Shown: piece after piece, positions 1 to 64,000 of the stretch
How the letters are laid out: every line of letters begins with the position of its first letter
Position numbering within the stretch: the first letter of the stretch is position 1
NCBI GenBank assembly: GCA_002363705.1
Contig: DEWQ01000011.1
Coordinates: forward strand, 154,168 to 218,167
DNA length: 64,000 nucleotides
Direction: 5' to 3'
Source: Bacillales bacterium UBA3206
GTDB lineage: Bacteria > Bacillota_I > Bacilli_A > Acholeplasmatales > Anaeroplasmataceae
Translations under genes and position numbers: made by a program
The notes under the pieces: model-generated
What the model was told of the DNA's origin: nothing
What the model saw: the letters and a program-made list of their open reading frames with translations, nothing else
Database searches by the model: none

Positions 1-1183
1 GTATTAAATGAAATCTTTGAGGCGATTTCTATTACATTATTTACTTGTTGAATTTCATAATCTAATTTTTGATTAAATATATTTAATTCTTCGTTATAGT
101 TATCATCCCAATCTTCCTGTTCGTCTGCATCTAAGAAATTAAAGAAATCCTTAAGGCCTACTTCGGCTGATTGTTCTTTTGTTCCTTCTTTTAATTTTTT
201 AAGTCTAGTTTTAATCTTCTCAAAAGTTTCAATTAAGGCAAATGATGATGAAGCTAAAAGCTTTCTTACTACAAGAATACATAGATTTTTGTTTTGCCCA
301 GGAAAACCATATTCTGCAGTTTTAGCATATTTGTCTACTAACTCATACAAAATCTTTTCATCTTGAGATAATTCAAAATCCATAGTTATACACGTTCTCT
401 TAGCAAACTTCATTTCCTTAGCAACTTCTTTTCTTAAGGTTCTAACCATAATAGGACGAAGTTCGTTTTTTAACTCATCGTATTGTTGATTTTTTATAAA
501 TCTACTATTAAATACTTTTTCACTTTCAAATATTCTTGGGTCAATAAATGATACTAATCCATATAAATCATCTAATGAATTTTGTAATGGTGTAGCAGTA
601 AGTAATAATTTAGGAATCTTATGAGTTGAATCAAATAGATTCTTTGCGGTTTTAGTACCTTTAAAAACATTTCTCATATTATGAGCTTCATCAATTACCA
701 CTAAATCCCACTTAATATTTGCAAAATCCTGATGCTTTAAAAATCTAGAAGCTAATCTATAACTTAATATAATAACATGTGGTTCACCAGATTTATCAAA
801 AAAACTTCTAAGCCATCTTCTGCAATCTTTATCACTAATCCTAATTCCATCTATTACTTCAGATGGAATTTGAAATTTTTCTTGCAATTCTAATTGCCAC
901 TGTACTCTTAGAGCGGCAGGAGTTGCAATTAAAATATTTTGTTTCTTCTGTTTTAATAAATATTTCAAAACCAAACCAGCTTCAATTGTTTTACCTAAAC
1001 CTACTTCATCAGCTAGTATTATTCCACCTGTAGGAATAGAACTAATCGCCTTCAAAAAAGCATACATTTGATGTGTATTCTTTTGAATATTCTTATTATG
1101 AAGGCATCTAAAAGGAGAATTCTTTATTGTCTCAATTTTAGGCACAGAAAACTGTTCTATAATTCTATTATTATTATCCATAA
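1..1183 (-). CDS. SNF2-family helicase (N-terminal ~394 aa; 3' end runs off the window start)
   Basis: Manual minus-strand translation gives a start at 1183 behind an RBS (ggaagaaaggagaatattt). Walker A 'DEVGLGKTIEAG' and a DEAH box 'DEAHNMRN' match SNF2/helicase motifs I and II. It sits 20 nt downstream of the Dcm gene. Confidence 0.7.
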
Positions 1184-1203
1184 ATATTCTCCTTTCTTCC
1201 TTA

Positions 1204-2445
1204 TTAGAGTTGTTTTAATAGTTCTTTAGCAATCATTTCACTTATGATTGGTGGCACAGCATTACCAACTTGAATAAATTGTGCTGATCTGTTTCCTTCA
1301 AAGAAATAATCATCAGGGAATGATTGAATTCTAGCTGCTTCTCTAACGGTTATTGATCTACATTGATTAATATCAGGATGAATAAAATAGTGTCCATCTT
1401 TAGATAAATGAGCAACAATAGTTTGAGATGAACTTAGATTTGAAGCTATTACTTTAAATCTATCCAAGAAACATCCCCTATTATTATGTGTCCATAATTC
1501 TTCAGGTAAATCTGTATATTTTAATCTTTTATTATCATTGTTCCAAGCTTCAATAACTCGTCTATAAATTTCTGCATCATGCTCATTTAAATATCTTGCA
1601 CTATTAAGCGTTAAAATATCATTTTCAGTTCTTATGTTATACTTTTTCAAGTATTCAGGTATCTCAGTTGTTTTATATTGATCAGACGTTTCAGTTGGAT
1701 GTAAGACTGGCAAATCACTTAATAAATCTTTTAATGTATATTCATGATTTACAACTTCAAAATTAGGATAGAATCTTCCGCTTCCTCTTTTCCATCCAAT
1801 CAAAATTACTCTTTTTCTATTTTGCAATAAACCATAATCATCAAAATTAATTAAATGGTCCATTACTTCATATCCAATCTCATCTAATTTAGATTTTAAA
1901 TCACTAAAGTAATGTCCACCACCAGCAGTATATAACCCAGGAACATTTTCAAATACAAACATTTTCGGTTTATAGTGATCAACTATTTCAATATATCTTA
2001 AATACAAATGGTTTCTTGGGTCACTTTCCATTGAATCTTCACTTCTTGCCCTACCTACTAAAGAATAAGCTTGGCAAGGTGGACCTCCAATAATTACATC
2101 TATTTTTCTAATTCTTTTACTTCTTTTTATTCTTTCAATTCTTGAGTATAATTGATTCATTGTATCAGCAGAAATGGTATGTTCTATTACAGATGAAGTA
2201 ACTTCTTCAGGAACTGAATGATATAGTTCATCTCTAGATATCTCTTCTCTTAAGTATCTATAATATAAATTCATCATATTATTTTGCTTAAGATAATAGT
2301 AAACTGATCTAGTTTTTAAAGTTTCACAAGCATCTGAATTCATTTCTACGTGAGCTATATCAATATAGCCTTGTCTTTGAAAGCCTTCTGATAATCCTCC
2401 AGCCCCAGCAAACAAATCCAAGTATGATGGTTTCCTATTTGCCAT
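1204..2445 (-). CDS. DNA (cytosine-5)-methyltransferase
   Basis: C5-MTase motifs are present: I 'DLFAGAGGLSEGF', IV 'GGPPCQAYS', VI 'ENVPGL' and X 'QVGNAVPP'. The track ORF runs to 2529, but the M at 2445 (MANRKPSYLDLFAGAGG) has RBS 'gaaagga' and removes the overlap with the upstream gene. Confidence 0.85.
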   Translation of the reverse strand: MANRKPSYLDLFAGAGGLSEGFQRQGYIDIAHVEMNSDACETLKTRSVYYYLKQNNMMNLYYRYLREEISRDELYHSVPEEVTSSVIEHTISADTMNQLYSRIERIKRSKRIRKIDVIIGGPPCQAYSLVGRARSEDSMESDPRNHLYLRYIEIVDHYKPKMFVFENVPGLYTAGGGHYFSDLKSKLDEIGYEVMDHLINFDDYGLLQNRKRVILIGWKRGSGRFYPNFEVVNHEYTLKDLLSDLPVLHPTETSDQYKTTEIPEYLKKYNIRTENDILTLNSARYLNEHDAEIYRRVIEAWNNDNKRLKYTDLPEELWTHNNRGCFLDRFKVIASNLSSSQTIVAHLSKDGHYFIHPDINQCRSITVREAARIQSFPDDYFFEGNRSAQFIQVGNAVPPIISEMIAKELLKQL

Positions 2446-2446
2446 A

Positions 2447-2968
2447 TCATTTATCCTTTCTTCTTTTATCCCATAGAACAATTGCACATTCTTCAGATAA
2501 AAGGCATTTTTCAATATAATCTTTAACACTAAAACCTAAGGTCATATCCTCAGGGGCTAACAATTCTCCTGCTAAATAATTAGCTTGCCATTCAGGATTC
2601 TCATAAGCTTTAATCTCAGTATTTGTCTCTGCAACCCCAAATTTTAATACATAAAGCAATAAATAATGTGATAGTTCATGCGCTAAAGTAAATCTAGATC
2701 TACCAACATCATTTGAAGCTTCTTCGTAAACTGAATACTTTATATACATAGTATTACTACTAAGTTCATATAATGCTATTTCATCATCTTTTAATAACTC
2801 ACATTTATTATCCACTATTAAAAGATTAATCAATCCTTGGCAATGCAAATTATCAATTATTTCTAAAACAGGAAATACATATCCCATTACACCAAAATCA
2901 TTTCTAAACTTAATTGCAAGATCTTTAAGCTTTTTCTTACTTACTGGTGTGCATTTATAACTGCTCAC
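2447..2968 (-). CDS. ImmA/IrrE-family metallopeptidase (COG2856-like)
   Basis: It carries an HExxH motif 'HELSHYLL' and has a 4-nt overlap (ATGA) with the upstream XRE regulator, a typical ImmR/ImmA pairing on mobile elements. Confidence 0.65.
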   Translation of the reverse strand: MSSYKCTPVSKKKLKDLAIKFRNDFGVMGYVFPVLEIIDNLHCQGLINLLIVDNKCELLKDDEIALYELSSNTMYIKYSVYEEASNDVGRSRFTLAHELSHYLLLYVLKFGVAETNTEIKAYENPEWQANYLAGELLAPEDMTLGFSVKDYIEKCLLSEECAIVLWDKRRKDK

Positions 2969-3324
2969 TCTTCATCATCCGATTCCAAAATTTTACGTAG
3001 TTCTTCTAACTTCTTTTGTGATGCAGTATTTATTGTTCTTGCAAAGGCAAGAGTAACTTCTTGCTGTGCATCATTCATATCTTGTAAATCAATTGAAATC
3101 TTCTTATTTGTATAATCGATAGAATTTTTCAATTCTTTCGATTGCTCAGGAGTTAAATTGAAAATTTCCGTTAGTTTATCTCCATAGTTAATAGGTACAG
3201 CTTTTTTGTTATTTTCAATCAAACTTAAAAAAGGAACACTTACATCTAATTCCTGAGCTAATGTTTGTAAAGAAACATTATGCTCTTTTCTTAATTGACG
3301 TAAATAGAAGCCAAAAAGAATCAT
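2965..3324 (-). CDS. XRE-family HTH transcriptional regulator (ImmR-like)
   Basis: The N-terminal HTH_3 segment is 'LRQLRKEHNVSLQTLAQELDVSVPFLSLIENNKK'. Confidence 0.75.
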   Translation of the reverse strand: MILFGFYLRQLRKEHNVSLQTLAQELDVSVPFLSLIENNKKAVPINYGDKLTEIFNLTPEQSKELKNSIDYTNKKISIDLQDMNDAQQEVTLAFARTINTASQKKLEELRKILESDDEE

Positions 3325-3445
3325 AATACTCTACCTCCGTTATAAATAGTAACTCATTATATGAATTATACCATAATTTAACCAACGAGGTAAAGTTTGT
3401 TTTTATATTTAAAATATAAAAAAGGATTAATTTTTTCATTAATCC

Positions 3446-3667
3446 TCACTTAAACTTTAATTTTTTAGGATTTATTTTTAATCTTTGATAAAAATCTTCT
3501 GCGATTATATAGTATGTTAATCTTGAATTATCTCCAACTCTCATTGCAACACCTGGTAAATATCCTCTTTTAATGCATTCTCTAACAGATTGCTCATTAA
3601 TATGTAATATCTTTGCTGCATCTTTAACGGATAATAAACGATCAGGTTCTTTCTTTTTACCCCACAT
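3446..3667 (-). CDS. Small HTH DNA-binding protein (excisionase/HTH_17-like)
   Basis: The 73-aa protein has a central HTH 'LSVKDAAKILHINEQSVRECIKRG' and overlaps the integrase gene end by 11 nt. Confidence 0.45.
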   Translation of the reverse strand: MWGKKKEPDRLLSVKDAAKILHINEQSVRECIKRGYLPGVAMRVGDNSRLTYYIIAEDFYQRLKINPKKLKFK

Positions 3668-4733
3668 ATTTCATATCCTCCTCAAATGCATCATTAACAA
3701 TTTTATATAAATCGCCAATACCAAAATGCGTATAGGTATCTTCATCAACATTTCCAGCACTATGTCCTGTTAATTTCTTTGTAAAAGTAGAATCTACTCC
3801 TCTTAGTCTTAATCTAGAAGTATATGTATGTCTAGTTTCGTGAATGGTATGATTCATATTAGACTTCTTTTTAAAATTATCAAATAAAACTCTTATCTGA
3901 CCATAATTATATTTATATGCACCATCATATAAAAAATATTCTTTATTCTTATTATATTGATGTAATACCATTTGATAAATACAACTAGGAATTGGAACTT
4001 TTCTAATACCATTATTTGTTTTTGAATTAGTTATTGTTATATATCTTTCTTGTAAATTTAGATCTTTAGTTTTCAATTCTAATAATTCACTTATACGTAA
4101 TCCTGTGTATAAAAGTATTAAAAGAATTCTATAAATTAATTCACCGCTATTCTTCCAAATATATTCTATTTCTGATTCTTTATATACATTTTTAATCTTC
4201 TTTTTATATGCTTTTTTATATTTATCAAATTTTACAAATTTTGAATAGTTCTTATCAACAATGTCATTACCTATTGCATAATTATATAGTTGATTTAATA
4301 GTATCTGCATTTTCTTTATCATTGGATAATTCTTATTAGATTTAGTAATTGCTAGTTCTATATCAGCTGTCTTAATAGAATCAAAATATAAATCATGAAG
4401 ATGCGATAATCCATTAAATGCTGCATTATATGATGTTTTTGAACTATTAGATAATTGTTCATTTGAATTGCTCCATTGAATATATACATCACTAAATAAT
4501 AATCTTAAAGCATCTTTATTATAACTAACACCAATATAATCATTTAAAGCTTCTTCAGCTTCTTTTTTATTTTCATAATAACCAATAACCTTATATGATT
4601 GCTTAAATTTAGGTATACCATTTTCTTTTTTAGCTTCTTCAAAACCTCTAGTAACTTTAGCTACCCAAGGTCTTCTTCTTTTAACATCACTAAGCTTATA
4701 TACAGTACCAGTACCATTTATTCTTTTAGACAT
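3657..4733 (-). CDS. Tyrosine site-specific integrase
   Basis: The C-terminal catalytic region reads 'HETRHTYTSRLRLRG...LTGHS...YTH' (R..HxxR..Y), preceded by a SAM-like N-terminal domain. Confidence 0.85.
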   Translation of the reverse strand: MSKRINGTGTVYKLSDVKRRRPWVAKVTRGFEEAKKENGIPKFKQSYKVIGYYENKKEAEEALNDYIGVSYNKDALRLLFSDVYIQWSNSNEQLSNSSKTSYNAAFNGLSHLHDLYFDSIKTADIELAITKSNKNYPMIKKMQILLNQLYNYAIGNDIVDKNYSKFVKFDKYKKAYKKKIKNVYKESEIEYIWKNSGELIYRILLILLYTGLRISELLELKTKDLNLQERYITITNSKTNNGIRKVPIPSCIYQMVLHQYNKNKEYFLYDGAYKYNYGQIRVLFDNFKKKSNMNHTIHETRHTYTSRLRLRGVDSTFTKKLTGHSAGNVDEDTYTHFGIGDLYKIVNDAFEEDMKYVG

Positions 4734-6040
4734 TATTGTTCCATCTCCCTTTCTCTTTTTTCCTTCATTAAATTATAATAATCATTATCTGATAAATTAT
4801 ATCCTTCATATTCTAATGTATCATCTAAGTCTTCATGCCAATGATTACGCTTAGCATTACCCATATTTGACTCATTATAAGCAATTTCTTGTAATATGCC
4901 CATAAATCCTTTAGCAAGTGTTTTAAATAACTCACAACAAGCATCATTCGTTTTATAAACTTCCTTACGGCGTTCTTCCCATTCACCTTTTTTAACATCA
5001 CCTTTAGTGATAGTTTTCTTATTTAGAATATCTCTACCTTTAAAATAATTTTTAAGTTCATTCTTACACATATCCTCTTTTATAGCTTTCATAAACTTTA
5101 AAATCTTATTACCACATCTTTTATGTAAGTCAGCCATATGAGAATTGTAATGAGCTGTAAGTTCTTTTTTTGCTCTTTCAGGTGGATAATTATGATATTT
5201 TAATTCCCGCTTGGCTCTTTCAAATGCATTATAAGAAAAGAGTTCATAAGGACTTTTATTAGAATATTTCCAATTAAAGAAATGTTTAGTTAACTCATTT
5301 ATTAATTGTTTATCTTTAGGTTCTAGTTCCATGTAATTCCAGCTGTGATCTTTAGATAACTGTTTTTCAGTAACCATGAAATCATCTAACAATTCCATCT
5401 CTTTAGATAATCTAGAAATACCAGCAATACATCTTCCTCTTGATTCAATTAATTCTTTAACAAATGGTTTCTTTTCCATAGAATCAATTATAAAATCATG
5501 AGCTTTTACCAATTGAGATTTTGAAAATAAAGTGCTCGAAAAACAATGCTCACCTTTACCATTCACCTTAAGCTTTTCTTCTTCCCAAAAAATAAAATGA
5601 ATGTGAGGGTGTAATGTATTTTTATGAAGACTTATGAATGTATTAACATTTTCTGGTAACAAACCAAGTTTCTTAAACATATCAGGAAAGTTCTCAACCA
5701 TTAATTTATGGGCATCTTCCGGCGTTTCAAGTCTACCTTGAGCATATTCAGGAAGAAAACTCAAGACTCCAGACCAAATAGGACCTTTATGATTGTTTAA
5801 AGATTCCTTTATTTCAGGCAATTTATCATCCGTTATTTCACCATCATAATTGTATAATCCTGTACTTCCTGGTCTATATTTGGTATATCCAATGATTGTA
5901 TTATCAACAGACTTTTCTACAGCTTCTTCTCGTGATAAATATGTAACACAATTAAAGCCTTCTTGTTTCTTACAACTATAAAAATCATCATTGTAATGTG
6001 ATTTTATGTTTAATATGATTGCTTTAGATAAATTAACCAT
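4733..6040 (-). CDS. Putative relaxase (MOBP/MOBQ-like 3-His motif) / HUH endonuclease
   Basis: 'SLHKNTLHPHIHFIFW' fits the H-x4-H-x-H relaxase motif III. It overlaps a small RHH gene upstream by 1 nt and the integrase downstream by 1 nt. Confidence 0.45.
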   Translation of the reverse strand: MVNLSKAIILNIKSHYNDDFYSCKKQEGFNCVTYLSREEAVEKSVDNTIIGYTKYRPGSTGLYNYDGEITDDKLPEIKESLNNHKGPIWSGVLSFLPEYAQGRLETPEDAHKLMVENFPDMFKKLGLLPENVNTFISLHKNTLHPHIHFIFWEEEKLKVNGKGEHCFSSTLFSKSQLVKAHDFIIDSMEKKPFVKELIESRGRCIAGISRLSKEMELLDDFMVTEKQLSKDHSWNYMELEPKDKQLINELTKHFFNWKYSNKSPYELFSYNAFERAKRELKYHNYPPERAKKELTAHYNSHMADLHKRCGNKILKFMKAIKEDMCKNELKNYFKGRDILNKKTITKGDVKKGEWEERRKEVYKTNDACCELFKTLAKGFMGILQEIAYNESNMGNAKRNHWHEDLDDTLEYEGYNLSDNDYYNLMKEKREREMEQ

Positions 6041-6342
6041 TACTTATTACCATTGTTTATTAATATTTTGAAACCTTTTTCTAACACTTGCATCATTATT
6101 TCTAGCTTATCAATAATTTTATCGTAACGAGAAACAACACATTTCAAAGATTCTAATAACATCTCTTTATAATTATCTGTGTTTTTATAGTCACCGATAA
6201 CTTGAAGACCCGCTTCAAGTAACTCACATATAAATTGTGATTTATTATCAGCTTTACTTTTTTCGTAATACTCAGCTAAATTATTAAACAACTGTTGATC
6301 ACGTATTATAATTGATACCTTATTCTTATCAAATTTATCCAT
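6040..6342 (-). CDS. Ribbon-helix-helix (MobC/CopG-like) relaxosome accessory protein, putative
   Basis: The 100-aa protein has an RHH-like N-terminal pattern 'KVSIIIRDQQLFNNLAEYYEKSKADNKSQFICELLEAGL' and sits immediately upstream of the putative relaxase. Confidence 0.35.
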   Translation of the reverse strand: MDKFDKNKVSIIIRDQQLFNNLAEYYEKSKADNKSQFICELLEAGLQVIGDYKNTDNYKEMLLESLKCVVSRYDKIIDKLEIMMQVLEKGFKILINNGNK

Positions 6343-6529
6343 ACTAACATCTCCTTAGTCATTTTTGTATACTTTTTAGTTATATTAGTCTCGACTACGA
6401 CCTAATATTATCACATTCAAAATCCTTTGTCAAAACCCGACCCGCACACTTTTCTTGCTTTTTTGTTGCATTTAATATATAATATTGTTGATTTAACATA
6501 TAACATGAGTTAAGGAAGTGATATTATAA

Positions 6530-7807
6530 ATGAACAAATTTGACTTAATTAGTGCTAAAAACCATGTAAAAACCAACATTATGGTAACTAACATAATTAA
6601 ATATATGGAAAATAACAAAATTACATTTAAAAAGATGAGTTTTGATATGAAAATTCCTGAATCAACATTAAAAAGTGCTGTAGCTAAAAACTACAGCGCC
6701 ATTTCAACATTAGAAAACATATGTAAGTTCTATAAAATTACACTTCCAGATTTCGATAATTTCAATTATGGCGCTTATTGCGGTAAGGAGCAGGCAATAA
6801 TAGATTTAACTAATTATTTAAACACTACTCTATATCATTTATCCCAAAATCATATATCTCAAGAAGAATTTGAAAAATATTTTATATTAATAGCTTATGA
6901 ATTCTTATTTAATAATAGAGTTTATATTCCTTCTTCTATTAGACGAAAAAGCAAATTTACTGATATAGACAAAAAGCTAATAAAAGCTAACAACAACATA
7001 AGAAATATCATCGCAAATGTGTTAAATCAAAAAGGATTAAAGTTAAATAGTGATACTTACCAATCAAGGGCTAATGCACCATTAAATAAATATGATGTAT
7101 CTTATAATGTTCCTCTATGTTCTTATGAACCTCAAGAATCAGATATTAATAATAGTCCTGATATGATTGGCGAATCATTACATAACATTAAAATAAAAAG
7201 TGGTCTAACATTGGATCAGTTTGGCAATATATTTTCCCTTGATGGTTCAACAATAAAAAACATTGAAGCCGGAAGATATATTTTAAAATATAATTATGTT
7301 AAATGGATATATGCATTATTTGATAATGTAGAAATCAATGATTTAATAACTAAAGAACAAGCATCATTAAATATAAATTATGATTTTGCTTATGATAGTA
7401 TTACAAAAAATATTCCAAAGCTTTCCTCATTTAAAACTAGAGATGCTAGTGGAAAATTAAGAACAGCAATCCAGTTCTTATCTCCAGAACCATCATTTAT
7501 TCAAGATTATGAACGTCTTGAAGTTTTCTTAGCAATAATATCTACCGGATTTAAGATCAATAAAGAATTCTTATTTGAAGCATTTAATTACCCGGATGTA
7601 AAATTAAATACAAAAGATATCGAATGGATAAATACTGAAATAAAGAAAGCAGTCAAAACCGAATATAAAGATGCTTTAACTAGAAAATATACAAAAATAT
7701 GCTTTAAAGAGTTCTATCATTATGACGAAGATAAAAGTCAAATAACATTAACCGATGATAAATTAATGAGTATAATAGAAAAGCTTCAAGAGCCAAAAAG
7801 ACCGTAG
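6530..7807 (+). CDS. Tandem-HTH (XRE-like) protein, unknown function
   Basis: There are two HTH_3-like segments (aa ~36-75 and ~213-250). It is the only plus-strand gene in the element, divergent from the mobC/relaxase genes, and is followed by a hairpin terminator. Confidence 0.4.
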   Translation: MNKFDLISAKNHVKTNIMVTNIIKYMENNKITFKKMSFDMKIPESTLKSAVAKNYSAISTLENICKFYKITLPDFDNFNYGAYCGKEQAIIDLTNYLNTTLYHLSQNHISQEEFEKYFILIAYEFLFNNRVYIPSSIRRKSKFTDIDKKLIKANNNIRNIIANVLNQKGLKLNSDTYQSRANAPLNKYDVSYNVPLCSYEPQESDINNSPDMIGESLHNIKIKSGLTLDQFGNIFSLDGSTIKNIEAGRYILKYNYVKWIYALFDNVEINDLITKEQASLNINYDFAYDSITKNIPKLSSFKTRDASGKLRTAIQFLSPEPSFIQDYERLEVFLAIISTGFKINKEFLFEAFNYPDVKLNTKDIEWINTEIKKAVKTEYKDALTRKYTKICFKEFYHYDEDKSQITLTDDKLMSIIEKLQEPKRP

Positions 7808-7834
7808 TTTTTAATTACTACGGTCACTTTTTTT
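7802..7834. terminator. Bidirectional rho-independent terminator between convergent genes
   Basis: A ccgtagt/actacgg stem has T-runs on both sides. Confidence 0.5.
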
Positions 7835-8657
7835 ATAATTTAAAATCAATTATATTTGTTATTTTATCATCAACCTTTTTCTTCTTACATATATTTAAAG
7901 AATTAAAGAATAGTTTTATTTCATCTTTTAAAGGTATTAGCATTTCTTCACCATTTGAATAAACTTTTTTTCTAAGAGTAAATTCTAAATAGCTACCTCT
8001 TGTATCATCTAAATAGTTTAAATATATATTGAAGCAAGTCTTATTATTAATTTCTTCCATCATAGGATTAATAACACGTTTAGTTAACTCAACCAGTTTA
8101 TTATAACTAGCTAAATTATCTTTATATTTACAATATTCTGATAATTTATGACTATGTATTACTATACTTTTTGATGGATCTGAATTTAATAACATATATA
8201 AAATCATACCAGCATACTTTTGTGTCATATTTAAAAATGATATAAGCATATCATAATCATACTTTATAATATGAGAAAATATCTTATTATATGCTTCACT
8301 TGTTATAACAAACTCTAAAGTACTAATATCAGGATTATATTTATAATCTTTTAGAATTAATACATCAAGAAAAGTTTTAGTCTTAAATTCATCAAGTCCA
8401 TCATAAAACATTTTCTTTCTAGCGGTATCAAAGCTATTATTATTAGCTATAATCTTACGCACTCTAGTATATGAACATATAATCTTAATATCTTCATTTT
8501 CGTTATACACTCCTTTCGATTTTTTTAATGCCATTGCAAGCAAAATTACAGTAAGTTGTTGAAACCTTGTCATATAGAAGAATAATGCTGGATTACCACA
8601 TTCTAATCCTTCAATCACTTCTTCATTTTTTGTAATAAAATCATTGTTCTTTTCCAT
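7833..8657 (-). CDS. Hypothetical protein (possible plasmid/element replication initiator)
   Basis: The 274-aa protein has no recognisable catalytic motifs; the replication-initiator call rests only on its position inside the element. Confidence 0.25.
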   Translation of the reverse strand: MEKNNDFITKNEEVIEGLECGNPALFFYMTRFQQLTVILLAMALKKSKGVYNENEDIKIICSYTRVRKIIANNNSFDTARKKMFYDGLDEFKTKTFLDVLILKDYKYNPDISTLEFVITSEAYNKIFSHIIKYDYDMLISFLNMTQKYAGMILYMLLNSDPSKSIVIHSHKLSEYCKYKDNLASYNKLVELTKRVINPMMEEINNKTCFNIYLNYLDDTRGSYLEFTLRKKVYSNGEEMLIPLKDEIKLFFNSLNICKKKKVDDKITNIIDFKL

Positions 8658-8806
8658 ACAAAATCACTCACCTTTCTAACTAAATATAGTATGTATAAGA
8701 ACTATTTCTTACACCTATATTTTAACATTTTAAAGGTATCAATATTGGCTTCTACAACTCCTCCATTTCGTTAATTTGTATGTCTTAAAACGTTAGTGAA
8801 ATAAAG

Positions 8807-8849
8807 AAAAAACGCATGATAAATTGCACCGATTTAGCATGCGTTTTTT
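8807..8849. terminator. Bidirectional rho-independent terminator
   Basis: aaaaaacgcatg...catgcgtttttt forms a 12-bp stem flanked by A/T runs. Confidence 0.6.
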
Positions 8850-8867
8850 GAAAATTTTAAAGTTGGC

Positions 8868-8896
8868 TTTGTTAGTTATTTGTTAGTTACGATATA
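8868..8896. repeat. 29-bp direct repeat, copy 1 (tttgttagttatttgttagttacgatata)
   Basis: It is identical to 10067..10095 and contains an internal tandem ttgttagtta(t/c). Confidence 0.9.
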
Positions 8897-8928
8897 GCAC
8901 TAATTAATCATTAAATGATATCTATGTG

Positions 8929-10014
8929 CTAATCAAGTACATCTACAGCTTCAACTAAAAATGACGGGTCAAAATGAGTATATACTCTTTCAGTAAGTGA
9001 CTGTGTATTTGCATGTCCTACTATCTTCTTTAGAATGGTTTCATTCATATTCTTTTCACTGCACATACTAATAAAGGTATGTCTTGTGTCATGAACTAAA
9101 TGTTTTGTTCCTAATAATTCATTAATTTGTGAAAAATAGTAATCTCTATAATATCTATATAGTAATGGATCATGATTTGTATTTTCAAATAATAATTCAT
9201 TATCATTTCTATTCATCCAACTCTCGAAATATGGATAAATCTTCTTACAAATAGGAACAACTCTAATACCAGCTGATGTCTTACTTGCTGTAACATTAAA
9301 ATATCTTTCTTTTAGGTTTACTTCACATTTCTTTAAATCCAATAATTCAGATATTCTAGTTCCAGTATATATAAGCATTAAAGTAATGCTTTTAACATCA
9401 GATTCAGGCATATCCCAAATCTTTTTAACGTCTTCTTTAGAAAATTTCTCTCTATCACGCTTATTTGGATTCTTATTTGAATATTTAGCTATATCTACTA
9501 ATTCAGCATAATTCTTATCCACATATTCATTTTTTAAAGCAAATTTATATAGCATATTAAGCAAGAATTTCATTTTACGGATAGTTGAATAGTTCTTTCC
9601 ACTATCAGCAATAATTCGCTCATAATCTCTTGTTTTAAGTGAAGCGAATACTTTATTATGAATTCCTACAAAGCCTTTAAAAGCGGCATTATAACCATTC
9701 GTAGTGGATTTTGATGTTGTAGGAAAAAAGTCTTTACTCCACTTATCAAATATATCTTTAAATTTATATTTGCATTCAGGTGTAACAACTACTTTAGTCT
9801 CATTAGGATTCTTTAGTAAATCACTATTATAAGACATAAGCATGTTAAATCCATCTTGGTAAGTTTTAGCATATCCGATGGTTTTTATAATTTGTTTTTT
9901 CTTTCCATTTACTTCTTCAAATCCTATAGTCTTTCTAACTATGTATGGATTTCTTCTCGTTCCTTTAAGTTTGTAGACTTGTCCTACTCCTTGTGGTAAT
10001 TTCATTTTTCTCAT
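8929..10014 (-). CDS. Tyrosine site-specific integrase (second copy, distinct sequence)
   Basis: The C-terminus reads 'HDTRHTFISM...IVGHANTQSLTERVYTHF'. Confidence 0.85.
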   Translation of the reverse strand: MRKMKLPQGVGQVYKLKGTRRNPYIVRKTIGFEEVNGKKKQIIKTIGYAKTYQDGFNMLMSYNSDLLKNPNETKVVVTPECKYKFKDIFDKWSKDFFPTTSKSTTNGYNAAFKGFVGIHNKVFASLKTRDYERIIADSGKNYSTIRKMKFLLNMLYKFALKNEYVDKNYAELVDIAKYSNKNPNKRDREKFSKEDVKKIWDMPESDVKSITLMLIYTGTRISELLDLKKCEVNLKERYFNVTASKTSAGIRVVPICKKIYPYFESWMNRNDNELLFENTNHDPLLYRYYRDYYFSQINELLGTKHLVHDTRHTFISMCSEKNMNETILKKIVGHANTQSLTERVYTHFDPSFLVEAVDVLD

Positions 10015-10066
10015 AATTTTATCTCCTTGTTACCTAATTTTTTTATAGTAATAACAAGTAGCATAA

Positions 10067-10095
10067 TTTGTTAGTTATTTGTTAGTTACGATATA
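10067..10095. repeat. 29-bp direct repeat, copy 2
   Basis: It is a perfect match to 8868..8896. Confidence 0.9.
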
Positions 10096-10224
10096 AAAAA
10101 TGCATAAGAATTACATTCTTTTATCAAAAACAAATTAAAGTAACAAATTTACCAAAAAACCTTGAAAAATGGCTTAACAAAGCCAAAAAAAAGCCACGCA
10201 TTCGAGAATATGCGTAGCTCTTTT

Positions 10225-10276
10225 ATCTTTTTCTTTGCAATTATAATAATCAAACAATTAACGCTTAGAGAATTGT
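10225..10276. repeat. ~52-bp imperfect direct repeat, copy A (atctttttctttgcaattataataatcaaacaatt...cttagagaattgt)
   Basis: It matches 11824..11879 with a few substitutions and one short indel. Confidence 0.8.
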
Positions 10277-10423
10277 TTTAAATAACCAAAAAACTAGAAA
10301 AAACCGCATCACTAAAGGATTTTTACTACTTTTAGATGATTTATTTTAAATATTAAATTCGGGCACTCATCGGGAACCACCCGTTACTAAGTGTTATCAA
10401 ACAACACTATTTTAACTTAATTC

Positions 10424-10666
10424 TCATTCACGTGCAATCTTTAATTTTTTTCTAGAAATCAATTCTAACATTTCCTCTTTATTGTTATGGATTCTATCGT
10501 CAATCACCAATTCTAGTAGAAGCTTCAATGCATCTCTGATTTCTTTTCCAGCAAGTCCTAATCTAATCAAATCATATCCATCTACTGATAAATCAGACAA
10601 GGCTGAAGTCGAATTAAATGATGCTGGTATTAAATTATATAACTCAAAATAATTGAATTTTACCAT
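10424..10666 (-). CDS. Hypothetical 80-aa protein (weak resemblance to the C-terminal tail of CCA-adding tRNA nucleotidyltransferases)
   Basis: Its start overlaps the Fic stop by 7 nt. 'GYDLIRLGLAGKEIRDALKLLLELVIDD' recalls the C-terminal segment of Bacillus CCA enzymes, but the similarity was judged by eye only. Confidence 0.3.
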   Translation of the reverse strand: MVKFNYFELYNLIPASFNSTSALSDLSVDGYDLIRLGLAGKEIRDALKLLLELVIDDRIHNNKEEMLELISRKKLKIARE

Positions 10667-11715
10667 TCTTTAATTAAATCATATAAATAATTATTCTTAT
10701 ATATTTTTTCTTTTCCAACTTGCTCTGAAGTTAAAACACCCAATTCTTCTAATTCTGAAAGATATTTTCCTGCTGTATTTCTAGAAACGGATAATTTCTC
10801 TCTTAAATATTCATTTTTAGTATAAAAATCATAAAATAAATATTCTATTAATTCTTCAGAATAAATCTTTGGTTTATTTTGCTTCACTAGATTTTTGCAA
10901 TTATCCATCGCTTTTCTAAATTTATCAATAAATCCTAAAGTGAATATGGATGTTTGTTCAACTCCATTAATCATATATAACAAATAATTTTTTATATATT
11001 TATTATCAATCCTCATATCATAAAGGCATTTATAATATTCTTCCCTATTTGAATTAATATATTTTGACAAATATAAAATAGGAAGAGATAACTTTTGTTG
11101 TAAAACTAAATATAATACATTTAAGATTCTTCCTGTTCTACCATTTCCATCATGAAATGGATGAATTGATTCAAATTGATAATGAATCATAGACATCTTG
11201 ATAAGCGGATCTGTATTTTCAAGTTCATCATAATTAATGTATTTTTCTAGGTTTGATAAATAATCTCTTATTTCATTCTCACTTTGAGGTGGATTATGAA
11301 GTATTTCTTTGGTTTTAGTATTCATAATAACTGTACCTGGTATCTTTCTAATTCCACCAACATTAGGTTCAATGATATGATGAATTTCTTCAATTATCTT
11401 TGAACTAATAAATCCGTTATCCTTAACTTGAGAGAATCCATATAAAATAGCTTGACGATAATTAACAACCTCTTTAGATGCAGAATTTTGATTTTTAAGG
11501 GTTATCTCCTTAAACACCTCATCAAAAGTTGTTACTATATTTTCAATCTCACTTGATTCTTTTGCTTCACCTAATATAACAGCATTTAGTATAATATTAG
11601 GATTTGGCATTGTATTAATGATACCATTCAATTCTCCTAATTTACTATTTGCTTTATTTAATGCCTTAAGAATATCAATATCATCATAATTATATTCAAA
11701 TGGTAATTTGTGCAT
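10660..11715 (-). CDS. Fic-family protein (class II, auto-inhibited AMPylase) with C-terminal wHTH
   Basis: The Fic motif is 'HPFHDGNGRTGR' and an N-terminal inhibitory motif 'SSEIEN' fits (S/T)xxxE(G/N). The track ORF extends to 12033, but the M at 11715 (MHKLPFEYNYDD) has RBS 'gaaggtga' and the upstream stretch is repeat and terminator DNA. Confidence 0.8.
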   Translation of the reverse strand: MHKLPFEYNYDDIDILKALNKANSKLGELNGIINTMPNPNIILNAVILGEAKESSEIENIVTTFDEVFKEITLKNQNSASKEVVNYRQAILYGFSQVKDNGFISSKIIEEIHHIIEPNVGGIRKIPGTVIMNTKTKEILHNPPQSENEIRDYLSNLEKYINYDELENTDPLIKMSMIHYQFESIHPFHDGNGRTGRILNVLYLVLQQKLSLPILYLSKYINSNREEYYKCLYDMRIDNKYIKNYLLYMINGVEQTSIFTLGFIDKFRKAMDNCKNLVKQNKPKIYSEELIEYLFYDFYTKNEYLREKLSVSRNTAGKYLSELEELGVLTSEQVGKEKIYKNNYLYDLIKEW

Positions 11716-11823
11716 ATCATCACCTTCTGCACAAATTTTATCATTTTTTGTGCACGTTGTCAATTCGTGCACAATATCAATTTGAAACAAAAATAAAAAG
11801 CAGGGTGAGAAGTCCTGCTTAAT

Positions 11824-11879
11824 ATCTTTTTCTTTGCAATTATAATAATCGAACAATTTACTAAGGCTTAGAGGCTTGT
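11824..11879. repeat. ~52-bp imperfect direct repeat, copy B
   Basis: It matches 10225..10276; together the two copies bracket the Fic module. Confidence 0.8.
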
Positions 11880-11955
11880 AGTGCACAACTAACACCTTAG
11901 TTAAGAAGTTTTTATTTGTGTTAAAGGTACTGCTATATTTTACGATTTTTTTCTT

Positions 11956-11993
11956 AAAAAAAACTAAAAGCAGGGTTGTGGATTCCCCTGCTT
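11956..11993 (-). terminator. rho-independent terminator of rplM-rpsI operon
   Basis: An aagcaggg/ccctgctt stem is followed on the minus strand by a U-run, about 50 nt after the rpsI stop. Confidence 0.6.
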
Positions 11994-12041
11994 CTAATAT
12001 AATCCATAAATATGAACTTTTTGTCAAAATCAAACGTAATA

Positions 12042-12446
12042 CTATCTCTTAGAGAATTGTGGAGCACGACGAGCCTTCTTAAGACCGTACTTCTTACGCT
12101 CCTTAGCACGTGGATCACGTGTAACAAGACCAGCTGGCTTTAATGTAGCACGATAATCTGGGTTAACTTCCATTAATGCACGAGTGATTCCTAGACGGAT
12201 AGCTCCAGCTTGTCCAGTCATTCCTCCACCAAATACATTAACGATTACATCGAACTTATTTAAGTTCTCTGTAAGCTCAAGTGGTTGAAGGGCGTCAAGT
12301 CTAGCTAGAGGGTTAGTAATATACTCCTCAAATGCTCTACCGTTAACAGTAACCTTTCCTTCACCTGCTTGTAAAATAACTCTAGCAACAGAAGTCTTAC
12401 GACGTCCTGTTCCGAAATATTGAACCTTAGTATTCTTCTTAGCCAT
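12042..12446 (-). CDS. rpsI: 30S ribosomal protein S9
   Basis: The full-length 134-aa S9 ends in '...[12 protein letters not shown]'. Confidence 0.95.
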
Positions 12447-12463
12447 GTTTCAGTACCTCCTTA

Positions 12464-12898
12464 TTAGTCCTCTACCTTAAATTCAACTGGCTTTTGAGCA
12501 GCATGTGGATGCTCTGGTCCAGCATAAACATAAAGTTGATTTCTCATTTGATCTCCAAGCTTAGTATGAGGAAGCATTCCGTAGATTGCATTCTCAACCA
12601 TTCTTGTAGGGAACTTAGTCATAACCTCAGTAGCAGTAAGAGTAGTTAATCCTCCATTGTAATCTGAGTGATGAATGTATAGCTTATCTTGCCACTTGTT
12701 TCCTGTTAACTTAATCTTCTCAGCATTGATTACAACAACGTAATCTCCGCAGTTAACATGAGGAGTGTAAGTAGGCTTTCCCTTTCCTCTTAATAAAGAA
12801 GCAACTTGAGTTGCAAGTCTTCCTAGTGTCTTGTTTGTAGCGTCAACTACATACCAATTCTTTTGTACAGTTTGATTATTTGCCATATAAGTTTTCAT
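12464..12898 (-). CDS. rplM: 50S ribosomal protein L13
   Basis: The N-terminus 'MKTYMANNQTVQKNWYVVDATNKTLGRLA' is that of L13. Confidence 0.95.
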   Translation of the reverse strand: MKTYMANNQTVQKNWYVVDATNKTLGRLATQVASLLRGKGKPTYTPHVNCGDYVVVINAEKIKLTGNKWQDKLYIHHSDYNGGLTTLTATEVMTKFPTRMVENAIYGMLPHTKLGDQMRNQLYVYAGPEHPHAAQKPVEFKVED

Positions 12899-12964
12899 AA
12901 ATTATTTTCCTCCTTAAATTATCCTAATTAAGGGCTTTTTGTGGATTAAAAATGTACCGATAAA

Positions 12965-12993
12965 ATTATATTATAATTACAAGATTATGTCAA
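12965..12993 (-). promoter_or_regulatory. Sigma-A-type promoter of rplM-rpsI (TTGACA-17-TATAAT)
   Basis: Read on the minus strand the sequence is ttgaca-taatcttgtaattataa-tataat, about 65 nt upstream of the rplM start. Confidence 0.6.
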
Positions 12994-12999
12994 CAATAA

Positions 13000-13036
13000 T
13001 TTTATATAAAAAGAGGTGGCTATTCGCCATCCTCTT
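13000..13036 (-). terminator. rho-independent terminator of the sipW-AAA operon
   Basis: The hairpin aagaggtggc-tattc-gccatcctctt is followed by a U-run on the minus strand and overlaps the stop codon. Confidence 0.5.
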
Positions 13037-13730
13037 CATTAGCTTTATTTTCTTCCTCTATTTCCTTTAATAATTCTTGACGCATATCATCAAGTAGCTT
13101 TTGTTTAAGCTCCTCACTTGATAGCTTTTCTGAAGAATTTTCTTTTATCTTTTTCTTATTCTTTACAAGATAAATATTAACACTTTCAGTCAACATTATT
13201 AATAGAAATACAAATATTAATAATCCATAGATTAAATTTTTGTTTGACGCAAGCTTTCCTATATTTAAGAAATTAAATGTTTTAACATATATTCCTATAA
13301 GCATATCCGCTGTGACTAATTCATCATCAACCAAGGTATTATTATCACCCTTAACTATAAATCCACTATCTGTTATTTCAACTATTCTATGAACAATATA
13401 TAGTCCTTTAGTTTCACCAGATTCAGATTTATATATGATAATATCTCCAACATCACATGAATCATATGATATTTTCTTAAATATTATAGAATCCCCAGCT
13501 TTTATAGTTGGTTCCATACTCTTAGTTGGTACATATGAGTATGAGTATCCAAAATAGCTTACAGGCTTTTCTTCTCTTACAGCAATTACATTACATACAA
13601 GCATATAAATGATAAGTAATACAATTAATCCTATAAGAGAGCCTACTCCAATTGTTAATCCCTTTTGCACCTTTGGAGGTAGCTTTGATTTTAACCTTTG
13701 TAGTAAGCCTTGCTTTTTAGTCTTCGTCAT
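13020..13730 (-). CDS. ER/archaeal-type signal peptidase I (SipW-like) with C-terminal TM and charged cytoplasmic tail
   Basis: It has 'KSMEPTIKAGD' (Ser box), 'VHRIV' (His box) and 'GDNN', with an N-terminal TM, a second TM and an acidic/Lys-rich tail. Its start overlaps the upstream gene by 14 nt. Confidence 0.75.
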   Translation of the reverse strand: MTKTKKQGLLQRLKSKLPPKVQKGLTIGVGSLIGLIVLLIIYMLVCNVIAVREEKPVSYFGYSYSYVPTKSMEPTIKAGDSIIFKKISYDSCDVGDIIIYKSESGETKGLYIVHRIVEITDSGFIVKGDNNTLVDDELVTADMLIGIYVKTFNFLNIGKLASNKNLIYGLLIFVFLLIMLTESVNIYLVKNKKKIKENSSEKLSSEELKQKLLDDMRQELLKEIEEENKANEEDGE

Positions 13731-16371
13731 TTTCCTTTGCCCTTGCAGCTAAAGCTTTAGCACGAATTGCTTCACGTCTACGACGTAATAGTTCACGTGG
13801 ATCAACCTTTTCACCTGTTGAAGGTGTGCTATCCATTGCAGGACGAGCTTGACTACGTTCTGCTAATGTTCTTTGCTTTAAAGCCTCACGTCTACGTCTT
13901 AGAACCTCTCTTGGGTCCTCTTCAGTAGCAGATGGGGCTGCAGCCTCTACAGGTGCAGTACCATTAGCCTGTGCTTGACGCTGTGCAAGTAATGCACGAC
14001 GACGAATAATATCCCTATTACGCTCAAACATTGCAGCAGATGCTCTTTGTGGTGCTACTGCTTCTGGTTTAGACTCCTCTTCGTCGTCCTCTGCAGAAAC
14101 AACATCCTTTGATTGCATCATACTCTCTTCAGCACGTTCTTTTTTACGTGCTTCAAATAATGCCTTATTATCAAGAGGCTTTTCTTCATCCTCATCCTCA
14201 TCAACAACTCTTGCTCCAGCCTTATCAGCTAATGCCTTTTGTCTTATAGCCTCACGTCTACGACGTAATAGCTCCTTAGGTGATAATGATTCCTCTTGAG
14301 CCTCTTCCTCTTCACCATCATCAGATGAGAAGTCATTTAATAATTGGTCTAGCTCATCATCAATTGCCTTAACCTCTGCATTCTCCTGCTCGTCTTCAGC
14401 TTCTGCCTCAGCCTCATCAGCCATAGCAGCCTTCATAGCCTCTTCCTTAGCACGGGCTGCAGCAGCCTTAGCCTTAATGATTTCACGTCTACGCCTAAGG
14501 ATTTCCTTAGCATCTAGATGAGCCTTAGAAGCTTCTAGCTCCTTCTCTTGCTCCTCTACCTTCTTAGCTTCAGCCTCAGCCTTAGCCTTAGCTTCTTCTC
14601 TTTCCTTAGCCTTTGCTTCACGAGCAGCCTTTCTTTCAGCCTTAGCCTTAGCCTGCTCAGCAAGAATACGTGCTCTACGCTCTTGAAGCTTAGCCTTTGT
14701 AGCCTCTTGAGCTGCCTTCTCCTTAGCACGGGCCTCATCACGCTCAGCCTTAAGCTTAGCACGCTCCTCCTTAGCCTTAGCTTCTAGCTCCTCTTGTCTA
14801 CGTCTAGCCTCTTCACGCTCAGCAGCACGTTTAGCAGCACGAGCTGCCTTCTCTTCTGCAAGCTTCTTAAGTCTTGCTTCACGAGCCTGTTGCTGACGAA
14901 TCTTCTCTTCAGTAGATTGAATCTCTGCTAGTGTATCCTCGTATTCTTTCTTTGTATTATTGTAATCTACTTCCTTAAGTCTAGTAATAGTATCTAAGAC
15001 ATCTGCTTTCTTCTTAGCACGCTCTAGCTTAACTGGAAGTGGAACCTCTTCAAATTCATCCTCAAATGGAACCTCAAATAGAGGTGGATAAATTGAGTTT
15101 ATTACTTCTTGCATTTCTCTAAACACAAGCTCTAGTGAATATTTCTTCTCCATTCCAGAGTTTACTTTATCCTCAAGAGATTGCTGGTAGAATTCCTGAG
15201 TCTTATTTAAGAAATACTCAGACATCTCAAATTTTTCGATATTTTGAGAATCTGGCTTAAATTTATACTCATCATCCATCTTACTTAGATTACGAGCATT
15301 ACGATATGTATGTGACTTATATAGGTCCTGATTCTCTAGGTCTCTAGAACCATTATAATATAGCATTGTACCTACTGAGTTAGCAAAAATCTTATCAATT
15401 GTTGATGCCATCTCATCAGTATATTTATTTTTCTTTTCACGTACATTTACATCGAATGCTAATTGGTTATATCTATCAAGGAAAACCCATGTATTATAAC
15501 AAATCTTGAATTCAGGATTTTTTGTAATAATGTTAGTCTTTTGAATTGGGGGTACTACCTCTTTATAATTCTTTAAGGCTTGCATTAGCTGAGAAGAACG
15601 AAGAGATTTAAATTTCTCTTGTACATCCTTTGCTTTTTCAAAGGTGTCACGAGCCATCTTAACCTCAGATTCCTGCTCAGATTCCATTTTAACTGATAAT
15701 TCAACCTTAACCTTAGTTTTATCCTCTAGCTTGAAATCATTAGTAATAACTGTACTACGTGTCTCATATGAATCTAGATTCTTCTTCATAATTTGAATAC
15801 GAAGTGATAAGAACTTACAAATACGGTTAATTAGAGTCTTAATGAAACGGTTCTCATAAATTCCTAGCTCATCCTCAGAGAATGTTGTTAATAGCTTTGA
15901 TGGAATAATATCCCCGTTTTCCTTAACCTGTTTAATAAATTGTGTATGTGAGGATAAGTGTCTTACGGTATCAGAATTAACCTTCTTAACCTTCTCCATA
16001 GGTACAACTTCTTCCTCATAACGAATTGCTTTCTTAGGATCCTTTAAAATTTTTGAGATACTCTTAAAGCAATCATTTAATACTGGTATAAATGATTTTT
16101 CAAAAATCTTAGTTTCACGAATAGTCTTTGAGTAAACTGTCTTCTTTCCACCTTGGATTTGCTTTAGTAAAGCAGCTCCCATAGCTGACTTAGTGACACT
16201 ACCCTTTAGGCTTTCCTCGAGAATGTGGTAGAACTCACTTACAGATGCATCATTCTTTTCTGCATCAGTTGGCTCTAAGACCTTTCCATCTGAGCTATCA
16301 CCATTCTCATTTAGTTTTTCATCGACAACGATAGATTGTTCAGTCTTTTGCTCTTCTTCCACATTGCTCAC
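13717..16371 (-). CDS. Large hypothetical protein: ~480-aa N-terminal globular region plus ~400-aa E/R/K/A-rich helical tail with 5 'LLRRRREAIRxKALA' repeats
   Basis: It has no TM or signal peptide. The tail is an ER/K-rich single-alpha-helix-like segment (AEEKAARAAKRAAEREEARRRQEELEAKAKEE...) with five periodic RRRRE motifs that recur at nucleotide level (cacgtctacgacgtaatag). It sits 28 nt downstream of the AAA gene. Confidence 0.55.
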   Translation of the reverse strand: MSNVEEEQKTEQSIVVDEKLNENGDSSDGKVLEPTDAEKNDASVSEFYHILEESLKGSVTKSAMGAALLKQIQGGKKTVYSKTIRETKIFEKSFIPVLNDCFKSISKILKDPKKAIRYEEEVVPMEKVKKVNSDTVRHLSSHTQFIKQVKENGDIIPSKLLTTFSEDELGIYENRFIKTLINRICKFLSLRIQIMKKNLDSYETRSTVITNDFKLEDKTKVKVELSVKMESEQESEVKMARDTFEKAKDVQEKFKSLRSSQLMQALKNYKEVVPPIQKTNIITKNPEFKICYNTWVFLDRYNQLAFDVNVREKKNKYTDEMASTIDKIFANSVGTMLYYNGSRDLENQDLYKSHTYRNARNLSKMDDEYKFKPDSQNIEKFEMSEYFLNKTQEFYQQSLEDKVNSGMEKKYSLELVFREMQEVINSIYPPLFEVPFEDEFEEVPLPVKLERAKKKADVLDTITRLKEVDYNNTKKEYEDTLAEIQSTEEKIRQQQAREARLKKLAEEKAARAAKRAAEREEARRRQEELEAKAKEERAKLKAERDEARAKEKAAQEATKAKLQERRARILAEQAKAKAERKAAREAKAKEREEAKAKAEAEAKKVEEQEKELEASKAHLDAKEILRRRREIIKAKAAAARAKEEAMKAAMADEAEAEAEDEQENAEVKAIDDELDQLLNDFSSDDGEEEEAQEESLSPKELLRRRREAIRQKALADKAGARVVDEDEDEEKPLDNKALFEARKKERAEESMMQSKDVVSAEDDEEESKPEAVAPQRASAAMFERNRDIIRRRALLAQRQAQANGTAPVEAAAPSATEEDPREVLRRRREALKQRTLAERSQARPAMDSTPSTGEKVDPRELLRRRREAIRAKALAARAKENDED

Positions 16372-16399
16372 CTCCCACTAATATCATTTTAGGTATTTA

Positions 16400-17989
16400 T
16401 TAGCTTACCTTCTTTAGATCATTAATAAAATCTTGTGATACAGCAAATGCTCTCTTACCAAATAATTTATCTAGTAAGGCACTTAATTGATCTAGCTCAT
16501 TACGTAGGAATGAAAGGTTTAATGACTCAAACTTACGTAAAATCTTATTACATAGCATGTAATCTAGACCTTCAATTTCAGTAAATCCACATGCAATATA
16601 GCATGGAACGAATAATCTAATTTGCTTCATGATACGGTTTCCGAATGCAATCTTGAATTTTGCTTGGATGAATTCATCAAGCTTCATGAATGATTCCATA
16701 ACTCTTGCAGAAATTGTAATGTCTCTTTGTGCTGCCTTGAATAGCTCATCAATATATTCAAATGACATTTGAACATTTTCAGTATAAGGTGCATCAACTA
16801 GCTCAGCCTTATGGTTAATAACGATAGGTAGGGCACGGTCATAAACCTTATCTGTGATTGTAAATGTTGAGTCATCCTTATTGGCTGTTCCAATGAACCA
16901 AATATTTTGGTTAATTAATAGCTTACCATTAATAAATAGCTTAGGATCTGTTGGATCTGAACCAGAAACGATGTCAATTAACCATTGAGATGGATCTGGC
17001 ATTTCCATTACTGATAGGAACTCAGCAAAATAGTACTCAATACGGGCAAGGTTCATCTCATCTAGTACGATGAAGTTAGGCTTGTCTGAGTATCCAGCTT
17101 GGTATACACACTTTAAGAAATCTGTTTCATTAAATCTATGTGTGAACTCATTTAAGTATCCAAGTAACTCAGCACGGTCACGCCATGAAGGCTGTACTGA
17201 AATAATTGATGATGGCTTATTAAAGAACTTACCCATTGCATATGGTAGGGAAGTCTTTCCTGTTCCTGAAATACCTTCTAGGATAAGAACCTTAGAAGTT
17301 CCCATTCCTGCGATATAACGGGCAATAACTGGCTTTGCATAATATAGATGTAGCTGTGATGCAGCATATCCGATAAATCTATCGCATAGACCACTTAAAT
17401 CAAGCATATCATTTGATGTCATTATTGTGTATTCAGGATTTGATCTATAGAAAGCATCAACTTGAGTAAGCTTAATGAATCTTCCATTAAACTCCTCTTT
17501 CTCCTCTTCCTCAGCAGGTGCTAATTGAGGGTTGAATAAATCATCTGGATTAACCTCAGTTTCTCCACCTGAAATTTGGCTTACACGTAAAGCAAGAATT
17601 TTATTCTTCTCATCAACAAGTTCAACTACCTTCTTATTTAATAGCTGCACTTGATCAATAAGCTCATCCTTCTCAATTTCTCTACCTCTAAACTTATTAT
17701 ATCTCTTACATAGAATTACAATTAATGTAATTAGTAATACGATAAATGCAAGATTAATAAATAGAACTACAACATAAGCAATCCAGTCTAATGCATTCCA
17801 TTCACTATTATGAATAGAAGCATCAGCTAAATCCTTAAAATAATTCTTAATGTCTGTTCCAAACCATTTTCCAAAGGCCTTTCCAATACTTGAAAAGAAT
17901 GTACCAAAGTTTTTAAAGAATGCCTTTAAAAAATTATAATAATATCTAGCAAATTCACTCATATCTGCTCTCTCCTTCCAAGGACTCAA
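16400..17989 (-). CDS. Membrane-anchored McrB/AAA_5-like NTPase
   Basis: An N-terminal TM helix (WIAYVVVLFINLAFIVLLITLIVILC) is followed by a coiled coil. The NTPase motifs are Walker A 'GISGTGKTS', Walker B 'IVLDEMNLARIEYYFAEF' and 'IGTANKDDSTF', which resembles the McrB 'MNTADRS' motif. Its start overlaps the upstream sipW-like stop by 8 nt. Confidence 0.6.
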   Translation of the reverse strand: MSPWKERADMSEFARYYYNFLKAFFKNFGTFFSSIGKAFGKWFGTDIKNYFKDLADASIHNSEWNALDWIAYVVVLFINLAFIVLLITLIVILCKRYNKFRGREIEKDELIDQVQLLNKKVVELVDEKNKILALRVSQISGGETEVNPDDLFNPQLAPAEEEEKEEFNGRFIKLTQVDAFYRSNPEYTIMTSNDMLDLSGLCDRFIGYAASQLHLYYAKPVIARYIAGMGTSKVLILEGISGTGKTSLPYAMGKFFNKPSSIISVQPSWRDRAELLGYLNEFTHRFNETDFLKCVYQAGYSDKPNFIVLDEMNLARIEYYFAEFLSVMEMPDPSQWLIDIVSGSDPTDPKLFINGKLLINQNIWFIGTANKDDSTFTITDKVYDRALPIVINHKAELVDAPYTENVQMSFEYIDELFKAAQRDITISARVMESFMKLDEFIQAKFKIAFGNRIMKQIRLFVPCYIACGFTEIEGLDYMLCNKILRKFESLNLSFLRNELDQLSALLDKLFGKRAFAVSQDFINDLKKVS

Positions 17990-17995
17990 TCATTT

Positions 17996-18955
17996 TTACT
18001 TCTCTTCGTCGCCCTTTTCACTACTATCTGTGATATCTTTTTCATCATTTGGTTTTGTTTCTGCATTTTCCTTTGCAGCAGCTGCTTGCTCTGCTCTTAA
18101 TTGAGCTAGAAGCTCAGCCTTCATTTTTTCTCTTTCCTCATCAAGAGATTTCTTCATTTCTTCCTTCTCAGCCTCATTAGCCTCTTGAAGCTTAGCTGTT
18201 CTTATTTCCATTACATTCTTAATTACCATAAACATTTCAAATACTAAGAATAAACCTGTGAAAATAATAACTAGCACAAATCCCTTTTTAGGATTAGATA
18301 GCCAATTTACAAAATTACCAGCACCATCCCAGTGTGAAATGTATTTTGCTTTTACTTGATCTGGATTTACAATTTGTACAACCTCTTGAGTATATCTCAT
18401 TAAAGTTTTCTCTTCTTCTGTACAATTGTCGTAATAATACATACCATCTTTATATGATTTGTAGATATCTCCTTGTAATACAAAGCATGAAATACTATTA
18501 TCAGATGGATTATAAATAATATCTACAATTCTATGGGTATTAAGGAATGGATCCTTAGCACTTTCTGTATCCCAAAAAGTGATAATATCTCCAACTTTAA
18601 GCTTTGATGTTTTAAAATTAGTAGATGCCCATACCAAATCTCCCTTTTCAAATGTAGGTGTCATAGAGTCTGATAATACAATTTCATACCCTAGACCAAA
18701 AACATTTTTTACCTTACCTTCTTTAGATCCGGCAATTTGTGAAATTGAGAATAATAAAAGCAAGAATATAAAAAAGTAGAATATAGAATTAACCACAATA
18801 TTTGTTATATATAGCGCTTTTTTTCTTTTATCTATAGAATTAATTTCCATTTCTTCATCAATATTATCCTTAGTAGTAAGAGATTCCTCTTGTTCAATCA
18901 AATCATTATTTTCATTGTTAGTATCTTCATTCAACATATCTCTTGCTCCTTTCAC
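17996..18955 (-). CDS. ER/archaeal-type signal peptidase I (SipW-like, second paralog) with acidic N-terminal extension and C-terminal TM plus coiled-coil tail
   Basis: It has 'LSDSMTPTFEKGD' and the 'THRIV' His box; the C-terminal tail is 'EKEEMKKSLDEEREKMKAELLAQLRAEQ'. Confidence 0.7.
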   Translation of the reverse strand: MKGARDMLNEDTNNENNDLIEQEESLTTKDNIDEEMEINSIDKRKKALYITNIVVNSIFYFFIFLLLLFSISQIAGSKEGKVKNVFGLGYEIVLSDSMTPTFEKGDLVWASTNFKTSKLKVGDIITFWDTESAKDPFLNTHRIVDIIYNPSDNSISCFVLQGDIYKSYKDGMYYYDNCTEEEKTLMRYTQEVVQIVNPDQVKAKYISHWDGAGNFVNWLSNPKKGFVLVIIFTGLFLVFEMFMVIKNVMEIRTAKLQEANEAEKEEMKKSLDEEREKMKAELLAQLRAEQAAAAKENAETKPNDEKDITDSSEKGDEEK

Positions 18956-19096
18956 ATAAATATTCCTTATTTTATTTTATCATATTTAATTAGAAAATTA
19001 AATAGTATTTATTTGTAATAGCAAAAATAAGTCTATTATAAAAACAAAAATGTCTAGGTATTATTGAAATGATAAAATGTTAGTAGACACAAAAAA

Positions 19097-19543
19097 GTGT
19101 TTATTAACATTTTTTCTTTTATAATAAATAATAAGAATATACTTCTTCCTAGGAAGAATCACGGAGGTGAAAATATGGGAAGACCTAAAGGTGGAAAAAA
19201 CAAATCATGGACAGTGAATGAAAAATATGAAGTATTAGAGCCTATCATTAAAGGAGAAATATCTCAAAAAGATAGAGCACGAGAACTAGATTTGGCTTAT
19301 GGAATGATGACTAGGTGGCTTACAGCTTATAAAAAAGGTGGCATTGAGGCATTAAAGAATAAGCGTAAGCCTGGTAATCCTTTAGCAAAATATTCTAGTC
19401 GTAAAAAATTATCGTATACTGAGCAATTAGAGTATGAGAATATGAAATTAAGAATCGAGAATGAACGATTAAAAAAAGGATACACATCAAAGGAGGCGGA
19501 TCAAGCAAAACAAAAGAAATTAAACAAAAAGAATTCGCAATAA
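19097..19543 (+). CDS. IS3-family transposase OrfA (HTH)
   Basis: It opens 'MGRPKGGKNKSWTVNEKYEVLEPI...' and has a leucine-zipper-like C-terminus. Confidence 0.8.
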   Translation: MFINIFSFIINNKNILLPRKNHGGENMGRPKGGKNKSWTVNEKYEVLEPIIKGEISQKDRARELDLAYGMMTRWLTAYKKGGIEALKNKRKPGNPLAKYSSRKKLSYTEQLEYENMKLRIENERLKKGYTSKEADQAKQKKLNKKNSQ

Positions 19544-19590
19544 TAGAGTTATTAAGTAAAGATTTTAATATTGATTCATTATGCAAAGCA

Positions 19591-20409
19591 ATGGGATTAT
19601 CACGTTCTGGTTATTATAAATGGTTAAAAAGAAAAGGCACTTTAAATAGGTACGAAAATAGTAGAGTACTATTAAGTAATATGATAAAAGAATATCATAA
19701 TAATCATAAATCATGGGGATATAGACATATAGCAGCTGAAATAAGAAAAGACACTGGTTGGATATTTTCTGATAATCTTTGTCATAAGTGTTGTAAAGCC
19801 TTAAAAATACATTCTAAAGCAAGAAAACTTCCATATAGCAAGTCTGGTGAAGAAAGTATTAAATATCCAAATATGATTTGGAAAGATTGGAATACTACTA
19901 GACCATTTGAAAAGATAGTTACGGATACAACTATATTCTATAATCATAATAAACAATATGATTTAACTTTATATATTGATGTTTTCAACAATGAAATAGT
20001 GGCATACGATTTAGCAGATGGTAAGCATGGAGCGAATACGGCAAATCATATTAGAGCACTAAAAAAGTTACTAAAAGTCAAAATAAAAAGAGGGTATAAA
20101 GACCTTGAAACGATTGTCCATTCTGATCAAGGTATCATATACTCCTCAATGGTATTCGCCAATACCCATAAAGATTATAACATTAAACGTTCTATGAGTC
20201 GAGCAGGAACTCCAACTGATAATCCAATTATTGAAGCTTTAAATGGTTGGATTAAGGAGGAAATGGCTGTCGATTTTGACTTGTATAAAACTAATAATGT
20301 TCATAAAGCAGTCAGAGATTATATCAAATATTATAACAATGAAAGATTAGCATATGCATTACAATACAAAAGCCCTGTCCAGTATAGAACAGAGCTCTCA
20401 TTTAATTAA
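19591..20409 (+). CDS. IS3-family transposase OrfB (DDE integrase core), -1 frame relative to OrfA
   Basis: The DDE residues are in 'VTDTT', 'HSDQG' and 'IEALNGW'. The frame offset is consistent with programmed -1 frameshifting in 19500-19590. Confidence 0.8.
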   Translation: MGLSRSGYYKWLKRKGTLNRYENSRVLLSNMIKEYHNNHKSWGYRHIAAEIRKDTGWIFSDNLCHKCCKALKIHSKARKLPYSKSGEESIKYPNMIWKDWNTTRPFEKIVTDTTIFYNHNKQYDLTLYIDVFNNEIVAYDLADGKHGANTANHIRALKKLLKVKIKRGYKDLETIVHSDQGIIYSSMVFANTHKDYNIKRSMSRAGTPTDNPIIEALNGWIKEEMAVDFDLYKTNNVHKAVRDYIKYYNNERLAYALQYKSPVQYRTELSFN

Positions 20410-20479
20410 ATATTTTTTTAATGTCTACAAACTATTGACTAGTTCATATTATCCTAGACATTTTATAGATTACAAGATA

Positions 20480-21490
20480 TTATTCATTATCAGCAGATGT
20501 GAATGAATAATCAATTGAGAATGCTTGTCCGAATATAGCATCGAAACAGTCAGCATCGAATCCTTCTAACCAATATGTGAATGTTAATCTATAGATTTGG
20601 TTAGCTGAATCTGTTGCGAACATTTCAACTCCTGTATATCCAGCAGTTGTTGGAGTTAAACCTGCATAATTTGCATTAGCCGCAACATACTTATCTCCAG
20701 TAGCATCAGAGAAATTAGTTCCTAATACTGCCTCGATGTATGAGTTTGCAGCATTAGTTCCAGCTAGAGATTGTCCAAAATTAAATATACTTGTTCCTGT
20801 TCTATCAGTATTAGGTGCAATAGATGAACTATCAACATATCCAGCTAATGTTTGAAGTCTTGTATCATCATTTCCAGCTGCACCTTCAAATGCTGTCTTA
20901 GCAGCTGTAGGTGTTTGTGCATCAGCTACTACAGATGTAGAAACAGCCTTAGATACATCAACTACTGAACGTAAAGCATTAAGAGATGAAACCTTAACCT
21001 TATCTCCTGCAGCAAATGACATTGATGAAGGAGTTGTAGCAGTGAAATCCTTTTGAATTGTGTATGCAGAAACTGTCGTAGTTTGTGATGTAGAATCCTC
21101 TGATATTTGTACCTTCTTATTGTTAGCACTAACCTTTAAGAATAGCTCAAATTGAAGAGCTGTTGTTGATGTAGTGTCAATAGTTACATCAGATAGAGTT
21201 GATCCATCTAATGATTGCCACTTATCATCATTAGCAAGAGTTGATCCAGCAGCAACATATGTTAATGCTCCTAACTCGTTTTCTGACTTATCAATTTCTA
21301 CTGAAGATCCCCAGTGATAGCAATCTGTAGAAATTAAGATAGAGTCTGTTGTTGATTGTACACCAACTGTAATGTTTGCAGTTACTGTTGCATTAGTTGT
21401 AAACCATGCAAATGTTGTTGTTCCTAGAGCTACAACAGCGAATGCCATAGATAGTGAACTTAATAATAATTTTCTCGAAATTTTATTCAT
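20480..21490 (-). CDS. TasA/camelysin-like secreted protein (SipW-type signal peptide), paralog 1
   Basis: The N-terminus is 'MNKISRKLLLSSLSMAFAVVALGTTTFAWFT' and the C-terminus is 'YRLTFTYWLEGFDADCFD' (compare TasA '...QFSFEATQWNG'). The protein is Thr/Ser/Ala-rich. Confidence 0.55.
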   Translation of the reverse strand: MNKISRKLLLSSLSMAFAVVALGTTTFAWFTTNATVTANITVGVQSTTDSILISTDCYHWGSSVEIDKSENELGALTYVAAGSTLANDDKWQSLDGSTLSDVTIDTTSTTALQFELFLKVSANNKKVQISEDSTSQTTTVSAYTIQKDFTATTPSSMSFAAGDKVKVSSLNALRSVVDVSKAVSTSVVADAQTPTAAKTAFEGAAGNDDTRLQTLAGYVDSSSIAPNTDRTGTSIFNFGQSLAGTNAANSYIEAVLGTNFSDATGDKYVAANANYAGLTPTTAGYTGVEMFATDSANQIYRLTFTYWLEGFDADCFDAIFGQAFSIDYSFTSADNE

Positions 21491-21617
21491 ATATACCTTT
21501 CTCCTTTTCGTATTTTATTATTATATTTTTCCTTGTTTTTTCATTTTAATGACAACAAATATTCCTGTGTCCTTAACTTAATTATATCACTTAAGTGATT
21601 TTATATCAAGTATTTTG

Positions 21618-23126
21618 TTATTCCCACACGCTAACCAAATACCATTTCTCTCCTTTTGCACTAGGAGTTACTATTGTGTTTGTAAAGTCGAATAATGTTG
21701 GAACATCAGATGTTTTTCCTTCATTATCAAGATAATTGCCATTTTCATCAGACCATGCCCATCCCTTAAACGCGTGTGAATTGTTTGTGATATAGGCTGG
21801 TGAATCGTCTGATATCAGCATATTAAGAATTTGATGTCTAACAATCCTTTTTGTGATGTAGTTTGTATTTGGATTTTTTACCAAATAAGTAAGTTCCAAT
21901 GGATCTTCCTCATAGTGCTTAGTAGTGAATTGCATATCAAACACTAATTGCTGATCTAAAACAAAATCAATACAATCCGCATCCCAACCCTCAATCCATA
22001 ACGTAAGTGTCATAGAGGCTTTCCCATTGTCTCCATACTCATTTGATGCATTTAAGGATAAAATCTTAGCTGCTTCCACTGTGTCAAACCCCTTAAATGT
22101 TGAAGGGATATCATTGTAAGACATAATCTCACTTTCTTCTATTATACCATCAGCGCCTACACCAACACCATCATCCGCCTTCTCTGCTTCATCTTTGCGC
22201 ACCTGATTATAGTAAGAAACCCCTGCATTTTTTGTGTAGTCATAGGCAGCAGCTGCAGCTTGAGCAGCGGCTTCTGCTCCTGTAGCATTATCACGAACAA
22301 TATAGTCAGTACCAGCAGCTAGCTTTGTAGCATACGAACCATTTCCTTTATTCAATTCATAGAATCTAGGATTGCTATCACTTGATGTGGTTACAGCAAA
22401 ACGAGCTGCATCTGAAATATAGGCTCTATAATTTTGTTTAAAGCTTTCAGTTGCATCCGTTTTATCAACATCATCATATGTTGCAGTTCCATTTTGATGA
22501 TTATAGTTAATCATTTTTCCATTTGTCAAATCATAAGATGAAAAATCATGTCTAATATCTTCTGGGAAGCCATAATTGCTTTGCCCAACAGTTCTAATTT
22601 GGGTTTTAGGAATATATGTTCCATCATCATAAGTGAACGTTCCTGTAGAAAAATACACATCCTGTGGAGATTTAGTTTCAGACTTAAAATAAATTTTAAA
22701 CCTTACATATGCCTTACTAGACAATTTAAATATTGTCGCACGATTTTGAAAGTTCTCTCCATCTAAGGTTGTAAGTGGTTTTAAGGTTAGTTTAAAATAC
22801 TCAGCTACACTATCATCAGTAACCTCTATTACTTCACCCTTTTCAGTTAACCACTCATCTTTATTCTCGCCAGCAGATCTTAGGTCCCATCCCTTCATAT
22901 AAGCAACAATTGAAGCGGCAACATCAGTGCTTGTTAGTTGTCTCTTGTAATTTTCTCCGTCAACAGAAATCATCAAATCATCACCTGATGCAGCACCTAA
23001 TTCCATATCACTAAACCAAGCATTTGTATTTAACTTGAACCACGCAAATGTGACAGTTCCTGCAACTACAAACATTAGTACTAGAGTTAGTAAACTAATA
23101 TAAAGTTTTCTTGATAAATTAATCAT
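21618..23126 (-). CDS. TasA/camelysin-like secreted protein, paralog 2
   Basis: It has 'MINLSRKLYISLLTLVLMFVVAGTVTFAWFKLN' and C-terminal 'MTLTLWIEGWDADCIDF'. Confidence 0.55.
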   Translation of the reverse strand: MINLSRKLYISLLTLVLMFVVAGTVTFAWFKLNTNAWFSDMELGAASGDDLMISVDGENYKRQLTSTDVAASIVAYMKGWDLRSAGENKDEWLTEKGEVIEVTDDSVAEYFKLTLKPLTTLDGENFQNRATIFKLSSKAYVRFKIYFKSETKSPQDVYFSTGTFTYDDGTYIPKTQIRTVGQSNYGFPEDIRHDFSSYDLTNGKMINYNHQNGTATYDDVDKTDATESFKQNYRAYISDAARFAVTTSSDSNPRFYELNKGNGSYATKLAAGTDYIVRDNATGAEAAAQAAAAAYDYTKNAGVSYYNQVRKDEAEKADDGVGVGADGIIEESEIMSYNDIPSTFKGFDTVEAAKILSLNASNEYGDNGKASMTLTLWIEGWDADCIDFVLDQQLVFDMQFTTKHYEEDPLELTYLVKNPNTNYITKRIVRHQILNMLISDDSPAYITNNSHAFKGWAWSDENGNYLDNEGKTSDVPTLFDFTNTIVTPSAKGEKWYLVSVWE

Positions 23127-23243
23127 TTGTTTATCAACCCCTTTAGGTTAGTTATAAAACATTTACCGACATTTTATATAAATAAAATCGTAAATCTCTC
23201 ATAATTATATAATATTTTAATATTATGTCAATAAATATTTTTT

Positions 23244-24086
23244 CTATACTAAGCTCTCATGGTATGCTTCGAATGACATACCAATCTTAAGCTTTCCTTC
23301 AATAATTCCCATTCTTTCGTTATTATTTCCATAATAGGCAACACAATCTGGATCATTTCCATCAAGCCACATAATTATAGAAATCTTATAATCCTCACCA
23401 GGATTAAAGTCTAGGAATGCTGTATGATAAATAATATTCTCATCATCCTTTGATGAATAATCAGCATTCCAATCTACTGTTCGATCAGTATGGTAACTTG
23501 AACCAGCAATAGCATTTTTATAATACTCTTCATTTTCCTCAGTAGATTCTGCCTTCTTATAGATAGTACCTGTTGTATCCTTTGTTGTATAAACAAGCTG
23601 TCCATCCTCTTCAGTTCCATGTGAAATAAATACCCAGAATCTTGCAGCCGAAGCTACATCACGAGTATTTTCTGTGATTTTGAATGTAGTTTCTACATCA
23701 CATTGCTTTCCACCTGTGTTAGCTAAATAGAATGTATATCCAATATAATTTCCAGCACTCGATTTGTATCCTCCATCATTATTATAAACGAAGGATTCAA
23801 TGATTTCAGGTTCTGAAATAGGCTGTGCATCAGAATATTCAGGAGCATTAAGGCTTCTTTCACCTTCGCCATCTACTGATTCCTTAAGTACTATTCCCAT
23901 ACCACTTAATTCATCATCAATATTAATTGTAAATCCTCCTGTACTCAAACCATAGTATGTTACAAGACCGATAGTTGTAGCAAGTAGTAAGAATAATACA
24001 ATTAATGTAGCTATTAACTTTTTTCTTCTAAACAAGCTGACCATACGGTCCTTGGCAAGCTTTTCTGATAAATTATCCTTTGCCAT
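23244..24086 (-). CDS. TasA/TapA-like membrane-anchored or secreted protein, paralog 3
   Basis: It has an N-terminal TM/signal and C-terminal 'KISIIMWLDGNDPDCVAY', the same motif as paralogs 1 and 2. Confidence 0.45.
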   Translation of the reverse strand: MAKDNLSEKLAKDRMVSLFRRKKLIATLIVLFLLLATTIGLVTYYGLSTGGFTINIDDELSGMGIVLKESVDGEGERSLNAPEYSDAQPISEPEIIESFVYNNDGGYKSSAGNYIGYTFYLANTGGKQCDVETTFKITENTRDVASAARFWVFISHGTEEDGQLVYTTKDTTGTIYKKAESTEENEEYYKNAIAGSSYHTDRTVDWNADYSSKDDENIIYHTAFLDFNPGEDYKISIIMWLDGNDPDCVAYYGNNNERMGIIEGKLKIGMSFEAYHESLV

Positions 24087-24284
24087 ACTTGGTTATCCTC
24101 CATCATTAATTTACAAATATCATAAAAAATAGTTGCAATATCGTAGCAATCTACTGATACAGCAACTGGCTATCCCATAGGGACCCTATAGCTTTGCGTC
24201 ACTAGATTGCTCTAGTTTAGCCCTCTATCTAGTAGTATTATATACGAAATCTAAAAATATGTCAATTTTTTATGCCTCTAGAGG

Positions 24285-26090
24285 TTACTCCTCTTCATCC
24301 TCTTCTTCATCAGATTCAGAGTCATCTTCCTCTTCATCAGCATCCTCTTGTGCTACCTTTTTCTTTGGCTCCTCTTGTGCTTCAGTAGCATTAGCCTCAG
24401 GCTCTACTTGGCTCTCCTCTGCAGGAGCTTCCTCAGTAACAGTGGACGCTTGCTCAGAGCTTTCAGTAGTTGCTTCTTGGCTATCATTTGCTTCTACAGC
24501 ATTCTGCTCTTCAGCGACTGGAGCTTCTACATTAACCTCAGCCGCAAGATTTTCATCATTATTTTCTTCTGCAGGAGCTTGCTCAGCCTCCTTAGCAGGA
24601 TCAAATGTATGCTCGTCCCACTTACGAAGTCTAATGAAATCAGGAAGCTCAGATTCAGAAATTGGCTTTGAATAATAGTAACCTTGACCTAGAGTTACTC
24701 CAAGTCCCTTTACATATTCAGCCTGATCCTTAGTCTCAATTCCTTCAGATACAACAACACGATGTGCAACATTTGCTGTTTCAATAAGCATCTTAGCAAA
24801 CTTCTCCTTAATTGACTTAGTCTCTTCCTTCTCAGCTGCAAGCTTTTCTGCATCTGATGTTGTAGGTCTAGGATTATTTGAATCTGCCTCAACCTCATCA
24901 AGGAAGAAATTACGAGAAATCTTAATCATATCAATAGGCTCTTTACTAATCTTTGTGATTGTAGAGTAGTCTAGATCAAATCCATCAACTGCAATTGTAA
25001 ATCCTGCATCACGTAGCTTTAATAGGTTTTGCTTAACGTTATCCATCTTCTCAAACATTGCATATCCTGAAATCTCAAGTACAATTGAAGAAGCTGCAAC
25101 TGATGCCTTCTTAGCAACAAGAACTAGATCATCAGCTAGTGATTCATATGTTAATTGCTTTGTAGATAAGTTAAGAGTTAAATGGAAATCATCACCAACA
25201 AGTGGTTGAACCTCCTTAAACTTAGAGCATAATAGCTCAAGTCCCCATTTACCTACCCAATAAATATCTCCACTCTTTTCCATGATAGACATGAACTTAG
25301 CTGGTGGTAATACGCCTTGCTCTGGGTGGTTCCAACGCATTAGAGCCTCAAAACCATAAACATTATCAGTATTAAGGTTAATGATTGGTTGATAATATAG
25401 ACAGAATTCCTTGTTAAGGATAGCCTTCTTGATTTCTAAGAAGAACTTGTAGTTCTCTGACTCATCAGTAGCAAGAGTTCTATAATACATTGTGTATTTA
25501 TTTCCACCCTCACGCTTAGAAATATATGTTGAAAGCTCTAGATTCTTTACAAGCTCTTCTGTAGTTCTTCCACAAGAAGGATACATACAAATACCTGCAG
25601 ATGCAGTAAGAGAAATAGAATCTCTTGTAGATACATAAAGCTTTCCTCTTACATCAGCAAGTAGCTGATCAGTTATTTTACATACCTGCTCATATGTTAA
25701 ATTATCCTTGATGAAAATCATAAATTCATCATTACTATAATTTGAAATTACTGTTCTATAAGGGAATCTTTTAACAAAGCGTTGTGCAATTTCTGTTAAG
25801 AATTCCTGACATTGCTCACGTCCGAATATATCATTCATTGATGTGAAATTATCAATATCAATATAGATTAGAGTAAATTCTCCAAATCTTCCAACCTTCT
25901 TAATATAATTAGAAATAGCTCTATTCATTTCAGCCTTAGTAATAGTCTGCTCTGTTAGATTATCGCTTTCCTCATGGAATTTCTTATAATTGTATTTAAT
26001 TAGGAAGAAAAATAATACTCCTAATAAAATTACTACTAGTACTGCAATTAATGTTACCATTAATGCATTACCTCCTGAAGTTAATAACAT
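24285..26090 (-). CDS. Membrane protein with degenerate GGDEF (SNDEF) and partially degenerate EAL domains; acidic C-terminal tail
   Basis: It has 'EALMRW', 'DGFDLDYS' in place of DDFGTGYSS, 'EGIET', and 'YSNDEF' where GGDEF would be. Confidence 0.7.
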   Translation of the reverse strand: MLLTSGGNALMVTLIAVLVVILLGVLFFFLIKYNYKKFHEESDNLTEQTITKAEMNRAISNYIKKVGRFGEFTLIYIDIDNFTSMNDIFGREQCQEFLTEIAQRFVKRFPYRTVISNYSNDEFMIFIKDNLTYEQVCKITDQLLADVRGKLYVSTRDSISLTASAGICMYPSCGRTTEELVKNLELSTYISKREGGNKYTMYYRTLATDESENYKFFLEIKKAILNKEFCLYYQPIINLNTDNVYGFEALMRWNHPEQGVLPPAKFMSIMEKSGDIYWVGKWGLELLCSKFKEVQPLVGDDFHLTLNLSTKQLTYESLADDLVLVAKKASVAASSIVLEISGYAMFEKMDNVKQNLLKLRDAGFTIAVDGFDLDYSTITKISKEPIDMIKISRNFFLDEVEADSNNPRPTTSDAEKLAAEKEETKSIKEKFAKMLIETANVAHRVVVSEGIETKDQAEYVKGLGVTLGQGYYYSKPISESELPDFIRLRKWDEHTFDPAKEAEQAPAEENNDENLAAEVNVEAPVAEEQNAVEANDSQEATTESSEQASTVTEEAPAEESQVEPEANATEAQEEPKKKVAQEDADEEEDDSESDEEEDEEE

Positions 26091-28510
26091 TACTCCTCAC
26101 CTAACTTTCCGTTACTCTTGTTTTCACTTGAAACCTTACCTGTCTTTAATAAGGCAAAGGCATCTTCCTTAGATAAAGCCTTACCAATATAATATCCTTG
26201 AATTATATCAGCACCAAATTTATGAACAATATCCTTTTGAATCTTAGTTTCAACACCTTCACAAATTACCTTATCTCCAAGCTCCTTACCTAGAGTAATA
26301 ATCTTTGAAGTTAATACCTTACTAAATCTATCTGATTCAATATGCTTTATAAACTCCTTATCAACCTTAATTGTATCAATAGGTAGCTCCTTTAAATAAA
26401 GCATAGATGAATATCCTGTACCAAAATCATCTAGGTGGATTGAAATTCCACGGTTCTTAAGAATTTGAAGCTTTTCAATAACTGTACTGAAGTTTTCCAT
26501 TAGGAATGTTTCTGTTACCTCTAAGGCAATAGCTCCTGGTCTTAGTCCATTTTCTTCAAACTTCTCTAAGAAATCTGCAACGAATCCTGCTTGAACAATT
26601 TGTGCAGGCGATACATTAACTGAAATATGAATATCATACTGCTCCATTTCCTTAGCAGTCTTAAATACATCCGCATTAATGAAGTTTCCTACATCAATGA
26701 TAAATCCATTCTTTTCAGCCATCTTAATGTAAACCTCTGGAGAGATTGTGGCATATTTTGGATTATTCCAACGAAGCAATGCTTCAAATCCACATACTCT
26801 TTCTTGATTTAGCTCATATTGTGGCTGATAGTACATTACGAACTCTCCACGTTGGATAGCAAGCTTTAAATCTTCCTCCATCTCGCGGTCCTTCATAGCA
26901 CTATTTTCTAGATTTACATCATATTTACATACATTTCTTCCAGCTCCCTTAGCACGATTTGTAGCTGTAGTAAGCTTAGATATCAGCATGTCATAATCTA
27001 TGTCTGTTTCTCCATCCATATCTGAGCCTAATACACCAAATGCTGGACGAAGCATAATTTCATTATTATTAATTTGAATAGGCGCCTTTAATTCCTCTAG
27101 CATTCTATCACAAATTTTTAGATTTGAAACCTCATTTGAGTTTTCATCAAGGATTACGAACTCATCTCCCTTTGTATGGAAGATTTCAAGGCCATCAAAA
27201 AATTCATGAAGCTTTTCTGAGAAGAATTTTAGTACATCATTACCTTGATCAAATCCAAGTAATGTATTAATATCCTTAAATCCTCTTAGGTTAACCATAA
27301 TGAATAAATATGGATCCTTAACAGATTTATATTTTTCCTTAACCTCACGATATCTTCTATCAAGAACTACTCCATTATCATCACCTGTAACAAGTGACTT
27401 AGTAGACTTTTCAATTAATATCTTATGATCAATATATTCTTTTGTAATATCCTTACCAATAAGTGAATAATCAGTACCACGCTTTGCAGAATAGAATTCA
27501 AAGTAAACATCATCATGTTCCTTGACTCCTTCTTCATTTAGCATACCAATCCATCCAAGAACAAATTTTCTTTGTTCCTTAATTAAATCCTTAAGTGGTA
27601 AATCCGTATCCATCAATGTCAAATCATTCATTGAGCTAATTGGAAGAGACTTAGTTTCAAATGCTGCCTTAAATGGTCTATTGTAAGAAATAATCTTTCC
27701 ATCAACCTTACATACAACAACAGCGTTTGAACCTCTAAGAGAAATTCCTGCATCAAGTGCTTGACCCTTATTAAGCTTTTTAAATAAGAAAATAAAATTA
27801 ATAACAATTCCTAATAATAATAGTCCTGCACCAATCCAATACATTAATCTAAATTGATTAACATCATTAGTTGTAATAATATCATCTGAGTTAACGAATC
27901 TTAAAAGCTTAAATGAAGAATAATCATCTACAACAATATATCCATCATTTTCTCCTGATGTGACAGTAAGACGGGCTTTATATACCTCTCTACCCTCTTC
28001 ATGTGTTTTATCAAGAATCTTATTAGATAATGTCGCAGAATTTGTTCTTGTTAATATCTCAAGAAGAGATGTTACACGAGAATTATAATCAACATTTGAT
28101 CCTATAACAGTTCCATTATCAATAAGAAGAATTGCATTATCCTCATCATTTAATGCATTAGCCATAACAGTTTGTAGGGCTACTCTTCCATACTCACTAC
28201 CATTTACATAATATACATAACCATCAGATGAAATAGCATATGTGTTATCTCCAAAAATTGAAGAATCATCTATATTTGTAGTTTCAACAGAATCGCTTCC
28301 GTTAACAAATAATGTATTATATTCAGCAATACTTGCATCAAGAGCACTACTAGATGCATCATATGCACTTTCACTTTGATAATATGCATTTTTGACTGTT
28401 GCAGTATCTACACCAGCCTGATAAACTGCAGTGATAGCAATTAAGCACACTAAGAAAAATATTAAAATTATTACATAAACCTTTAAATCTCTTGCGCGCA
28501 TTTTCATCAC
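26090..28510 (-). CDS. Sensor membrane protein with degenerate GGDEF (KGDEF) and canonical EAL c-di-GMP phosphodiesterase domain
   Basis: It has two TM helices flanking a ~200-aa extracytoplasmic domain and the EAL motifs 'EALLRW', 'LEVTE', 'DDFGTGYSS', 'KVDKEF' and 'EGVET'. Confidence 0.8.
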   Translation of the reverse strand: MMKMRARDLKVYVIILIFFLVCLIAITAVYQAGVDTATVKNAYYQSESAYDASSSALDASIAEYNTLFVNGSDSVETTNIDDSSIFGDNTYAISSDGYVYYVNGSEYGRVALQTVMANALNDEDNAILLIDNGTVIGSNVDYNSRVTSLLEILTRTNSATLSNKILDKTHEEGREVYKARLTVTSGENDGYIVVDDYSSFKLLRFVNSDDIITTNDVNQFRLMYWIGAGLLLLGIVINFIFLFKKLNKGQALDAGISLRGSNAVVVCKVDGKIISYNRPFKAAFETKSLPISSMNDLTLMDTDLPLKDLIKEQRKFVLGWIGMLNEEGVKEHDDVYFEFYSAKRGTDYSLIGKDITKEYIDHKILIEKSTKSLVTGDDNGVVLDRRYREVKEKYKSVKDPYLFIMVNLRGFKDINTLLGFDQGNDVLKFFSEKLHEFFDGLEIFHTKGDEFVILDENSNEVSNLKICDRMLEELKAPIQINNNEIMLRPAFGVLGSDMDGETDIDYDMLISKLTTATNRAKGAGRNVCKYDVNLENSAMKDREMEEDLKLAIQRGEFVMYYQPQYELNQERVCGFEALLRWNNPKYATISPEVYIKMAEKNGFIIDVGNFINADVFKTAKEMEQYDIHISVNVSPAQIVQAGFVADFLEKFEENGLRPGAIALEVTETFLMENFSTVIEKLQILKNRGISIHLDDFGTGYSSMLYLKELPIDTIKVDKEFIKHIESDRFSKVLTSKIITLGKELGDKVICEGVETKIQKDIVHKFGADIIQGYYIGKALSKEDAFALLKTGKVSSENKSNGKLGEE

Positions 28511-28601
28511 CCACTTTAACTCATTATACCATATAACGCAAATTTATAAAATACCAAAAAGTTTAAAAAGCCTTAGCACAAAGCTAAAGCTTTCTATACA
28601 T

Positions 28602-30551
28602 TTATCTAACTATATCTCCAGGATTCAAATTAGATGTAACAAGTTCTAGGTTTTCATCAAGAGCATCACTAGCACAAAGAAGCATTCCTTGTGACTCAAC
28701 ACCTCTTAGCTTAACTGGCTTTAGATTTCTTACTACGACTACCTTTTTACCTATTGTATCCTCTGGCTTATACCATTTAGCTATACCAGATACAATTTGG
28801 CGAACCTCACCACCAATATTTACCTTAAATACTAATAGCTTATCTGCCTTAGGATGCTTTTCAGCTGAAATGATTTCTCCCATTACTAGGTCAAGCTTAT
28901 CAAAGTCATCAATAGTAATTTCTGGCTTTTGTGGATTAGAGCTTACTTTGGCAGTTGCCTCTTTCTTCGCCTCTTCCTTCTTCAATACGTCTTCCATTAC
29001 CTTATTAACATCAAGACGTTGGAATAATACATCTATTGAAGAAACATTGTAGCTTTCCATCTTTCCAAATTGTAAGTCACTAAAGCTAATACGCTTTGTA
29101 TGAAGAGCCTCATATACCTTCTTAGCAGAAGCTGGTATAGCTGGCTCTAATAATACAGATCCAATTCTTATAGCCTCTAATAGATTGTATAATACATTCT
29201 TTAATACAGCCTTCTTAGACTCATCCTTAGCAAGAACCCAAGGTGCAGTTTCATCTATGTACTTATTGGCAGCACGAAGCATCTTCATTGCCTCCTCAAG
29301 TCCATCAGCAACCTTAAACTCATCCATTAGGATATGATATTTCTTGCATGCCTCATCTATTGCAGATAGAAGTGCATGCTCTGCATTCTCCTCATTTTCA
29401 TTATAAACTGTATCAGCCTTACAAATAGCCTCATCACCAAAATACTTCTTGCACATTGCAATAGTACGAGATACAAGATTTCCATATGTATTTGCTAAAT
29501 CACTATTTGTTCTTTCGCATACAAGCTCATATGTTAAATTACCATCCGCAGCAAATGGAATTTCATGTAGGCAGTAATATCTAACCGCATCAACACCAAA
29601 TTGTGCTACTAAATCATCAGCATAAATTACATTACCCTTACTCTTACTCATCTTATTGTGGTTAGTTAAAACCCAAGGATGACCAAATACCTGCTTTGGA
29701 AGCTCTACACCAAGAGCCATTAAAATAATTGGCCAATAAATAGTATGGAATCTTAAAATATCCTTACCAATTAAATGTACATCTGCTGGCCAATATTTCT
29801 TGAACTTAGGTTCAGAATCCTTATTTACATGATATCCAATACCTGTAATATAATTCATAAGAGCATCAATCCATACATAAGTAACATGCTTCTTATCAAA
29901 TTTTACAGGAATTCCCCATGTGTATGATGTTCTAGATACACATAAATCAGGAAGTGGATTTGCAAGGAAATTATTAAGCATTTCATTCTTACGAGACTCA
30001 GGTTGTATAAACTCTGGGTGTTTCTTAATATGCTCGATAAGACGTGGCTGATATGGAGTAAGCTTTAAGAAATAAGCCTCCTCTGATGCTTCCTCAACAG
30101 GGCCACCACAATCAGGACACTTTCCGTCTACTAAATCCTTCTCAGTAAAATATGACTCACAGGCAACACAATATAGACCCTTATAGGCTCCCTTATAAAT
30201 GTCACCCTTCTTATATAGCTTTTCAAATGCATCAGCTACCTCAGCCATATGATAATCATCTGTAGTACGGATAAACTTATCATATTCAATATTCATAAGC
30301 TTATCTGTAGCCTTTATTTCATTTGATACATTATCAACATGCTGCTTTGGTGTTATACCTAAAGCCTCTGCCTTCTGTTGAATCTTTTGACCATGCTCAT
30401 CAGTACCAGTCATAAAGAATGTATCATATCCATCCTTCTTCTTATATCTAACAATTGCATCAGCTAAAATAGCCTCATAAACATTTCCAATATGAGGCTT
30501 TGATGATGTATATGCAATTGCAGTAGTTAAATAGAACTTTTTATTTTCCAT
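28602..30551 (-). CDS. metG: Methionine--tRNA ligase with C-terminal tRNA-binding (EMAP-like) domain
   Basis: It has the HIGH motif 'HIGNVYEAI', 'KMSKSKGN' and a zinc knuckle 'CVACESY...CPDCGG'. Confidence 0.95.
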   Translation of the reverse strand: MENKKFYLTTAIAYTSSKPHIGNVYEAILADAIVRYKKKDGYDTFFMTGTDEHGQKIQQKAEALGITPKQHVDNVSNEIKATDKLMNIEYDKFIRTTDDYHMAEVADAFEKLYKKGDIYKGAYKGLYCVACESYFTEKDLVDGKCPDCGGPVEEASEEAYFLKLTPYQPRLIEHIKKHPEFIQPESRKNEMLNNFLANPLPDLCVSRTSYTWGIPVKFDKKHVTYVWIDALMNYITGIGYHVNKDSEPKFKKYWPADVHLIGKDILRFHTIYWPIILMALGVELPKQVFGHPWVLTNHNKMSKSKGNVIYADDLVAQFGVDAVRYYCLHEIPFAADGNLTYELVCERTNSDLANTYGNLVSRTIAMCKKYFGDEAICKADTVYNENEENAEHALLSAIDEACKKYHILMDEFKVADGLEEAMKMLRAANKYIDETAPWVLAKDESKKAVLKNVLYNLLEAIRIGSVLLEPAIPASAKKVYEALHTKRISFSDLQFGKMESYNVSSIDVLFQRLDVNKVMEDVLKKEEAKKEATAKVSSNPQKPEITIDDFDKLDLVMGEIISAEKHPKADKLLVFKVNIGGEVRQIVSGIAKWYKPEDTIGKKVVVVRNLKPVKLRGVESQGMLLCASDALDENLELVTSNLNPGDIVR

Positions 30552-30605
30552 ATAAAATCATCTCCAACATTTAAGATTATACTACAAAAAAACAATTTTT
30601 TATAA

Positions 30606-31454
30606 TTATTTATTATTCTTATAAAGAATATATTGATCATAGAGTTCATGCTTATCAAGATTTAGTGCCATAGCAGTTTCCTTAATAGCCTCCTTATTTC
30701 TATATCCTAATGATATAAGCTCATCAATCATTTCCATAGGATTCTTCTTTATAGCTTCCTCACTATACCCTGATACAAGGACAACCATTTCACCCTTTAA
30801 AAGTGATGTATCAGCTAATATTTCACTTATATTTCCCCTAATAATTTCCTCATATTTTTTAGTAAGTTCTCTAGATATTACAATATATCTATCCCCTAAA
30901 ACCTCAAGCATATCATTAAGGGTATCAATTATTCTATGTGGTGCTTCATAAAAAATAAGTGTATGTGTAACATATTTATATTCATTAAGCATCTCACATC
31001 TTTTATTCTTCTTACTATCTAAAAATCCAATAAAGGTATTTGGCATAGGTGGAAGACCTGATGATACCAAAGCTGAAAGATACGCACAAGCTCCTGGAAT
31101 AGTTGTGACAGCTATATCATGCTCGATACATGATACACAAATATTATATCCAGGATCTGAAATAACAGGATTTCCAGCATCACTTATAATTGCGACACTC
31201 TCTCCACCCATAAGGATATCTATAATCTCATCATTTTTTAATTCCTTATTAAAATCATGATAAGACCTAAGTGGTGTTTTAATATCATAATGATTTAAAA
31301 GTACCATACTATTTCTAGTATCCTCAGCATAAATATATGATACCTTCTTTAATGTCTCAACAGCTCTATATGTAATATCATCTAAATTACCTATAGGTGT
31401 AGCTACTAAATATAAAATTGCTTTATCATGGTTATAGCTATAGCATCTTTTCAT
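30606..31454 (-). CDS. rsmI: 16S rRNA (cytidine1402-2'-O)-methyltransferase
   Basis: Tetrapyrrole-methylase fold with 'LYLVATPIGNLDDITYRAVETL'. Confidence 0.85.
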   Translation of the reverse strand: MKRCYSYNHDKAILYLVATPIGNLDDITYRAVETLKKVSYIYAEDTRNSMVLLNHYDIKTPLRSYHDFNKELKNDEIIDILMGGESVAIISDAGNPVISDPGYNICVSCIEHDIAVTTIPGACAYLSALVSSGLPPMPNTFIGFLDSKKNKRCEMLNEYKYVTHTLIFYEAPHRIIDTLNDMLEVLGDRYIVISRELTKKYEEIIRGNISEILADTSLLKGEMVVLVSGYSEEAIKKNPMEMIDELISLGYRNKEAIKETAMALNLDKHELYDQYILYKNNK

Positions 31455-32230
31455 CTTGTCTCATCCTTTTGATTATAAACCTCTAAAGCCTCAGTTGTAT
31501 GGCTTCCATCACTATTGTGAACATAAAATGGAGGTAGAGCCTTAAGGCCACCTTCTCCTCTACCCTTTACAGCCTCTATTAAAACATGATTTGCACACAT
31601 ACCCTCCTTAGGATATATGAATTGTATTCTTTTAGGCTCAAGCCTATTATCTCTTAAAGCCTTTAAAATATCTGTAAGCCTATCTGGTCTATGAACAAGT
31701 GCAAACACTCCAGCATCATTTAATAATGCTGCTGCCTCCTTGCATAAATCAAATATATTAAGCATTACCTCGTGCCTTGCAATAGTTTTATAATCATTTT
31801 TATTAATATTTGATGTTTCATTATATTTAAAGAATGGTGGATTAGATAAAACCACATCATACTTTTTCTGATATTTTTTTGCGAAGCCTCTAATATCATC
31901 ATGATATAGACTTATTCTATCCTCTAGCATATTAAGCTTTATAGATCTTCTTGCGAGATCGAGTGATCCCTCTTGTATTTCTACCGCATCTATATGAGCC
32001 TTAGTCCTTAATGTTAAATACATTGCAATAGGCCCGTTCCCACACCCAAGGTCAATAATATTCTTAGCATTAGGCTTTAATGTTACAAAATGGGCTAGGC
32101 ATACTGAATCAATTGAAAAATTAAATCTATCAGGATCCTGAATAATCTTATAATATGGATATCCTAAAAGCTCATTAATTACTTCCATTATTCTTTCTCT
32201 TTCTATTCTTAGGATCGAATTTAACCTCAT
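31451..32230 (-). CDS. SAM-dependent N6-adenine methyltransferase (YabB/TrmN6-like)
   Basis: It has 'DLGCGNGPIA' and an 'NPPFF' motif, and sits in the conserved holB-ricT-yabB-rsmI-metG order. The true start may be the M at 32188. Confidence 0.7.
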   Translation of the reverse strand: MRLNSILRIERERIMEVINELLGYPYYKIIQDPDRFNFSIDSVCLAHFVTLKPNAKNIIDLGCGNGPIAMYLTLRTKAHIDAVEIQEGSLDLARRSIKLNMLEDRISLYHDDIRGFAKKYQKKYDVVLSNPPFFKYNETSNINKNDYKTIARHEVMLNIFDLCKEAAALLNDAGVFALVHRPDRLTDILKALRDNRLEPKRIQFIYPKEGMCANHVLIEAVKGRGEGGLKALPPFYVHNSDGSHTTEALEVYNQKDETR

Positions 32231-33017
32231 TCATCTTAAGGTATCCAAATCCTTCATTATCAATATATTTAACCTTTAGGTTTTGATTAATAATATCTGA
32301 TGTTATAACCTTCGCAAGACCATTATCAGTTTCTACAATATCTCCAACATCAGGAGCATTTTTTCTAAGCTCAGTGTATAAATCATTTTCATAATTAATA
32401 CAGCATAAAAGCTTACCACAATTACCACTAATCTTAGTTGGATTTAAAGATAAGCTTTGGTTCTTTGCCATCTTTACTGAAACATTTTGGAAATCTGTAA
32501 TCCATGTTTGGCAGCACACCATAAGCCCACATGGTCCAACTCCTCCAAAATATTTAGCCCCATCTCTAGATCCTACCTGTCTAAGCTCAATACGTGTTCT
32601 ATAAACATCTGCTAAATCCTTAACAAGATTTCTAAAATCAACCCTATCCTCACTCTCAAAATAGATAATAAGCTTTGATTTATCTAATGTATATTCACAT
32701 GATAGAACCTTCATATCAAGTCCTTCTCTTATAACAAGCTCCTTAGTCCTTTGAATAATTTTTGGTTCCTCATCAAGATTTCTTCTATATCTTGTAATAT
32801 CATCATTTGTAGCAACCCTTATTACATCCTTAAGCTCACCATCAATCCCTTTTGGATCTAGGTCAAACATATCACCACAAACATATCCAATTTCTTGTCC
32901 GCGAATAGTATTTACAACAACCATATCTCCATCAGATAAATTAAATCTTTCGCATCCGAAGAAATATCTTTTTCCAAGCTTTTTAAATTGTACCTTACAA
33001 GCCTTCATACAATTCAC
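32175..33017 (-). CDS. ricT: PSP1-domain protein RicT/YaaT
   Basis: It has the PSP1 C-terminal domain 'GGVGPCGLMVCCQTW...GNCGKLLCC' and conserved synteny after holB. Confidence 0.8.
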   Translation of the reverse strand: MNCMKACKVQFKKLGKRYFFGCERFNLSDGDMVVVNTIRGQEIGYVCGDMFDLDPKGIDGELKDVIRVATNDDITRYRRNLDEEPKIIQRTKELVIREGLDMKVLSCEYTLDKSKLIIYFESEDRVDFRNLVKDLADVYRTRIELRQVGSRDGAKYFGGVGPCGLMVCCQTWITDFQNVSVKMAKNQSLSLNPTKISGNCGKLLCCINYENDLYTELRKNAPDVGDIVETDNGLAKVITSDIINQNLKVKYIDNEGFGYLKMNEVKFDPKNRKRKNNGSN

Positions 33018-33971
33018 CTACCTAAATAGTATTATTGGAAGCCTATATGCTAAATTACGAGCTAAGACATTATTATCTAGCATTCTAATACACTCAAGTA
33101 TAGACTTCAATTCTCTTTCTATTTTATCATTTTCACTTGCCTTTTTATAGCGTGAAATTAATTGCTTAAAATCATTAAATCTTAAAGGACTCTCATATAG
33201 CATATCCTCAATCATAAGTGATAATATATCTAATAGCATTCTCATGTTTTTTTGATCTGAAAGAAGCGAAATATTATTCATAATAATAGTCATAGCTTCT
33301 ATTTCCTTAGATGCTTCTAAAAGAGAGATTACTATATTCTTTATCATTTGATATGAATCATCCTCAAGTATTTGAAGAGCCGCCTCTTTATTATTTGTTA
33401 GCTCCTTTATAATTGAGGCATCCATCTTTTCCATACCACTTTCTATAAGCTCCTTATAGAGTATAGACTTATCCTTAGATTTAAATTTTACAATATTACA
33501 TCTTGAAATAATGGTTGGAAGAATATTAGATACATTGTTTGTTATAAGTATACCATGAACACCAAGAGGTGGTTCCTCTATAAACTTTAATAGCATATTA
33601 GATGTCTTTTGGTTTAGCTTATCAGCATCATGGATAATAAATACTCTATCTCCTTCTACAAGAGATGTCTTACTAAACTCCCTTAGTAAGGCTTCTACAT
33701 CATCCTTTACTATTTCATTTTTTCTAGGTGATATTTCAAATAGATTTATAAAATCATGATCAAATATAGCCTTTGTTTTAGGAGATTCAAATGATACCTC
33801 TCCATCGCTATTAACAAGAGCTGTAAAATATAAGGCCATAGCCTCCTTTCCAACTCCCTTATCACCTGCAAAAATATAGGCATGTGATAAGCGATTGTTT
33901 TTATAGCTTTGATCAAGCATCATCTTAACCTCTTTTTGTCCCATTATATAATCGCTTATCACACAAATCAC
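33018..33971 (-). CDS. holB: DNA polymerase III delta' subunit
   Basis: It has 'SHAYIFAGDKGVGKEAMALYF' and sits between tmk and ricT. Confidence 0.85.
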   Translation of the reverse strand: MICVISDYIMGQKEVKMMLDQSYKNNRLSHAYIFAGDKGVGKEAMALYFTALVNSDGEVSFESPKTKAIFDHDFINLFEISPRKNEIVKDDVEALLREFSKTSLVEGDRVFIIHDADKLNQKTSNMLLKFIEEPPLGVHGILITNNVSNILPTIISRCNIVKFKSKDKSILYKELIESGMEKMDASIIKELTNNKEAALQILEDDSYQMIKNIVISLLEASKEIEAMTIIMNNISLLSDQKNMRMLLDILSLMIEDMLYESPLRFNDFKQLISRYKKASENDKIERELKSILECIRMLDNNVLARNLAYRLPIILFR

Positions 33972-34601
33972 CTATCCTTTAATTACTTTATCTAATACAT
34001 CTGTTATTTGCTTAATAACTAATTCTGGAGCTTGCTCTCCATCAATTCTTTTTATACGCTCTGGATACATTCCCATAACCTCAAGATATCCATTGTATAC
34101 CTTATTATGAAAATCTATTGACTCTAAATCAAGCCTATCCATCTTATCCCTTCCGGAAAGCCTTTTAAGGCCAACCTCAGGTCTTACATCAAGAAAGAAT
34201 GTAATATTTGGCATGTATGAAAGAGCAAATCCATTAGCTCTTTCTACATTTTTAATTCCAACACCTCTTGCGACACCCTGATAAACAAATGATGAATCAA
34301 TATACCTATCAAGAATAACTACTATTCCATCATTTAATGCTGGAATAATCTTCTCATTAAGAAGCTGTATGCGTGAAGCCGCATATAGCAATGTTTCACA
34401 CTCAGGTGTCATCATAGTATTCTCTTTATCTAAAATAACAGATCTTATCTCTTCACCAATTTTAATACCACCAGGCTCTCGAGATACAAGTGTTTTATAT
34501 CCTCTAGATAAGAAATATTCATTTATAGCATTTATGGCAGTAGATTTTCCACTACCCTCTCCACCTTCAAGTGTGATAAATAAGCCCTTCATTTTAAGCA
34601 C
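33972..34601 (-). CDS. tmk: Thymidylate kinase
   Basis: It has the P-loop 'LEGGEGSGKST' and 'DRY'. Confidence 0.9.
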   Translation of the reverse strand: MLKMKGLFITLEGGEGSGKSTAINAINEYFLSRGYKTLVSREPGGIKIGEEIRSVILDKENTMMTPECETLLYAASRIQLLNEKIIPALNDGIVVILDRYIDSSFVYQGVARGVGIKNVERANGFALSYMPNITFFLDVRPEVGLKRLSGRDKMDRLDLESIDFHNKVYNGYLEVMGMYPERIKRIDGEQAPELVIKQITDVLDKVIKG

Positions 34602-34604
34602 CTC

Positions 34605-35333
34605 TTAATAATAAACCTTAACCAAATATAATCCCTGTGGATCAGCACACATTCTAGAAATTGTAGGATCCTCTGTTAAAAATACCTTATCTATAGTATC
34701 TAATACATCTCTTCCTCTTCCAATTTCTAATACTATACCCATCATTCTTCTAATTTGATATTTTAAAAATCCACTTCCCTTAAATACAAATCTAAGGGTT
34801 GTTCCTTCTTCAATAATATATGCCTCATCAAGTGTTTTAACAAAATCCTTACCAACAATATTTGAGGCACTACAAAAGCCTTTAAAGCTATGTGTTCCAC
34901 ATAACCTTTTTAAGGCCTCCTTCATTAAATCAATATCAAGATTATAATAAAACGCCTTATATCTTCTTTCAAAAAGATTATATTCTGCAGTTTCAACAAG
35001 ATAATGATATTCCTTTTTCTTTGCACTAAAGCGTGCATGAAAATCATCACTCACATATTCAACACTAATAACTCTAATATCTAGGGGAAGAAAGCTATTT
35101 AAGGCTCTAATCCATCCATCCTCTGTAATATTCTTATTAGTATCAAAATGTATTACCTGCCCTAAGGCATGAACACCTCTATCTGTTCTTCCTGAGGCAA
35201 ATACCTTAATATCCTCACCACTAACCTTCTTTAAAGCCTTTGTAAGCTCAAGCTCAACAGTTCTTAAATCATCTTGAATTTGATATCCCATGAAATCAAA
35301 GCCATCATATGAAATAGTGCATTTAATTCTCAT
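34605..35333 (-). CDS. truA: tRNA pseudouridine(38-40) synthase
   Basis: It has 'RTDRGVHALGQVIHFD'. The start is taken at 'MRIKCTISYDGF' (35333) rather than the longer track ORF. Confidence 0.9.
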   Translation of the reverse strand: MRIKCTISYDGFDFMGYQIQDDLRTVELELTKALKKVSGEDIKVFASGRTDRGVHALGQVIHFDTNKNITEDGWIRALNSFLPLDIRVISVEYVSDDFHARFSAKKKEYHYLVETAEYNLFERRYKAFYYNLDIDLMKEALKRLCGTHSFKGFCSASNIVGKDFVKTLDEAYIIEEGTTLRFVFKGSGFLKYQIRRMMGIVLEIGRGRDVLDTIDKVFLTEDPTISRMCADPQGLYLVKVYY

Positions 35334-36307
35334 TAGAATATCCACCTCCAGCATATTATTCCAATTAATGATCCAAGGCATAGAATTAAGCCAAAATAAT
35401 CCATTAGATGTAGCTTAAGCTTATCATATCTAGTTCTTTTAGCATCTAAATCATATCCTCTTGCGACCATAGCATTTGAAAGCTCCTCTGCTCTTCTAAA
35501 TGAAATAACAAACATAGGAACTAATAAGGAAATAACCTGTGTTACCTTGCTCTTAAGCCCTCCTTCAGAGAAGTCTACTCCTCTAGAGCTTTGAGCATCC
35601 ATTATCTTTCTTGTTTCCATTAAAAGAGTTGGAATAAATCTTAAAGTAAGTGATAACATCATTGAAAATATTGAAACTGGTATATGCAATAGCTTTAATG
35701 GAGATAATACACTTGATATACCATTATTAATCTCCATAGTTGATGTAGTAAATGTTAAAAGGGATGTAATAGATATCATAAGTATTACACGTATAGCTAC
35801 AAATCCTCCCTTTATAACACCCTCCTCATACACCTTTAATCTATATGATAGGTTAAATAATAAATCATTATTTATGAAATATTGAACAACAAAGAGGGAT
35901 GATACCATAATAAGGAAATATATCATTTTTAGTGGTATATACTTCTTTGTCAAAAGATAGAAGGCAAGAATTCCTAAAATAATAGCTAATGTTATAAAGC
36001 TAAAATGGAATTCCATTATTTTAATAAGTGTATCCTCACTACCCTTTGTATAGCATATTTGTAATATGAAGGTAAATATCATAAGATATACAACAGGCTT
36101 TAGACCTAGAAGCATCTTCATAAGTGGTATACGTGTTGTAATAAATACTAGCACAAATAAACCAAGTGCTATACTAACACTTATAAGAGATGGTAATATA
36201 AATGTTATTACCATAAGTATTATTGTAAGAATTATTTTCATTCTAGGATCCATTTTATAGATCCAAGATGAGCCTGGAATATATTGACCAATAGTTATAT
36301 TATCCAT
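35333..36307 (-). CDS. ecfT: ECF transporter transmembrane (T) component
   Basis: It is a CbiQ-like polytopic membrane protein and follows ecfA1 and ecfA2 in transcription order. Confidence 0.8.
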   Translation of the reverse strand: MDNITIGQYIPGSSWIYKMDPRMKIILTIILMVITFILPSLISVSIALGLFVLVFITTRIPLMKMLLGLKPVVYLMIFTFILQICYTKGSEDTLIKIMEFHFSFITLAIILGILAFYLLTKKYIPLKMIYFLIMVSSLFVVQYFINNDLLFNLSYRLKVYEEGVIKGGFVAIRVILMISITSLLTFTTSTMEINNGISSVLSPLKLLHIPVSIFSMMLSLTLRFIPTLLMETRKIMDAQSSRGVDFSEGGLKSKVTQVISLLVPMFVISFRRAEELSNAMVARGYDLDAKRTRYDKLKLHLMDYFGLILCLGSLIGIICWRWIF

Positions 36308-37166
36308 TTAGCCTCACCTCCATCAAATAGCTTAAAAGCTCCTCCTTAGTATGAATTGTATAAGGAATCTTTAAGCCTAAGCGTTGATTAAGATAATCTA
36401 TCATAGATAATATCTCTGGCTTTTCTAGGTGATAATCCTTATAAGACTCTGTCTTAAAAAGATCCTCCTTACTACCATCATAAACAAGCCTTGCGTCCTT
36501 CATTACAAGAACACGTGTAGCATATTTATACATTATATCCATATCATGAGTAATCATAATTATAGTCTTATGCATATTCTTATGGATATTATAAAATACC
36601 TCCATAATTTCTTCCATGGTCTTAGGATCTAATCCTCTAGTTGGTTCATCAAGTATTAATATATCAGGATTATAAGCTAAAATTCCTGCGATAGCGACCT
36701 TTCTCATTTGTCCACCGGATAAATTAAATGGTGACTTTTTCAAAAGCTCCTTATCGATATTTAATAGCTCACACACATTAATTACATTTTCCTTAATCTC
36801 TTCCTGACTAAATCCAAAATTCTTTGGAGCGAATATTATATCCTTATAAACATTTTCCTCAAATAGTTGATATTCAGGAAATTGAAATACAAATCCTATT
36901 CTTTTTCTTATAGGCTTAAGCTTAGGATTATGATTCTTTCTTTTTGTAAACTCCTTATCAAATAATACGACCTTACCCTCTGTTGGTAATAATAGGCCAT
37001 TCATATGAGATATAAGAGTTGATTTACCGCTACCTGTTTTACCAATAACTGCAATAAACTCATCCTTATCAGAAATATCAAGATTAATATTATCAAGGGC
37101 AATTGTAATGTCCTTTCTTTTAACACCGCGATATTTATGTCCTACTTCTTTAAATGATATTCCCAT
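36300..37166 (-). CDS. ecfA2: ECF transporter ATPase subunit A2
   Basis: ABC ATPase motifs 'GKTGSGKSTL', 'LSGGQMRKVAIAG' and 'ILDEPT'. Confidence 0.85.
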   Translation of the reverse strand: MGISFKEVGHKYRGVKRKDITIALDNINLDISDKDEFIAVIGKTGSGKSTLISHMNGLLLPTEGKVVLFDKEFTKRKNHNPKLKPIRKRIGFVFQFPEYQLFEENVYKDIIFAPKNFGFSQEEIKENVINVCELLNIDKELLKKSPFNLSGGQMRKVAIAGILAYNPDILILDEPTRGLDPKTMEEIMEVFYNIHKNMHKTIIMITHDMDIMYKYATRVLVMKDARLVYDGSKEDLFKTESYKDYHLEKPEILSMIDYLNQRLGLKIPYTIHTKEELLSYLMEVRLNG

Positions 37167-37948
37167 ATGGCATCCATAAGCTCCTTATCATTCTTTAATT
37201 CTTGATTATTACACATATCATAAAAATCTAGGTCAAAGGGTAGCTCTAGATTAGATGAAGCTAGCATTTTTTTATCAGCAAATACATCCATAGGCTTTCC
37301 TTCAGCTATCTTTTTACCCTCACGAAGAACAATAACATTATCACTTAATGCGGCTAAATTAAGATCATGTGTTATTGTAATAACTGTTTTATGATATTGA
37401 CTCTTTAATACTTTAATAAGATTTACCACATCCAAAGTACCTTCTGGGTCTAGCATTGATGTGGCCTCATCAAGAATAATATATTTTTGATTTAATGCAA
37501 GAATTCCTGCGATAGCAACCCTTTGCTTCTCTCCACCAGATAGTGTATGTGGTTCACGCTTAAGCTTATCAAGCATTGATACCTTTTCGGCATATTCAGA
37601 TACAAGGCGATGCATTGTATCATGCTCAATTTGTAGGTTTTCAAGTCCAAATGCAATATCGTGCTCTACATCTACGCCAACAAATTGGTTGTCTGGGTTT
37701 TGGAATACTATTCCAATATTCTTTCTAATTTCTGGTGCAGTAGTCTCAGAAAGCTTAACTCCATCAACAATTATTTCTCCCTTTTGAGGAGAAATAAGAT
37801 TGATTAAAAGCTTAGATATAGTAGATTTTCCACTACCATTGTGTCCAATAATAGACACCCATGAATCATCAGGTATGACAAAAGAAACGCCTCTTAAAGC
37901 GATATCTTCCTTGGTATATGCAAACTTAACATCCTTTACCTCTATCAT
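37142..37948 (-). CDS. ecfA1: ECF transporter ATPase subunit A1
   Basis: ABC ATPase motifs 'GHNGSGKSTISK', 'LSGGEKQRVAIAG' and 'ILDEAT'. Confidence 0.85.
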   Translation of the reverse strand: MIEVKDVKFAYTKEDIALRGVSFVIPDDSWVSIIGHNGSGKSTISKLLINLISPQKGEIIVDGVKLSETTAPEIRKNIGIVFQNPDNQFVGVDVEHDIAFGLENLQIEHDTMHRLVSEYAEKVSMLDKLKREPHTLSGGEKQRVAIAGILALNQKYIILDEATSMLDPEGTLDVVNLIKVLKSQYHKTVITITHDLNLAALSDNVIVLREGKKIAEGKPMDVFADKKMLASSNLELPFDLDFYDMCNNQELKNDKELMDAIWEYHLKK

Positions 37949-38077
37949 ACCAAATTATCTCCTTACACAATATTACTATTATATTATATCAAAAAAGTAT
38001 ATTTAAAGCATTACAGAATTACAAAAAAAAGGCGGTAACTCAATCTATGGTTATCGCCTTCTATTGATTAACTAATC

Positions 38078-41000
38078 TTATTCTGTTTTTGTATTATCAT
38101 CATCTTCTTCAGATGAATCTTTTTTAAATTTTTGACTGATTGTTTTTATAACACCCTTTAGACTGATTGTTTTTATAATACCCTTTTTCTTAAGAATATA
38201 TATAACAGCCACACCAATCCAAACTATAGCTGCTATAGCTAATAGAATATAGAATGCTTTATATGGACCTGTAAAGAAATGACTAGTTAATATTATAAGT
38301 GGTAATGCTGATGATGAGGCCTTAACTACATTTTGATTTTTAAGGCTTTTATCATCATCGTCATTATCCTCCTTGAATAATAGGAAGAATATGAAGAATA
38401 TACCAGCTCCTATTGCTGTTAATGCTAATAATATTAATATAACACCCCATGCAATAGCTGTTGTTCTTGTATCTTCTAATTTTTCCTCTTTTGCTGTTAA
38501 TAATGAGAAATCTTCATTATTTATTAATTCCTTTTGCTCAGGACTTAATTCATCATATGCTTCACGAGCGTCTTTTACTAATTCTTCAGTTCCTGTTGAA
38601 TATTTAATCTTACCAATTGAATGAATCTTTTCAATTGCGGCATATGCTTTTTCATAATTAATTAATGTATTTTCTGATTCTTCAGGTAAGATTGCTTTTT
38701 GATCAGCATTTAATGCATCAATTAATCCTCTAGCATTTTTAATATTCTCATTACTTGTTTCACTATAAGTAAGATCACCTAAGCTATTTACCTTATTTAC
38801 ACATGTATCTACCTTATTGTAATCATTATTAGCTTTCATTAAAACGTGATAATTTGTAACCTCTTGCTTAAGATTAGAATCTAATGCATTATATGATGCA
38901 GAAGCTATATCAATTAATGACTTACTGATAGGTGTATATTGAACTGAACCAATATTATCGATTAGTGTCTTTGTAGCTTCTACTTCCTTATCATATAATA
39001 ATCTTGAATTATAAACTATAGATTGTTGATACTCTGTTAAAGCATTGAAGCTTTCTCTAGCATCTGTAATTAATGCTTGTTTTTCTTCTGAATATTCGCC
39101 ATCACCAATGGCATCAATTTTATTAACTACAGCTAATGCTTCATCATAGTCTGTATTATCGCTTATTAATTCATCATAATTAGCTACTAATTGCTTTTGT
39201 GTATCAGTTAATGCTTCATATGCTTCGTTTGCAGTATCAATTAATGCTTTTGATTCAGCAGTTACTTCTACATCACCTATCGCATTAATTAAATCCATTA
39301 CTCTAATTGCTGCTTCATAATCATTAAGCATATCATTTTCCTTATCAGGGAATATTGCTTTTTGATTTGATGTTAAATTATTATAATCATTTCTTACAGC
39401 AGATACCTTATCTCTAAATTCTTTAGTATCCTCTGAATTACCAATTTCATTTACTTCATTTGCAACATAATATGCTGCCTCACTATCTAATAATTTTTGA
39501 TAATTAGTTACAGCCATAACATTCTTATCATCAGCATGTAATGCATCAAATGCAGTTCTTGCTGTATTTATACTAGAATTACTATTTGGATAAACAAGTG
39601 GAGGTGTTATAGCATCAATCTTATCCATAACATCCTTTATTGCATTTGCTCTTAAATTATCAAATGTTGCTCTAGAACCTGTTAATGTTGCATAATTTGT
39701 AATTACAGTTGTATTCTTCTCATTCTCATCTAATGCATTATATAAGCCTTCAGCATATACTATTTTCTCTTTACTTTCAGGGTACTTAACCTCACCGATA
39801 TCATTAATTGCATCTATAACCTGTTGTACAGCTATAGACTTTAAAGAATTATATGCTTCTCTTGCTGCTGTTAATGTCGAATAATTTGTTATTTCACCCT
39901 TATCAGCATTATCCAAATGATTATATCCAGCCTCGGCAGCCTCAATTAGAGCTTTACTCTCTGGATATTTAACAGTACCTATAGAATCAATTAGGCTCTT
40001 AAGATCATTAATAGCCTTCGCTCTTAATGTTTGATATGTACTTTCAGCAGTTGTTAATGTTTGATAATTTGAAACTACACTCTTATATGAATTATCTAAT
40101 GCATCATATGCACTTCTTGCGATATTTATCAATCCCTTACTATCAGGATATTGAACTGTACCTATATTATTAATCTTATCAACAACATCTTGAATTACTG
40201 GTAATAGTGTCCACTTTGCATATAATGTTGTAGCTGAAGCTTTATCCCAATTTTTTGCACTTCCACCATTTGCATTATAATATTGTGTACCTCCACCATT
40301 TTTTTCAGTATAATATCCTCCAAATGTATATCCTGTTCTTGTAGGTACTGTGATAGTTGGCATTGCGCTTGCATATGTCGCAGTCACTGAACTTGAACCA
40401 CCACTACCACTTTGCATATCTAGTGTTACTGTATATTGATTAGCTGTCCAATTTGCTGTATATGTTTTATTACCAATAGAACCCTTAGCAATACTTACGC
40501 TTGTTTGTGGTGTTGTACCATTTGATCCTGTCCAACCTTTAAATGTATAACCTGTTTTAGTCGGATTTTTAAGCGTAATAGTATTACTTGTTACATAGTA
40601 TGATGTAGGGTTACCAGAAACTGAACCACCATTCAATGTATATCCAATTGTATAGGAAATTAAATCAGCACCAATTGTACCAAAATCAACATCTGATGAA
40701 CCAACAGTTTTTTCACCAATACGATATTTAGCTCCTTCCGTATCAGCTGTACCAGAAACAAGTGTCCAACCACTTTTTGCCTTATATCCTTTTGCTAGTT
40801 CTGCAAAACCATATACAGTTGAACCACTATTGAATTCTGTTCCACTTGCACTACCACTTGCTGCATTTTGATTTGTTGATAAATATACTGATTTTACTCC
40901 GTTACCTGCAGTTATACTAGCTTTTTGGCTAGCTTCTTCAAATATAAATATTCTACTCAATGAGAAACTAACATTACTTCCACTTATATTTTTAAAAGTA

Positions 41001-41548
41001 ATTTGTAAGGTATTTGCATTACTAGCTGTATTCCACCAATAATCATTCGTCACTACATCCTGTTGTAGAACAATTGTATATGGTGGAGTAGATGGTGTAG
41101 GTCCAGCAGAACTACATTGATTACCATCTAAGTATGCAGTAGTGCTTATAACAGAAGGCTTACAATTTGCAAATGTACGCGCCTGCGGTATTTTGAGTGT
41201 TTTATTATTGTTAAATGTAAAAGTCAAAGTTTCATTTGACTTCAAAGAAACATTTAACGCAGTTACACTTTGCGATGGGTTATTTAAATCTTTCATCGTA
41301 CCTGATGCTAACGCACTACCACTTGATGTAGACCAAGTCCATTTTCCAGAAGAACTAGAAGTCGGATTGGCCGTGTTGGATCCAGTTTGATTTGAATAAT
41401 ATGAATCAAACTCAAGTGAATCAGAAAGATGAGCAGTTACGGCTGCATAAGTATTTGGCATAGACACAAATACCCAAACCAATGAAAGTATAAATGCTAA
41501 AACACCTACTATTGGAAATACAATCCTCTTTTTTAATAATTTCCTCAT
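38078..41548 (-). CDS. Large cell-surface protein (1156 aa): signal peptide, Ser/Thr-rich region, two Listeria-Bacteroides (Flg_new) repeats, ~10 tandem ~57-aa helical repeats, two C-terminal TM helices
   Basis: The Flg_new-like repeats are 'YTFKGWTGSNGTTP...YTANWTANQYTVTLD' and 'TGYTFGGYYTEKNGGGTQYY...LYAKWT'. The helical repeats follow 'IxxIGxVxYPxSKxxIxxAxxAYxALxxxxKxxVxNYxxLxxA'. There is no LPXTG motif. Confidence 0.7.
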   Translation of the reverse strand: MRKLLKKRIVFPIVGVLAFILSLVWVFVSMPNTYAAVTAHLSDSLEFDSYYSNQTGSNTANPTSSSSGKWTWSTSSGSALASGTMKDLNNPSQSVTALNVSLKSNETLTFTFNNNKTLKIPQARTFANCKPSVISTTAYLDGNQCSSAGPTPSTPPYTIVLQQDVVTNDYWWNTASNANTLQITFKNISGSNVSFSLSRIFIFEEASQKASITAGNGVKSVYLSTNQNAASGSASGTEFNSGSTVYGFAELAKGYKAKSGWTLVSGTADTEGAKYRIGEKTVGSSDVDFGTIGADLISYTIGYTLNGGSVSGNPTSYYVTSNTITLKNPTKTGYTFKGWTGSNGTTPQTSVSIAKGSIGNKTYTANWTANQYTVTLDMQSGSGGSSSVTATYASAMPTITVPTRTGYTFGGYYTEKNGGGTQYYNANGGSAKNWDKASATTLYAKWTLLPVIQDVVDKINNIGTVQYPDSKGLINIARSAYDALDNSYKSVVSNYQTLTTAESTYQTLRAKAINDLKSLIDSIGTVKYPESKALIEAAEAGYNHLDNADKGEITNYSTLTAAREAYNSLKSIAVQQVIDAINDIGEVKYPESKEKIVYAEGLYNALDENEKNTTVITNYATLTGSRATFDNLRANAIKDVMDKIDAITPPLVYPNSNSSINTARTAFDALHADDKNVMAVTNYQKLLDSEAAYYVANEVNEIGNSEDTKEFRDKVSAVRNDYNNLTSNQKAIFPDKENDMLNDYEAAIRVMDLINAIGDVEVTAESKALIDTANEAYEALTDTQKQLVANYDELISDNTDYDEALAVVNKIDAIGDGEYSEEKQALITDARESFNALTEYQQSIVYNSRLLYDKEVEATKTLIDNIGSVQYTPISKSLIDIASASYNALDSNLKQEVTNYHVLMKANNDYNKVDTCVNKVNSLGDLTYSETSNENIKNARGLIDALNADQKAILPEESENTLINYEKAYAAIEKIHSIGKIKYSTGTEELVKDAREAYDELSPEQKELINNEDFSLLTAKEEKLEDTRTTAIAWGVILILLALTAIGAGIFFIFFLLFKEDNDDDDKSLKNQNVVKASSSALPLIILTSHFFTGPYKAFYILLAIAAIVWIGVAVIYILKKKGIIKTISLKGVIKTISQKFKKDSSEEDDDNTKTE

Positions 41549-41685
41549 AAAAATTCCTCCCTTTTTATGTATATATTAAATATTAGAATAATCGTCCCTA
41601 ATCATTACACAGCTATATGATACCATATGATGCGCAACAAAAGTGCTACAAATAACAGATATAAAACCAGATGTAATTTACAAAT

Positions 41686-41715
41686 AATAAAAAAAGGAAG
41701 TCATAAAGACTTCCT
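41686..41715 (-). terminator. rho-independent terminator after rplQ
   Basis: A ggaagtc/gacttcc stem is followed by a U-run on the minus strand. Confidence 0.55.
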
Positions 41716-41724
41716 ATAATTATA

Positions 41725-42087
41725 TTAGTCAACGAATTGGATAATTGCCATTTGAGAAGCATCTCCACGACGAACACCAGTCTTAATAACTCTAGTGTAT
41801 CCTCCGTTACGAGAAGCAAACTTAGGTGCAATTTCATCGAATAACTTTTGAATAGCTAACTTTCCGTCGCTATCCTTCTCAAAACGAACAAGCTTAGCAG
41901 CATTACGTCTAGAAGCTAATGTATTTTGCTTTCCAAGTGTTACCATCTTGTCAGCAAGTCTCTTAAGCTCCTTAGCCTTAATAACTGTTGTCTCGATTGA
42001 TCCGTTAAGAATTAAATCTGTGATAAGATCGCGTAATACAGCCTTACGAGCTGATGCATTACGGCGTAATCTTGAATAACCTGCCAT
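41725..42087 (-). CDS. rplQ: 50S ribosomal protein L17
   Basis: Full-length L17. Confidence 0.95.
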   Translation of the reverse strand: MAGYSRLRRNASARKAVLRDLITDLILNGSIETTVIKAKELKRLADKMVTLGKQNTLASRRNAAKLVRFEKDSDGKLAIQKLFDEIAPKFASRNGGYTRVIKTGVRRGDASQMAIIQFVD

Positions 42088-42116
42088 AGTTTTAGTTCCT
42101 CCTTATATTGTTAAGA

Positions 42117-43070
42117 TTAGTCTTTTCTAAATCCTAATCCCATATCCTCTAGCTTTTCTTTGATTTCCTTTAATGACTTACGTCCTAAATTACGAACCTT
42201 CATCATATCTTCCTCAGACTTAGCAGTTAAGTCAGCAACTGTGTTAAGAGCAGCTCTCTTTAAGCAGTTATATGAACGTACTGATAGGTCAAGGTCATCG
42301 ATAGTCATTTCAAGCTTCTTATTTTGAGAGTCATCATTTGGCTCCATCATGAAGTCAGTATTAGATGCCTTCTCAGAAAGCTCAACGACTACGTTTAGAT
42401 GCTCGATAAGCATCTTAGAAGCCATAGCTAAAGCCTCTTTAGCACTAATTGAACCATTTGTTGTAACCTCAATTACAAGATCATCATGGTTAGCCTCGTT
42501 TTCAACACGAGTCTTTTCAACTGAGAAATTAACATTAACAATTGGAGTATAAATTGAATCGATAGCAATTTCTCCTACAGTTTCATTGTATTCCTTATTC
42601 TTGTTAGCAGGAACAAATCCTACTCCACGACGAACAGTAAGAACCATATTTAATGATCCTCCCTCTGATACTGTCGCGATGTGGTGATCAGGGTTAACAA
42701 TTGTTAACTCATTACCATGAATAATATCAGCAGCAGTTACTTCTCCAGCACCCTTATGGATTTCAACTTGAACAGTGAAATCAGGATCCTCAGAGTCAGT
42801 CTTTAGGATTACTCCCTTTAAGTTAAGGATGATTGTGATAACATCTTCCATAACTCCGTCAAGTGACATGAACTCATGTTGAGCACCATCAATCTTAACG
42901 TTTACAAATGCTGTACCAGGAAGTGATGATAATAATACTCTTCTTAAAGCATTACCAAGAGTAAGTCCGAATCCTCTTTCAAGAGGTGTGATTTCAAACT
43001 TACCAGTGTTTCCATCCTCTGATAATTCAATAACGCTTGTAGCTGGTTTTTCGAATTTTAAATCTTTCAT
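42117..43070 (-). CDS. rpoA: DNA-directed RNA polymerase alpha subunit
   Basis: Full-length protein with NTD and CTD. Confidence 0.95.
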   Translation of the reverse strand: MKDLKFEKPATSVIELSEDGNTGKFEITPLERGFGLTLGNALRRVLLSSLPGTAFVNVKIDGAQHEFMSLDGVMEDVITIILNLKGVILKTDSEDPDFTVQVEIHKGAGEVTAADIIHGNELTIVNPDHHIATVSEGGSLNMVLTVRRGVGFVPANKNKEYNETVGEIAIDSIYTPIVNVNFSVEKTRVENEANHDDLVIEVTTNGSISAKEALAMASKMLIEHLNVVVELSEKASNTDFMMEPNDDSQNKKLEMTIDDLDLSVRSYNCLKRAALNTVADLTAKSEEDMMKVRNLGRKSLKEIKEKLEDMGLGFRKD

Positions 43071-43123
43071 TAATAGGCCTCCTTAAGTTAAAATCTATCC
43101 ATTGTAGCTCCCACAAAGAGGAA

Positions 43124-43507
43124 TTATCCTCTTGGGCGCTTTGGTGGACGACATCCATTGTGTGGAACTGGTGTTACGTCCTTAATTGCAGTAATTTCAA
43201 GTCCTGCAACTTGTAATGAACGAATAGCAGCCTCTCTTCCAGGTCCTGGACCCTTAACAGAAACCTCTACCTTGATTACTCCTTGATCGATTGCAGCCTT
43301 AGCAGCAGCTTCACTTGCTTGTTGAGCAGCAAATGGAGTAGACTTACGGCTTCCCTTGTATCCAAGAGCACCAGCTGATGACCAAGAAATTGCATTTCCA
43401 GCTGGATCAGTTATTGTAACGATTGTATTGTTAAAAGTTGAGTGAATATGAGCAACACCAAGTGGTGCGTTCTTCTTCACACGTCTCTTTGTTACTTTAC
43501 GTGCCAT
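43124..43507 (-). CDS. rpsK: 30S ribosomal protein S11
   Basis: Sequence match to S11. Confidence 0.95.
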
Positions 43508-43524
43508 TGTTATTAACCTCCTAA

Positions 43525-43896
43525 TTAAACAGCTTTCTTCTTATTAGCAACAGTGTGCTTAGGACCCTTACGAGTACGTGCATTGTTACGAGTATTTTGT
43601 CCTCTTACAGGTAGGTTTCTACGATGACGTAGTCCTCTATAAGATCCAATTTCCATTAATCTCTTAATGTTTAATGCAACCTCTCTACGTAAATCTCCTT
43701 CTGTCTTAACCTTAGCTACCTCTGTACGGATTGCGCTTAATTGCTCCTCAGATAGATCCTTAGTACGGATATCCTCTGATACATTAGCGTCTGCTAAGAT
43801 TTTCTTTGCTGTAGCATCACCAATACCATAAATATAAGTTAGTGCTACAACGATTCTCTTATCTCTAGGAATATCTATTCCTGCAATACGTGCCAT
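43525..43896 (-). CDS. rpsM: 30S ribosomal protein S13
   Basis: Sequence match to S13. Confidence 0.95.
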
Positions 43897-43921
43897 ATAA
43901 AATCGTCCTCCTCTTAATTAA

Positions 43922-44035
43922 TTAACCTTGTCTTTGCTTGTGCTTTGGATTCTCACAGATAACCATTACACGGCCTTTTCTCTTAATAACTTTACACTTA
44001 TCACATATTGGTTTTACTGATGGTCTAACCTTCAT
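43922..44035 (-). CDS. rpmJ: 50S ribosomal protein L36
   Basis: It is not in the ORF track (37 aa). Manual translation gives [37 protein letters not shown]. Confidence 0.9.
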
Positions 44036-44057
44036 ATTTTTACCTCCGGTGTTAAAT

Positions 44058-44282
44058 TTACTTACGTCTGTAAGTTATACGTCCACGTGTTAAGTCATAT
44101 GTAGATAATTCTACTGTGACCTTGTCCCCTGGTAAAATGCGAATGTTGTGCATACGGATTTTACCAGAAACGTGTCCAAGGACAATATGTCCATTTTCTA
44201 ATTCAACTTTAAATTGAGTATTAGGAAGTACCTCTAAGATCTTTCCCTCTAGCTCAATAATGTTATCATTTTCCTTTGCCAT
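44058..44282 (-). CDS. infA: Translation initiation factor IF-1
   Basis: S1-like 74-aa protein. Confidence 0.95.
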
Positions 44283-44424
44283 AAAATGCCTCCTTCTATA
44301 GCTATCATAATAATACTGTTATTAATGCAAAACTATAATAAAAGTTTAGCATGGCAATGCTTTGAGCAGAGCCTTCAATTCCCCTATACTACTCGAGATG
44401 AGTAGTAATTATAGGGATTGAACT

Positions 44425-45066
44425 TTATTTTAAAACGGCCTTTATATCCTCAAATACCTTATCAAATGATTGATCACCATTTACAGTCTTAAGGATTCCT
44501 TGCTTCTTGTAATAATCAAGAAGAGGAGCTGTTTGCTCATCATAAACCGCTAAACGATTTACTGCAGTAGCTTCTGTGTCATCTGGACGTTGTACTAGAT
44601 TAGATCCACAATTATCGCAGATACCATCCTTTAAAGGCTTGTTGAACTCAATGTGGTATGTTGCACCACAGTTCTTACAAACTCTTCTTCCAACCATACG
44701 TCTTACAAGTACACTATTTTCTACATTTACATCTAGTACTGCATCAAGCTTGATTCCATTCTTTGTTAAGAACTTATCTAAAGCCTCTGCTTGTGCTAGA
44801 TTACGAGGGAATCCATCAAGTAAGAATCCGTCCTTACAATCTGCCTCAGATAATCTATCCTCAACAATACCGATTGTAACCTCGTCTGGTACTAATTGAC
44901 CCTTCTCCATATATGACTTGGCTAAAAGTCCCATCTTAGTTCCAGCCTTCATTGCGGCTCTGAACATATCTCCAGTAGAGATATGAGGGATGTTATAATA
45001 TTCCTTAATGTTTACTGCCTGAGTACCTTTACCAGCACCAGGACGTCCTGTTATTAATAGCTTCAT
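44425..45066 (-). CDS. adk: Adenylate kinase
   Basis: It has '[11 protein letters not shown]' and a zinc lid 'CKNCG...CDNCG'. Confidence 0.95.
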
Positions 45067-45077
45067 TATAATTACCT

Positions 45078-46388
45078 CTATGATAAAATTCCTTTGTATG
45101 TTTCAGTTGCTGAATCAGTTTCAAGCTGCTTTGCAGTTTCAATAGCAACACCAACTATGATTAATAATGATGTACCACCAACTACAATAGTAGATTGCTC
45201 TGATGTAGAGAAGCTGAATGCCTTAGCAACAATAATTGGAACTAATGCAACGAATGTTAGGTAAGTTGCACCGATTAATGTTACTCTAAATAAAATTTTT
45301 GATAATTGAATCTTAGTATCTTCTCCTGGTCTATATCCTGGGATATAAGCACCTGACTTAGATAGATTATCAGCTATCTTATCAGGATCCATTTGCATAA
45401 ATGCATAGAAGAATGAGAAGAAATAAATAAATATTACATATAATAGCATTCCAATTGGCTGACGATAATTAAATATTTGATCAAACCAATATGCTGAGGT
45501 ACTACTATCAGTCTCAAGTCCCATCATACCTACTACAGTTAATGGAATTGATAATAATGTAGATGCAAAGATAACTGGGATAACTCCAGCAACATTTAAT
45601 TTAACTGGAATATCTGAAGATGCGTTACCTTGTCTATTTGCATATTGAATTGGAATTCTACGCTTAGCACCTTCCATAAATACTACTAATAATATCATTG
45701 CAACGAATAATACTAATATAACTACTAATGAAAGTACTGAAGATGGAGTGATTCCATCAGTGATGTATTTACTCCATAATAATGTAAACATTGAAGGTAG
45801 TGATGTTACAATACCAGCAGTGATGATTAATGATGAACCATTACCAACACCATGTCTTGTAATTAAGTCAGCAAGCCACATAACAAATGCAGATCCTGCT
45901 GTGATAACTATTGCCATATAAATATAGAATAGCCAGAATAAATCCTTATCAGCAAGAACACTTGCCTCCAAGATATTTTCAGGTCTACTACCAAGACCAA
46001 ATAATAATGCTAATGCTTGTACAAATGCAACTAAGACAGTAACGTATCTTGTAACACGATTTGTCTTAGTTTTTCCCTGCTCACCTTGCTCACTCCACTC
46101 TTTAAGCTTTGGAATAATTATCGCAAGCATTTGAACGATAATTTCCGCAGTGATGTATGGTGAAATACCTAATGCTAGAATAGAGAAAGAGCTTAATCCT
46201 CCACCACTAAATGTATTTAGGATAGTTAAAAAGCTATTTCCCTCTAGTAATTGCTTTACAGCAACAGTATCAATTAATGGGATAGGCAAATATGTACCTA
46301 ATTTGAATATTAAAAGTATTAAGAATGTAAAAGTAATTTTCTTGACGATGTCAGGATTACTAAAAATTCGTTTTAACTTTTCTACCAA
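45078..46388 (-). CDS. secY: Preprotein translocase SecY
   Basis: 10-TM protein with SecY signature. Confidence 0.95.
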
Positions 46389-46389
46389 A

Positions 46390-46827
46390 TTAGATCACCT
46401 CAACTGTTCCGCCTGCAGCCTCAATTGCTTTAGCTGCTGATGCAGAAAACTTGTGAGCCTGAACATTTAACTTCTTAGTTAATTTTCCTTCTCCAAGAAC
46501 CTTGATTCCATTCTTAGCGTTCTTAACTAGACCAGTCTCGAAATATGTCTCAAGAGTAATCTTTGATCCATTCTCGAACTTCTCTAAATCCATAAGATTA
46601 ACAACAGCGTACTCTACACGATTAACGTTATTGAATCCTCTCTTTGGTAAACGTTGGAAGAAAGGAATTTGTCCTCCTTCGAATCCAGGTCTAACTCCTC
46701 CACCAGAACGTGAATTTTGACCCTTTTGTCCTCTACCTGAAGTCTTTCCTAGTCCGCTTCCAACTCCACGTCCAAGACGCTTCTTAGAATGTCTAGCACC
46801 TTCTACTGGTTTTAACTCATTTAGCAT
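46390..46827 (-). CDS. rplO: 50S ribosomal protein L15
   Basis: Sequence match to L15. Confidence 0.95.
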
Positions 46828-46845
46828 AAGTAAGGCACCTCCTTA

Positions 46846-47028
46846 TTACTTTTCTATTTCAACTACTTTTACTAAGTGTGCTATAGTAAGGATTTGACCC
46901 TTAATAGCTTCATTTTCCTCTTTAACTACAGATGAACCAATCTTTGTTAGTCCAAGTGCTTTAGCTGTTGCAATTTGGTTAGGCTTTCTTCCGATTAATG
47001 ACTTAACTAATGTAATTTGATACTTCAT
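46846..47028 (-). CDS. rpmD: 50S ribosomal protein L30
   Basis: Sequence match to L30. Confidence 0.9.
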   Translation of the reverse strand: MKYQITLVKSLIGRKPNQIATAKALGLTKIGSSVVKEENEAIKGQILTIAHLVKVVEIEK

Positions 47029-47033
47029 ATTAA

Positions 47034-47579
47034 TTAACCTCTAATCTCAGCAACAGTCTTACCACGACGAGCTGCTACGCTTTCTACAGTCTGAAGGTTC
47101 TTAAGACCCTCGAATGTTGCTCTAACCATATTAATCTTTGTTCTAGATCCTTGGCACTTTGATAGGATATCAGTAATACCTGCTAACTCTAGAACGGCAC
47201 GAACTGGACCTCCAGCGATAACTCCAGTTCCCTCTACAGCTGGCTTTAAGAATACTTGACCAGAACCGTAGATTCCTGTAATTTGATGAGGAATTGTTGT
47301 ATTAACAACTGGAACACTAATAATGTTCTTCTTAGCACTTTCAACGGCCTTCTTAATTGCGTCTGGTACCTCAAGTGCTTTACCAGTACCGAATCCGACT
47401 CTACCTTTTCTGTCTCCAATAACTACTAGAGCAGCAAAACGTTGGTGTCTTCCTCCCTTAACAACCTTAACAACACGGTTGATAGTTACGACCTTCTCCT
47501 CGAATTCAGGTTGCTCTTTTTCAGCTACTACCTTAACATTTTCAGCCTTGGCAGCATTAACTGTCTTCTCTTCGCTCAT
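47034..47579 (-). CDS. rpsE: 30S ribosomal protein S5
   Basis: Sequence match to S5. Confidence 0.95.
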
Positions 47580-47597
47580 TTGTTGTAGTCCTCCTTA

Positions 47598-47960
47598 TTA
47601 GAATTCAAGTCCAGCAGCACGAGCTGCATCTGCTAATGCTTGAACGCGTCCATGATATAAATATCCTCCACGGTCAAATACAACAGTCTTGATTTTTGCT
47701 TCCTTTGCACGCTTAGCTACAAGTTCTCCAACCTTAGCTGCAGCTGCAACATTTGATCCATTCTTAAGACCAAGCTCCTTGTCTAGTGAAGAAGCACTAC
47801 ATAATGTCTTACCATTAACATCATCAATAATTTGAGCATAAATTTGCTTGTTTGAACGGAAAACATTTAAACGAGGTGCAGTAGGTGTACCGCTTAAGTT
47901 CTTACGAATTCTATAATGTCTCTTTAAACGCTTAACATTCTTTGATACTTTACTAATCAT
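47598..47960 (-). CDS. rplR: 50S ribosomal protein L18
   Basis: Sequence match to L18. Confidence 0.95.
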
Positions 47961-47984
47961 AATATTTCTGTGCGCTCCTTTCTA

Positions 47985-48521
47985 TTACTTCTTAGCTGTC
48001 TTTCCTTCTTTACGACGTACATGCTCATCAGTATATCTGATTCCCTTTCCATGATATGGTTCAGGTCTTCTGATATCGCGAACCTCTGCCGCAAATTGAC
48101 CTACAGTACGAGCATCAGCTCCTGAAATAATAAGAGTAGTTCCCTTAATTACCTCAACCTTAACTCCTGCAGGAATTTCTTTATTTACATCATGAGAGTA
48201 TCCTGCTGATACTACTAGAGTCTTTCCGCTTAATTGTGCACGGTATCCAACTCCAATGATGTCTAATTGCTTCTTAAATCCTTCTGATACACCCTTAACC
48301 ATGTTAGCTAGGTTAGCACGGCTTGTTCCGTGAACTGCCTTGAATGTATCATTTGGTCTCTTTAATGTAACCACAGAACCATTAACCTCGACAGTGATAT
48401 TCTTATCGATAGCACCACTAAGCTCTCCGTTAGGTCCCTTTACAGTTACTACGTTATTGTCATCTACAGTAACAGTTACCTTCTCAGGTAAGTTGATTAC
48501 CTTATTTCCAATACGAGACAT
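47985..48521 (-). CDS. rplF: 50S ribosomal protein L6
   Basis: Sequence match to L6. Confidence 0.95.
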   Translation of the reverse strand: MSRIGNKVINLPEKVTVTVDDNNVVTVKGPNGELSGAIDKNITVEVNGSVVTLKRPNDTFKAVHGTSRANLANMVKGVSEGFKKQLDIIGVGYRAQLSGKTLVVSAGYSHDVNKEIPAGVKVEVIKGTTLIISGADARTVGQFAAEVRDIRRPEPYHGKGIRYTDEHVRRKEGKTAKK

Positions 48522-48550
48522 AAATTAAAACACCTCCTGTTTTTCTCTAA

Positions 48551-48949
48551 TTACCAAATATATGCTAGAACTTCTCCACCAAGGTTTAGCTTACGAGCTG
48601 CCTTGTCTGTCATTACACCCTTAGATGTAGAAATAACAGCAACTCCTAATCCGTTTAAAACCTTAGGTAGGTTGTCAGCCTCAACATAGACTCTTAGTCC
48701 TGGTTTGCTGACTCTCTTAAGTCCCTTGATAACTCTTTCCTTGTTATCAATATACTTTAATGTTACAGTAGTAACACCCTTATTATCCTCAGTTACAGTC
48801 TTATAATCTGCAATAAATCCCTCGTTCTTGAATACCTCAAGAATTGAACTCTTAATATTAGATGCAGGTACATCAACTGTTTCATGTAACATCTTATTCG
48901 CATTTCTAATGCGAGTTAACATATCCGCAATTGGATCTGTCATAGCCAT
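48551..48949 (-). CDS. rpsH: 30S ribosomal protein S8
   Basis: Sequence match to S8. Confidence 0.95.
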
Positions 48950-48988
48950 ACGATCGTTCCTCCTTCCAATAGACCGGAATATATTATA

Positions 48989-49174
48989 TTACCAGCTTGC
49001 TTTCTTAACACCAGGGATAAGTCCCTTGTATGCTAACTCACGAAAACAAACACGGCATATTTTAAAGTCGTTAAGTACTGCACGAGGACGTCCGCAACGC
49101 TCGCATCTAGTATACTCTCTTGCAGTGAACTTAGCTTTTCTATGATTTTTAACAACTAATGATTTCTTTGCCAT
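48989..49174 (-). CDS. rpsN: 30S ribosomal protein S14 type Z (zinc-binding)
   Basis: 61-aa protein with a CxxC...CxxC zinc ribbon. Confidence 0.9.
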
Positions 49175-49189
49175 AATGTTCTCCTTTAA

Positions 49190-49729
49190 TTACTTTTTGT
49201 AAGGCATACCCATTAGCTTTAATAGGGCACGTCCCTCTTCATCAGTCTTAGCAGTAGTAACAATTACAACATCTAATCCACGGATCTTCTTAACTTCCTC
49301 GAAATTAATTTCTGGGAAAATTAATTGCTCCTTAACTCCTAGAGTATAGTTACCACGACCATCAAAGGCATCAGCAGAGATTCCACGGAAATCACGTACA
49401 CGTGGAAGAGCGATAGAAATAAGCTTATCTAAGAACTCATACATTCTCTCTCCTCTAAGTGTAGCCTTGCATCCGATAGGCATTCCCTCACGTAGCTTAA
49501 ATGTTGCAATTGACTTCTTTGCCTTAGTTACAACTGGCTTTTGACCAGCAATCTTAGTCATTTCAGCTACTGCATCATCTAAAACCTTTGAATTACTTGT
49601 TGCATCACCAACTCCCATATTTAATACGATCTTTTCAATCTTAGGGATTTCCATTGATGAAGTATAGTTAAATTGCTTTTGTAATTCTGCTCTTACAGAA
49701 TTTTGATATTTCTCTTGTAAACGATTCAT
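49190..49729 (-). CDS. rplE: 50S ribosomal protein L5
   Basis: Sequence match to L5. Confidence 0.95.
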
Positions 49730-49759
49730 AATTTAATAGTTTACCTCCTCTCTTGAAGA

Positions 49760-50101
49760 TTACTTAAATTCATAACCAGATTGCTTTGACACTCTGATCT
49801 TCTCGCCTTTATCATTTGTCTTGATAGAAACACGGCAAGGCTTATTTGTCTTAGGATCTAATAACATAACGTTAGATACAGCAATTGGAGCCTCTACCTC
49901 AACGATGCTACCAGAAGCTTGTGCCTGATTAGGCTTAACGTGCTTCTTAACGATATTAACACCCTCTACTAAAACCTTGTTAGTCTTAGGGAAAGCCTTT
50001 AATACCTTACCAGTTGTAAGAGTCTTGTTACCCTTCTTATCAACTGTAAACTTATTCTTACCTGCGATTACTACTACAGTATCTCCTGTTTTAATAAGCA
50101 T
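49760..50101 (-). CDS. rplX: 50S ribosomal protein L24
   Basis: Sequence match to L24. Confidence 0.95.
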
Positions 50102-50111
50102 AGTTTACCTC

Positions 50112-50480
50112 CTATAGAACTTCTGGAGCTAGTGAAACGATCTTCATGTAATTCTTATCACGAAGCTCTCTAGCTACAGGTCCGAAAATACGAGTTCCCT
50201 TTGGATTTAAATCATCTGAAATAAGAACTGCTGCATTCTCGTCAAACTTAATATATGATCCGTCAGCTCTTCTAAGACCTTGCTTAGTACGAACGATAAC
50301 GGCCTTTACTACATCACCCTTCTTAACTCCACCGTTAGGTAATGCATTCTTAACAGAGCAAATAACAATGTCACCAACATTGGCATATCTATGTAATGCT
50401 CCACCTAATACCTTAATAATTAATAACTCACGTGCTCCTGAATTGTCAGCAACAGCAAGTCTAGTTTCTTGTTGTACCAT
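50112..50480 (-). CDS. rplN: 50S ribosomal protein L14
   Basis: Sequence match to L14. Confidence 0.95.
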
Positions 50481-50510
50481 TGTGAATACCTCCTTCTTTG
50501 GTAGTTAAAA

Positions 50511-50771
50511 TTAAAGAGTCTCAGTAGTCTTTAATACTGATACTAAACGGAAACGCTTGTTCTTTGATAATGGTCTAGTCTCCATAATCTTTACAGTGTC
50601 TCCAACCTTAGCTGTATTCTCTTCATCATGCGCATAAAGCTTAGTAGTTTGCTTAACACGCTTTCCGTAAATTCTGTCCTTTACGTAGTGGTCTACAGCA
50701 ACAGTGATTGTCTTATCCATCTTATCAGATACTACAACACCAGTGAAAGTCTTTCTTGTATTACGCTCCAT
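50511..50771 (-). CDS. rpsQ: 30S ribosomal protein S17
   Basis: Sequence match to S17. Confidence 0.95.
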
Positions 50772-50773
50772 AA

Positions 50774-50965
50774 CTAAGCCTCCTTACGCTCGCTTAGAAT
50801 TGTATTCATTCTAGCGATAGTCTTTCTTACTTGGTTGATGCGAGCAGTGTTTTCGCATTGTCCAAGCTCATTTTGAAGCTTTAGGTTGAATAATTCAGCC
50901 TTAAGCTCTAAGATTTGTGCATTAATTTCCTCAGTAGATAACTTACGAATATCTGCGTTTTTCAT
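50774..50965 (-). CDS. rpmC: 50S ribosomal protein L29
   Basis: Sequence match to L29. Confidence 0.9.
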
Positions 50966-51384
50966 TACTCAGCATCCTCCTTCTTAGCGAACTTTGTCTT
51001 GATTGGTAGCTTATGTCCTGCAAGTCTTAATGCCTCACGAGCAGTAGCCTCATCAACTCCACCAACCTCGAAAATTAACATTCCCTTCTTAACTACAGCA
51101 ACCCATTGCTCAGGTGATCCTTTTCCAGATCCCATACGTACAGCAAGTGGCTTCTTAGTCTTAGAAATATGAGGGAAAACCTTGATATATACTTTTCCAC
51201 CACGAGCGAAATATCTAGTGATGGCAATACGAGCTGCCTCAAGTTGGTGGTTAGTTAACCAGCATCCCTCTTGAGCAACTAGTCCGTACTCTCCGAATGA
51301 GATTTCAGTATTTCCCTTTGGGCATCCTTCATAATAAACTCTATGAGGACGTCTAAACTTTGTTCTCTTTGGTAACATTAACAT
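50965..51384 (-). CDS. rplP: 50S ribosomal protein L16
   Basis: Sequence match to L16. Confidence 0.95.
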
Positions 51385-51386
51385 AA

Positions 51387-52166
51387 TTACTTAGCCTCCT
51401 TATCAGAAGTCTCAGCAGCAGCCTTAGGTGCCTTAGCATCCTTAGCGAAAGACTTCTTAGGTGCACGCTTTGCCTTATCATTGCGAGCATTTCTCTCAGC
51501 CTTATCTGCTTCTTGTCTCTTCTTAAGGTTAAGAACCTCTCCTCTGTAAATCCAAACCTTAACTCCTAGCTTTCCGTAAGTTGTGTTTGCCTCTTCGCAA
51601 GCATAATCAACATCAGCACGAAGTGTTTGTAGAGGTACTTGTCCTTCATTATATCCCTCAGAACGAGCCATTTCAGCTCCTCCAAGTCTACCAGAGATAA
51701 GAGTCTTAACTCCCTTAGCTCCAGCCTTTAAAGCTCTTTGAATTGCAAGCTTTTGAGCACGTCTGAATGATGCACGTGCCTCTAATTGCTCAGCAATTGA
51801 CTTTGCTACTAATGTAGCATCTAATTCTGGTCTCTTGATCTCAACAATGTTAAGGACGATTTCCTTCTTAGTAAGATACTCAAGCTCAGATACCACTTTA
51901 TTCTTTGTTTCTGCTTCCTTACCGATTACAACACCTGGCTTAGCAGTATAAAGTGAAATTTTAACACGATCCTTGTTTGTTCCCTTTGAACGTTCGATTA
52001 CGACACGTGACATTGAAGCATTCTTATAAGTCTTCTCAAGATACTTACGAATCTTAAGATCCTCTAGTAATAAGTCTGCAACATCGTTCTTAGCTGCATA
52101 CCAAGATGCATCCCAGTCACGATTAATTCCAACACGTAATCCAACTGGACTTACCTTTTGACCCAT
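51387..52166 (-). CDS. rpsC: 30S ribosomal protein S3 (Lys/Ala-rich C-terminal extension)
   Basis: Sequence match to S3. Confidence 0.95.
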
Positions 52167-52182
52167 GTGATTTCCTCCTTAA

Positions 52183-52533
52183 TTAATCTCTCTCTGCAAC
52201 AACTACAGTAATGTTGCAAGTTCTCTTGATGATAACGTCTCCACGTCCCTTAGCACGTGGTAACATTCTCTTCATTCTTAATCCGTCATTTACGAATGCA
52301 GCCTTAACATATAGATTCTCTTTATTTAATCCATTATTGTGCTCTGCATTAGCAACAGCTGAATTTAACACCTTAATTACAGCCTCATTTGCTCCCTTGT
52401 TAGTAAGCTTTAATAAAGCAGCAGCCTCATTAACATTCTTACCACGAATCATATCGATTACAAGACGAGCCTTACGAGGAGTTACTCTTACAGTGTTAGC
52501 AGTTGCTTTAACTTCAATCTTATTTGCTTCCAT
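52183..52533 (-). CDS. rplV: 50S ribosomal protein L22
   Basis: Sequence match to L22. Confidence 0.95.
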
Positions 52534-52553
52534 TATAGTTTCCTCCTCTTAAA

Positions 52554-52832
52554 TTACTTGCTTGACTTGTCATCATCAGCAACGTGTCCCTTGAATGTTC
52601 TAGTAGGTGCAAACTCACCAAGCTTGTGTCCTACCATATCCTCAGTAACGTATACTGGTGTATGCTCACGACCGTTATAAACACCAAAAGTGTGTCCTAC
52701 GAAAGCAGGATAAATTGTTGAACGGCGTGACCAAGTTTGAATAACTTTATTTTCCTTAGCAGCATTTTGAGCTTCTACCTTCTTCATAAGAGAAGCATCA
52801 ACAAATGCGCCCTTCTTTATTGAACGTGACAT
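52554..52832 (-). CDS. rpsS: 30S ribosomal protein S19
   Basis: Sequence match to S19. Confidence 0.95.
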
Positions 52833-52853
52833 ATATTAATTTTCCTCCTATAA

Positions 52854-53687
52854 TTACTTATCGTTTCTACGACGAACGATTAACTTATTAGAAGCCTTCT
52901 TATGCTTTCTAGTCTTAAGTCCTAGAGCTGGCTTACCCCAAGGAGTAACTGGGTTAGCACGTCCGATAGGTGCCTTACCTTCTCCTCCTCCATGTGGGTG
53001 GTCATTAGGGTTCATAACTGATCCACGTACCTCAGGACGAAGTCCCATCTTACGTGCACGACCAGCCTTACCAATCTTTACTAGCTCGTGCTCAGCATTT
53101 CCAACTGTTCCAATTGTAGCCTTGCAAGTTCCTAATACCTTACGAACTTCACCAGAGCTTAAACGAACTAATACATATTTCTCCTCACGTCCTAGGATTT
53201 GAGCAGATGTACCAGCACTACGTGCTAATTGTCCACCCTTACCAGGATGTAACTCGATATTGTGAACTACAGATCCAACTGGGATTAATGCGATAGGAAG
53301 TGCATTTCCAACCTTGATATCAGCATTCTTTCCTGAAAGAATCTTTGTTCCTACTGTTAATCCTTCTGGAGCAAGAATATATCTCTTCTCTCCATCAGCA
53401 TAACTAACTAATGCGATATTTGCACTTCTATTTGGATCGTACTCAATAGTCTTAACTGTTGCCTCGATATCATCCTTATTTCTCTTGAAATCGATAATAC
53501 GATAGAATCTCTTAACTGTTCCACCTCTATGACGAACAGTGATACGTCCAGTGTTATTACGTCCTGCGTTAATCTTAGCAGGTACTAATAATGACTTCTC
53601 AGGAGTGCTTGTTGTAATCTCATCAAATGTTAGTACTGACATATTACGTCTACCATTAGTGATAGCCTTATACTTTCTAATACCCAT
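52854..53687 (-). CDS. rplB: 50S ribosomal protein L2
   Basis: Sequence match to L2. Confidence 0.95.
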
Positions 53688-53723
53688 GATTATTTATTCT
53701 CCTATAATTTTCTAATATTTTAA

Positions 53724-54026
53724 TTACTCAATGTTGAATGCTGCGATTGTTTGTCCCTCAGCAAGCTCTACGATGGCCTTCTTGTATGCGGCAGTCTTAC
53801 CTTCATACTTTCCCATTCTCTTAGCCTTACCAGCAACATTTAATGTATTAACTGATAAAACCTTAACATTGAAGATTGCCTCTACGGCTTCCTTGATTTC
53901 GATCTTGTTTGCCTTTGGATCAACAGCAAAAGTATACTTATTGCTTTGCTCCTTTAAAGACATAGACTTCTCAGTAATGATAGGTCTCTTAATGATGTCA
54001 TAATGTTTTGCAATTACTTGTGCCAT
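53724..54026 (-). CDS. rplW: 50S ribosomal protein L23
   Basis: Sequence match to L23. Confidence 0.95.
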
Positions 54027-54027
54027 T

Positions 54028-54651
54028 TTACTTCAAAGCCTCCTCGAAATATGAAATTGCATCTGATGTCATAACTAACTTGTCATAGCATAAGATGTCG
54101 TATACAGATGAATGCTCAGCTGTATTTACAAATACTGTTTGTAAGTTTCTAGCGCTTAATGCTGTATTAGCATCTAGCTCCTTAACTAATACTAAAGTCT
54201 TTCCATTTGCATTGATGTTGTTAAGGAATGCGATGAAATCCTTAGTCTTAATAGCATCAAACTTAATTGAGTCTACTGCTACTAACTTCTCATTTAATAC
54301 CTTGTAAGATAATGCTGACTTAAGTCCTAATTGTCTTACCTTCTTATTTACCTTAACATCATACTTTCTTGGATGAGGTCCAAATACTGTACCTCCACCA
54401 CGCCATTGTGGAGCACGGATAGATCCTTGACGAGCACGTCCAGTACCCTTTTGTCTCCATGGCTTCTTTCCACCACCAGCAACTTCATGACGAACTAAAG
54501 TATCATGTGTTCCTTGGCGCATAGCAGCTCTTTGAGCGTTAACTACATCGTAAATTACTTGTTGGTTAGGCTCAATTCCAAAAATCTCTTCTGATAAAGT
54601 GATGTCTTTTACCTTTTTACCAGCTTGATTTAATAATGCGATTGTTGGCAT
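54028..54651 (-). CDS. rplD: 50S ribosomal protein L4
   Basis: Sequence match to L4. Confidence 0.95.
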
Positions 54652-54671
54652 AATAAATCTCCTTTCCTATA

Positions 54672-55319
54672 TTACTTAGCAGCCTTTACAGCTGACTTAA
54701 TTTCTACATAACCATTCTTTGGTCCTGGAACATTACCCTTAATAAGGATAAGGTTTCTCTCTGTATCAACCTTAGCGATTGTAAGGTTTTGTAATGTAAC
54801 CTTCTCAACTCCCATATGTCCAGGCATTTTCTTACCCTTCATATTTCCCTTGATAGGTCCCATTGATCCAACCTCTCTATGAGAAGCAGATACTCCGTGT
54901 GTCATTCTTTGACGACGGTGGTTATAACGCTTGATTGTTCCGGCATATCCTTTACCTTTTGAAACTCCAGTAACGTCAATAACTTCACCCTCAGCGAAGA
55001 TATCACACTTTATTTCTTGACCAACACTATAAGATACTAACTCGTTTCCTCCTTGTGCTTCTGAGAAACGGAATTCTCTTATGAAGCGCTTAGGAGCAGT
55101 GTTTGCCTTGCTAGCATGTCCAGTCTCTGGCTTGTTAGCAACATTTTCACCCTTGTCGGCGAAACCAACTTGTACAGCCTCGTAACCATCATTCTCAACA
55201 GTCTTTTGTTGAAGAACAACGTTTGGTGTACAGTCAATAACTGTTACAGGTACTAAATTACCCGCTGCATCGAAAATTTGAGTCATGCCCAATTTTCTAC
55301 CTAAGATTCCCTTAGCCAT
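54672..55319 (-). CDS. rplC: 50S ribosomal protein L3
   Basis: Sequence match to L3. Confidence 0.95.
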
Positions 55320-55358
55320 TTAAATTACACCTCTTTGTTTCTTTCTTGTTTTTTGTTT

Positions 55359-55667
55359 TTACTTCTTTAAAGCAATATCAACACCACTAGGTAGTGCAAT
55401 GTGCATTAAAGCGTCGATTGTTGCTGGATTTGGATCAACAATCTCGATTAATCTCTTATGAGTTCTACGCTCGAATTGCTCACGTGAATCCTTGTTAACG
55501 TGTGGAGAACGTAAGATAGTGAAGATTTCCTTCTCTGTTGGAAGAGGAATAGGTCCATTAACTTGAGAACCTGCCTTCTTTACACTCTCAACAATTTTTG
55601 CTGCAGATTGATCTAATAATCTGTGATCATAAGACTTTAAACGAATTCTAATTTTTTCTTTTGCCAT
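55359..55667 (-). CDS. rpsJ: 30S ribosomal protein S10
   Basis: The track ORF is over-extended. The true start '[15 protein letters not shown]' at 55667 has RBS 'aaaggag'. Confidence 0.9.
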
Positions 55668-55944
55668 TTTTAAAGTACTCCTTTCGCCTATAATCCTTGT
55701 ATAGACTTGCTCCGTGGAAAAACCCAATCCACTGTTGTGACAACGCCTTTCAGTGTATCGGCAACCTCCCACTTCACAGCCATTTGCTCGTTAGTCGAGC
55801 CTTTATCATTATATAATAGTTTTTTGTTTATTTCAAGTATTATTTTTAAAAAGTGAAAACTATTTTTTAGCCTAATATTTAACCTATTTATATATGACAA
55901 AAAGGCATAGAAAACTCTATGCCTCTTCTTCATATTATATATTA

Positions 55945-57456
55945 TTAATCCTTCTTCTCAGTTGAATTCTCTTTACCCTTAGCAATAAGCTTTCCACCAA
56001 GATATCCAGCAAGTAATGACTTGATATCTAATCCTGTTGCTTGCTCAAGTCCTGCAAATATTTGAGTACCATTTCTTGTAATCTCCTCATTAAGCTTTGC
56101 AGTATTTCCTTCACCATACATTGTAATACTATCAATCTTAGACATAGCTGATGCCATAGGCTCTGCATATGCCTTAATCATTTCAGGTAATACATTTGAA
56201 TCAAGAATTAATTGTAATGTTGCAGCCTCACCATATTGCTTCATAGCGTCTGCCTTTGCCTTAATAGCATCAGCCTCTGCCTTACCTTTAGCCTCAATTC
56301 CAGCTGCCTCTGCAAGTGCAGCCTCCTTTTTAGCAAGAGCCTCAATCTTAAGAGCCTCTGCTTGTTTCTCCTTAGCAACACGCTCAGCCTCTGCTCTAAT
56401 CTTTTGCATCTCAGCCTCTTGCTCAAGCTCATACTTCTTAGCCTCTGCAGCCTTTTGACGAATGAATAGATCAGCCTCTGCCTTTTGCTCAGCTGCATAC
56501 TTCTCTGCTTCAGCCTGCTTGTTAATTTGAGCTTGAAGCTTTCTTTCTTGAAGCTCAACTTCCTTTTGTCCTAGTTCAACTTCTCTTTCTCTCTTAGCGA
56601 TATCAGCATTAATCTTTGCAATATTAATTTCCTGTTGCTTTTTTTGCTCCTCAATCGAATATGCAGCATCAGCTGTTGCCTTAGCTGTATCTGTCTTTTG
56701 CTTTAATGCTGACTCCTTTAATGAAAGCTCAGTATTTTGCTCAATAATCTTTTGATTTGCAGCAACTCTTGAATTATTAGCTGCTTCCTCAGCAAGTGAT
56801 TTAGCAATTGTAACATCTCTATCAGCATTTGCCTTAGCAATAGCTGCATCCTTAGATATTTGTGAGATATTATCAATTCCTAGATTTTCAATAACATGAT
56901 TATCATCTGAGAATGATTGAATGTTGAAATTTACAACCTCAATACCCATCTTAGCCATATCAGGAACAACATTTTCCTTAACGGATTGTGCTACTCCTTG
57001 TCTATCCTGAACTAGCTTTTTAATATCAACTGTACCAATAATTTCACGCATGTTTCCTTGAAGAACCTGTTGAACCTGCATTTGAAGATTCTTTTCATTC
57101 ATATTTAATATAGCCTCTGCAGCTCTATCTAGAAGCTCAGGATTAGATGAAATCTTCAAATTGGCAACACCATCAACTCTAATATTAATGAAATTAGATG
57201 TAGGTATAGCCTCATCAGTCTTGATATCTACCTGGAATACACGAAGTGATAGCTTATCAATACGTTGTAAGAATGGAATACGGAATCCAGCTCTTCCAAT
57301 AAGAATCTTTCTTTTTCCCATTCCTGAAATAATAAGAGCTGTATCAGGTGCAGCCTTAACATAGCTTAGAATAAATAATAATATTAATAAGGCTACTGCT
57401 ACTATAACTCCTATTACAATTCCCATAGTTGGGACACCTAAAATTAATTGAATCAT
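55945..57456 (-). CDS. floT: Flotillin-like SPFH/band-7 membrane protein
   Basis: It has an N-terminal TM, an SPFH domain and a long Ala/Glu/Lys coiled coil with the flotillin C-terminal 'EAATLQLILDSNVLPEM' region. Confidence 0.75.
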   Translation of the reverse strand: MIQLILGVPTMGIVIGVIVAVALLILLFILSYVKAAPDTALIISGMGKRKILIGRAGFRIPFLQRIDKLSLRVFQVDIKTDEAIPTSNFINIRVDGVANLKISSNPELLDRAAEAILNMNEKNLQMQVQQVLQGNMREIIGTVDIKKLVQDRQGVAQSVKENVVPDMAKMGIEVVNFNIQSFSDDNHVIENLGIDNISQISKDAAIAKANADRDVTIAKSLAEEAANNSRVAANQKIIEQNTELSLKESALKQKTDTAKATADAAYSIEEQKKQQEINIAKINADIAKREREVELGQKEVELQERKLQAQINKQAEAEKYAAEQKAEADLFIRQKAAEAKKYELEQEAEMQKIRAEAERVAKEKQAEALKIEALAKKEAALAEAAGIEAKGKAEADAIKAKADAMKQYGEAATLQLILDSNVLPEMIKAYAEPMASAMSKIDSITMYGEGNTAKLNEEITRNGTQIFAGLEQATGLDIKSLLAGYLGGKLIAKGKENSTEKKD

Positions 57457-57517
57457 AACCTTTTCTTCCTCCTACCTTTATGATTTCTATAAACGAATAA
57501 TAGTTTATGAGTAAAAA

Positions 57518-57557
57518 TAAAGACTTTTGATATGTATCAAAAGTCTTGAAAATTTAA
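57518..57557 (-). terminator. rho-independent terminator after ptsI-like gene
   Basis: A 12-bp perfect stem aagacttttgat/atcaaaagtctt is followed by a U-run on the minus strand. Confidence 0.6.
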
Positions 57558-57709
57558 AATGTTACCGGACCCTTATGGATCGACTGACGATAGCATTCCT
57601 GCACGCAGGATTCTACTCCCTTTTATTTATTATTCATTTACAATATAATTTTAGAATATTTTTTATCATAAATCAATATAAATCGTAAAAAATCGTACAG
57701 CTATTATTC

Positions 57710-59212
57710 TTATTCCTCTAACTCATTAAGCAAGGCATCATTTAGAGCTCTTGCAGATGCACAGGAAACACTAAAGTTTTTAATACCTACTCTATATAGC
57801 CTACGTACTACAGGCTTAACTGAAGCAAGCTCTCCACAAATAGATAATCCTATACCTTTTTCATTTAATACATCTACAACTCTTCTAAGTGTATTAATTA
57901 AATCCTTAATAAAGACTCTATAATTAAGCGTATCCTCTCTTGATATATTATAAAGCTCCTTAGTTAAATCATTAGTTCCAAGGCTCATAAAATCGCAGTC
58001 ATTGAAGGTTTCAATATTTTCTACTGCCATTTTAGTCTCAAGCATCATACCAATTTGAATTGGCATATCATTATTTAATTCCTTCTTTATTCTTAATACC
58101 CAATCCTTAAGATATTGGAATTCCTCATTTGTTTCAATCATAGGAAACATAATCTTCATGTTTCCATACTTATTTGCATTAATCAACGCTTTTATTTGGG
58201 TTTCAAAAATAATAGGATTATTCTTATAATTATCAATACCCTTATGGAATGTCTTAATATATGAAAGCTGTTTATCATCACCTATATCAAATGTACGGAA
58301 GCAAATATTCCTATCCTGCATCATATCACATGCCTCAGAATATATTTTATTTTGCTCCTCATATGACATTGGTCTATCAAGATTCATAAATATAAGCTCT
58401 GTACGATATAATCCAACACCATTCATATTGTATTTTAAAACCTTGTATAAATCATTATTAGATGTGACATTTGCGAATATATGAATTCCAAATGAACTAA
58501 AATCATTTATCTCAAATGATTCCTTATCAATTTTTAATTTATTATATTCATCAATATCCTTTTGCTTTGGCTCTAGATTAATGATATTCTTTCTTGTATC
58601 TATTAACACATTTCCGTCTATAGGATCAATATCATCTACAAGAACATATGGTATCTCACGTGCCTTACAAAGAATAGCACTATGTGATGTGTATCCTCCA
58701 TTTAGAGCTATTACACCAATAATTTGCTTATCGTATGTCATAAGATATGAAGGATATAAATTATCTGTTACAAGAATAAACTCTCCATTAACATTTATAG
58801 CCTCATTATCATCAAGATTAAGCATTACTCTTCTCTTGATATCCTCCATATCTAAAGCTCTTTCCTGAAGATATGTTGTACGAGCCTCATTAAACTTTTT
58901 TATATAATCATCAAAAATCTCCTCCAGAGCTCTATGTGCTGTATAATGTTTCTCATTAATTAGCCTTATAACATCACCATATAATACTGGATCCTTTACA
59001 AGCATTTGCTGAACATTAATTAGCTCACAGTCATCTCTATTATCACGCTTTAATGATTCAAGATCTAAATACGCCTTATTTATAGCTTTATCTACGAGCT
59101 TATGCTCCTCAAAATCATTTGATGAATAAATATCATGATTTGATATATGCTTATGAGCCTTTACTACCTTACCATAAGCAAGCCCATTAGCGATTATAGC
59201 CTTGATGTTCAT
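57710..59212 (-). CDS. ptsI: Phosphoenolpyruvate-protein phosphotransferase (PTS enzyme I)-like, short 500-aa form
   Basis: It has an EI-like N-terminus 'MNIKAIIANGLAYGKVVKA', the phospho-His mobile domain 'GGYTSHSAILCKAREIPYVLV', and the PEP-binding barrel 'GVGLYRTELIFMN' and 'GTNDLTKE'. No ptsH is adjacent. Confidence 0.6.
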   Translation of the reverse strand: MNIKAIIANGLAYGKVVKAHKHISNHDIYSSNDFEEHKLVDKAINKAYLDLESLKRDNRDDCELINVQQMLVKDPVLYGDVIRLINEKHYTAHRALEEIFDDYIKKFNEARTTYLQERALDMEDIKRRVMLNLDDNEAINVNGEFILVTDNLYPSYLMTYDKQIIGVIALNGGYTSHSAILCKAREIPYVLVDDIDPIDGNVLIDTRKNIINLEPKQKDIDEYNKLKIDKESFEINDFSSFGIHIFANVTSNNDLYKVLKYNMNGVGLYRTELIFMNLDRPMSYEEQNKIYSEACDMMQDRNICFRTFDIGDDKQLSYIKTFHKGIDNYKNNPIIFETQIKALINANKYGNMKIMFPMIETNEEFQYLKDWVLRIKKELNNDMPIQIGMMLETKMAVENIETFNDCDFMSLGTNDLTKELYNISREDTLNYRVFIKDLINTLRRVVDVLNEKGIGLSICGELASVKPVVRRLYRVGIKNFSVSCASARALNDALLNELEE

Positions 59213-59281
59213 AATACCACCTCATTTGGCAATAATATTATACTATTTTTACACAAAAGAAAAAAGGCTTTTTGTAAAGCC

Positions 59282-60196
59282 TTAGTATTTCTTAAGTATT
59301 TCACCAAACTCGTATGGTGTTACCTGATATACATAATAATTTAACCAATTTAAGAATAGAATTGTCGCTGTACTTCTCCATAAAACATTGATATCACCAT
59401 TAATATAATAATTAACTGGCTCCTTTATAGGAAGATTCTTAGCTAAATCTCTTTTATATTCCTTATCTAGGGTAAACTTATCATATTCAACATGACCTAA
59501 TATGAAAAGCTTTGTATTATCAGTAGATTTAATAAGGGTATCACCTGCATCATCACTATGAGCAAGAACAACTAAATCCTTATTATTCTTTAAATCATCA
59601 TCACTAATTGTTGTATGTCTAGATTGTGGTATATAGAATATATCATCAATACCATTTAATAAAGCCTCAAACTTAACCATCTTTTTATGAGCAAATACTC
59701 CAAATAGCTTTTCCTTTAAAAGATGCTTCTTTATTCCATAATAATAATATAAGGCTGCTTGTGCTCCCCAACAAATATACATAGTAGTCGTTACATTTGT
59801 TTGTGCGAAATCAAAAATCTTACATAATTCTTCCCAATATTCGACCTCTTCAAATTCCATTTGTTCAACAGGCGCACCTGTAATAATCATTCCATCAAAT
59901 GTTTTATCCTTAATATCATCAAATTCCTTATAAAATCTTCCCATATGCTCCTCTGATGTATGAGTAGCCTTATGAGTAGATGTTTGAAGTAATGTCAAAT
60001 TAACCTGAAGGGTTGAATTAGCAAGAAGTCTTGCAAGCTGTGTTTCTGTCTCAATTTTTGTAGGCATCAAATTAAGTATTAAAATCTCAATTGGTCTTAT
60101 ATCTTGACTTGATGCTCTATCAGGACGCATAACAAAAACATTCTCATCTTCTAATGTTTTATATGCTGGTATATCCTCTGGTAAAATAATTGGCAT
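59282..60196 (-). CDS. metA: Homoserine O-acetyltransferase (MetA family)
   Basis: The N-terminus 'MPIILPEDIPAYKTLEDENVFVM...ILNLMP' is full length. Confidence 0.9.
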   Translation of the reverse strand: MPIILPEDIPAYKTLEDENVFVMRPDRASSQDIRPIEILILNLMPTKIETETQLARLLANSTLQVNLTLLQTSTHKATHTSEEHMGRFYKEFDDIKDKTFDGMIITGAPVEQMEFEEVEYWEELCKIFDFAQTNVTTTMYICWGAQAALYYYYGIKKHLLKEKLFGVFAHKKMVKFEALLNGIDDIFYIPQSRHTTISDDDLKNNKDLVVLAHSDDAGDTLIKSTDNTKLFILGHVEYDKFTLDKEYKRDLAKNLPIKEPVNYYINGDINVLWRSTATILFLNWLNYYVYQVTPYEFGEILKKY

Positions 60197-60199
60197 AAT

Positions 60200-60445
60200 G
60201 CATTCCTCCTTTTAAATAAAAAAACTCGTCCTCCTAAAAGGACGAGAATTAATCACGTGGTACCACCTTTAATTCGTAGATAAATATCTACCTCATGGCT
60301 TAACGCGCCAACACGTCTTTCGAAGCTCCGAGCTCACAAAATAAGATACAGTATGCAGCGTTACACCAATTAATCCTGCACTCGCTTTAAGGTATTTCCT
60401 TATTTATCTTCTCTTCATCGCTATAGGTAATATAACATAATTTAA
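60200..60445 (-). promoter_or_regulatory. T-box riboswitch leader upstream of metA (likely Met-specific)
   Basis: The minus-strand leader carries the conserved T-box sequence 'aattaaaggtggtaccacgtg' (plus 60244-60266), immediately followed by the terminator hairpin ctcgtcct-tttagg-aggacgag and U7 (plus 60217-60246). An AGAGA-like motif lies near the 5' end. Confidence 0.7.
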
Positions 60446-60461
60446 TTTTTAAGTCAAATAA

Positions 60462-61922
60462 TTAGTTTTCTTTAATTAATCCACGAGCAATTAGCTCATC
60501 TAATGATTCATATTGGAAATGATAATCATCATATCTATCTTCACCAGGCATGATATTATGAGTTTCAGCTAAATCTCCAATTAAATCATACATTTGATCC
60601 TCATCATTCATATTGTTGATTTCAGCTAAAACCTTAGTTCCTGAATATGCTGGATCCTTTACAATTTTAACATTATATGTTGAATCCTCATACTCTTCAG
60701 GGTCTAGACCTAGATATACCTGTAATGTTTTTCCTTCTATATTTAATCTTGCGACTGGTTTTCCCTTATATGTGAACAAATCATATTCCCACATAACCTT
60801 AGATTTAACACCATCGTTAGATAATAATAGATTCTTTACATCTGTATAGAAATCTTGAATATTAGAATCTGCCTGAATTAGTTTAGCCTGGAAGCTATAG
60901 TCATAATATCCTGACTGTGCCATATATGCCTCAAGCTCTTCATCTGATATATCATCATTATCATCATCTAAATATGATTGCTTTGAAGATCTATTCTTTT
61001 CCTCGAAAACATTTGAAGGATCCCTATCATATGAAACCTTCTTACCAGGATTTAAGAATCTTTCAAGCTCTTGATCATATCTTGAATCATCATCCTCATC
61101 AAATGATGATTTTCTCTTTTTAGGCTTAGGAGCTTCCTCAGCTGGCTCTTCATCACCAAAATCAATATCATCAAAGTCCATATTTACAAGCTCTTCGTCT
61201 GTAAGCTCATCTAGCTTTTTCTTCTTTTTAGGAGTAGGATTAGCCTCCTCTAAATCATCATTAGTCTTAGAAAGCTTGCTTTCATATTCTAAATCCTGCT
61301 TAAGCTCATTTTCAAGCTCTCTATCATTCTTTTTGATAGGCTCTTCCTTTTTATTAGGCTTAGCATGCTCCTCTTGCATATCATCAGAAATATCATCTAA
61401 ATCTAAATCATCTAAATCTAGATTCTCTAAATCTTTATCTGAAAGGTTATCTAGCTTCTTTGCTGGCTTCTTAGGGGCAACCTTAGGCTCAGGCTTGTGA
61501 GGAACAACAGGCTTTCTAGGAGCAACAGGAGCTGGCTTAACCTCTGGCTTCTTTGGTATTACCTTCTTAGGCTCCTCTTTCTTCTTATCCTCTTGCATAT
61601 CATCAGATAGGTCATCTAAATCTAAATCGTCTAAATCTAAGTTCTCTAAATCCTTATCTGATAGGTTATCAAGCTTCTTTGCTGGCTTCTTAAGGGAAGG
61701 TGCAGGTGCTTGCTTAGAATGCTGTTCAGGATTCTTCTTAGGAAGTGGTCTATGCTCTGCATTTAATCTAATTGAAAACATATCATCTATAACAGCAATT
61801 TTACCTAGTGTTATATCAATATTATATTTATTAGAAAGCTCTTTTAATGAAGCATCTAAATCTTTTTTGAATTGCTTTAATTCCTCTGCATTAAACTTCA
61901 TTATTATCTCTCTCCTTTTCAT
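60462..61922 (-). CDS. Hypothetical acidic protein with duplicated 'PAKKLDNLSDKDLENLDLDDLDLDD' module and conserved C-terminal domain
   Basis: It contains a ~110-bp near-identical tandem duplication at nucleotide level (61376-61486 and 61596-61705) and has no TM. Confidence 0.5.
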   Translation of the reverse strand: MKRREIIMKFNAEELKQFKKDLDASLKELSNKYNIDITLGKIAVIDDMFSIRLNAEHRPLPKKNPEQHSKQAPAPSLKKPAKKLDNLSDKDLENLDLDDLDLDDLSDDMQEDKKKEEPKKVIPKKPEVKPAPVAPRKPVVPHKPEPKVAPKKPAKKLDNLSDKDLENLDLDDLDLDDISDDMQEEHAKPNKKEEPIKKNDRELENELKQDLEYESKLSKTNDDLEEANPTPKKKKKLDELTDEELVNMDFDDIDFGDEEPAEEAPKPKKRKSSFDEDDDSRYDQELERFLNPGKKVSYDRDPSNVFEEKNRSSKQSYLDDDNDDISDEELEAYMAQSGYYDYSFQAKLIQADSNIQDFYTDVKNLLLSNDGVKSKVMWEYDLFTYKGKPVARLNIEGKTLQVYLGLDPEEYEDSTYNVKIVKDPAYSGTKVLAEINNMNDEDQMYDLIGDLAETHNIMPGEDRYDDYHFQYESLDELIARGLIKEN

Positions 61923-62763
61923 CTTTAATCATATCATCAATTATATCATCTATATCATTGTCAATTGTTTTAGATGCCTCTTCATTTAAAATCCTAATCC
62001 ATTTGTTAATTTTAGAAATGACAAGGTCCAAAATTAATATGAAAAGGACAAGTATAAGCATAATTATAGAGACTCTTGATGCAATGTATTCCATTGATTT
62101 ATCGAAATCAACTACTACCATTAATATTATTATACCAATAAATAGGCAAATTGGTATATAGTAAATTCTTAAATTTTTGTCATAAATTGAATTTTTTTTG
62201 TAAGTTTGCGTAGTCTTAACATCATTTTTTCGTTTTACATAAAACTTTTTTATTAAAGTTTCCTCTAAAAAATCTATAAGAACGAAAAATACTCCACATC
62301 CACATACAATCATTACAATAGGTAAAATAACATCATGAAATAGTGTCGCATTAAAATCTACTATACCTATAATAAGAACAAATGCTGATAGGAGGTATAA
62401 GAAAAAATTAATAAGACGAAATCTCTTTAATCTTTTGTATTGATATTCTCTCATACCCTTAGATTCATAAAGTGGATCTATCTTATATACATTATACGAT
62501 TCATTAGCACATGCCTTTCTTTTATTTAAGGATCTAACCCATGAATATCTATATTTTCTAGAAATAATAATTTCAATTATCTTACCATATATTAAAACAA
62601 ACAATAGTGATAAAAATATTGGTATAATCTTACCCCAAAACAAGCTATTTGAATCAATTAGCAATATTATAGTCACACAAAGTCCAAATATGAAAAAGCA
62701 TGCTATTAAATTTAATATTTGAAAGCTCCTACCATATTCCTTTTTATCCATAAAAACCACCAT
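61891..62763 (-). CDS. Hypothetical polytopic membrane protein
   Basis: It has about six predicted TM helices and an acidic C-terminal tail 'DDIIDDMIKDEKERDNNEV'. Confidence 0.5.
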   Translation of the reverse strand: MVVFMDKKEYGRSFQILNLIACFFIFGLCVTIILLIDSNSLFWGKIIPIFLSLLFVLIYGKIIEIIISRKYRYSWVRSLNKRKACANESYNVYKIDPLYESKGMREYQYKRLKRFRLINFFLYLLSAFVLIIGIVDFNATLFHDVILPIVMIVCGCGVFFVLIDFLEETLIKKFYVKRKNDVKTTQTYKKNSIYDKNLRIYYIPICLFIGIIILMVVVDFDKSMEYIASRVSIIMLILVLFILILDLVISKINKWIRILNEEASKTIDNDIDDIIDDMIKDEKERDNNEV

Positions 62764-62857
62764 TCTTAATTCTATAATAACACTTTTAAGGATAAAAAAC
62801 TATATGATTGAAAATAAAAAAAAACATCTTATTGATGTCTTGATTTTAATTAATAAG

Positions 62858-62934
62858 TGGCGGTCCGGACGAGACTCGAACTCGCGACCTCCTGCGTGAC
62901 AGGCAGGCATTCTAACCAACTGAACTACCGGACC
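62858..62934 (-). tRNA. tRNA-Asp (GUC)
   Basis: Manual fold gives anticodon loop cugucac, with CCA encoded. Confidence 0.85.
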
Positions 62935-62947
62935 ATATTAATTTAAT

Positions 62948-63024
62948 TGGTTGCGGAGACAGGATTTGAACCTGCGACCTCCGGGTTATGAGCCCGGCGA
63001 GCTACCAGACTGCTCCACCCCGCG
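62948..63024 (-). tRNA. tRNA-fMet initiator (CAU)
   Basis: It has a C1:A72 mismatch and three G:C pairs in the anticodon stem (gggcucauaaccc). Confidence 0.85.
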
Positions 63025-63055
63025 ATGTAGTAAATAAAAACTTAATCACAAAAAG

Positions 63056-63131
63056 TGGTGGTCCAGGCGGGGATCGAACCCGCGACACCAGGATTTTCAG
63101 TCCTGTGCTCTACCGACTGAGCTACCGAACC
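63056..63131 (-). tRNA. tRNA-Phe (GAA)
   Basis: Anticodon loop cugaaaa. Confidence 0.85.
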
Positions 63132-63136
63132 ATAAG

Positions 63137-63227
63137 TGGCGGAGAAAGAGGGATTTGAACCCCCGCGGAGCTTTCGCCCCCTGTCGGTTTTCAAGACCGA
63201 TCCCTTCAGCCTCTTGGGTATTTCTCC
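63137..63227 (-). tRNA. tRNA-Ser (UGA), type II long variable arm
   Basis: The 91-nt sequence has anticodon loop cuugaaa and closely resembles Bacillus tRNA-Ser(UGA). Confidence 0.8.
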
Positions 63228-63270
63228 ATTATATTAGCTGCGATAAGTTAATATTTAATTTAAGTAAAAC

Positions 63271-63347
63271 TGGTGGACCCAGTAGGACTCGAACCTACGA
63301 CCGACCGGTTATGAGCCGGTAGCTCTAACCAACTGAGCTATGGGTCC
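63271..63347 (-). tRNA. tRNA-Ile2 (CAU, lysidine-type; alternatively elongator Met)
   Basis: Anticodon CAU. The body GGACCCAUAGCUCAGUUGGUUAGAGC... closely resembles Bacillus tRNA-Ile(LAU). Confidence 0.7.
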
Positions 63348-63359
63348 AAAGCATAAAGT

Positions 63360-63436
63360 TGGTAGCGGCGGAGGGATTCGAACCCCCGACCTAACGGGTA
63401 TGAACCGTTTGCTCTAGCCAGCTGAGCCACACCGCC
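63360..63436 (-). tRNA. tRNA-Met elongator (CAU)
   Basis: The body GGCGGUGUAGCUCAGCUGGCUAGAGC with anticodon CAU matches Bacillus elongator Met. Confidence 0.8.
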
Positions 63437-63484
63437 ATATGAATCTCTAATACTTACACTATTTTATTTAATTCACCAAATTAA

Positions 63485-63560
63485 TTGGTGGAGCTTAGCG
63501 GGATCGAACCGCTGACCTCCTGCGTGCAAAACAGGCGCTCTCCCAGCTGAGCTAAAACCC
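63485..63560 (-). tRNA. tRNA-Ala (UGC)
   Basis: It has the G3:U70 identity pair and anticodon UGC. Confidence 0.85.
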
Positions 63561-63571
63561 CTAATAAATAA

Positions 63572-63660
63572 GTGGTACCTCGGGTCGGAGTCGAACCGAC
63601 ACGGATTATTAGTCCATTGGATTTTAAGTCCAACGTGTCTACCTATTCCACCACCGAGGC
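63572..63660 (-). tRNA. tRNA-Leu (UAA), type II
   Basis: The 89-nt sequence has anticodon loop cuuaaaa. Confidence 0.8.
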
Positions 63661-63669
63661 AGATAGTAA

Positions 63670-63745
63670 GTGGTGTCCCGTAGCGAATTCGAATCGCTGA
63701 CCCCTTGATTAAAAGTCAAGTGCTCTACCGGCTGAGCTAACGGGA
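63670..63745 (-). tRNA. tRNA-Lys (UUU)
   Basis: Anticodon loop cuuuuaa. Confidence 0.85.
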
Positions 63746-63755
63746 CATAAATTAA

Positions 63756-63831
63756 GTGGTGCCGACAAAAGGAATCGAACCCTCAACCTACTGATTACAA
63801 GTCAGTTGCTCTGCCAATTGAGCTATGTCGG
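63756..63831 (-). tRNA. tRNA-Thr (UGU)
   Basis: Anticodon loop cuuguaa. Confidence 0.85.
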
Positions 63832-63881
63832 CATACCAATTAAATGATTCTGCTATGAGAAGCCTTTTAATTATTTATAAA

Positions 63882-63957
63882 TGGTGGAGGTTAACGGGCT
63901 CGAACCGCTGACCCTCTGCTTGTAAGGCAGATGCTCTCCCAACTGAGCTAAACCTCC
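63882..63957 (-). tRNA. tRNA-Val (UAC)
   Basis: Anticodon loop cuuacaa. Confidence 0.85.
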
Positions 63958-63975
63958 ATATAAAAAGAAAGAAGG

Positions 63976-64000
63976 GCCTGGCAACGTCCTACTCTTGCAC
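63976..64000 (-). rRNA. rrf: 5S rRNA, 3' end only (gene continues beyond window)
   Basis: gcctggcaacgtcctactcttgc is the reverse complement of the conserved 5S 3' end (...GAGAGUAGGACG..GCCAGGC). Confidence 0.6.

What the first reader, a model, noticed from the sequence alone, without database searches (positions are those of the whole stretch)
8868..10095. Second tyrosine integrase bracketed by perfect 29-bp direct repeats (themselves internal tandem 'ttgttagtta' decamers)
tttgttagttatttgttagttacgatata occurs identically at 8868-8896 and 10067-10095, flanking only the 1.1-kb integrase gene. A perfect 29-mer twice within 1.2 kb cannot be chance. It could mark attL/attR of a decayed element reduced to its integrase, arm-type integrase-binding sites, or iteron-like regulatory repeats. 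Combined with the first integrase 4 kb away, the region looks like tandem site-specific insertions.
Basis: seen in the sequence. Interest (0 to 1): 0.6.

Follow-up and report, generated by a model that had tools for sequence, protein, structure and literature searches.

The report
Integrase arm-binding repeats bracketing its gene
The two identical 29-bp repeats are most likely paired binding sites for the N-terminal domain of the integrase they flank, part of a mobilizable island inserted at the end of ribosomal gene rpsI, and not the ends of a mini-element; this is a familiar kind of site in an unusual duplicated layout.

Summary
TTTGTTAGTTATTTGTTAGTTACGATATA occurs exactly twice (8868-8896, 10067-10095), bracketing a 361-aa tyrosine integrase (int2, 8929-10014, minus strand). 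Each copy holds two 11-bp units (TAACTAACAAA on the int2 strand).

These repeats are not the attachment core. The core is the 3' end of rpsI, present three times (12043-12060, 11823-11879, 10224-10276), which marks tandem accretion. The upstream 29-mer lies 169 bp inside the element, in a leader conserved in all relatives.

Integrases 36-46% identical to Int2, in phages and prophages, also target the rpsI 3' end. They carry 3-4 tandem TAACTAACA units about 113 bp from the core, in the same orientation, plus 1-2 units about 33 bp on the other side. This resembles lambda's P'/P arm sites. Int2 has an N-terminal three-strand-plus-helix domain.

The downstream copy is a lineage-specific duplicate. 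It occurs in relatives with at least 80% integrase identity and is absent at 76%. Its first unit is conserved, and at least five different cargo sequences follow it directly. No core-like sequence follows it.

Best reading: arm-type integrase sites. The role of the second cluster is unknown, possibly regulatory. This is a new member of a known kind, of modest interest.

The parts
10067..10095 (-). M(up): upstream 29-mer, TATATCG + 2 x TAACTAACAAA. Proposed P'-arm arm-type Int-binding cluster. It lies 53-81 bp upstream of the int2 ATG and 169 bp from the rpsI-type stop codon of the att core.
   Evidence: It is conserved with its leader in all relatives at 61-100% Int identity. It has the same motif, orientation and side of the core as the 3-4-unit clusters of phage relatives.
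8868..8896 (-). M(down): downstream 29-mer, starting 33 bp after the int2 stop codon. It is a lineage-specific duplicate of M(up) and forms the left edge of a cargo hotspot.
   Evidence: It is present (1-2 units) in all relatives with at least 80% Int2 identity and absent in the 76% lineage. Flank plus unit 1 varies at 1 of 18 columns, against 12 of 32 in the spacer (Fisher p=0.018). At least five different sequences follow it directly.
8929..10014 (-). int2: 361-aa tyrosine integrase with an N-terminal beta3-alpha domain (residues 12-68), a core-binding domain and a catalytic domain.
   Evidence: Pfam. R220, K245, H308, R311, H334 and Y345 are invariant in a 39-sequence alignment. AF2 model pLDDT 86. 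Foldseek best hits are Tn1549 Int and full-length lambda Int.
10224..10276 (-). Third copy of the rpsI 3' end (CAATTCTCTAAGCGTTAA, coding QFSKR*) plus 35 bp. This is the att core / left junction of the int2 element.
   Evidence: The same sequence directly ends rpsI in L005, L006, L020, L024, L036 and L037.
10187..10224 (-). Element-borne terminator hairpin downstream of the core. The 10096-10186 leader follows it.
   Evidence: The hairpin is identical in L005, whose rpsI is only 80% identical at the protein level.
11823..11879 (-). Second, diverged copy of the rpsI 3' end plus 39 bp (95% identical to 10224-10262). It is an accretion junction.
   Evidence: families D3, D5.
12042..12446 (-). rpsI, the target gene. 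Its present 3' end is at 12043-12060.
10660..11715 (-). Fic-domain gene lying between att copies 2 and 3, with no integrase. This is a CIME-like accreted island.
8808..8849 (-). Terminator hairpin that forms the right edge of the cargo slot. Only 18 bp separate it from M(down) here, so the slot is empty in this genome.
7833..8657 (-). Rep-like protein of 274 aa (weak Rep3_C match).
   Evidence: It is conserved next to the slot in L004, L005, L036 and L037.
4733..6040 (-). MobL-type relaxase.
3657..4733 (-). int1: second tyrosine integrase, 36% identical to Int2, with the same N-terminal motif.
3446..3667 (-). Excisionase-like HTH_17 protein (73 aa), overlapping the end of int1.

Best explanation
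The 29-mers are two clusters of arm-type binding sites. Each holds two 11-bp units, (C)GTAACTAACAAA. The proposed binder is the N-terminal domain of the heterobivalent tyrosine integrase Int2, and possibly of its paralogue Int1.

Shown: the host element is an integrative mobilizable island carrying int2, rep-like, HTH, MobL relaxase, int1, xis and defence cargo. It is inserted at the 3' end of rpsI, and that 3' end is the att core. M(up) lies 169 bp inside the element from the core, in a conserved leader just upstream of int2. M(down) is a 29-36-bp duplicate of M(up). It arose after the split from the 76%-identity lineage and has been kept at the 3' end of int2 since.

Inferred: M(up) corresponds to lambda's P' arm, where Int molecules bridge arm and core to build the integrative and excisive intasomes. 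Because it also sits in the int2 upstream region, it may let Int repress its own gene.

Speculative: M(down) is a second Int landing pad. It could loop with M(up) around int2 as regulation or an insulator, and it marks the last constrained base of the int2 module before a slot where cargo genes are exchanged. Binding itself has not been shown.
For: (1) The core is elsewhere. Three copies of the rpsI 3' end sit at the island junctions. In single-insertion relatives rpsI runs straight into the same core-terminator-leader-M-int2 string, always with a 169-bp gap.
(2) M(up) is conserved in every relative, including the remnant L028, the deletion derivative L031 and the chimera L008.
(3) Family-wide motif. 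Of 59 viral loci with Int 38-46% identical and at least 100 bp downstream, 21 have 11-bp-spaced TGTTAGTTA clusters just past int. None of 76 has one upstream, and there are none elsewhere in 298 kb. The complete genome of Butyrivibrio phage Arawn has 4 units plus 1-2 units about 140 bp further on.
(4) Those phages also use the rpsI 3' end. attP-type and integrated copies diverge at TTATCTCTTTGAGAACTG, the reverse complement of ...PQFSKR*. At least 13 loci carry rpsI convergent with int. The spacing from cluster to stop codon is constant at about 113-115 bp. A distal unit lies about 33 bp beyond the core, in the same orientation as in the window.
(5) Motif variants covary within an element: L083 has TGTAAGTTA x3 plus a distal copy of the same variant, and L123 has TGTTAGTTG.
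(7) M(down) shows constraint: 1 of 18 variable columns against 12 of 32 in the adjacent spacer, across 7 lineages.
Confidence: 0.65

Rival explanations
1. The 29-mers are attL/attR, or the P' and P arms flanking lost cores, of a minimal integrase-only element inserted ahead of a separate rep-mob-int1-xis element.
For: Both copies point the way expected for P' ... P sites of one integrated unit. Sequence variability starts immediately after M(down). Accretion demonstrably happens at this locus, and is reported for rpsI in streptococci (PMC5357655).
Against: No rpsI-3'-end-like or SKR*-coding sequence lies within 200 bp after M(down) in six lineages. The region after M(down) shows no similarity to the core or leader region: alignment score 20 against a shuffle mean of 20.3. 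The 29-mer lacks inverted core-type half-sites. int2 plus its repeats was never seen outside the rpsI-leader ... rep context. The int2-rep-mob-int1-xis modules co-diverge as one unit.
Confidence: 0.08
2. The repeats are operators for a different DNA-binding protein of the element, such as the excisionase-like HTH_17 protein or the 425-aa double-HTH protein. They would control int2 transcription and would not be Int N-domain sites.
For: M(up) lies 53-81 bp upstream of the int2 start and M(down) lies just past its stop, a geometry that suits a repression loop. Tandem 11-bp units on one helical face are also typical of excisionase (RDF) and regulator sites.
Against: Of the proteins tested across class A elements and the phage and prophage loci with the motif, only the integrase was found in both; rep was absent from the non-class-A loci. 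Xis and the HTH protein were not searched. The cluster keeps a fixed distance and orientation to the rpsI core, not to the int promoter. In phages it lies past the 3' end of int, on the other strand.
Confidence: 0.12
3. M(up) is a functional arm cluster, but M(down) is a functionless local duplication. It stays identical through gene conversion or recent origin, and the cargo boundary beside it is coincidental.
For: The 76% lineage lacks it. Unit number varies between 1 and 2 and point changes occur. Identity includes the 7-bp non-repeat flank, as expected for a copy.
Against: It is retained at the same position in at least 7 lineages with Int2 at 80-100% identity, while the adjacent 32-bp spacer has diverged at 12 columns. 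It always forms the exact left edge of the variable slot.
Confidence: 0.15

Closest known systems
Arm-type sites of lambda integrase (P1, P2 / P'1-P'3) and of other heterobivalent tyrosine integrases such as Tn916/Tn1549 Int (comparison from established knowledge)
   Same: Short (about 10-bp) direct repeats distinct from the core, spaced one helical turn apart. A tandem cluster lies on the int-proximal arm, and the phage relatives add 1-2 sites on the other arm. The integrase has an extra N-terminal beta-sheet-plus-helix domain. The best structural matches are Tn1549 Int and full-length lambda Int.
   Different: The motif is different (TAACTAACA). In this element the int gene follows the cluster in the same direction rather than converging on it. 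A second identical cluster sits past the 3' end of int on the same side of the core, 1.2 kb away; I know of no counterpart in lambda or Tn916, and none was seen in the phage relatives examined here.
Integrative mobilizable elements inserted in the 3' end of rpsI, with tandem accretion, as described in streptococci (IMESag-rpsI; Coluzzi et al. 2017, PMC5357655)
   Same: Tyrosine integrase targeting the rpsI 3' end. A relaxase is present and no conjugation pore genes were seen. Repeated copies of the target 3' end sit at junctions with decayed, integrase-less islands.
   Different: The host is an uncultured Anaeroplasma-like bacterium, not a streptococcus. The element carries two paralogous integrases (36% identical) within one att-bounded unit. 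Relatedness of Int2 to the streptococcal Tyr_4/5/7 families was not tested.
Uncharacterized rpsI-targeting temperate phages and prophages of Clostridia (for example Butyrivibrio phage Arawn, MN882550.2)
   Same: Integrase 36-46% identical. Same arm motif, same target (rpsI 3' end) and same orientation of the cluster relative to the core.
   Different: The phage cluster has 3-4 units about 113 bp from the core and lies downstream of int, which converges on rpsI. The window element has 2 units at 169 bp, int is co-directional with rpsI, and there is an extra downstream cluster.

Membership tests
Heterobivalent (lambda-Int-type) tyrosine integrase with arm-type sites | Catalytic R-K-H-R-H-Y residues in a Phage_integrase domain | tested here: met
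   Pfam PF00589 E=3e-21. R220, K245, H308, R311, H334 and Y345 are invariant in the 39-sequence alignment.
Heterobivalent (lambda-Int-type) tyrosine integrase with arm-type sites | Separate N-terminal arm-binding domain (three-stranded sheet plus helix) | tested here: inconclusive
Heterobivalent (lambda-Int-type) tyrosine integrase with arm-type sites | Repeated short sites, different from the core, at a fixed distance on the int-proximal arm | tested here: met
   M(up) lies 169 bp from the rpsI-type stop codon in the window, L005 and L020. Homologous clusters lie about 113-115 bp from the core in phage relatives.
Heterobivalent (lambda-Int-type) tyrosine integrase with arm-type sites | Arm-type site(s) on the other arm, at the far end of the integrated element | not testable with these tools
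   The far end of this element was not reached. This feature is met in phage attP relatives, where a distal unit lies about 33 bp beyond the core.
Heterobivalent (lambda-Int-type) tyrosine integrase with arm-type sites | Int N-domain physically binds the repeats | not testable with these tools
   Requires EMSA, footprinting or ChIP.
att core direct repeats (attL/attR) of an integrated element | The repeat is shared with the target site, and the outer flanks are chromosome | tested here: not met
   The target-derived repeat is the rpsI 3' end. The outer flanks of the 29-mers are the conserved element leader on one side and the terminator-rep module on the other.
att core direct repeats (attL/attR) of an integrated element | Core-type architecture: inverted half-sites around a 6-8-bp overlap | tested here: not met
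   The 29-mer is a tandem direct repeat of an 11-bp unit plus 7 bp.
Rep_3-type plasmid iterons | The repeats travel with, and lie adjacent to, the rep gene or origin, usually as 3 or more tandem 17-22-bp units | tested here: not met
   In L004, L020 and L036 there are 1.3-2 kb of cargo between M(down) and rep, and the repeat stays at the int2 stop. The L005 lineage has rep but no M(down). Non-class-A loci that carry the motif next to a related integrase gave no rep match.
Dispersed REP-like repeat | Many unlinked genomic copies | tested here: not met
   There are two copies in 64 kb. In 185,579 species genomes the 21-mer gives 20 stretches. About half of these are linked to this integrase family or to rpsI, and the rest are simple repeats in unrelated phyla. 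The MAG of this species has it only at this locus.
IME integrated at the rpsI 3' end | Integrase plus relaxase without a conjugation pore, bounded by repeats of the rpsI 3' end | tested here: inconclusive
   An integrase, a MobL relaxase and an excisionase are present, and the left junction(s) are defined. The right boundary was not reached, and the content beyond about 17 kb is unknown.

The most novel reading that the evidence does not exclude
Int2 with its two flanking arm clusters is a self-contained module. Int bound at M(up) and M(down) loops out its own gene, giving autoregulation or insulation. The downstream cluster would also serve as the fixed anchor of a recombination hotspot where defence genes are swapped in and out. 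That would make it an arm-site-directed cargo acquisition point rather than a passive boundary.
Probability: 0.1. Interest if true: 0.6.

Novelty: new member of a known kind. Interest (0 to 1): 0.3.

Why it matters
This result gives a concrete, testable arm-site motif (TAACTAACA, 11-bp period) and att geometry for a large, uncharacterized family of rpsI-targeting integrases. The family is shared by gut and rumen Clostridia phages and Anaeroplasma-type mobilizable islands that carry defence systems. Knowing the motif helps to delimit such islands and prophages in metagenomes. The duplicated cluster at the 3' end of int, which coincides exactly with a cargo-exchange slot, is a small oddity worth one experiment. 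The overall mechanism is textbook lambda-type recombination.

Tried and rejected
(1) Far end (attR) of the element. Look-ups from the methylase, xis and a ResIII helicase, plus two protein searches, returned only contigs that end inside the cargo, which resembles a DISARM defence system. The P-arm prediction for this element therefore stays untested.
(2) Core or leader similarity after M(down). No similarity was found, so the mini-element attR idea was rejected.
(3) Iterons for the Rep-like protein. Rejected on linkage.
(4) Known RNA family at the repeats. None found; the only weak sub-threshold hit covers the rpsI-end/terminator copy.
(5) Sigma-70 promoter over M(up). None was predicted.
(7) A third copy or partial copies of the 29-mer elsewhere in the window, and near int1/xis. 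None found.
(8) The IMESag-rpsI paper contains no att or arm-site description to compare with.

Full report
**1. Observation**

The 29-mer TTTGTTAGTTATTTGTTAGTTACGATATA occurs exactly at 8868-8896 and 10067-10095. No further copy appears in the window at up to 3 mismatches, and none appeared in 100 shuffles. It brackets one ORF, 8929-10014 on the minus strand. This ORF encodes a 361-aa Phage_integrase-family protein, here called int2. The internal repeat has an 11-bp period. On the int2 strand each copy reads TATATCG-TAACTAACAAA-TAACTAACAAA. I call the copies M(up) (10067-10095) and M(down) (8868-8896).

**2. Context**

Reading the minus strand, the order is as follows:
- rplM, then rpsI (12446-12042).
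- A 160-bp remnant, then a second copy of the rpsI 3' end (11879-11823).
- A Fic gene and a small gene fragment, then a third copy of the rpsI 3' end (10276-10224, coding QFSKR*).
- A terminator hairpin, a leader of about 90 bp, and M(up).
- int2, a short hairpin, M(down), 18 bp, and a terminator.
- A Rep-like gene, a double-HTH gene (on the plus strand), a 100-aa ORF, and a MobL relaxase.
- int1 (36% identical to Int2), then an excisionase-like gene.
- An HTH/ImmA pair, a Dcm methylase, and an SNF2 helicase that runs off the window.

The triplicated rpsI 3' end shows that the att core is the end of rpsI and that islands have accreted there. This situation is described for streptococcal IMEs (PMC5357655). 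There is no rpsI-end copy between int2 and int1.

**3. Close relatives**

- The same int2 protein occurs on nine metagenomic contigs with the same arrangement.
- A MAG labelled 'uncultured Bacillales bacterium' (L022, Int2 98% identical) has both copies, with one C>T difference between them.
- Anaeroplasma bactoclasticum ATCC 27112 (L020, 91%) and several rumen or gut contigs (L004, L036-L039, L041, L043) carry sister elements.
- In the single-insertion cases (L005, L006, L020, L024, L036, L037), rpsI runs directly into the core-terminator-leader-M(up)-int2 string. The gap between the stop codon and the first unit is 169 bp, as in the window.
- The terminator is identical between the window and L005 although their rpsI proteins are only 80% identical. 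The terminator and leader are therefore element DNA.
- M(up) persists in a remnant that retains only about 12 int2 codons (L028), in a deletion that fuses the leader to the last 52 codons of int1 (L031), and in an int2/int1 chimera (L008).

**4. The downstream copy**

M(down) is present in every relative with at least 80% Int2 identity. It has two units in the window, L022, L041, L043, L004, L038 and L039, and one unit in L020, L036 and L037. There are occasional point changes. It is absent from the 76% lineage (L005-7).

In L004 and L020 the similarity to M(up) extends 3-4 bp further (TTA/TTAT). M(down) therefore looks like a 29-36-bp duplicate of M(up) made after the L005 split.

Across seven lineages, TATATCG plus unit 1 varies at 1 of 18 columns, while the 32-bp spacer between the stop codon and M(down) varies at 12 (Fisher p=0.018). 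This is consistent with constraint or with gene conversion.

At least five unrelated sequences follow M(down) directly:
- nothing but 18 bp (window, L022, L041, L043);
- a 59-aa ORF plus a Vpar_1526-family gene (L004);
- an HD-domain gene (L020, L036, L037);
- two further, different sequences (L038, L039).

All of these end at the same terminator ahead of rep wherever the contig reaches it. M(down) is therefore the exact left edge of a cargo slot.

**5. The motif across the integrase family**

A scan of one genome per species for the 21-mer found 20 stretches. About half are next to rpsI or to this integrase family, in Anaeroplasma-type and Clostridia genomes. The rest are simple repeats in unrelated phyla.

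A profile search of viral contigs returned 80 loci with Int 38-46% identical to Int2. Of the 59 loci with at least 100 bp downstream, 21 carry three TGTTAGTTA units at 11-bp spacing just past int. None of 76 loci has such a cluster upstream, and there is none elsewhere in 298 kb. The 21 loci represent about six distinct lineages. Several loci have one or two further units about 165 bp beyond the cluster, in the same orientation. Sequence variants of the unit are shared between the cluster and the distal site within an element, as in L083 and L123. The complete circular genome of Butyrivibrio phage Arawn (Int 36% identical) shows 4 units plus 1-2 units.

**6. The same target in the phage relatives**

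I compared attP-type copies (L063, L061) with integrated copies (L059, L065, L071, L072, L057). They diverge at TTATCTCTTTGAGAACTG, the reverse complement of ...PQFSKR*. At least 13 viral loci contain rpsI convergent with int. The whole family therefore targets the rpsI 3' end.

The cluster ends about 113-115 bp from the rpsI stop codon, and the distal unit lies about 33 bp on the other side of the core. Read from the core, the units point the same way as M(up) does in the window. M(up) is thus the positional, orientational and sequence counterpart of a lambda-like P' arm cluster. It differs in having 2 units at 169 bp rather than 3-4 units at about 113 bp.

**7. The protein**

**8. Alternatives**

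- A mini-element bounded by the 29-mers would need a core next to M(down). No SKR*-coding or leader-like sequence lies within 200 bp in six lineages, and alignment to the attL region scores at the shuffle mean.
- Iterons are excluded by linkage: the repeat stays with int2, not with rep, and the non-class-A loci that carry the motif next to a related integrase gave no rep match.
- No Rfam family covers the repeats.
- No sigma-70-like promoter was predicted over M(up), so autoregulation is only a suggestion.

**9. Limits**

Binding has not been shown. The far end of this element could not be retrieved, so the predicted P-arm unit is untested here. The role of M(down) is inferred only from its retention and position.

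**10. Verdict**

The att-site reading is wrong, and the arm-type-site reading is well supported by comparative evidence. The duplicated cluster beside a cargo slot is a minor novelty. The finding is a new member of a known kind, with interest of about 0.3.

Noticed in passing
window 10224-10276, 11823-11879, 12043-12060: The 3' end of rpsI is present three times, at about 95% identity over 39 bp between copies 2 and 3. This marks tandem accretion of islands at the rpsI att site. A Fic/SoFic-like gene (10660-11715) sits between copies 2 and 3 with no integrase, so the island is CIME-like.
   Followed up: partly
window 1-3324 and L041 6940-16818: The cargo after xis is an HTH/ImmA(M78) pair, a Dcm methylase, an SNF2 helicase, an N6/N4 methylase, a ResIII helicase and proteins of 1009 or 1127 aa (depending on the contig). 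This resembles a DISARM defence system. Sister elements carry a pair of genes resembling Gabija, an OLD-TOPRIM ATPase plus a UvrD helicase (L004, L031).
   Followed up: partly
L008 241-1335; L031 3738-3914: Two natural rearrangements between the paralogous integrases. L008 encodes a chimera of Int2 residues up to about 170 and the Int1 catalytic half, which deletes rep-mob. L031 fuses the int2 leader, 9 bp after M(up), to the last 52 codons of int1.
   Followed up: partly
L031 3408-3429; window ~10350-10375 (minus strand): A different tandem 11-bp repeat (GGTTGCCTAAT x2) lies about 80-105 bp on the island side of an rpsI-end copy in L031. A degenerate counterpart (GGTTCCCGATG/AGTGCCCGAAT) sits at the equivalent place in the window, next to the conserved TTTTCTAGTTTTTTG. 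These may be binding sites of another recombination protein.
   Followed up: no
window 11880-11905 (minus strand): TTAACTAAG-G-TGTTAGTTG, an inverted pair of arm-like units, lies 6-25 bp before rpsI-end copy 2. It may be a P-arm relic of the decayed first island.
   Followed up: no
window 8891-8934; L020 5084-5109: A hairpin follows the int2 stop codon. It exists as two haplotypes that each keep their pairing, and L039 is a recombinant of the two.
   Followed up: partly
L017 3853-4000: In a Clostridia MAG, three arm-like units lie 112 bp after rpsI, which is the phage-type spacing. No integrase lies within the ~4 kb of the 8-kb locus beyond them. This is probably a decayed prophage end.
   Followed up: partly
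window 10424-10666: An 80-aa ORF gives a weak match to the C-terminal domain of a CCA-adding tRNA nucleotidyltransferase. It is likely a gene fragment carried in the Fic island.
   Followed up: no
window 13717-16371: An 884-aa ORF has a long, highly charged Lys/Glu/Ala/Arg-rich repetitive C-terminal half. Local GC rises to 45%, against about 30% in the surroundings.
   Followed up: no
window 62858-63957: A cluster of 11 tRNA genes lies on the minus strand at the window end, in a region of raised GC content.
   Followed up: no
window 10184-10282: A sub-threshold Rfam hit to the Staphylococcus sRNA sau-5971 (29 bits against a gathering score of 90) covers the rpsI-end copy plus terminator. It probably reflects a conserved rpsI 3' UTR/terminator shape and not an sRNA.
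   Followed up: no

Follow-up and report, generated by a model that had tools for sequence, protein, structure and literature searches.

How does a GTPase of the McrB restriction family come to lie between genes for two signal peptidases, downstream of a set of secreted, fibre-like proteins, and what might such a combination do? The question is posed by four minus-strand genes in the window, the 64,000-nt stretch of contig DEWQ01000011.1 from Bacillales bacterium UBA3206, a gut bacterium akin to Acholeplasma, that was analysed here, which we call SipA, B, C and SipB. Their longest ORFs, SipA (17996..18955, read from 18955 to 17996, 319 aa), B (16400..17989, 529 aa), C (13717..16371, 884 aa) and SipB (13020..13730, 236 aa), are all present and tightly packed, with every motif that a sequence-only reading of the window had quoted for them. 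Two of the three junctions given in that reading are also correct, namely the 28-nt gap between B and C, when measured on the longest ORFs, and the 14-nt overlap of C and SipB, in which the SipB start falls inside the end of C. The 8-nt overlap claimed for SipA and B is, by contrast, a 6-nt gap, as the SipA stop ends at 17996 and the longest B ORF starts with a TTG at 17989. The likely start of B is the ATG at 17962, preceded by a AAGGAGAG ribosome-binding site, which widens the gap from SipA to 33 nt and yields a protein of 520 aa, the length found in all homologues; for SipA the likely start is the ATG at 18937 and not the GTG at 18955. In relatives, the gene-caller junctions are no looser than those in the window, with C and SipB overlapping by 1–17 nt. 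Homologues run from hundreds to thousands for each of the four, and judged by their sequences these are real genes and not chance ORFs.

B has one strong predicted transmembrane segment (TM) at residues 65–83 (17714–17770), a heptad-patterned coiled-coil stretch at about residues 90–125 and a GTPase domain at approximately residues 150–518 (16409–17515) that contains GISGTGKT, DEMNLAR and N361-x-D363. The last of these, part of the motif GTANKDDST, is of the NxD type; N361 and D363 are invariant in an alignment of 32 diverse homologues (A2) that reaches down to 30% identity, while the D that follows is variable. In a profile search of the PDB, B matched E. coli McrB (6hz4, E=5e-5) and no other protein of solved structure, and relatives of B occur in at least 581 species-level genomes of our scan. 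With its TM at residues 65–83 and McrB as the sole PDB match, B is what had been proposed, a TM-anchored McrB-like NTPase. The sequence-only reading had named, as the outcome that would count against it, an ordinary MoxR/RavA-type chaperone in an adjacency that is not conserved; such a chaperone was rejected, as the Pfam AAA_5 match is sub-threshold and the PDB search returns McrB alone, and the adjacency is kept across orders. The N-terminal 150 residues of B comprise an amphipathic segment, the TM and the coiled coil, and no DNA-binding family was found in them. A heptad-spaced Leu/Val stretch follows the TM, with L-x6-L-x6-L kept in the A2 consensus. Homology of this region to FtsB, whose architecture it fits, was not reproduced, either by Pfam, where the N-terminus has no DivIC/FtsB match even at E≤10, or by hhalign against an E. 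coli FtsB sequence that may be inexact (probability 0.3%). B is thus predicted to be an NxD-type McrB-family GTPase tethered to the membrane through an N-terminal TM and then a short heptad region.

The 884-aa product of C had been described as an ER/K-rich protein unlike McrC in having no nuclease, and a check for the McrC N-domain had been proposed. That check was positive: Pfam DUF2357 (PF09823) matches residues 81–213 (15733–16131) with E=3.7e-11, above the gathering score, within a conserved N-terminal module of about residues 40–470. The protein is therefore kin to McrC, and the part of the earlier description that stands is the ER/K-rich partner without a nuclease. Indeed, C matches no nuclease family in Pfam or NCBIfam, an alignment of C (A1) contains no invariant D…(D/E)xK, and in an AF2 model residues 231–480 are largely helix, with a lone short strand, so that no nuclease, hidden or degenerate, was found. 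The tail spans residues 471–884 (13720–14961), and 75% of its 414 residues are E, R, K, A, Q or D, with four to five copies of the motif (E/D)LLRRRREAI+AKALA. Tails of this protein are lineage-specific, repeat-bearing and of low complexity, and the repeats in relatives differ from the RRRRE-type repeat of the window. A general functional role for that repeat, for instance as a c-di-GMP site, was rejected, the strict motif being confined to the window's C among 7,187 ORFs. We describe C as a predicted McrC homologue in which the N-domain that binds and activates McrB is retained and the nuclease lost, and which ends in a long ER/K-rich helical tail.

The assignment of both outer genes to ER-type signal peptidases is upheld by TIGR02228 (archaeal-type signal peptidase I), for which SipA scores 55.0 bits and SipB 79.4 bits against a curated cut-off of 51.85. 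Each also has the second TM ascribed to it: the two hydrophobic segments lie at residues 53–71 and 227–245 of SipA, which has an ER/K-rich C-terminal tail, and at residues 33–51 and 166–184 of SipB, whose tail is charged. The catalytic Ser of the SMxP box and the catalytic His of the HR box are kept in 65 of 66 orthologues of the upstream peptidase and in all 57 of the downstream one. Scores against the SipW equivalog NF046067 (60.6 and 58.3 bits for the two peptidases) fall below its cut-off of 190. From these matches SipA and SipB are two distinct S26B signal peptidases, predicted to be catalytically intact, that belong to the broader archaeal/ER-type family and are not SipW orthologues.

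Upstream of the four genes, on the same strand, lie three genes whose products have SipW-type N-termini and a common β-sandwich core. The conserved first gene, t280 (23244..24086), encodes 280 aa with an N-terminal TM (…YYG..GGF) and a C-terminal W-L-D-G-x-D-P-D-C motif common to the T proteins; we infer that it is a putative membrane-anchored base or initiator subunit. T502 (21618..23126) and T336 (20480..21490) resemble secreted subunits, the latter of β-sandwich type, with SipW-type signal peptides (GTVTFAWF and GTTTFAWFT, respectively) and the motifs WIEGWDADC and WLEGFDADC. The signal-peptide ends of T proteins follow a conserved (T/S)(F/Y)AWF pattern, and there are weak matches to TIGR04088 (cognate_SipW). 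The best structural match of the T-type subunits is a donor-strand filament fold. Their likeness to TasA is weak: Foldseek gave no match at E≤0.001, and no Peptidase_M73/TasA sequence-profile match was found. T502 also has a C-terminal extension, in which Pfam matched no Flg_new/Listeria-Bacteroides repeat; a weak precomputed match to that repeat is present only in the T502 orthologue of one related locus (L004). A phage origin was not supported, as there were no meaningful PHROG matches.

The locus is headed by a c-di-GMP-I riboswitch aptamer on the minus strand (24158..24232; Rfam RF01051, 54.4 bits against a gathering score of 35), and directly upstream of the aptamer is a sigma-70-type promoter (24237..24265, minus strand) with a perfect TTGACA-17-TATAAT, 12 of 12 positions matching. 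A putative expression platform (24122..24166, minus strand) consists of a GUUGC...GCAAC hairpin and a U-run and shares 3 nt with the aptamer's 3′ strand. A simple terminator scan did not detect this leader hairpin (24122..24166), which with its U-run is probably a terminator; the 3-nt overlap leads us to read the arrangement as suggesting an ON switch. Immediately upstream of the riboswitch, two genes on the same strand (24285..28510) encode proteins of 806 and 601 aa with Pfam GGDEF and EAL domains, the probable makers and breakers of the riboswitch ligand, and in 19 of the 30 related loci with full coverage the cluster is flanked by this pair too. Across 87 loci, 36 contain same-strand c-di-GMP-I aptamers, 55 in total; 34 of them immediately precede t280, 8 are located before additional T genes and 2 before SipA. 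One to three commonly precede the block, and the RF01051 aptamers in relatives score 52–70 bits. About 60% of loci have no riboswitch, some of these being truncated and some having only a small GGDEF/EAL-like gene. In the window, the subunit genes are separated from the four-gene block by an IS3-family insertion sequence on the plus strand (19047..20464), with an HTH orfA (19097–19543), an rve orfB (19591–20409) and 50-nt imperfect inverted repeats at its ends. It has no clearly definable target-site duplication. The element is missing from this position in all related loci, and its insertion has probably uncoupled the four genes from the riboswitch promoter.

Related clusters were mapped with custom profiles for six tracked families, which are the only ones shown, and neighbourhood counts were taken over 84 non-duplicate loci, with denominators restricted to loci that have enough flank. 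The order t280, T subunits, signal peptidase, B, C, signal peptidase is kept across at least 80 Bacillota species genomes, and the block is conserved in Acholeplasmatales, Izemoplasmatales, Erysipelotrichaceae and several families of Clostridia. C follows B in 66 of 74 loci and lies slightly further off in another four; a peptidase is found downstream in 54 of 60 loci and directly upstream in 53 of 72; and t280 is present in 43 of the 47 loci with at least 5 kb of upstream sequence. In three Ruminococcus species genomes (loci L065, L066 and L071), C and SipB are fused into one ORF of 990–1000 aa, a Rosetta-stone arrangement that ties C to the second peptidase. C and SipB are jointly absent from four loci (L018, L024, L027 and L029); since these have B alone of the three, C is not universally required, and since t280 is still present in them, the idea that SipB is a dedicated t280 peptidase is weakened. 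Cultured carriers of the locus include Acholeplasma granularum ATCC 19168 and Eubacterium ruminantium FB3002.

The sequence-only reading knew of no described system that links a McrB-type motor to signal peptidases. Exactly that architecture has in fact been named, as CoCoPALM, by Bell et al. 2024 (eLife RP94800; PMC11090510, section 7), in a one-paragraph description with its analysis deferred. It is defined there by an NxD that is usually followed by D or E and by a GTPase with an N-terminal FtsB-like TM and coiled coil, together with an adjacent DUF2357 McrC homologue, in most cases with a coiled coil added, and with signal-peptidase-family proteins in the operon (PMC11090510). The window shares with it an NxD-type McrB-like GTPase with N-terminal TM and coiled coil, a DUF2357-bearing McrC homologue extended by a coiled coil or ER/K stretch, operon neighbours of the signal peptidase family, and occurrence in Bacillota, so the four genes, as predicted, fit this named but unstudied system. 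A literature search found no later paper analysing CoCoPALM. The paper itself is silent on c-di-GMP riboswitches, GGDEF-EAL neighbours, the t280/T family, two peptidase paralogues, C–peptidase fusions and C-less variants. New here are the conserved order, the riboswitch and GGDEF-EAL context, the C–SipB fusion, the co-loss of C and SipB and the IS3 split.

McrBC of E. coli K-12 (6hz4, 6ut6) shares with B the Walker A motif, the Walker B motif (DExN.A….F.E) and the sensor-1-like N..D region, and with C the DUF2357 N-domain, in the same gene order, B then C. However, McrB has NxxD where B has NxD, B has a TM anchor and lacks the DNA-binding N-domain, C lacks the PD-(D/E)xK nuclease, and the context is one of secretion and filament genes and not of restriction–modification. 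Of the same GTPase branch are the CoCoNuTs (coiled-coil nuclease tandems; PADLOC PDC-M26), which have NxD-type McrB GTPases, coiled coils on both partners and a McrC that is often without an active nuclease, but they are cytoplasmic and always accompanied by nucleases of the HEPN or another type, by helicases and by similar proteins; the window system has none of these and is membrane-anchored and tied to peptidases and secreted subunits. On the secretion side, the matrix-fibre operons tapA-sipW-tasA of B. subtilis and sipW-bsaA-bsaB-bsaC of C. perfringens likewise encode a dedicated S26B SipW-type peptidase together with secreted β-sandwich subunits that have a characteristic signal-peptide end, and a model of peptidase-coupled, membrane-proximal polymerization has been proposed for BsaA (PMC11580942). 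Those operons, however, have one peptidase, no NTPase and no c-di-GMP riboswitch, and the window subunits are a separate family with a WxEGxDxDC motif. The type IV pilus (PilB ATPase, PilC platform, PilD prepilin peptidase) offers a conceptual analogy only, and no homology: it too has a hexameric NTPase in the cytoplasm, a platform in the membrane and a peptidase of its own, which together act on membrane-held subunits, often under c-di-GMP control, but differs in NTPase fold family, subunit fold and peptidase class (aspartic A24, against serine S26B here).

We favour, with a probability of about 0.6, the interpretation that B, C, SipA and SipB form a membrane GTPase–peptidase complex for filament biogenesis, not defence, and are the distal part of a filament/matrix locus switched by a c-di-GMP riboswitch. 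An assembly machine for the neighbouring fibre-like proteins had been among the roles suggested from the sequence, and it is the one best backed by context, because of the conserved synteny, the fusion of C to the second peptidase and the shared riboswitch control. In such a scheme, high c-di-GMP would allow read-through of the leader; the subunits would be exported by Sec and kept at the membrane by their signal peptides; and B would form a cytoplasmic hexamer whose pore takes up the C stalk, in the manner of McrBC, while the C tail would physically link B and C to SipB, a link that is covalent in some Ruminococcus genomes. GTP hydrolysis might then gate or drive peptidase-coupled subunit release and donor-strand polymerization at a fixed membrane platform, with t280 as the membrane-anchored base. 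A motor or gating role of B and C is our inference by analogy with McrBC. More tentatively, and as a possibility that we rate clearly below even odds, B, C and SipB could represent an NTP-driven platform of a new class for assembling filaments, in which a restriction-derived GTPase ring, a McrC stalk and an ER/K lever, in some genomes joined covalently to the peptidase, couple GTP hydrolysis in the cytoplasm to signal-peptide cleavage and to the extracellular donor-strand polymerization of TasA-superfamily-like subunits, gated by the c-di-GMP riboswitch.

The nearest competitor does away with mechanical work. B and C might be a nucleotide-dependent switch that localizes, clusters or licenses the peptidases or anchors the filament base, a static scaffold or checkpoint that we consider unlikely. 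McrB-family GTPases hydrolyse GTP slowly and their assemblies are regulated by McrC (PMC11090510), the lineage-specific, repetitive C tails resemble multivalent tethers, and four loci have B but no C. The Walker A, Walker B and NxD motifs nevertheless do not vary across the B family, which indicates that hydrolysis matters, although the present data do not tell a switch from a motor. AAA+ unfoldases commonly carry out extraction and quality-control work, and a machine of that kind, freeing the peptidases or Sec of cleaved signal peptides or jammed precursors, would suit the membrane-proximal location and the tight pairing with peptidases; it is made very improbable by the established McrBC structures, in which McrC plugs the McrB-type ring and no substrate is threaded, and by the tie to one dedicated substrate family under one regulon and not to general secretion genes. 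That four unrelated genes should be neighbours by chance, an a priori possibility only, can be given practically no weight: the neighbourhood analysis refutes it, with the same order in at least 80 species-level genomes of several orders and with the fusion and co-loss.

The descent of B and C from McrBC also invites the view that they serve in defence or abortive infection, as a module of type IV restriction origin that rides with a pilus locus, for example one that senses phage using the filament as a receptor. The best match of B in the PADLOC defence-model library is the candidate PDC-M26A (E=2.7e-36), and the sister CoCoNuTs are predicted defence systems (PMC11090510). Yet C, SipA and SipB have no meaningful PADLOC matches, no nuclease family was found among the four core and three subunit-like proteins of the window, C and the other core and subunit genes include no other effector, and the maps of related clusters show only the six families tracked by our profiles. 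Its inheritance also differs from that of typical defence islands: the block is inherited across orders, and in Anaeroplasmataceae and Acholeplasmatales relatives (L001–L005) it occupies the same chromosomal site, between metG/GGDEF-EAL and rplM, with B 65% identical to that of an Acholeplasmatales bacterium (P0075) and about 41–45% identical in Clostridia loci. Together with the C–signal peptidase fusion in three genomes and the c-di-GMP riboswitch control of the cluster, these observations make a defence role improbable.

The preferred reading, a GTPase–peptidase complex for filament biogenesis, comes with several testable handles: the c-di-GMP riboswitch as input, the t280/T family as substrates, the C–peptidase fusion, the natural C-less variants and the cultured carriers. 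It would document how a type IV restriction motor was exapted to serve outside defence. The prevailing view is that TasA-type and related donor-strand fibres need no cytoplasmic energy for their assembly, a view that a conserved GTPase/activator pair wired to dedicated peptidases would challenge in many gut and rumen Bacillota. Should the bolder proposal of an energized platform prove true, a donor-strand-exchange fibre would for the first time have an energized machine, and a defence motor would clearly have been exapted to help build the cell surface, at work also in lineages classified as wall-less, Mollicutes-like bacteria.

The low-GC window (approximately 27–39%) stems from a gut bacterium of Anaeroplasmataceae/Acholeplasmatales type, the designation that source records give to the best homologues of its NTPase. 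It carries four minus-strand ORFs at 18955..13020, and their coordinates match those of the sequence-only reading exactly. In order they encode a signal peptidase (SipA), a McrB-family GTPase (B), an 884-aa protein (C) and a second signal peptidase (SipB). The 28-nt spacing of B and C and the 14-nt overlap of C and SipB stand as that reading gave them, but its 8-nt overlap of SipA and B does not, because SipA ends at 17996 and B cannot begin upstream of 17989. From the sequence, B most likely starts at ATG 17962, which has a AAGGAGAG site ahead of it and yields 520 aa, as in every homologue; SipA probably starts at ATG 18937. In relatives, C and SipB overlap by 1–17 nt in the source annotations, and the junctions are as tight as those of the window.

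B had been described as a membrane-anchored McrB-like NTPase, and our analysis confirmed this. After a single strong transmembrane segment (residues 65–83) come a heptad-spaced Leu/Val stretch and then the P-loop domain, and E. coli McrB was the sole match when a profile of 32 homologues was compared with 177,635 distinct PDB sequences. Walker A, the Walker B region DExN.A….F.E and N361-x-D363 are invariant in the 32-homologue alignment. Searched exhaustively, a set of 1.84 billion cluster representatives yielded 8,062 relatives at E≤1e-3, including 737 at E≤1e-30. Among the 59 relatives with the highest scores, the majority have one to five N-terminal transmembrane segments, and about a dozen, mostly of 700–800 aa, have none.

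The 884-aa protein had been judged unlike McrC for want of a nuclease. Indeed, no nuclease was detected in C by family search, invariant motifs or the AF2 model (pLDDT 64.5 overall, 62–92 across residues 240–340), but residues 81–213 match DUF2357, the McrB-binding N-domain of McrC (Pfam, E=3.7e-11), and on the strength of this match C is a McrC homologue. A conserved module of ~470 residues precedes a variable tail (residues 471–884; 13720–14961, minus strand) that is 75% E/R/K/A/Q/D and contains four to five copies of an ELLRRRREAI+AKALA motif with acidic linkers between them. Lineage-specific short repeats with acidic linkers are also seen in the tails of related loci L005 (DLLAERRAAIAAKAK), L010 and L012 (LSDEELEALM) and L033 (KEKRVPSFKELQ).

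Both peptidases score above the curated NCBIfam cut-off for TIGR02228 (archaeal/ER-type signal peptidase I) but fall short of the Bacillus SipW equivalog threshold; in each, two hydrophobic segments are accompanied by a charged C-terminal tail. Judged by these profiles, SipA and SipB are S26B peptidases and not orthologues of SipW. Orthologues from related loci fall into two separate lines, upstream A-type (60/66) and downstream B-type (48/57), and the catalytic Ser and His are conserved in both.

Scanning species-representative genomes gave at least 581 confirmed B loci, the best 80 of which belong to Acholeplasmatales (including Acholeplasma granularum ATCC 19168), Izemoplasmatales, Erysipelotrichaceae, Ruminococcus, Lachnospiraceae, Christensenellaceae and Eubacterium ruminantium FB3002. 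Neighbourhood maps, made by running profile HMMs of the window proteins on all 87 related loci, revealed that the gene order is conserved: [GGDEF-EAL x2] – t280 – T(1–5) – SipA – B – C – SipB, where t280 encodes a 280-aa transmembrane protein and the T genes (T502 and T336 in the window) secreted subunit-like proteins. Among loci with enough flank, C directly follows B in 66/74 (slightly displaced in four more), a peptidase lies downstream of B in 54/60 and directly upstream in 53/72, t280 is present in 43/47, and GGDEF/EAL genes occur in 19 of the 30 fully covered loci.

In three Ruminococcus species, C and SipB form a single ORF of 990–1000 aa (L065:7335–10304, L066:9822–12821 and L071:11784–14762) with the layout DUF2357 module, ER/K region, transmembrane segment and peptidase. 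Four Acholeplasmataceae-like loci (L018, L024, L027 and L029) lack both C and SipB and keep B, SipA and t280. Given this fusion and co-loss, C and SipB behave as one evolutionary module joined to a B–SipA core. Small T-like secreted proteins come after B in the same four loci, and are followed in L018 (10001–20649 region) by a 2329-aa surface protein.

The t280, T502 and T336 genes are headed by a c-di-GMP-I aptamer on the coding (minus) strand (24158–24232; Rfam, 54.4 bits), 72 nt from t280 and directly preceded by a perfect TTGACA-17-TATAAT sigma-70 promoter (24237–24265, minus strand). Two GGDEF-EAL genes (24285–28510) lie immediately upstream of the riboswitch, and the pair is found upstream in many relatives too. 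The aptamer's 3' strand shares three bases with the hairpin that follows it, GUUGC…GCAAC plus a U-run, an arrangement that points to a probable ON switch. Using a covariance model built from eight aptamers, we located 55 same-strand copies, which are spread over 36 of the 87 loci and frequently stand in tandem pairs or triplets; 34 of the copies are directly upstream of t280, eight of extra T genes and two of SipA. At L010:309–393 and L043:8136–8220 the nearest labelled downstream gene is the upstream peptidase (138 and 417 nt away, respectively), which suggests that the Sip-B-C-Sip block can have its own riboswitch. Nine loci from rumen and gut Clostridia (L055, L059, L062, L065, L066, L071, L075, L076 and L082) have the large GGDEF-EAL pair and riboswitch replaced, with an ORF of ~254–345 aa matching a GGDEF/EAL profile directly upstream of t280, hinting at a different c-di-GMP input.

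Between T336 and SipA the window contains an IS3-family element (19047–20464; orfA 19097–19543, orfB 19591–20409), on the plus strand, opposite to the block, with 50-nt imperfect terminal inverted repeats. It is present once in the window and absent from this site in all related loci compared, and no clear target-site duplication was found. Since the four downstream ORFs are all intact, the insertion is probably recent; it may uncouple the block from the riboswitch promoter. A second perfect promoter (12965–12993) serves rplM. Immediately downstream of rplM-rpsI, 8929–12033 (minus strand) holds genes for a Fic/SoFic-like adenylyltransferase (10660–12033) and a tyrosine integrase (8929–10014), together with a small ORF; this stretch could mark one boundary of an integrated element. 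Elsewhere on the minus strand are a gene for a 1156-aa protein with Listeria-Bacteroides (Flg_new) repeats (38078–41548), which lies between rplQ and ecfA1-ecfA2-ecfT and interrupts an otherwise canonical ribosomal-protein/ECF/truA string, an S10-Clostridia ribosomal-protein leader upstream of the S10 operon (55684–55785) and, near the window end, an array of 11 tRNA genes (62858–63957).

T336, T502 and their homologues share the signal-peptide end (T/S)(F/Y)AWF and a C-terminal WxEGxDxDC motif; t280 has only a variant of the latter, WLDGNDPDC, and its transmembrane segment ends in YYG..GGF instead. These neighbours had been called TasA-like. Sequence profiles gave no TasA or camelysin relationship, just weak cognate_SipW matches, and Foldseek no significant match for the T proteins, which are therefore called a distinct family. 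Their structural-match list includes the donor-strand filament subunits Sulfolobus 0406 thread (rank 2), DUF1102 (rank 6), CanX (rank 19) and ABP pilin (rank 33). The T and t280 proteins probably serve as filament subunits, with at most a distant likeness to TasA.

The sequence-only reading knew of no described system of this kind; the architecture has, however, been named 'CoCoPALM' (Bell et al., eLife 2024;13:RP94800), with its analysis deferred to a later paper that our literature search did not find. The window cluster has three of the four descriptive features, the fourth, FtsB homology of the B N-terminus, not being reproduced with Pfam or hhalign. It is a member of this named yet uncharacterised kind. 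As in McrBC, B would form a hexamer, here membrane-tethered, with C as the stalk in its pore and the C tail connecting the ring to SipB. Subunits would be Sec-exported and membrane-held before release, t280 would serve as the anchored base, and GTP hydrolysis by B would gate or drive peptidase-coupled release and polymerisation, much as in the peptidase-coupled donor-strand model put forward for C. perfringens BsaA (PMC11580942).

B and C could instead act as a nucleotide switch or scaffold with no motor function, or as a membrane quality-control AAA+ system. That the cluster is a defence module is a further alternative, for B matches the PADLOC candidate PDC-M26A, but this reading is at odds with the lack of an effector, the vertical inheritance of the cluster and the fusion of C to a peptidase. 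For the CoCoPALM kind, the loci extend the published paragraph with c-di-GMP riboswitch control, a subunit family, two peptidase lineages, the C/SipB fusion and co-loss, and presence in lineages classed, by taxonomy only, as wall-less.

Follow-up and report, generated by a model that had tools for sequence, protein, structure and literature searches.

The window analysed here is a 64-kb stretch of DNA whose minus strand carries a four-gene cassette encoding an 884-aa McrC-like (DUF2357) protein, a membrane-anchored McrB-like AAA+ GTPase and two flanking signal peptidases (Table 1). The first-pass annotation had described the 884-aa protein, which is confirmed as an open reading frame and is returned in identical form by gene calls on 19 public metagenome contigs. 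Its neighbour, taken to be an NTPase, is indeed one and belongs to the McrB type. Essentially all of the ~80 species loci with enough flank show the order SipW-AAA-DUF2357-SipW; the cassette is kept in about 80 Acholeplasmatales species and has been inherited across the order. The start of the downstream peptidase gene overlaps the stop codon of the McrC-like gene by 14 nt, and both peptidases have a conserved charged cytoplasmic C-tail.

Table 1. Genes and features of the locus, with positions in the window
Feature	Position	Strand	Evidence
Downstream SipW-type signal peptidase	13020..13730	-	NCBIfam sigpep_I_arch 2.5e-22
McrC-like (DUF2357) protein gene with charged tail, 884 aa	13717..16371	-	ORF; Pfam DUF2357 E 3.7e-11
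Motif copy 5, aa 858-878, PRELLRRRREAIRAKALAARA, near C-terminus	13738..13800	-	HMM 40.6 bits; AF2
Motif copy 4, aa 820-840, PREVLRRRREALKQRTLAERS	13852..13914	-	HMM 30.9 bits; AF2
Motif copy 3, degenerate, aa 778-798, SAAMFERNRDIIRRRALLAQR	13978..14040	-	HMM 25.0 bits; AF2
Short helix (predicted), aa 735-753, ALFEARKKERAEESMMQSK	14113..14169	-	AF2
Motif copy 2, aa 698-718, PKELLRRRREAIRQKALADKA	14218..14280	-	HMM 44.6 bits
Acidic amphipathic motif, aa 666-681, EVKAIDDELDQLLNDF	14329..14376	-	Orthologue alignment, hydrophobic moment 0.57
Motif copy 1, aa 621-641, AKEILRRRREIIKAKAAAARA	14449..14511	-	HMM 35.5 bits; AF2
SAH-like net-basic A/E/K/R helix (predicted), aa 491-614	14530..14901	-	AF2, composition, periodicity and charge statistics
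N-terminal globular domain, aa 1-440, McrC N-terminal-like helical bundle	15052..16371	-	
Partner gene, membrane-anchored McrB-like AAA+ GTPase	16400..17989	-	Profile search; PADLOC PDC-M26A 2.8e-36
Upstream SipW-type signal peptidase	17996..18955	-	NCBIfam sigpep_I_arch / SipW; conserved position
Three genes for secreted or membrane-anchored proteins (336, 502, 280 aa)	20480..24086	-	Sequences
GGDEF-EAL membrane protein, ~130-aa acidic disordered tail ending DSESDEEEDEEE	24285..26090	-	Pfam GGDEF and EAL

A McrBC derivative of the CoCoPALM type that lacks the nuclease

The McrB-like partner (520 aa with a start at M10 in public gene calls) is 52-100% identical in all loci and contains a Walker A motif (GISGTGKTS), a Walker B motif (VLDEMNLA) and an invariant GTANKDDST that aligns with GLMNTADRS of McrB. 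The signature is therefore of the NxD and not the NxxD form, and a second D follows NKD, in agreement with the description of CoCoPALM (PMC11090510). A family profile made from 14 orthologues had E. coli McrB (E 4e-4) as its sole match in the PDB. The modified-DNA-binding N-terminal domain of canonical McrB is missing; the N-terminus instead comprises an amphipathic segment, a TM helix (WIAYVVVLFINLAFIVLLITLIVILC) and a short coiled coil, the conserved ~35-aa helical segment behind the TM helix reading EKDELLEEVSxLNQKVVELIDEKNKILA. The CoCoPALM GTPase is described as carrying an FtsB-like TM and coiled-coil domain at its N-terminus (PMC11090510); here Pfam DivIC/FtsB gave no match to this N-terminus even at E up to 10.

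In the McrC-like protein the DUF2357 N-terminal domain is followed by a helix and a disordered tail and not by a PD-(D/E)xK endonuclease; no nuclease domain was detected, and 16 family members had no nuclease family match at E up to 1. The charged tail is the C-terminal part of a nuclease-less McrC-like subunit. Like the McrBC type IV restriction enzymes of E. coli and Thermococcus (PDB 6hz4, 6ut5), the locus pairs an AAA+ GTPase with a DUF2357 activator, and similarity to them is detectable in both sequence and fold. It differs from them in the absence of the nuclease, in the TM anchor that replaces the DNA-binding N-domain of McrB, in the NxD signature and in its conserved, syntenic, housekeeping-like setting, which is unlike a mobile defence island.

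CoCoPALM is a McrBC-derived system that has been named and described in one paragraph, and is otherwise uncharacterised (PMC11090510). The present locus shares with it the NxD-type McrB-like GTPase with an N-terminal TM and a putative coiled coil, the nuclease-less McrC homologue, which has DUF2357 and a long helical extension, and the association with signal-peptidase-family genes, here two SipW or archaeal-type signal peptidase I genes that flank the pair. That account makes no mention of SAH-like ER/K helices, of a McrC tail with arrays of short repeated motifs, of two SipW paralogues that flank the pair and have conserved cytoplasmic tails, of order-wide conservation in the Acholeplasmatales or of a tail module common to GGDEF enzymes (PMC11090510).

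Upstream of the cassette lie three genes for secreted or anchored proteins, homologues of which occupy this position in many loci. The 336- and 502-aa products have in common an N-terminal TM with '(T/V)TFAWF', a C-terminal 'W(L/I)(E/D)G(W/F/N)D(A/P)DC' occurs in each of the three, and none has a Pfam or NCBIfam match. They are putative, pilin-like substrates of the peptidases. The GGDEF-EAL gene further upstream is syntenic with the cassette.

Architecture of the charged tail

The tail is made up of three parts, a single alpha-helix (SAH)-like segment, a helix that holds motif copy 1 together with an acidic motif, and four further short Arg-rich helices. It had been described as almost entirely Ala, Glu, Arg and Lys, which together form 64% of aa 480-884; the description suits aa ~500-645 (84%) but not aa 646-884 (54%), where D, P, S and G are also present. 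Likewise, the ~400-aa single alpha-helix seen in the first pass contracts to a SAH-like helix of ~130 aa, while the distal 240 aa are modelled by AF2 as short helices with disordered acidic linkers between them (linker pLDDT < 50).

AF2 predicts one unbroken helix over aa 482-614 (tail residues 2-134) with a pLDDT of ~88-94, which may begin already at aa 445. The composition of aa 500-645 is 29% A, 22% E, 18.5% K and 14% R, and aa 491-645 contain neither P nor G and only 10% hydrophobic residues. This region has no hydrophobic heptad seam: the 3.5-residue hydrophobic periodicity over aa 491-645 gives z = -1.0 (tropomyosin 7.9, GCN4 5.7), and 56-aa windows between aa 509 and 606 give heptad z values from -0.9 to 0.8. 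Opposite charges are paired at i/i+3 and i/i+4 in excess of shuffled sequences (score 0.19 versus a mean of 0.076, z = 3.1), so that an uninterrupted E/K/R helix of the SAH kind is indicated, as the annotation had proposed. The net charge is +15 over aa 491-645 and +10 over aa 491-620, and of 47 measurable orthologues 46 have a net-basic proximal helix. On the model, aa ~482-614 would form a SAH-like helix about 20 nm long.

The long charged helix without a hydrophobic seam, the i/i+4 opposite-charge pairing and the proposed role as a spacer are shared with the ER/K SAHs of myosin VI/X, caldesmon and the CAF-1 KER domain, the last of which is also net basic (PMC10335832). The tail helix differs in being unusually Ala-rich (29%), bacterial and placed between a McrC-like domain and a motif array, and its charge-pair density of 0.19 resembles that of the myosin-10 control (0.21) and is far below that of a classical ER/K control (0.67).

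The motif cores start at aa 625, 702, 782, 824 and 862, with start-to-start gaps of 77, 80, 42 and 38 aa that do not amount to an even periodicity. Four of the five copies, all of which had been called near-identical, do conform to (I/L/V)LRRRRE(I/A)(I/L)(K/R), whereas the third (FERNRDIIRRRALLA) is degenerate. In a six-frame translation of the window the motif HMM scores the five sites at 25-45 bits and nothing else above 6.5 bits. Copy 1 opens a 62-aa helix (aa 621-682, AF2) that also contains the acidic IDDELDQLLNDF motif, in which I670, D671 and L677 are invariant among orthologues, and copy 2 is modelled as a short helix (aa 698-719, pLDDT ~90). Copies 2-5 would form four short DP(K/R)ELLRRRREAIRxKALA helices with acidic disordered linkers in between, and the D-P-(K/R)-E at the start of these ~20-25-aa Arg-rich helices may be a helix-capping box. 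The idea of a periodic Arg motif on a rigid helix fails because the helix extends over only ~130 aa and the distal part consists of short helices and disordered linkers, which places four of the five copies off the long helix.

The helix at aa 735-753 is possibly a decayed extra copy; some orthologues have a weak motif-HMM stretch (-2.5 to 3.6 bits) between copies 2 and 3, which reads DARTKLRRRREALESQ in orthologue L012 and is paired with this helix by order only. Copy 5 is missing from P0005. The motif helices have a hydrophobic moment of 0.16-0.35, a mean hydrophobicity of about 0, a net charge of +3 to +5 each and a HeliQuest-type discriminant of 1.2-2.0, with aromatic residues in copy 3 only. 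The combination of an Arg cluster with a low hydrophobic moment is a feature of arginine-rich motifs (ARM).

Conservation and distribution of the motif module

Absence of the motif from orthologues, combined with prediction of a canonical dimeric coiled coil, had been named as an argument against the first-pass SAH reading; the motif is present there, and its copies hold the same positions in orthologues with 70-84% identical N-domains. Among nine orthologues the mean pairwise identity is 0.86, 0.78, 0.56, 0.69 and 0.66 for copies 1 to 5, compared to 0.12-0.36 for the linkers and 0.78 for the N-domain. The motifs are conserved to about the same degree as the globular domain, and the linkers have diverged.

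Nucleotide-level repeats at 13780, 13895, 14250 and 14485 had been taken to suggest recent internal duplication or selection for the motif. There are exactly two occurrences of the 19-mer CACGTCTACGACGTAATAG (13773 and 14253) and none besides when up to 3 mismatches are allowed; the sites near 13887 and 14484 have only CACGTCTACG in common. Amino acids that are identical between motif copies use the same codon in 53 of 100 cases, against 50.4 expected from the codon usage of the gene. Neither this nor the positional conservation in orthologues supports a recent event in this lineage; the duplication is old, because synonymous codons between the copies are randomised, and the nucleotide similarity of the copies is that expected from amino-acid conservation combined with the CGT/AGA codon bias.

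Across the family the tail varies from 23 to ~480 aa and widely in composition, and since the tail is as short as 23-60 aa in some orthologues the array is dispensable for the core machine. Other clades have tails of this type with different short motifs repeated along them, and in sister clades the corresponding arrays are highly acidic (net -60 to -98). Neither the cytoplasmic tails of the two SipW proteins nor the AAA N-terminus co-varies with the motif, because they are conserved across clades that differ in it. Acidic disordered tails are common in the lineage.

An exhaustive search of 1.84 billion representatives with the motif HMM recovered only the McrC-like family cluster, two short unassigned fragments (134 and 49 aa) and P0124, a TPR-GGDEF diguanylate cyclase encoded in the same MAG as the 94% orthologue L014. 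The P0124 tail is collinear with that of the McrC-like protein and contains the ER/K helix, the acidic ELDQLLNxF motif (as DNELDQLLNSF) and LLRRRRE motifs. TPR-GGDEF orthologues of at least 65% identity all retain the module, whereas those of 43-45% lack the tail. In L011 the GGDEF-EAL orthologue next to the cassette ends in one LLRRRRE motif (37 bits). Module carriers beyond the McrC-like family are few, namely one cyclase family and one GGDEF-EAL lineage, fragments aside.

Possible roles of the tail

It is proposed, with a probability of roughly 0.5, that the tail serves as a spacer with a multivalent docking array, by which c-di-GMP enzymes are coupled to the McrBC-derived machine. By homology with McrBC the N-domain would insert into the membrane-bound GTPase hexamer, and the long helix would act as a spacer that holds the distal array out into the cytoplasm. 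The motif helices would be docking sites that fold conditionally and bind a common partner or each other, possibly through pairing of basic LLRRRRE helices with acidic ELDQLLNxF helices or acidic tails. Proteins with the same module could thereby be brought to a secretion or pilus-assembly machine, the known module carriers that may be recruited being c-di-GMP cyclases and phosphodiesterases. Against this reading stand the failure of the SipW tails and the AAA N-terminus to co-vary with the motif, the orthologues with very short tails and the small number of carriers outside the McrC-like family. Multivalent tethers of short linear motifs on disordered tails are known from recruitment of the ribosomal P-stalk or L7-L12 type and from the FtsZ C-terminal peptide. 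These too have acidic disordered linkers with repeated or terminal short amphipathic helices that presumably recruit partners, although the analogy is functional only and involves no sequence homology. More tentatively, the tail might be a portable 'address tag', composed of the ER/K spacer and the acidic ELDQLLNxF and basic LLRRRRE helices, whose multivalent basic-acidic pairing puts cyclases and phosphodiesterases on the SipW-associated GTP-driven machine to create a local c-di-GMP hub, with sister clades using other motif 'codes'.

That the tail binds polyanions in the manner of CAF-1 KER is possible but unlikely. The basic SAH and Arg helices would then bind DNA or RNA in order to tether the nucleoid or transcripts to the membrane machine, or to measure nucleic-acid length. 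Searched against the PDB, the family profile has its best sequence match in the KER region of CAF-1 p150 (8iqg, E 3.9e-5), which is a 128-angstrom DNA-binding SAH (PMC10335832); however, the match is compositional. The basic charge of the proximal helix, the resemblance of the motif helices to Rev- and N-type arginine-rich motifs and the nucleic-acid targets of the parent McrBC family would all fit. On the other hand, the conserved hydrophobic positions (LL..., A/I-I, AL-A) and the D-P-x-E start are typical of a protein-docking helix, GGDEF enzymes with the same module have no obvious need for nucleic acids and the acidic arrays of sister clades are incapable of binding them.

A canonical coiled coil, in which the long helix dimerises or pairs with the coiled coil of the McrB-like protein and so replaces the nuclease-mediated dimerisation of McrC, is improbable, although the 'coiled-coil' part of the CoCoPALM name implies it. 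Coiled coils are reported to be fused to McrB and McrC homologues alike (PMC11090510), Acholeplasmataceae orthologues are 22-31% hydrophobic with local heptad signals (z up to 8), and the 884-aa protein itself has one at aa ~621-690 (z 4.3-5.2). Nevertheless, the predicted long extension has no heptad periodicity in its own clade, and the McrB-like coiled coil of only ~35 aa is much shorter than the 130-170-aa helix.

Binding of the basic helices to anionic lipid, which would keep the tail and module-sharing proteins at the membrane of these wall-less cells, is very doubtful. The charge and HeliQuest-type discriminant of the motif helices are compatible with it, the machine is itself membrane-anchored and such a tag would localise the soluble TPR-GGDEF cyclase, but the hydrophobic moments lie below those of MinD, FtsA and SpoVM control helices (0.38-0.61), aromatic residues are confined to copy 3 and an anionic membrane would repel the strongly acidic linkers.

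It is very improbable that the RRxxxR core binds c-di-GMP and makes the tail a sensor linking local c-di-GMP to the GTPase machine. R-R-x-x-x-R is present in most copies and also in the N-terminal motif of PilZ domains, and both the identity of the other carriers and the synteny of the GGDEF-EAL gene would agree with such a role. Yet the tail has only helical RRxxxR-like strings, with no beta structure, PilZ beta-barrel, D/NxSxxG element or PilZ Pfam match; RxxxR is trivial in any Arg-rich helix and the last position is K in copies 1 and 4. Finally, a neutral low-complexity expansion, a drifting charged spacer with no specific binding function, would suit the variable tails of the family and the frequency of acidic disordered tails in the lineage, but is disfavoured, and scarcely credible, given the conserved motif islands among divergent linkers, the maintenance of the module in a second protein family and the retention of amino acids where synonymous sites are randomised.

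Overall, the CoCoPALM systems form a large branch within the McrBC family and have seemingly moved from defence to a role in the cell envelope. In the Acholeplasmatales the cassette is passed on vertically throughout the order and comes with two signal peptidases of its own. In place of the 'coiled coil' of the McrC homologue, the clade of the window appears to have a SAH-like spacer and, behind it, several short motifs in a multivalent array, and the tail provides a clean bacterial example of a predicted ER/K-type helix. The fusion of the tail module to c-di-GMP enzymes, under the spacer and docking-array reading, gives a handle on how c-di-GMP signalling may be localised to the machine, and the 20-aa peptides, the 130-aa helix and the named candidate partners offer testable handles on a restriction-enzyme motor that appears to have been rewired for secretion or pilus assembly.

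Structure of the McrC-like protein and its tail

The interval flagged by the first-pass annotation is the 3' half of an ORF for an 884 aa McrC-like protein, which is a real gene since gene callers predict exactly the same protein on 19 public metagenome contigs. The source organism is a bacterium of the Anaeroplasmataceae (Acholeplasmatales) for which the best-matching genome, at 94% identity, is a MAG. The sole Pfam match (aa 81-213, E 3.7e-11) is to DUF2357, the McrC N-terminal domain, and it recurs in 13 of the 16 family members. Pfam searches of the window protein and of these 16 members detected no nuclease, and the family profile retrieved only compositional ER/K matches from the PDB, McrC not being among them. 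The AAA+ partner carries the Walker A motif GISGTGKTS, the Walker B motif VLDEMNLA and an invariant GTANKDDST, and matches the PDC-M26A candidate of PADLOC. A lone AAA sequence had no match in the PDB and a family profile was required; its only match is E. coli McrB, with NKDD aligned to the McrB NTAD. The McrC-like/AAA pair is flanked by two SipW/archaeal-type signal peptidases, the downstream gene of which overlaps the McrC-like stop codon.

The tail (aa 480-884) is composed of 21.5% A, 19% E, 13% R and 10.6% K, which are not uniformly distributed. Its description as almost wholly A/E/R/K holds for aa 500-645, where these residues make up 84% and Pro and Gly are absent across aa 491-645, but not for aa 646-884, which contain 9% Asp as well as Pro, Ser and Gly and in which acidic blocks alternate with basic ones. 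An AlphaFold2 model of aa 481-884 that drew on 10 orthologues (mean pLDDT 78.6) predicts a single unbroken helix over aa 482-614 (pLDDT ~88-94) that is separated by a six-residue break from a 62 aa helix (aa 621-682) with motif copy 1 at its start and the acidic amphipathic IDDELDQLLNDF within it. The short distal helices are joined by linkers with pLDDT <50. Over aa 491-645 hydrophobic residues account for 10% and the net charge is +15; a 3.5-residue periodicity was not found there (z = -1.0, where tropomyosin scores 7.9 and GCN4 5.7), and opposite-charge i/i+3 and i/i+4 pairs exceed shuffles (z = 3.1) at a density like that of the myosin-10 SAH control. A true coiled coil is a rival reading of this helix, and in the window protein a heptad signal is local to aa 621-690 only. 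The predicted anatomy and these statistics together limit the SAH reading to about 130 residues, or roughly 20 nm, instead of the 400 first proposed. The motifs are likewise not arrayed along a rigid helix, four of the five being predicted as short helices of their own, strung along a flexible acidic chain.

Features of the window and of related loci (nucleotide positions unless marked aa)
Feature	Position	Strand	Remarks
Tyrosine recombinase (Phage_integrase) and Fic/SoFic-like adenylyltransferase genes	8929-12033	-	Directly downstream of rpsI; possibly an integrated element
Downstream SipW C-tail	13020-13160		3' end of sipW; charged, helical, beyond second TM helix
Flagged interval	13717-15050	-	3' half of McrC-like ORF
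McrC-like ORF	13717-16371	-	884 aa
AAA+ partner gene	16400-17989		Upstream of McrC-like gene; N-terminal TM helix, short coiled coil
Upstream SipW C-tail	17996-18200		3' end of sipW; charged, helical, beyond second TM helix
IS3-family element (orfA, rve-domain orfB)	19097-20409	+	Between upstream sipW and the gene of a 336 aa secreted protein
GGDEF-EAL gene	24285-26090	-	Tail terminates in DSESDEEEDEEE
SPFH/Band_7 (flotillin-like) gene	55948-57471	-	Long A/E/K-rich helical region without the motif
Gene of a 488 aa protein, no Pfam domain	60465-61928	-	Repeated acidic motifs KKLDNLSDKDLENLDLDDLDLDDLSDDMQE (x2), LDELTDEELVNMDFDDIDF and DISDEELEAYMAQSGYY, resembling LSDEEL-type motifs of sister-clade tails
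Short helix, copy 2	aa 698-719		AlphaFold2
Short helix	aa 735-753		AlphaFold2
Short helix, copy 3	aa 776-802		AlphaFold2
Short helix, copy 4	aa 820-842		AlphaFold2
Short helix, copy 5	aa 858-882		AlphaFold2
GGDEF-EAL gene just upstream of the cassette in a relative	L011:3-1610	+	Acidic tail ends with one motif, VVDAKEMLRRRREAIRAKAA (37 bits)
Tandem repeat inside an orthologous tail	L013:10040-10373		120 nt unit x2.8, 97% identity; 40 aa acidic linker plus LLAERRAAIAAKA motif helix
TPR-GGDEF family with module (P0124-P0135)	L087:9514-11796; L088		Same Anaeroplasmataceae clade as the window; ER/K helix, ELDQLLNSF, two LLRRRRE motifs

Motif copies, their age and their conservation

The motifs start at aa 625, 702, 782, 824 and 862. 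Four of the five supposedly near-identical copies are indeed close to (I/L/V)LRRRRE(A/I)(I/L)(R/K)xKA, but the third is degenerate (FERNRDIIRRRALLA). In a six-frame translation of the window the motif profile scores 25-45 bits at all five sites and no further site exceeds 6.5 bits; searched against PDB sequences, it has no match at E up to 10. Most copies begin with D-P-(K/R)-E, which in our reading looks like a helix-capping box. At the nucleotide level four repeats had been reported, of which the quoted 19-mer occurs in two exact copies only (13773 and 14253), with no third copy at up to 3 mismatches, and the remaining two sites have only CACGTCTACG in common. Where two copies of the window gene agree in an amino acid, they also agree in its codon in 53 of 100 comparisons, and the codon usage of the gene itself predicts 50.4. 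The suggested recent internal duplication is rejected by this comparison, which attributes the nucleotide similarity to amino-acid selection and a CGT/AGA bias. Overall the first-pass observation was partly confirmed and its interpretation partly supported.

The copies lie at matching positions in nine orthologues whose N-domains are 70-84% identical, and mean pairwise identity is 0.56-0.86 in the motif islands, 0.12-0.36 in the linkers and 0.78 in the globular domain. Copy number differs among the relatives: the related protein P0005 is devoid of copy 5, the locus L011 encodes five strong copies, and in L012 a weak sixth is added to five. The repeat inside the tail of a further relative, L013, is a recent tandem duplication and illustrates how the array grows.

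Across the family the tail measures between 23 and ~480 aa. A charged proximal helix is frequent and, in 46 of the 47 species that could be measured, net basic; it has heptad signals and is coiled-coil-like in the Acholeplasmataceae and is without such signals in the Anaeroplasmataceae. The LLRRRRE motif is restricted to the clade with at least 66% N-domain identity, and the distal motif differs in type between clades. Other Anaeroplasmataceae (loci L021, L027, L048, L032, L033, L036 and L016) carry, for example, DLSDEELEALMxxNG(L/M)F in 2-6 copies and often at the extreme C-terminus, EDDEFLAALDAIPE in 3-6 copies, a repeated VYVDExGNPIE, or two copies of DDDVIIRYSEDxxVEN. The acidic tail with its terminal NGLF(D) bears a loose likeness to the ribosomal P-stalk C-terminal peptide; no convincing match to the acidic DLSDEEL motif was found in neighbouring genes of these loci. 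With the proximal helix common and the distal motifs differing, the general design is a helical spacer followed by a clade-specific array of short linear motifs. The SipW C-tails (upstream EKEEMKKSLDEEREKMKAELLAQLRAEQ, downstream SEELKQKLLDDMRQELLKEIEEE), cytoplasmic by the usual SipW topology, are both kept across the entire order whatever the motif type. They were dropped as candidates for a clade-specific partner because they do not co-vary with it, and the AAA N-terminus is unlikely in this role on the same grounds.

A tail module in common with c-di-GMP enzymes

A phmmer search of aa 690-884 against a set of 5.8 billion proteins returned one fragment only and was uninformative, composition filters being the probable cause. 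When 1.84 billion representative proteins were searched exhaustively with the profile, the motif turned up in four entries only: the cluster of the window protein, two short unassigned fragments of 134 and 49 aa, and P0124, a 760 aa TPR-GGDEF diguanylate cyclase (GGDEF E 1.8e-32). The P0124 tail is collinear with that of the window protein, running from an ER/K helix through DNELDQLLNSF, an acidic linker, LDPKEILRRRREAI and poly-Asp to VDPKELLRQRREAIRAKAMAA. Its gene lies in the MAG of the 94% orthologue, at an unrelated asnA-apbA locus. The module is kept in all TPR-GGDEF orthologues of at least 65% identity, and those at 43-45% identity (P0136-P0138) end immediately past the GGDEF domain without a tail. 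In many Acholeplasmatales species the cassette has a syntenic GGDEF-EAL gene, whose product in the clade of the window has a ~130 aa acidic disordered tail. The retention in TPR-GGDEF proteins and the GGDEF-EAL motif of L011 indicate a portable module that selection maintains in two protein families, which makes neutral drift unlikely. Outside the McrC-like protein each identified carrier of the motif is a c-di-GMP enzyme.

By homology with McrBC, the N-domain would engage a membrane-anchored GTPase hexamer. In the proposed mechanism the long basic helix would act as a spacer and the motif helices as conditionally folded docking sites. These may bind a common partner or pair with acidic helices and tails, such as ELDQLLNxF and the acidic GGDEF-EAL tail, and docking would co-localise c-di-GMP enzymes with the machine. 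Alternatively the tail might bind DNA or RNA directly, by analogy with the KER SAH of CAF-1, or the motif might itself bind c-di-GMP via RRxxxR. Binding to the membrane surface is disfavoured by a hydrophobic moment of only 0.16-0.35 in the motif helices, weaker than in the MinD and FtsA controls.

The cassette, its neighbourhood and CoCoPALM

In 80 species loci, covering Anaeroplasma, Acholeplasma, Mariniplasma and Peloplasma, the order SipW-AAA-DUF2357-SipW is conserved in every case with sufficient flanking sequence, often with homologues of the secreted proteins directly upstream. In distant species the AAA protein is more conserved (52-65% identical) than the McrC-like N-domain (31-40%). 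The cassette is vertically inherited and housekeeping-like, and its reading as a mobile defence island is rejected, since synteny is strict over ~80 species and no nuclease was found. Five cassette contigs (L008, L010, L054, L065 and L084) are deposited as Parabacteroides, Elusimicrobiaceae or Bacteroidales MAGs and are probably mis-binned, their genes being 70-90% identical to those of Anaeroplasmataceae.

The next genes upstream are three whose products are secreted or membrane-anchored and have no Pfam or NCBIfam matches, and beyond them are two GGDEF-EAL genes. Of the three proteins, the first two have an N-terminal TM with (T/V)TFAWF in common and all carry W(L/I)(E/D)G(W/F/N)D(A/P)DC in their C-terminal part; the putative label TasA/pilin-like derives from the TM, the FAWF motif and gene position only. 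In L004, a locus with near-identical genes (SipW 99%, secreted protein 93%), a mere 138 nt gap occupies the IS3 site, and this strain-specific insertion may separate the secreted-protein genes from the remainder of the operon. Compared with window 17996-21490, the loci L001-L003 and L006 are 100% identical in AAA, McrC-like, downstream SipW and rplM/rpsI, but only 69% in the upstream SipW and 42-47% in the adjacent secreted protein. This strain mosaic points to a recombination breakpoint between the upstream sipW and the AAA gene and to a diversified surface-exposed portion.

The cassette matches the CoCoPALM systems, named in one paragraph as NxD GTPases that carry a fused FtsB-like TM and coiled coil, associated with signal peptidases and with coiled coils on both McrB and McrC homologues, whose analysis was left for a later paper (Bell et al., PMC11090510). 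A literature search did not find that paper, and CoCoPALM is absent from the supplementary files of PMC11090510. The tail is the helical extension of a McrC homologue of the CoCoPALM type, in a kind of system that is known and named yet uncharacterised. Previously undescribed are its SAH-like instead of coiled-coil helix, the conserved multivalent motif array in the McrC-homologue tail, and a tail module common to the McrC homologue and diguanylate cyclases.

Follow-up and report, generated by a model that had tools for sequence, protein, structure and literature searches.

Three beta-sandwich paralogues in a CoCoPALM-type gene cluster as proposed subunits of a surface fibre or adhesin in a wall-less Anaeroplasmataceae bacterium

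Results

A conserved nine-gene cluster

We propose, with a probability of roughly 60%, that a wall-less gut bacterium of the Anaeroplasmataceae (Acholeplasmatales) bears a surface fibre or adhesin whose structural subunits are the proteins P3, P2 and P1, produced by a nine-gene 'CoCoPALM'-type cluster. The genes (Table 1) were found in the window, that is, the whole stretch of 64,000 nucleotides that we analysed. The conserved cluster consists of GE2 and GE1 (EAL proteins), P3, P2, P1, SipWa, a membrane-anchored McrB-type GTPase, a DUF2357 protein and SipWb. Gene order was scored among 87 loci (one genome per species), and it was fixed in the Acholeplasmatales loci whose flanking sequence sufficed; in the window and in the related locus L001, the cluster lies between metG and rplM-rpsI. 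The first-pass annotation had described three consecutive minus-strand genes of 336, 502 and 280 aa with two common motifs, which the ORF coordinates and motif positions bear out; it had missed the McrB/McrC-like pair, the two EAL proteins and the c-di-GMP riboswitch.

Table 1 Features of the cluster in the window, in order of transcription of the minus strand.
Feature	Coordinates (nt)	Strand	Description
GE2	26090–28510	-	806-aa membrane protein; first gene of the conserved cluster; position kept
GE1	24285–26090	-	601 aa; degenerate GGDEF, EAL, acidic low-complexity C-terminal tail; syntenic
Sigma-70-type promoter	24237–24265	-	TTGACA, 17 nt spacer, TATAAT; 12/12 matches; directly upstream of the riboswitch
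c-di-GMP-I riboswitch aptamer	24158–24232	-	5' leader of P3; Rfam RF01051, 54.4 bits (gathering score 35), E 7e-8
Intrinsic terminator hairpin and U-tract (expression platform)	24122–24167	-	Overlaps the aptamer
P3	23244–24086	-	280-aa paralogue; candidate membrane anchor or base subunit
Sigma-70-type promoter upstream of P2	23204–23231	-	12/12 consensus matches
P2	21618–23126	-	502-aa paralogue; candidate adhesin or tip subunit
Promoter-like site upstream of P1	21581–21609	-	11/12, extended -10 TG
P1	20480–21490	-	336-aa paralogue; candidate major exposed subunit
IS3-family insertion sequence	19047–20464	+	orfA 19097–19543, orfB 19591–20409; between P1 and SipWa
SipWa	17996–18955	-	ER/archaeal (SipW)-type signal peptidase I
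McrB-type AAA+ GTPase	16400–17989	-	NxD signature variant GTANKDD
McrC-like DUF2357 protein	13717–16371	-	884 aa, long coiled-coil tail
SipWb	13020–13730	-	Second ER/archaeal (SipW)-type signal peptidase I; last cluster gene

The IS3 element matches Pfam rve and HTH_21 and is bounded by 50-nt terminal inverted repeats (19047–19096 and 20415–20464); for L001 and L003, the gene tables show no such pair in the interval from P1 to SipWa. The insertion is outside the system, and in this one genome it may have broken the coupling to the genes downstream. The two SipW paralogs once described as adjacent to the trio are real genes, but the element divides them from P1, and two large genes lie between the peptidases themselves.

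P1, P2 and P3 belong to one unannotated family

P1, P2 and P3 are paralogues of one large, unannotated beta-sandwich protein family. BLASTP aligned P1 with P2 over an N-terminal and, separately, a C-terminal segment (E 1e-7 each), the P1-family and P3-family profiles matched with an hhalign probability of 95.6% (E 1.2e-8), and the generalised motif [WYF]h[ED]GxDxxx was present in 259 of the 267 family proteins fetched; the resemblance is therefore not due to chance. The family comprises 5,769 clusters at 50% identity (E ≤ 1e-3), and neither Pfam nor NCBIfam holds a model for it. In the window, the motif reads WLEGFDADC in P1 (aa 307–315, nt 20546–20572), WIEGWDADC in P2 (aa 377–385, nt 21972–21998) and WLDGNDPDC in P3 (aa 240–248, nt 23343–23369). 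All three proteins had been said to end with it; its presence holds, but not its terminal position, as the chain runs on beyond it for 21 residues in P1, for 32 in P3 and for 117 in P2 (family median 21), and in the predicted structure it closes the penultimate beta-strand. Of the Asp-x-Asp-Cys described as conserved, the cysteine was found in only 166 of the 259 motif-bearing proteins (64%), and a Thr/Ser/Ala-rich composition applies to P1 (38.7%) but not to P2 (25%) or P3 (22%).

Putative SipW-type signals and two SipW-type peptidases

P1 starts MNKISRKL...ALGTTTFAWF and P2 starts MINLSRKL...AGTVTFAWF, so the TFAWF signal is seen in two of the proteins, as the first-pass annotation had stated. 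The commonest NCBIfam match in the family was the cognate-SipW model TIGR04088, at sub-threshold scores in 12 of 72 members (best E 0.0089), and hhalign placed TFA/WF (slash, cleavage site) in register with T[WY]A/[AY]F of the TasA family (E 0.0013, probability 18%). The TasA cleavage site, TWA/AF, is experimentally known, and the mature N-terminus of TasA at A28 agrees with structure 8AUR. From these sequence features the signal peptide of P1 and P2 (aa 1–28 in P2) appears to be of the SipW type (TasA class), with cleavage predicted at A28/W29; together with the two SipW-type peptidases, they support the SipW-type signal proposed at first pass. P3 differs: TFAWF is absent, and a conserved cytoplasmic N-terminal tail and a single TM segment are followed by VTxYG..TGGFT, with no TFA/WF site.

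Both peptidases classify as SipW-type signal peptidases I by HMM scores above the cut-off and by a Ser/His/Asp set. SipWa reached 55 bits against TIGR02228 (cut-off 51.85) and matched the SipW model NF046067 at 1.4e-16; it has an N-terminal and a C-terminal TM segment and a K/E-rich tail, and Ser97, His141 and Asp163 are invariant. SipWb reached 79.4 bits against TIGR02228, matched Pfam Peptidase_S26 and keeps the catalytic Ser/His/Asp. SxSM, HR and GD were invariant across 10 aligned SipW-type paralogues.

LPxTG, the type IV pilin motif and a lipobox were all absent from P1–P3. As candidate identities, we rejected sortase-assembled pilins (Spy0128/SpaA), which are defined by LPxTG and a CnaA/CnaB isopeptide fold, and type IV pilins, whose class III signal, G/F(T/S)L(I/L)E, was found in none of the three.

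Predicted fold and likeness to donor-strand subunits

The first-pass annotation had suggested an HMM search against TasA and a comparison of predicted structures with the fold of the TasA fibre. No sequence method assigned the mature domains to TasA/Peptidase_M73. Against Peptidase_M73 (PF12389), P1, P2, P3 and the other window proteins had no match even at E<1, and across the family weak matches occurred in 5 of 72 members (best E 0.012); with an HMM of the TasA-family mature domain, the scores of the P1–P3 family were no higher than those of controls made by reversal or shuffling; and Foldseek against the PDB gave no significant match (best E 0.048). By hhalign, the P1 and P2 families scored at the null level against the TasA family, and the P3 family reached a score of 25 (E 0.0056) over the C-terminal hairpin, which 0 of 30 column shuffles attained. 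For each of the three, the best alignment paired C-terminal hairpin with C-terminal hairpin. The earlier pairing of WLEG with the terminal FEATQWNG of TasA was one strand off: the last TasA strand pairs with the last strand of the family (...KIGMSFEAY), and WLEGxD pairs with the penultimate TasA-family strand and its acidic loop (FIFEDNGTD).

We obtained two predicted structure models, both confident. The best structural match of the P2 core was the TasA fibre, and a C-terminal domain of P2 (aa ~405–502, nt 21621–21914) resembles the InlB B-repeat. Directly behind the predicted cleavage site lies a conserved strand that has low pLDDT and is unplaced in the monomer model, as expected for an intermolecular strand.

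These data also bear on a reading that we consider unlikely, namely that P1–P3, although processed by SipW and displayed or secreted, form no polymer and act as monomeric adhesins or a loose coat on the naked membrane, with a TasA likeness that goes no further than the signal peptide and a generic beta-sandwich. Neither sequence searches nor Foldseek tied the proteins significantly to any fibre subunit, the InlB B-repeat of P2 is a typical adhesin-type domain, and fast evolution is just as typical of monomeric surface antigens. However, the nearest structural neighbours in two independent models are donor-strand filament subunits specifically, the segment that follows the predicted cleavage site is among the most conserved parts, and a paralogue trio in fixed order, with one anchor-like N-terminus, recalls pilus operons.

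An improbable arrangement is that of type IV pilin-like subunits, in which the very conserved N-terminal hydrophobic segment would be kept as the filament core, the membrane GTPase would pull subunits out of the bilayer, and the SipW-type proteins would be assembly factors and not leader peptidases acting at A28/W29. It is favoured by the N-terminal 30 residues, where conservation in the family peaks (3–4 bits per column), by the membrane NTPase gene beside the subunit genes, and by the term 'pilus assembly factors' that Bell et al. (PMC11090510) apply to CoCoPALM-associated peptidases. Yet annotated TasA-family signal peptides are also strongly conserved and are nevertheless removed, the T-aromatic-A/x-F site is identical to the cleaved site of TasA, and the catalytic residues of both peptidases are intact; moreover, the class III motif is lacking, and family searches with the cluster genes returned no prepilin peptidase or PilB/PilC match.

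The identities to the closest relative were 47% for P1, 54% for P2, 60% for the fast-diverging SipWa, 89% for P3, 94% for the DUF2357 protein and 98% for the AAA protein. The gradient from P1 to P3, with the uncleavable-looking signal anchor of P3, fits the earlier suggestion of exposed subunits held by a membrane anchor. P1 is a candidate major exposed subunit, P2 a candidate adhesin or tip subunit and P3 a candidate membrane anchor or base subunit.

Proposed c-di-GMP control

The aptamer has a consensus promoter on one side and the start codon of P3 on the other; above the gathering threshold and in a 5' leader, it classifies as a c-di-GMP-I riboswitch on computational criteria. An aptamer was present between GE1 and P3 in all seven related loci scanned (55–64 bits). 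The overlapping terminator folds at -16 kcal/mol (z -3.9; 0 of 200 shuffles fold as well), and the 3' strand of the aptamer doubles as its 5' arm (AGUUGC). Among the relatives, an aptamer-overlapping hairpin of different stem sequence, followed by a U-run, was clear by computed fold in five of seven (weaker in L031); in L049 and L015 it was read from the letters only.

Both EAL proteins combine Pfam EAL (3.8e-62 in GE2, 2.4e-52 in GE1) with GGDEF (2e-13 and 9.9e-18, respectively), and in both the GGDEF motif is degenerate (KGDEF and SNDEF). Aligned relatives likewise have a degenerate GGDEF motif and retain the EAL motif.

The McrB/McrC-like pair

The GTPase matched Pfam AAA_5 and, in PADLOC, the candidate defence family PDC-M26A (2.8e-36); McrB was the sole PDB match of its family profile (6hz4, 3.3e-4). 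Across 30 aligned orthologues, mean column identity was 70%, with Walker A, Walker B and N370/D372/D373 invariant. Its N-terminus, read by eye, has an amphipathic region, a TM segment (aa ~68–93) and a heptad-like (coiled-coil) region (aa ~100–135); this N-terminus had no FtsB/DivIC Pfam match at E<1. The McrC-like protein matched Pfam DUF2357 (3.7e-11), with ~470 conserved N-terminal residues and a K/E/A/R-rich tail of ~400 aa; a sequence search of the PDB found no relative. A conserved (D/E)xK nuclease motif was not seen in it, E312-K313-K314 not being kept in relatives. In loci with enough flank, the pair has an S26-family peptidase gene on either side.

CoCoPALM was named in three sentences by Bell et al. 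2024 (PMC11090510), with its description deferred to a later publication; the definition comprises a McrB-type GTPase with an NxD signature instead of NxxD, fused to an FtsB-like TM and coiled-coil module, a coiled-coil McrC homologue (DUF2357) and an association with signal-peptidase-family genes. The nine-gene cluster carries the NxD signature, the coiled-coil DUF2357 protein and the peptidase association, and by these features matches the CoCoPALM class.

We find it very improbable that the cluster is mainly an McrBC-derived conflict or defence system (a CoCoNuT relative) with the secreted proteins as receptor shields or envelope sensors: the PDC-M26A match, McrB as the only PDB relative and the closest plasmid-borne GTPase relatives, which are CoCoNuT-like AAA+DUF2357 pairs in defence-island-like contexts, speak for it, but the chromosomal position is the same in the window and L001, the internal order is fixed in the loci with enough flank, and GTPase identity is 73–98% within Anaeroplasmataceae (~55% to Acholeplasmataceae), which is housekeeping-like and unlike patchy defence islands, no conserved nuclease motif was seen in the McrC-like protein, and c-di-GMP riboswitch control suggests a role in lifestyle or adhesion.

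Discussion

In the fibre or adhesin model that we favour, high c-di-GMP would act through the ligand-bound aptamer, which would sequester the 5' arm of the overlapping terminator and allow read-through into P3-P2-P1; the riboswitch would therefore be an ON switch, which the two EAL proteins would turn off by lowering c-di-GMP. P1 and P2 would be exported, and a SipW-type peptidase would cleave them at the Ala28–Trp29 bond, exposing a highly conserved N-terminal strand (WFT...) that may dock into the neighbouring subunit like the TasA donor strand. P3 would escape cleavage of the A28/W29 type, remain in the membrane by means of its signal anchor and its conserved cytoplasmic tail, and tether the fibre, which with neither a wall nor a sortase would need such a tether. 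The extra InlB B-repeat-like domain of P2 may serve adhesion, and the W-h-E-G-x-D-x-D loop between the last two strands may form an acidic, possibly Ca2+-binding, site at the subunit interface. At the membrane, beside the peptidases, the McrB/McrC-like pair would drive or gate assembly.

More tentatively, the cluster could be an undescribed filament machine of wall-less Acholeplasmatales, in which a membrane-anchored McrB-type GTPase and its McrC-like partner have been exapted as an assembly or gating motor for SipW-processed, TasA-like donor-strand subunits with an anchor paralogue, switched ON by a c-di-GMP riboswitch. To our knowledge, McrB/McrC relatives are otherwise known only from restriction or defence systems.

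The tapA-sipW-tasA biofilm fibre system of Bacillus subtilis (TasA/camelysin; fibre structure 8AUR) similarly has a dedicated SipW-type peptidase encoded with its substrates, a strongly conserved signal peptide whose cleavage site (known in TasA, predicted here) aligns in register as T-aromatic-A/x-F, several paralogous or accessory subunits, and a C-terminal layout of strand, acidic loop and strand. Unlike TasA, P1–P3 have no Peptidase_M73 HMM match or mature-domain sequence signal, and they are larger (280–502 aa), with big insertions and one paralogue with a membrane-anchor-like N-terminus. Here, there are two peptidases instead of one and a host without a cell wall, and the cluster adds the McrB/McrC-like GTPase pair, two EAL proteins and a c-di-GMP riboswitch.

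In Clostridia, some pilus and adhesin genes (e.g. Clostridioides difficile pilA1 and CD2831) carry a c-di-GMP riboswitch in the leader that works through an intrinsic terminator, and high c-di-GMP favours attachment. Those systems, which are type IV pili or adhesins anchored by sortase, rely mostly on class II aptamers for ON switching, whereas here a class I aptamer is coupled with putatively SipW-dependent subunits.

The archaeal TasA-like donor-strand filaments (Sulfolobus threads, 7PNB; Pyrobaculum bundling pili AbpA, 7UEG; Pyrodictium cannulae CanX, 9H8B; DUF1102 tubes, 9BAC) are also built from secreted beta-sandwich subunits that polymerise, after signal peptide cleavage, by N-terminal strand insertion; Ca2+ at subunit interfaces is mentioned for some of them in preprints. 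They differ in their archaeal hosts and in having no detectable sequence similarity to P1–P3, and PMC9245690 and the abstracts on such filaments report no McrB-like GTPase or c-di-GMP control.

With CoCoPALM itself, the cluster shares an NxD McrB-type GTPase (ANKDD here) bearing an N-terminal TM segment and coiled coil, a long-coiled-coil DUF2357 McrC homologue and signal-peptidase-family genes. The paper that named it (PMC11090510) gives no fibre subunits, regulation or taxa; to these features, the present cluster adds three candidate subunits, EAL genes, a riboswitch and wide conservation in Acholeplasmatales.

The three paralogues and their shared motifs

We confirmed three minus-strand ORFs encoding candidate surface fibre or adhesin subunits (P1, P2 and P3; table) at the claimed lengths of 336, 502 and 280 aa, two of which carry an N-terminal TFAWF as the first-pass annotation had read them (P1, MNKISRKL...ALGTTTFAWF; P2, MINLSRKL...AGTVTFAWF). 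P1 and P2 matched in BLASTP at E 1e-7 at either end, taken separately, the P1-family and P3-family profiles aligned with 95.6% probability, and a generalised motif, [WYF]h[ED]GxDxxx, was present in 259 of 267 fetched family proteins. These results indicate that the similarity did not arise by chance, and that the genes are a real paralogous trio, as had been proposed.

Each protein carries one form of the shared motif (WLEGFDADC, WIEGWDADC or WLDGNDPDC), and a third motif common to the paralogues is A-x-R (NALRSVV, DAARFAV, SAARFWV). The shared motif had been taken for the end of the protein; 21 to 117 residues still lie downstream of it, and it closes the penultimate strand in the model. Its description as a conserved Asp-x-Asp-Cys stood insofar as all three proteins share the motif; Cys was rejected as its defining residue, since only 64% of members have it (166/259). 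Of the Thr/Ser/Ala richness attributed to all three, only that of P1 held.

Coordinates of features in the window
Feature	Position	Strand	Details
Low-GC stretch	1-12050		GC 0.26-0.29
Rep3-like initiator	7833-8657		within low-GC stretch
Phage-type integrase	8929-10014		within low-GC stretch
Fic/DOC protein	10660-12033		within low-GC stretch
DUF2357 protein tail	13717-~14900	-	aa ~480-884
SipWa	17996-18955	-	
IS3-family element	19047-20464	+	orfA 19097-19543, orfB 19591-20409
P1	20480-21490	-	336 aa ORF
P2	21618-23126	-	502 aa ORF
Sigma-70 consensus inside P2	22500-22529	-	perfect, 12/12
P3	23244-24086	-	280 aa ORF
Terminator hairpin and U-tract	24167-24122	-	-16 kcal/mol, z -3.9, 0/200 shuffles as good
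c-di-GMP-I aptamer	24232-24158	-	RF01051, 54.4 bits vs gathering score 35
Sigma-70 promoter upstream of P3	24265-24237	-	perfect consensus
Ser-rich ORFs	24259-24675	+	138 aa and 107 aa
GE1 C-terminal tail	24285-~24620	-	~110 aa
S10-Clostridia ribosomal leader	55684-55785	-	upstream of large ribosomal-protein operon
11-tRNA gene cluster	62861-63957	-	

Distribution of the family

Searches of P1, P2, P3 and their family profiles against Pfam, NCBIfam and PDB sequences gave no family match. Word-indexed searches returned 33, 74 and 23 homologues, all named 'hypothetical protein' or left without a name; a source label was given for few of them, in each case an Acholeplasmatales or Anaeroplasmataceae MAG. 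An exhaustive profile search gave 5,769 clusters (50% identity) at E<=1e-3, and 427 at E<=1e-30. The best-conserved block was the N-terminus, M.K(L/I)(T/S)RKL...ALGTTTFAWFT; the C-terminal block generalised to W(L/I)EG(W/F/Y)D(A/P)(D/N/E)x(F/Y)(N/D)A(I/L)L.

Each GTDB species was represented by one genome in a scan for G[TA][TS]TFAWFT, which yielded 87 confirmed loci, nearly all labelled as Acholeplasmatales or as MAGs of unplaced Bacilli, Bacillota or Tenericutes. The named taxa were Anaeroplasmataceae, Acholeplasmataceae, Mariniplasma, Paracholeplasma vituli and Peloplasma aerotolerans. A few resemble mis-binned contigs: L008 and L009 (complete cluster) and L020 and L042 (short contigs, fragments only) carry the MAG names Parabacteroides distasonis, Elusimicrobiaceae, Gammaproteobacteria and Bacteroidales, labels that most likely reflect binning contamination.

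Comparison with TasA

The commonest NCBIfam match in the family was the sub-threshold TIGR04088 (cognate_SipW; 12 of 72 members). The chain in the TasA fibre structure 8AUR, against which we checked the TasA sequence, begins at A28, directly after ...GGGTWA; in hhalign, TFA/WF of P1 and P2 coincided exactly with T[WY]A/[AY]F, in the same register as the T-aromatic-A/x-F signal site of TasA, both when TasA was the sole target and when a nine-member TasA-family alignment was used. That alignment comprised annotated members including plasmid-borne TasA-family genes, which were used instead of a metagenome scan intended to broaden the TasA profile, as the scan found only three near-identical Bacillus genes. 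These matches support the proposed SipW/TasA-type signal class. TasA-family signal peptides are strongly conserved as well, so the high conservation seen here is no anomaly.

Confident AlphaFold2 models were obtained for P1 (pLDDT 88.7, pTM 0.84) and P2 (pLDDT 82.3, pTM 0.82), and Foldseek found no significant match to the P1 model in the PDB. When each family was aligned by hhalign with TasA alone or with the nine-member set, the signal peptide was alignable, and otherwise only, marginally, the P3 C-terminal hairpin. A TasA-family HMM scored the mature domain of the family no higher than reversed or shuffled controls and, with signal peptides removed, hhalign placed the P1 and P2 families at the null level of reversed and column-shuffled controls. 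Only the P3 family exceeded all 30 column shuffles (score 25, E 0.0056), pairing KPG-strand-WLEGND...GGSIKIGMSFxAY with LKPG..FIFEDNGTD-QNxFQGDSIxLxxxFxAxQ. The motif therefore matches the penultimate strand and acidic loop of TasA, not the terminal FEATQWNG with which it had been equated. Membership in Peptidase_M73/TasA was not demonstrated, Pfam giving no match and the mature-domain HMM staying at control level; the signal class appears TasA-like, and the architecture is compatible with TasA.

Roles of P1, P2 and P3

The P3 family has a conserved cytoplasmic tail, MAKxxxEKLAKDxMVSLFRKKKL, and a single TM segment, and at the place of TFA/WF its sequence is an invariant VTxYG..TGGFT. Identity to the closest relative was 89% for P3, 54% for P2 and 47% for P1; among the neighbouring genes, it was 93% for the degenerate GGDEF + EAL proteins GE1 and GE2, 94% for the DUF2357 protein and 98% for the GTPase. 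In P1, high conservation of the 20 residues past the predicted cleavage site contrasts with their pLDDT of 38-60 in the monomer model, and P2 has an extra C-terminal domain (InlB B-repeat-like) only in Anaeroplasmataceae-type loci. From these features we infer that P1 and P2 are subunits that are exposed and evolve fast, with P2 as the adhesive subunit and P3 as the membrane tether. Sortase pilins, type IV pilins and lipoproteins were rejected, as P1-P3 carry no LPxTG, prepilin motif or lipobox.

A c-di-GMP riboswitch upstream of P3

A c-di-GMP-I aptamer directly follows the sigma-70 promoter upstream of P3, whose start codon lies at 24086, and the 5' arm of the terminator hairpin is the 3' strand of the aptamer. 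Binding of c-di-GMP to the aptamer would prevent termination, making this a putative ON switch. An aptamer lies between GE1 and P3 in all seven relatives scanned; an aptamer-overlapping hairpin with another stem sequence was clear by computed fold in five, each with a U-run after it (weaker in L031), and was read from sequence only in L049 and L015. Aptamer copy number differs among lineages: L031 has three in tandem before P3 (7873-8202) plus one more that overlaps the sipWb end (16591-16665), and L010 (8854-8927) and L012 (8404-8478) have a second between P3 and P2. P2 and P1 have their own near-perfect promoter-like sites, and the P2 coding sequence itself contains a fourth perfect sigma-70 consensus.

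The gene cluster and its McrB/McrC-like pair

Loci with enough flank keep the order GE2, GE1, P3, P2, P1, SipWa, AAA, DUF2357, SipWb, and metG and rplM-rpsI flank the cluster in the window and in the related locus L001. Given this strict synteny, we rejected the idea that a defence island had come to lie between the two peptidases by chance. Both SipW-type peptidases score above the TIGR02228 cut-off and keep Ser/His/Asp. SipWa diverges much more quickly than SipWb (60% vs 84% identity to the closest relative), in step with the fast-evolving P1 and P2; substrate co-evolution or an exposed ectodomain may account for this.

The AAA protein matched PADLOC PDC-M26A (2.8e-36) and has McrB as its sole PDB relative; judged by sequence, it is a McrB-type GTPase that has an N-terminal TM segment and coiled coil, and its signature takes the NxD form as an invariant ANKDD. 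Its partner combines DUF2357, the N-terminal domain of McrC, with a K/E/A/R-rich tail of ~400 aa, and no conserved (D/E)xK nuclease motif was seen in this protein. The tail holds about five copies of an (E)LLRRRREAI(R/K)xKAL(A)-like motif, and the C-termini of SipWa and SipWb comprise a TM segment and then a conserved E(K)IRxELLEE tail; the DUF2357-protein and SipW tails may be coiled coils that interact in the cytoplasm. In GE1 and GE2, GGDEF is degenerate and EAL intact across aligned relatives. GE1 ends in an acidic, E/A/N/D/S-rich low-complexity tail, and the two Ser-rich ORFs opposite it are probably artefacts of its composition.

The McrB-like GTPase, DUF2357 partner and peptidases match the CoCoPALM class of Bell et al. 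(2024), who put off its description to a later paper (PMC11090510). We found no CoCoPALM details in the supplements of the CoCoNuT paper and no further paper using the term for such a system in the literature searched, and plasmid tblastn with the GTPase returned CoCoNuT-like pairs without peptidases and no CoCoPALM.

On the strand opposite to P1 and sipWa, an IS3-family element bounded by 50-nt imperfect terminal inverted repeats separates the two genes; the L001 and L003 gene tables show no gene pair like its orfA and orfB at this place. The insertion may exert polarity on sipWa and on the GTPase, DUF2357 and sipWb genes, and may disturb their co-transcription. Separately, the low-GC stretch adjoining rpsI-rplM is probably an integrated mobile element.

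Discussion

The evidence best supports reading the cluster as a CoCoPALM-type surface fibre or adhesin system, SipW-processed and induced by c-di-GMP, in a wall-less bacterium; that the subunits polymerise, how they are anchored and what the GTPase does are what we infer. Subunits are thereby proposed for an unannotated family (5,769 clusters at 50% identity, without a Pfam or NCBIfam model), and for a CoCoPALM class that has until now been a name only. Wall-less relatives of the Mollicutes are common in the rumen and gut, and, if the reading is true, they would gain a surface appendage, together with an attachment switch controlled by c-di-GMP, neither of which was reported for them in the literature searched; queries pairing Acholeplasma with SipW, TasA, GGDEF or riboswitch likewise returned nothing relevant. 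This raises the questions of how a cell with a naked membrane anchors and assembles a fibre, and whether envelope biogenesis took over a McrBC-type GTPase from DNA restriction. Experiments are feasible, since the cultured Paracholeplasma vituli and Peloplasma aerotolerans have the cluster. By analogy, and without demonstrable TasA/M73 membership, the system would work like TasA fibres.
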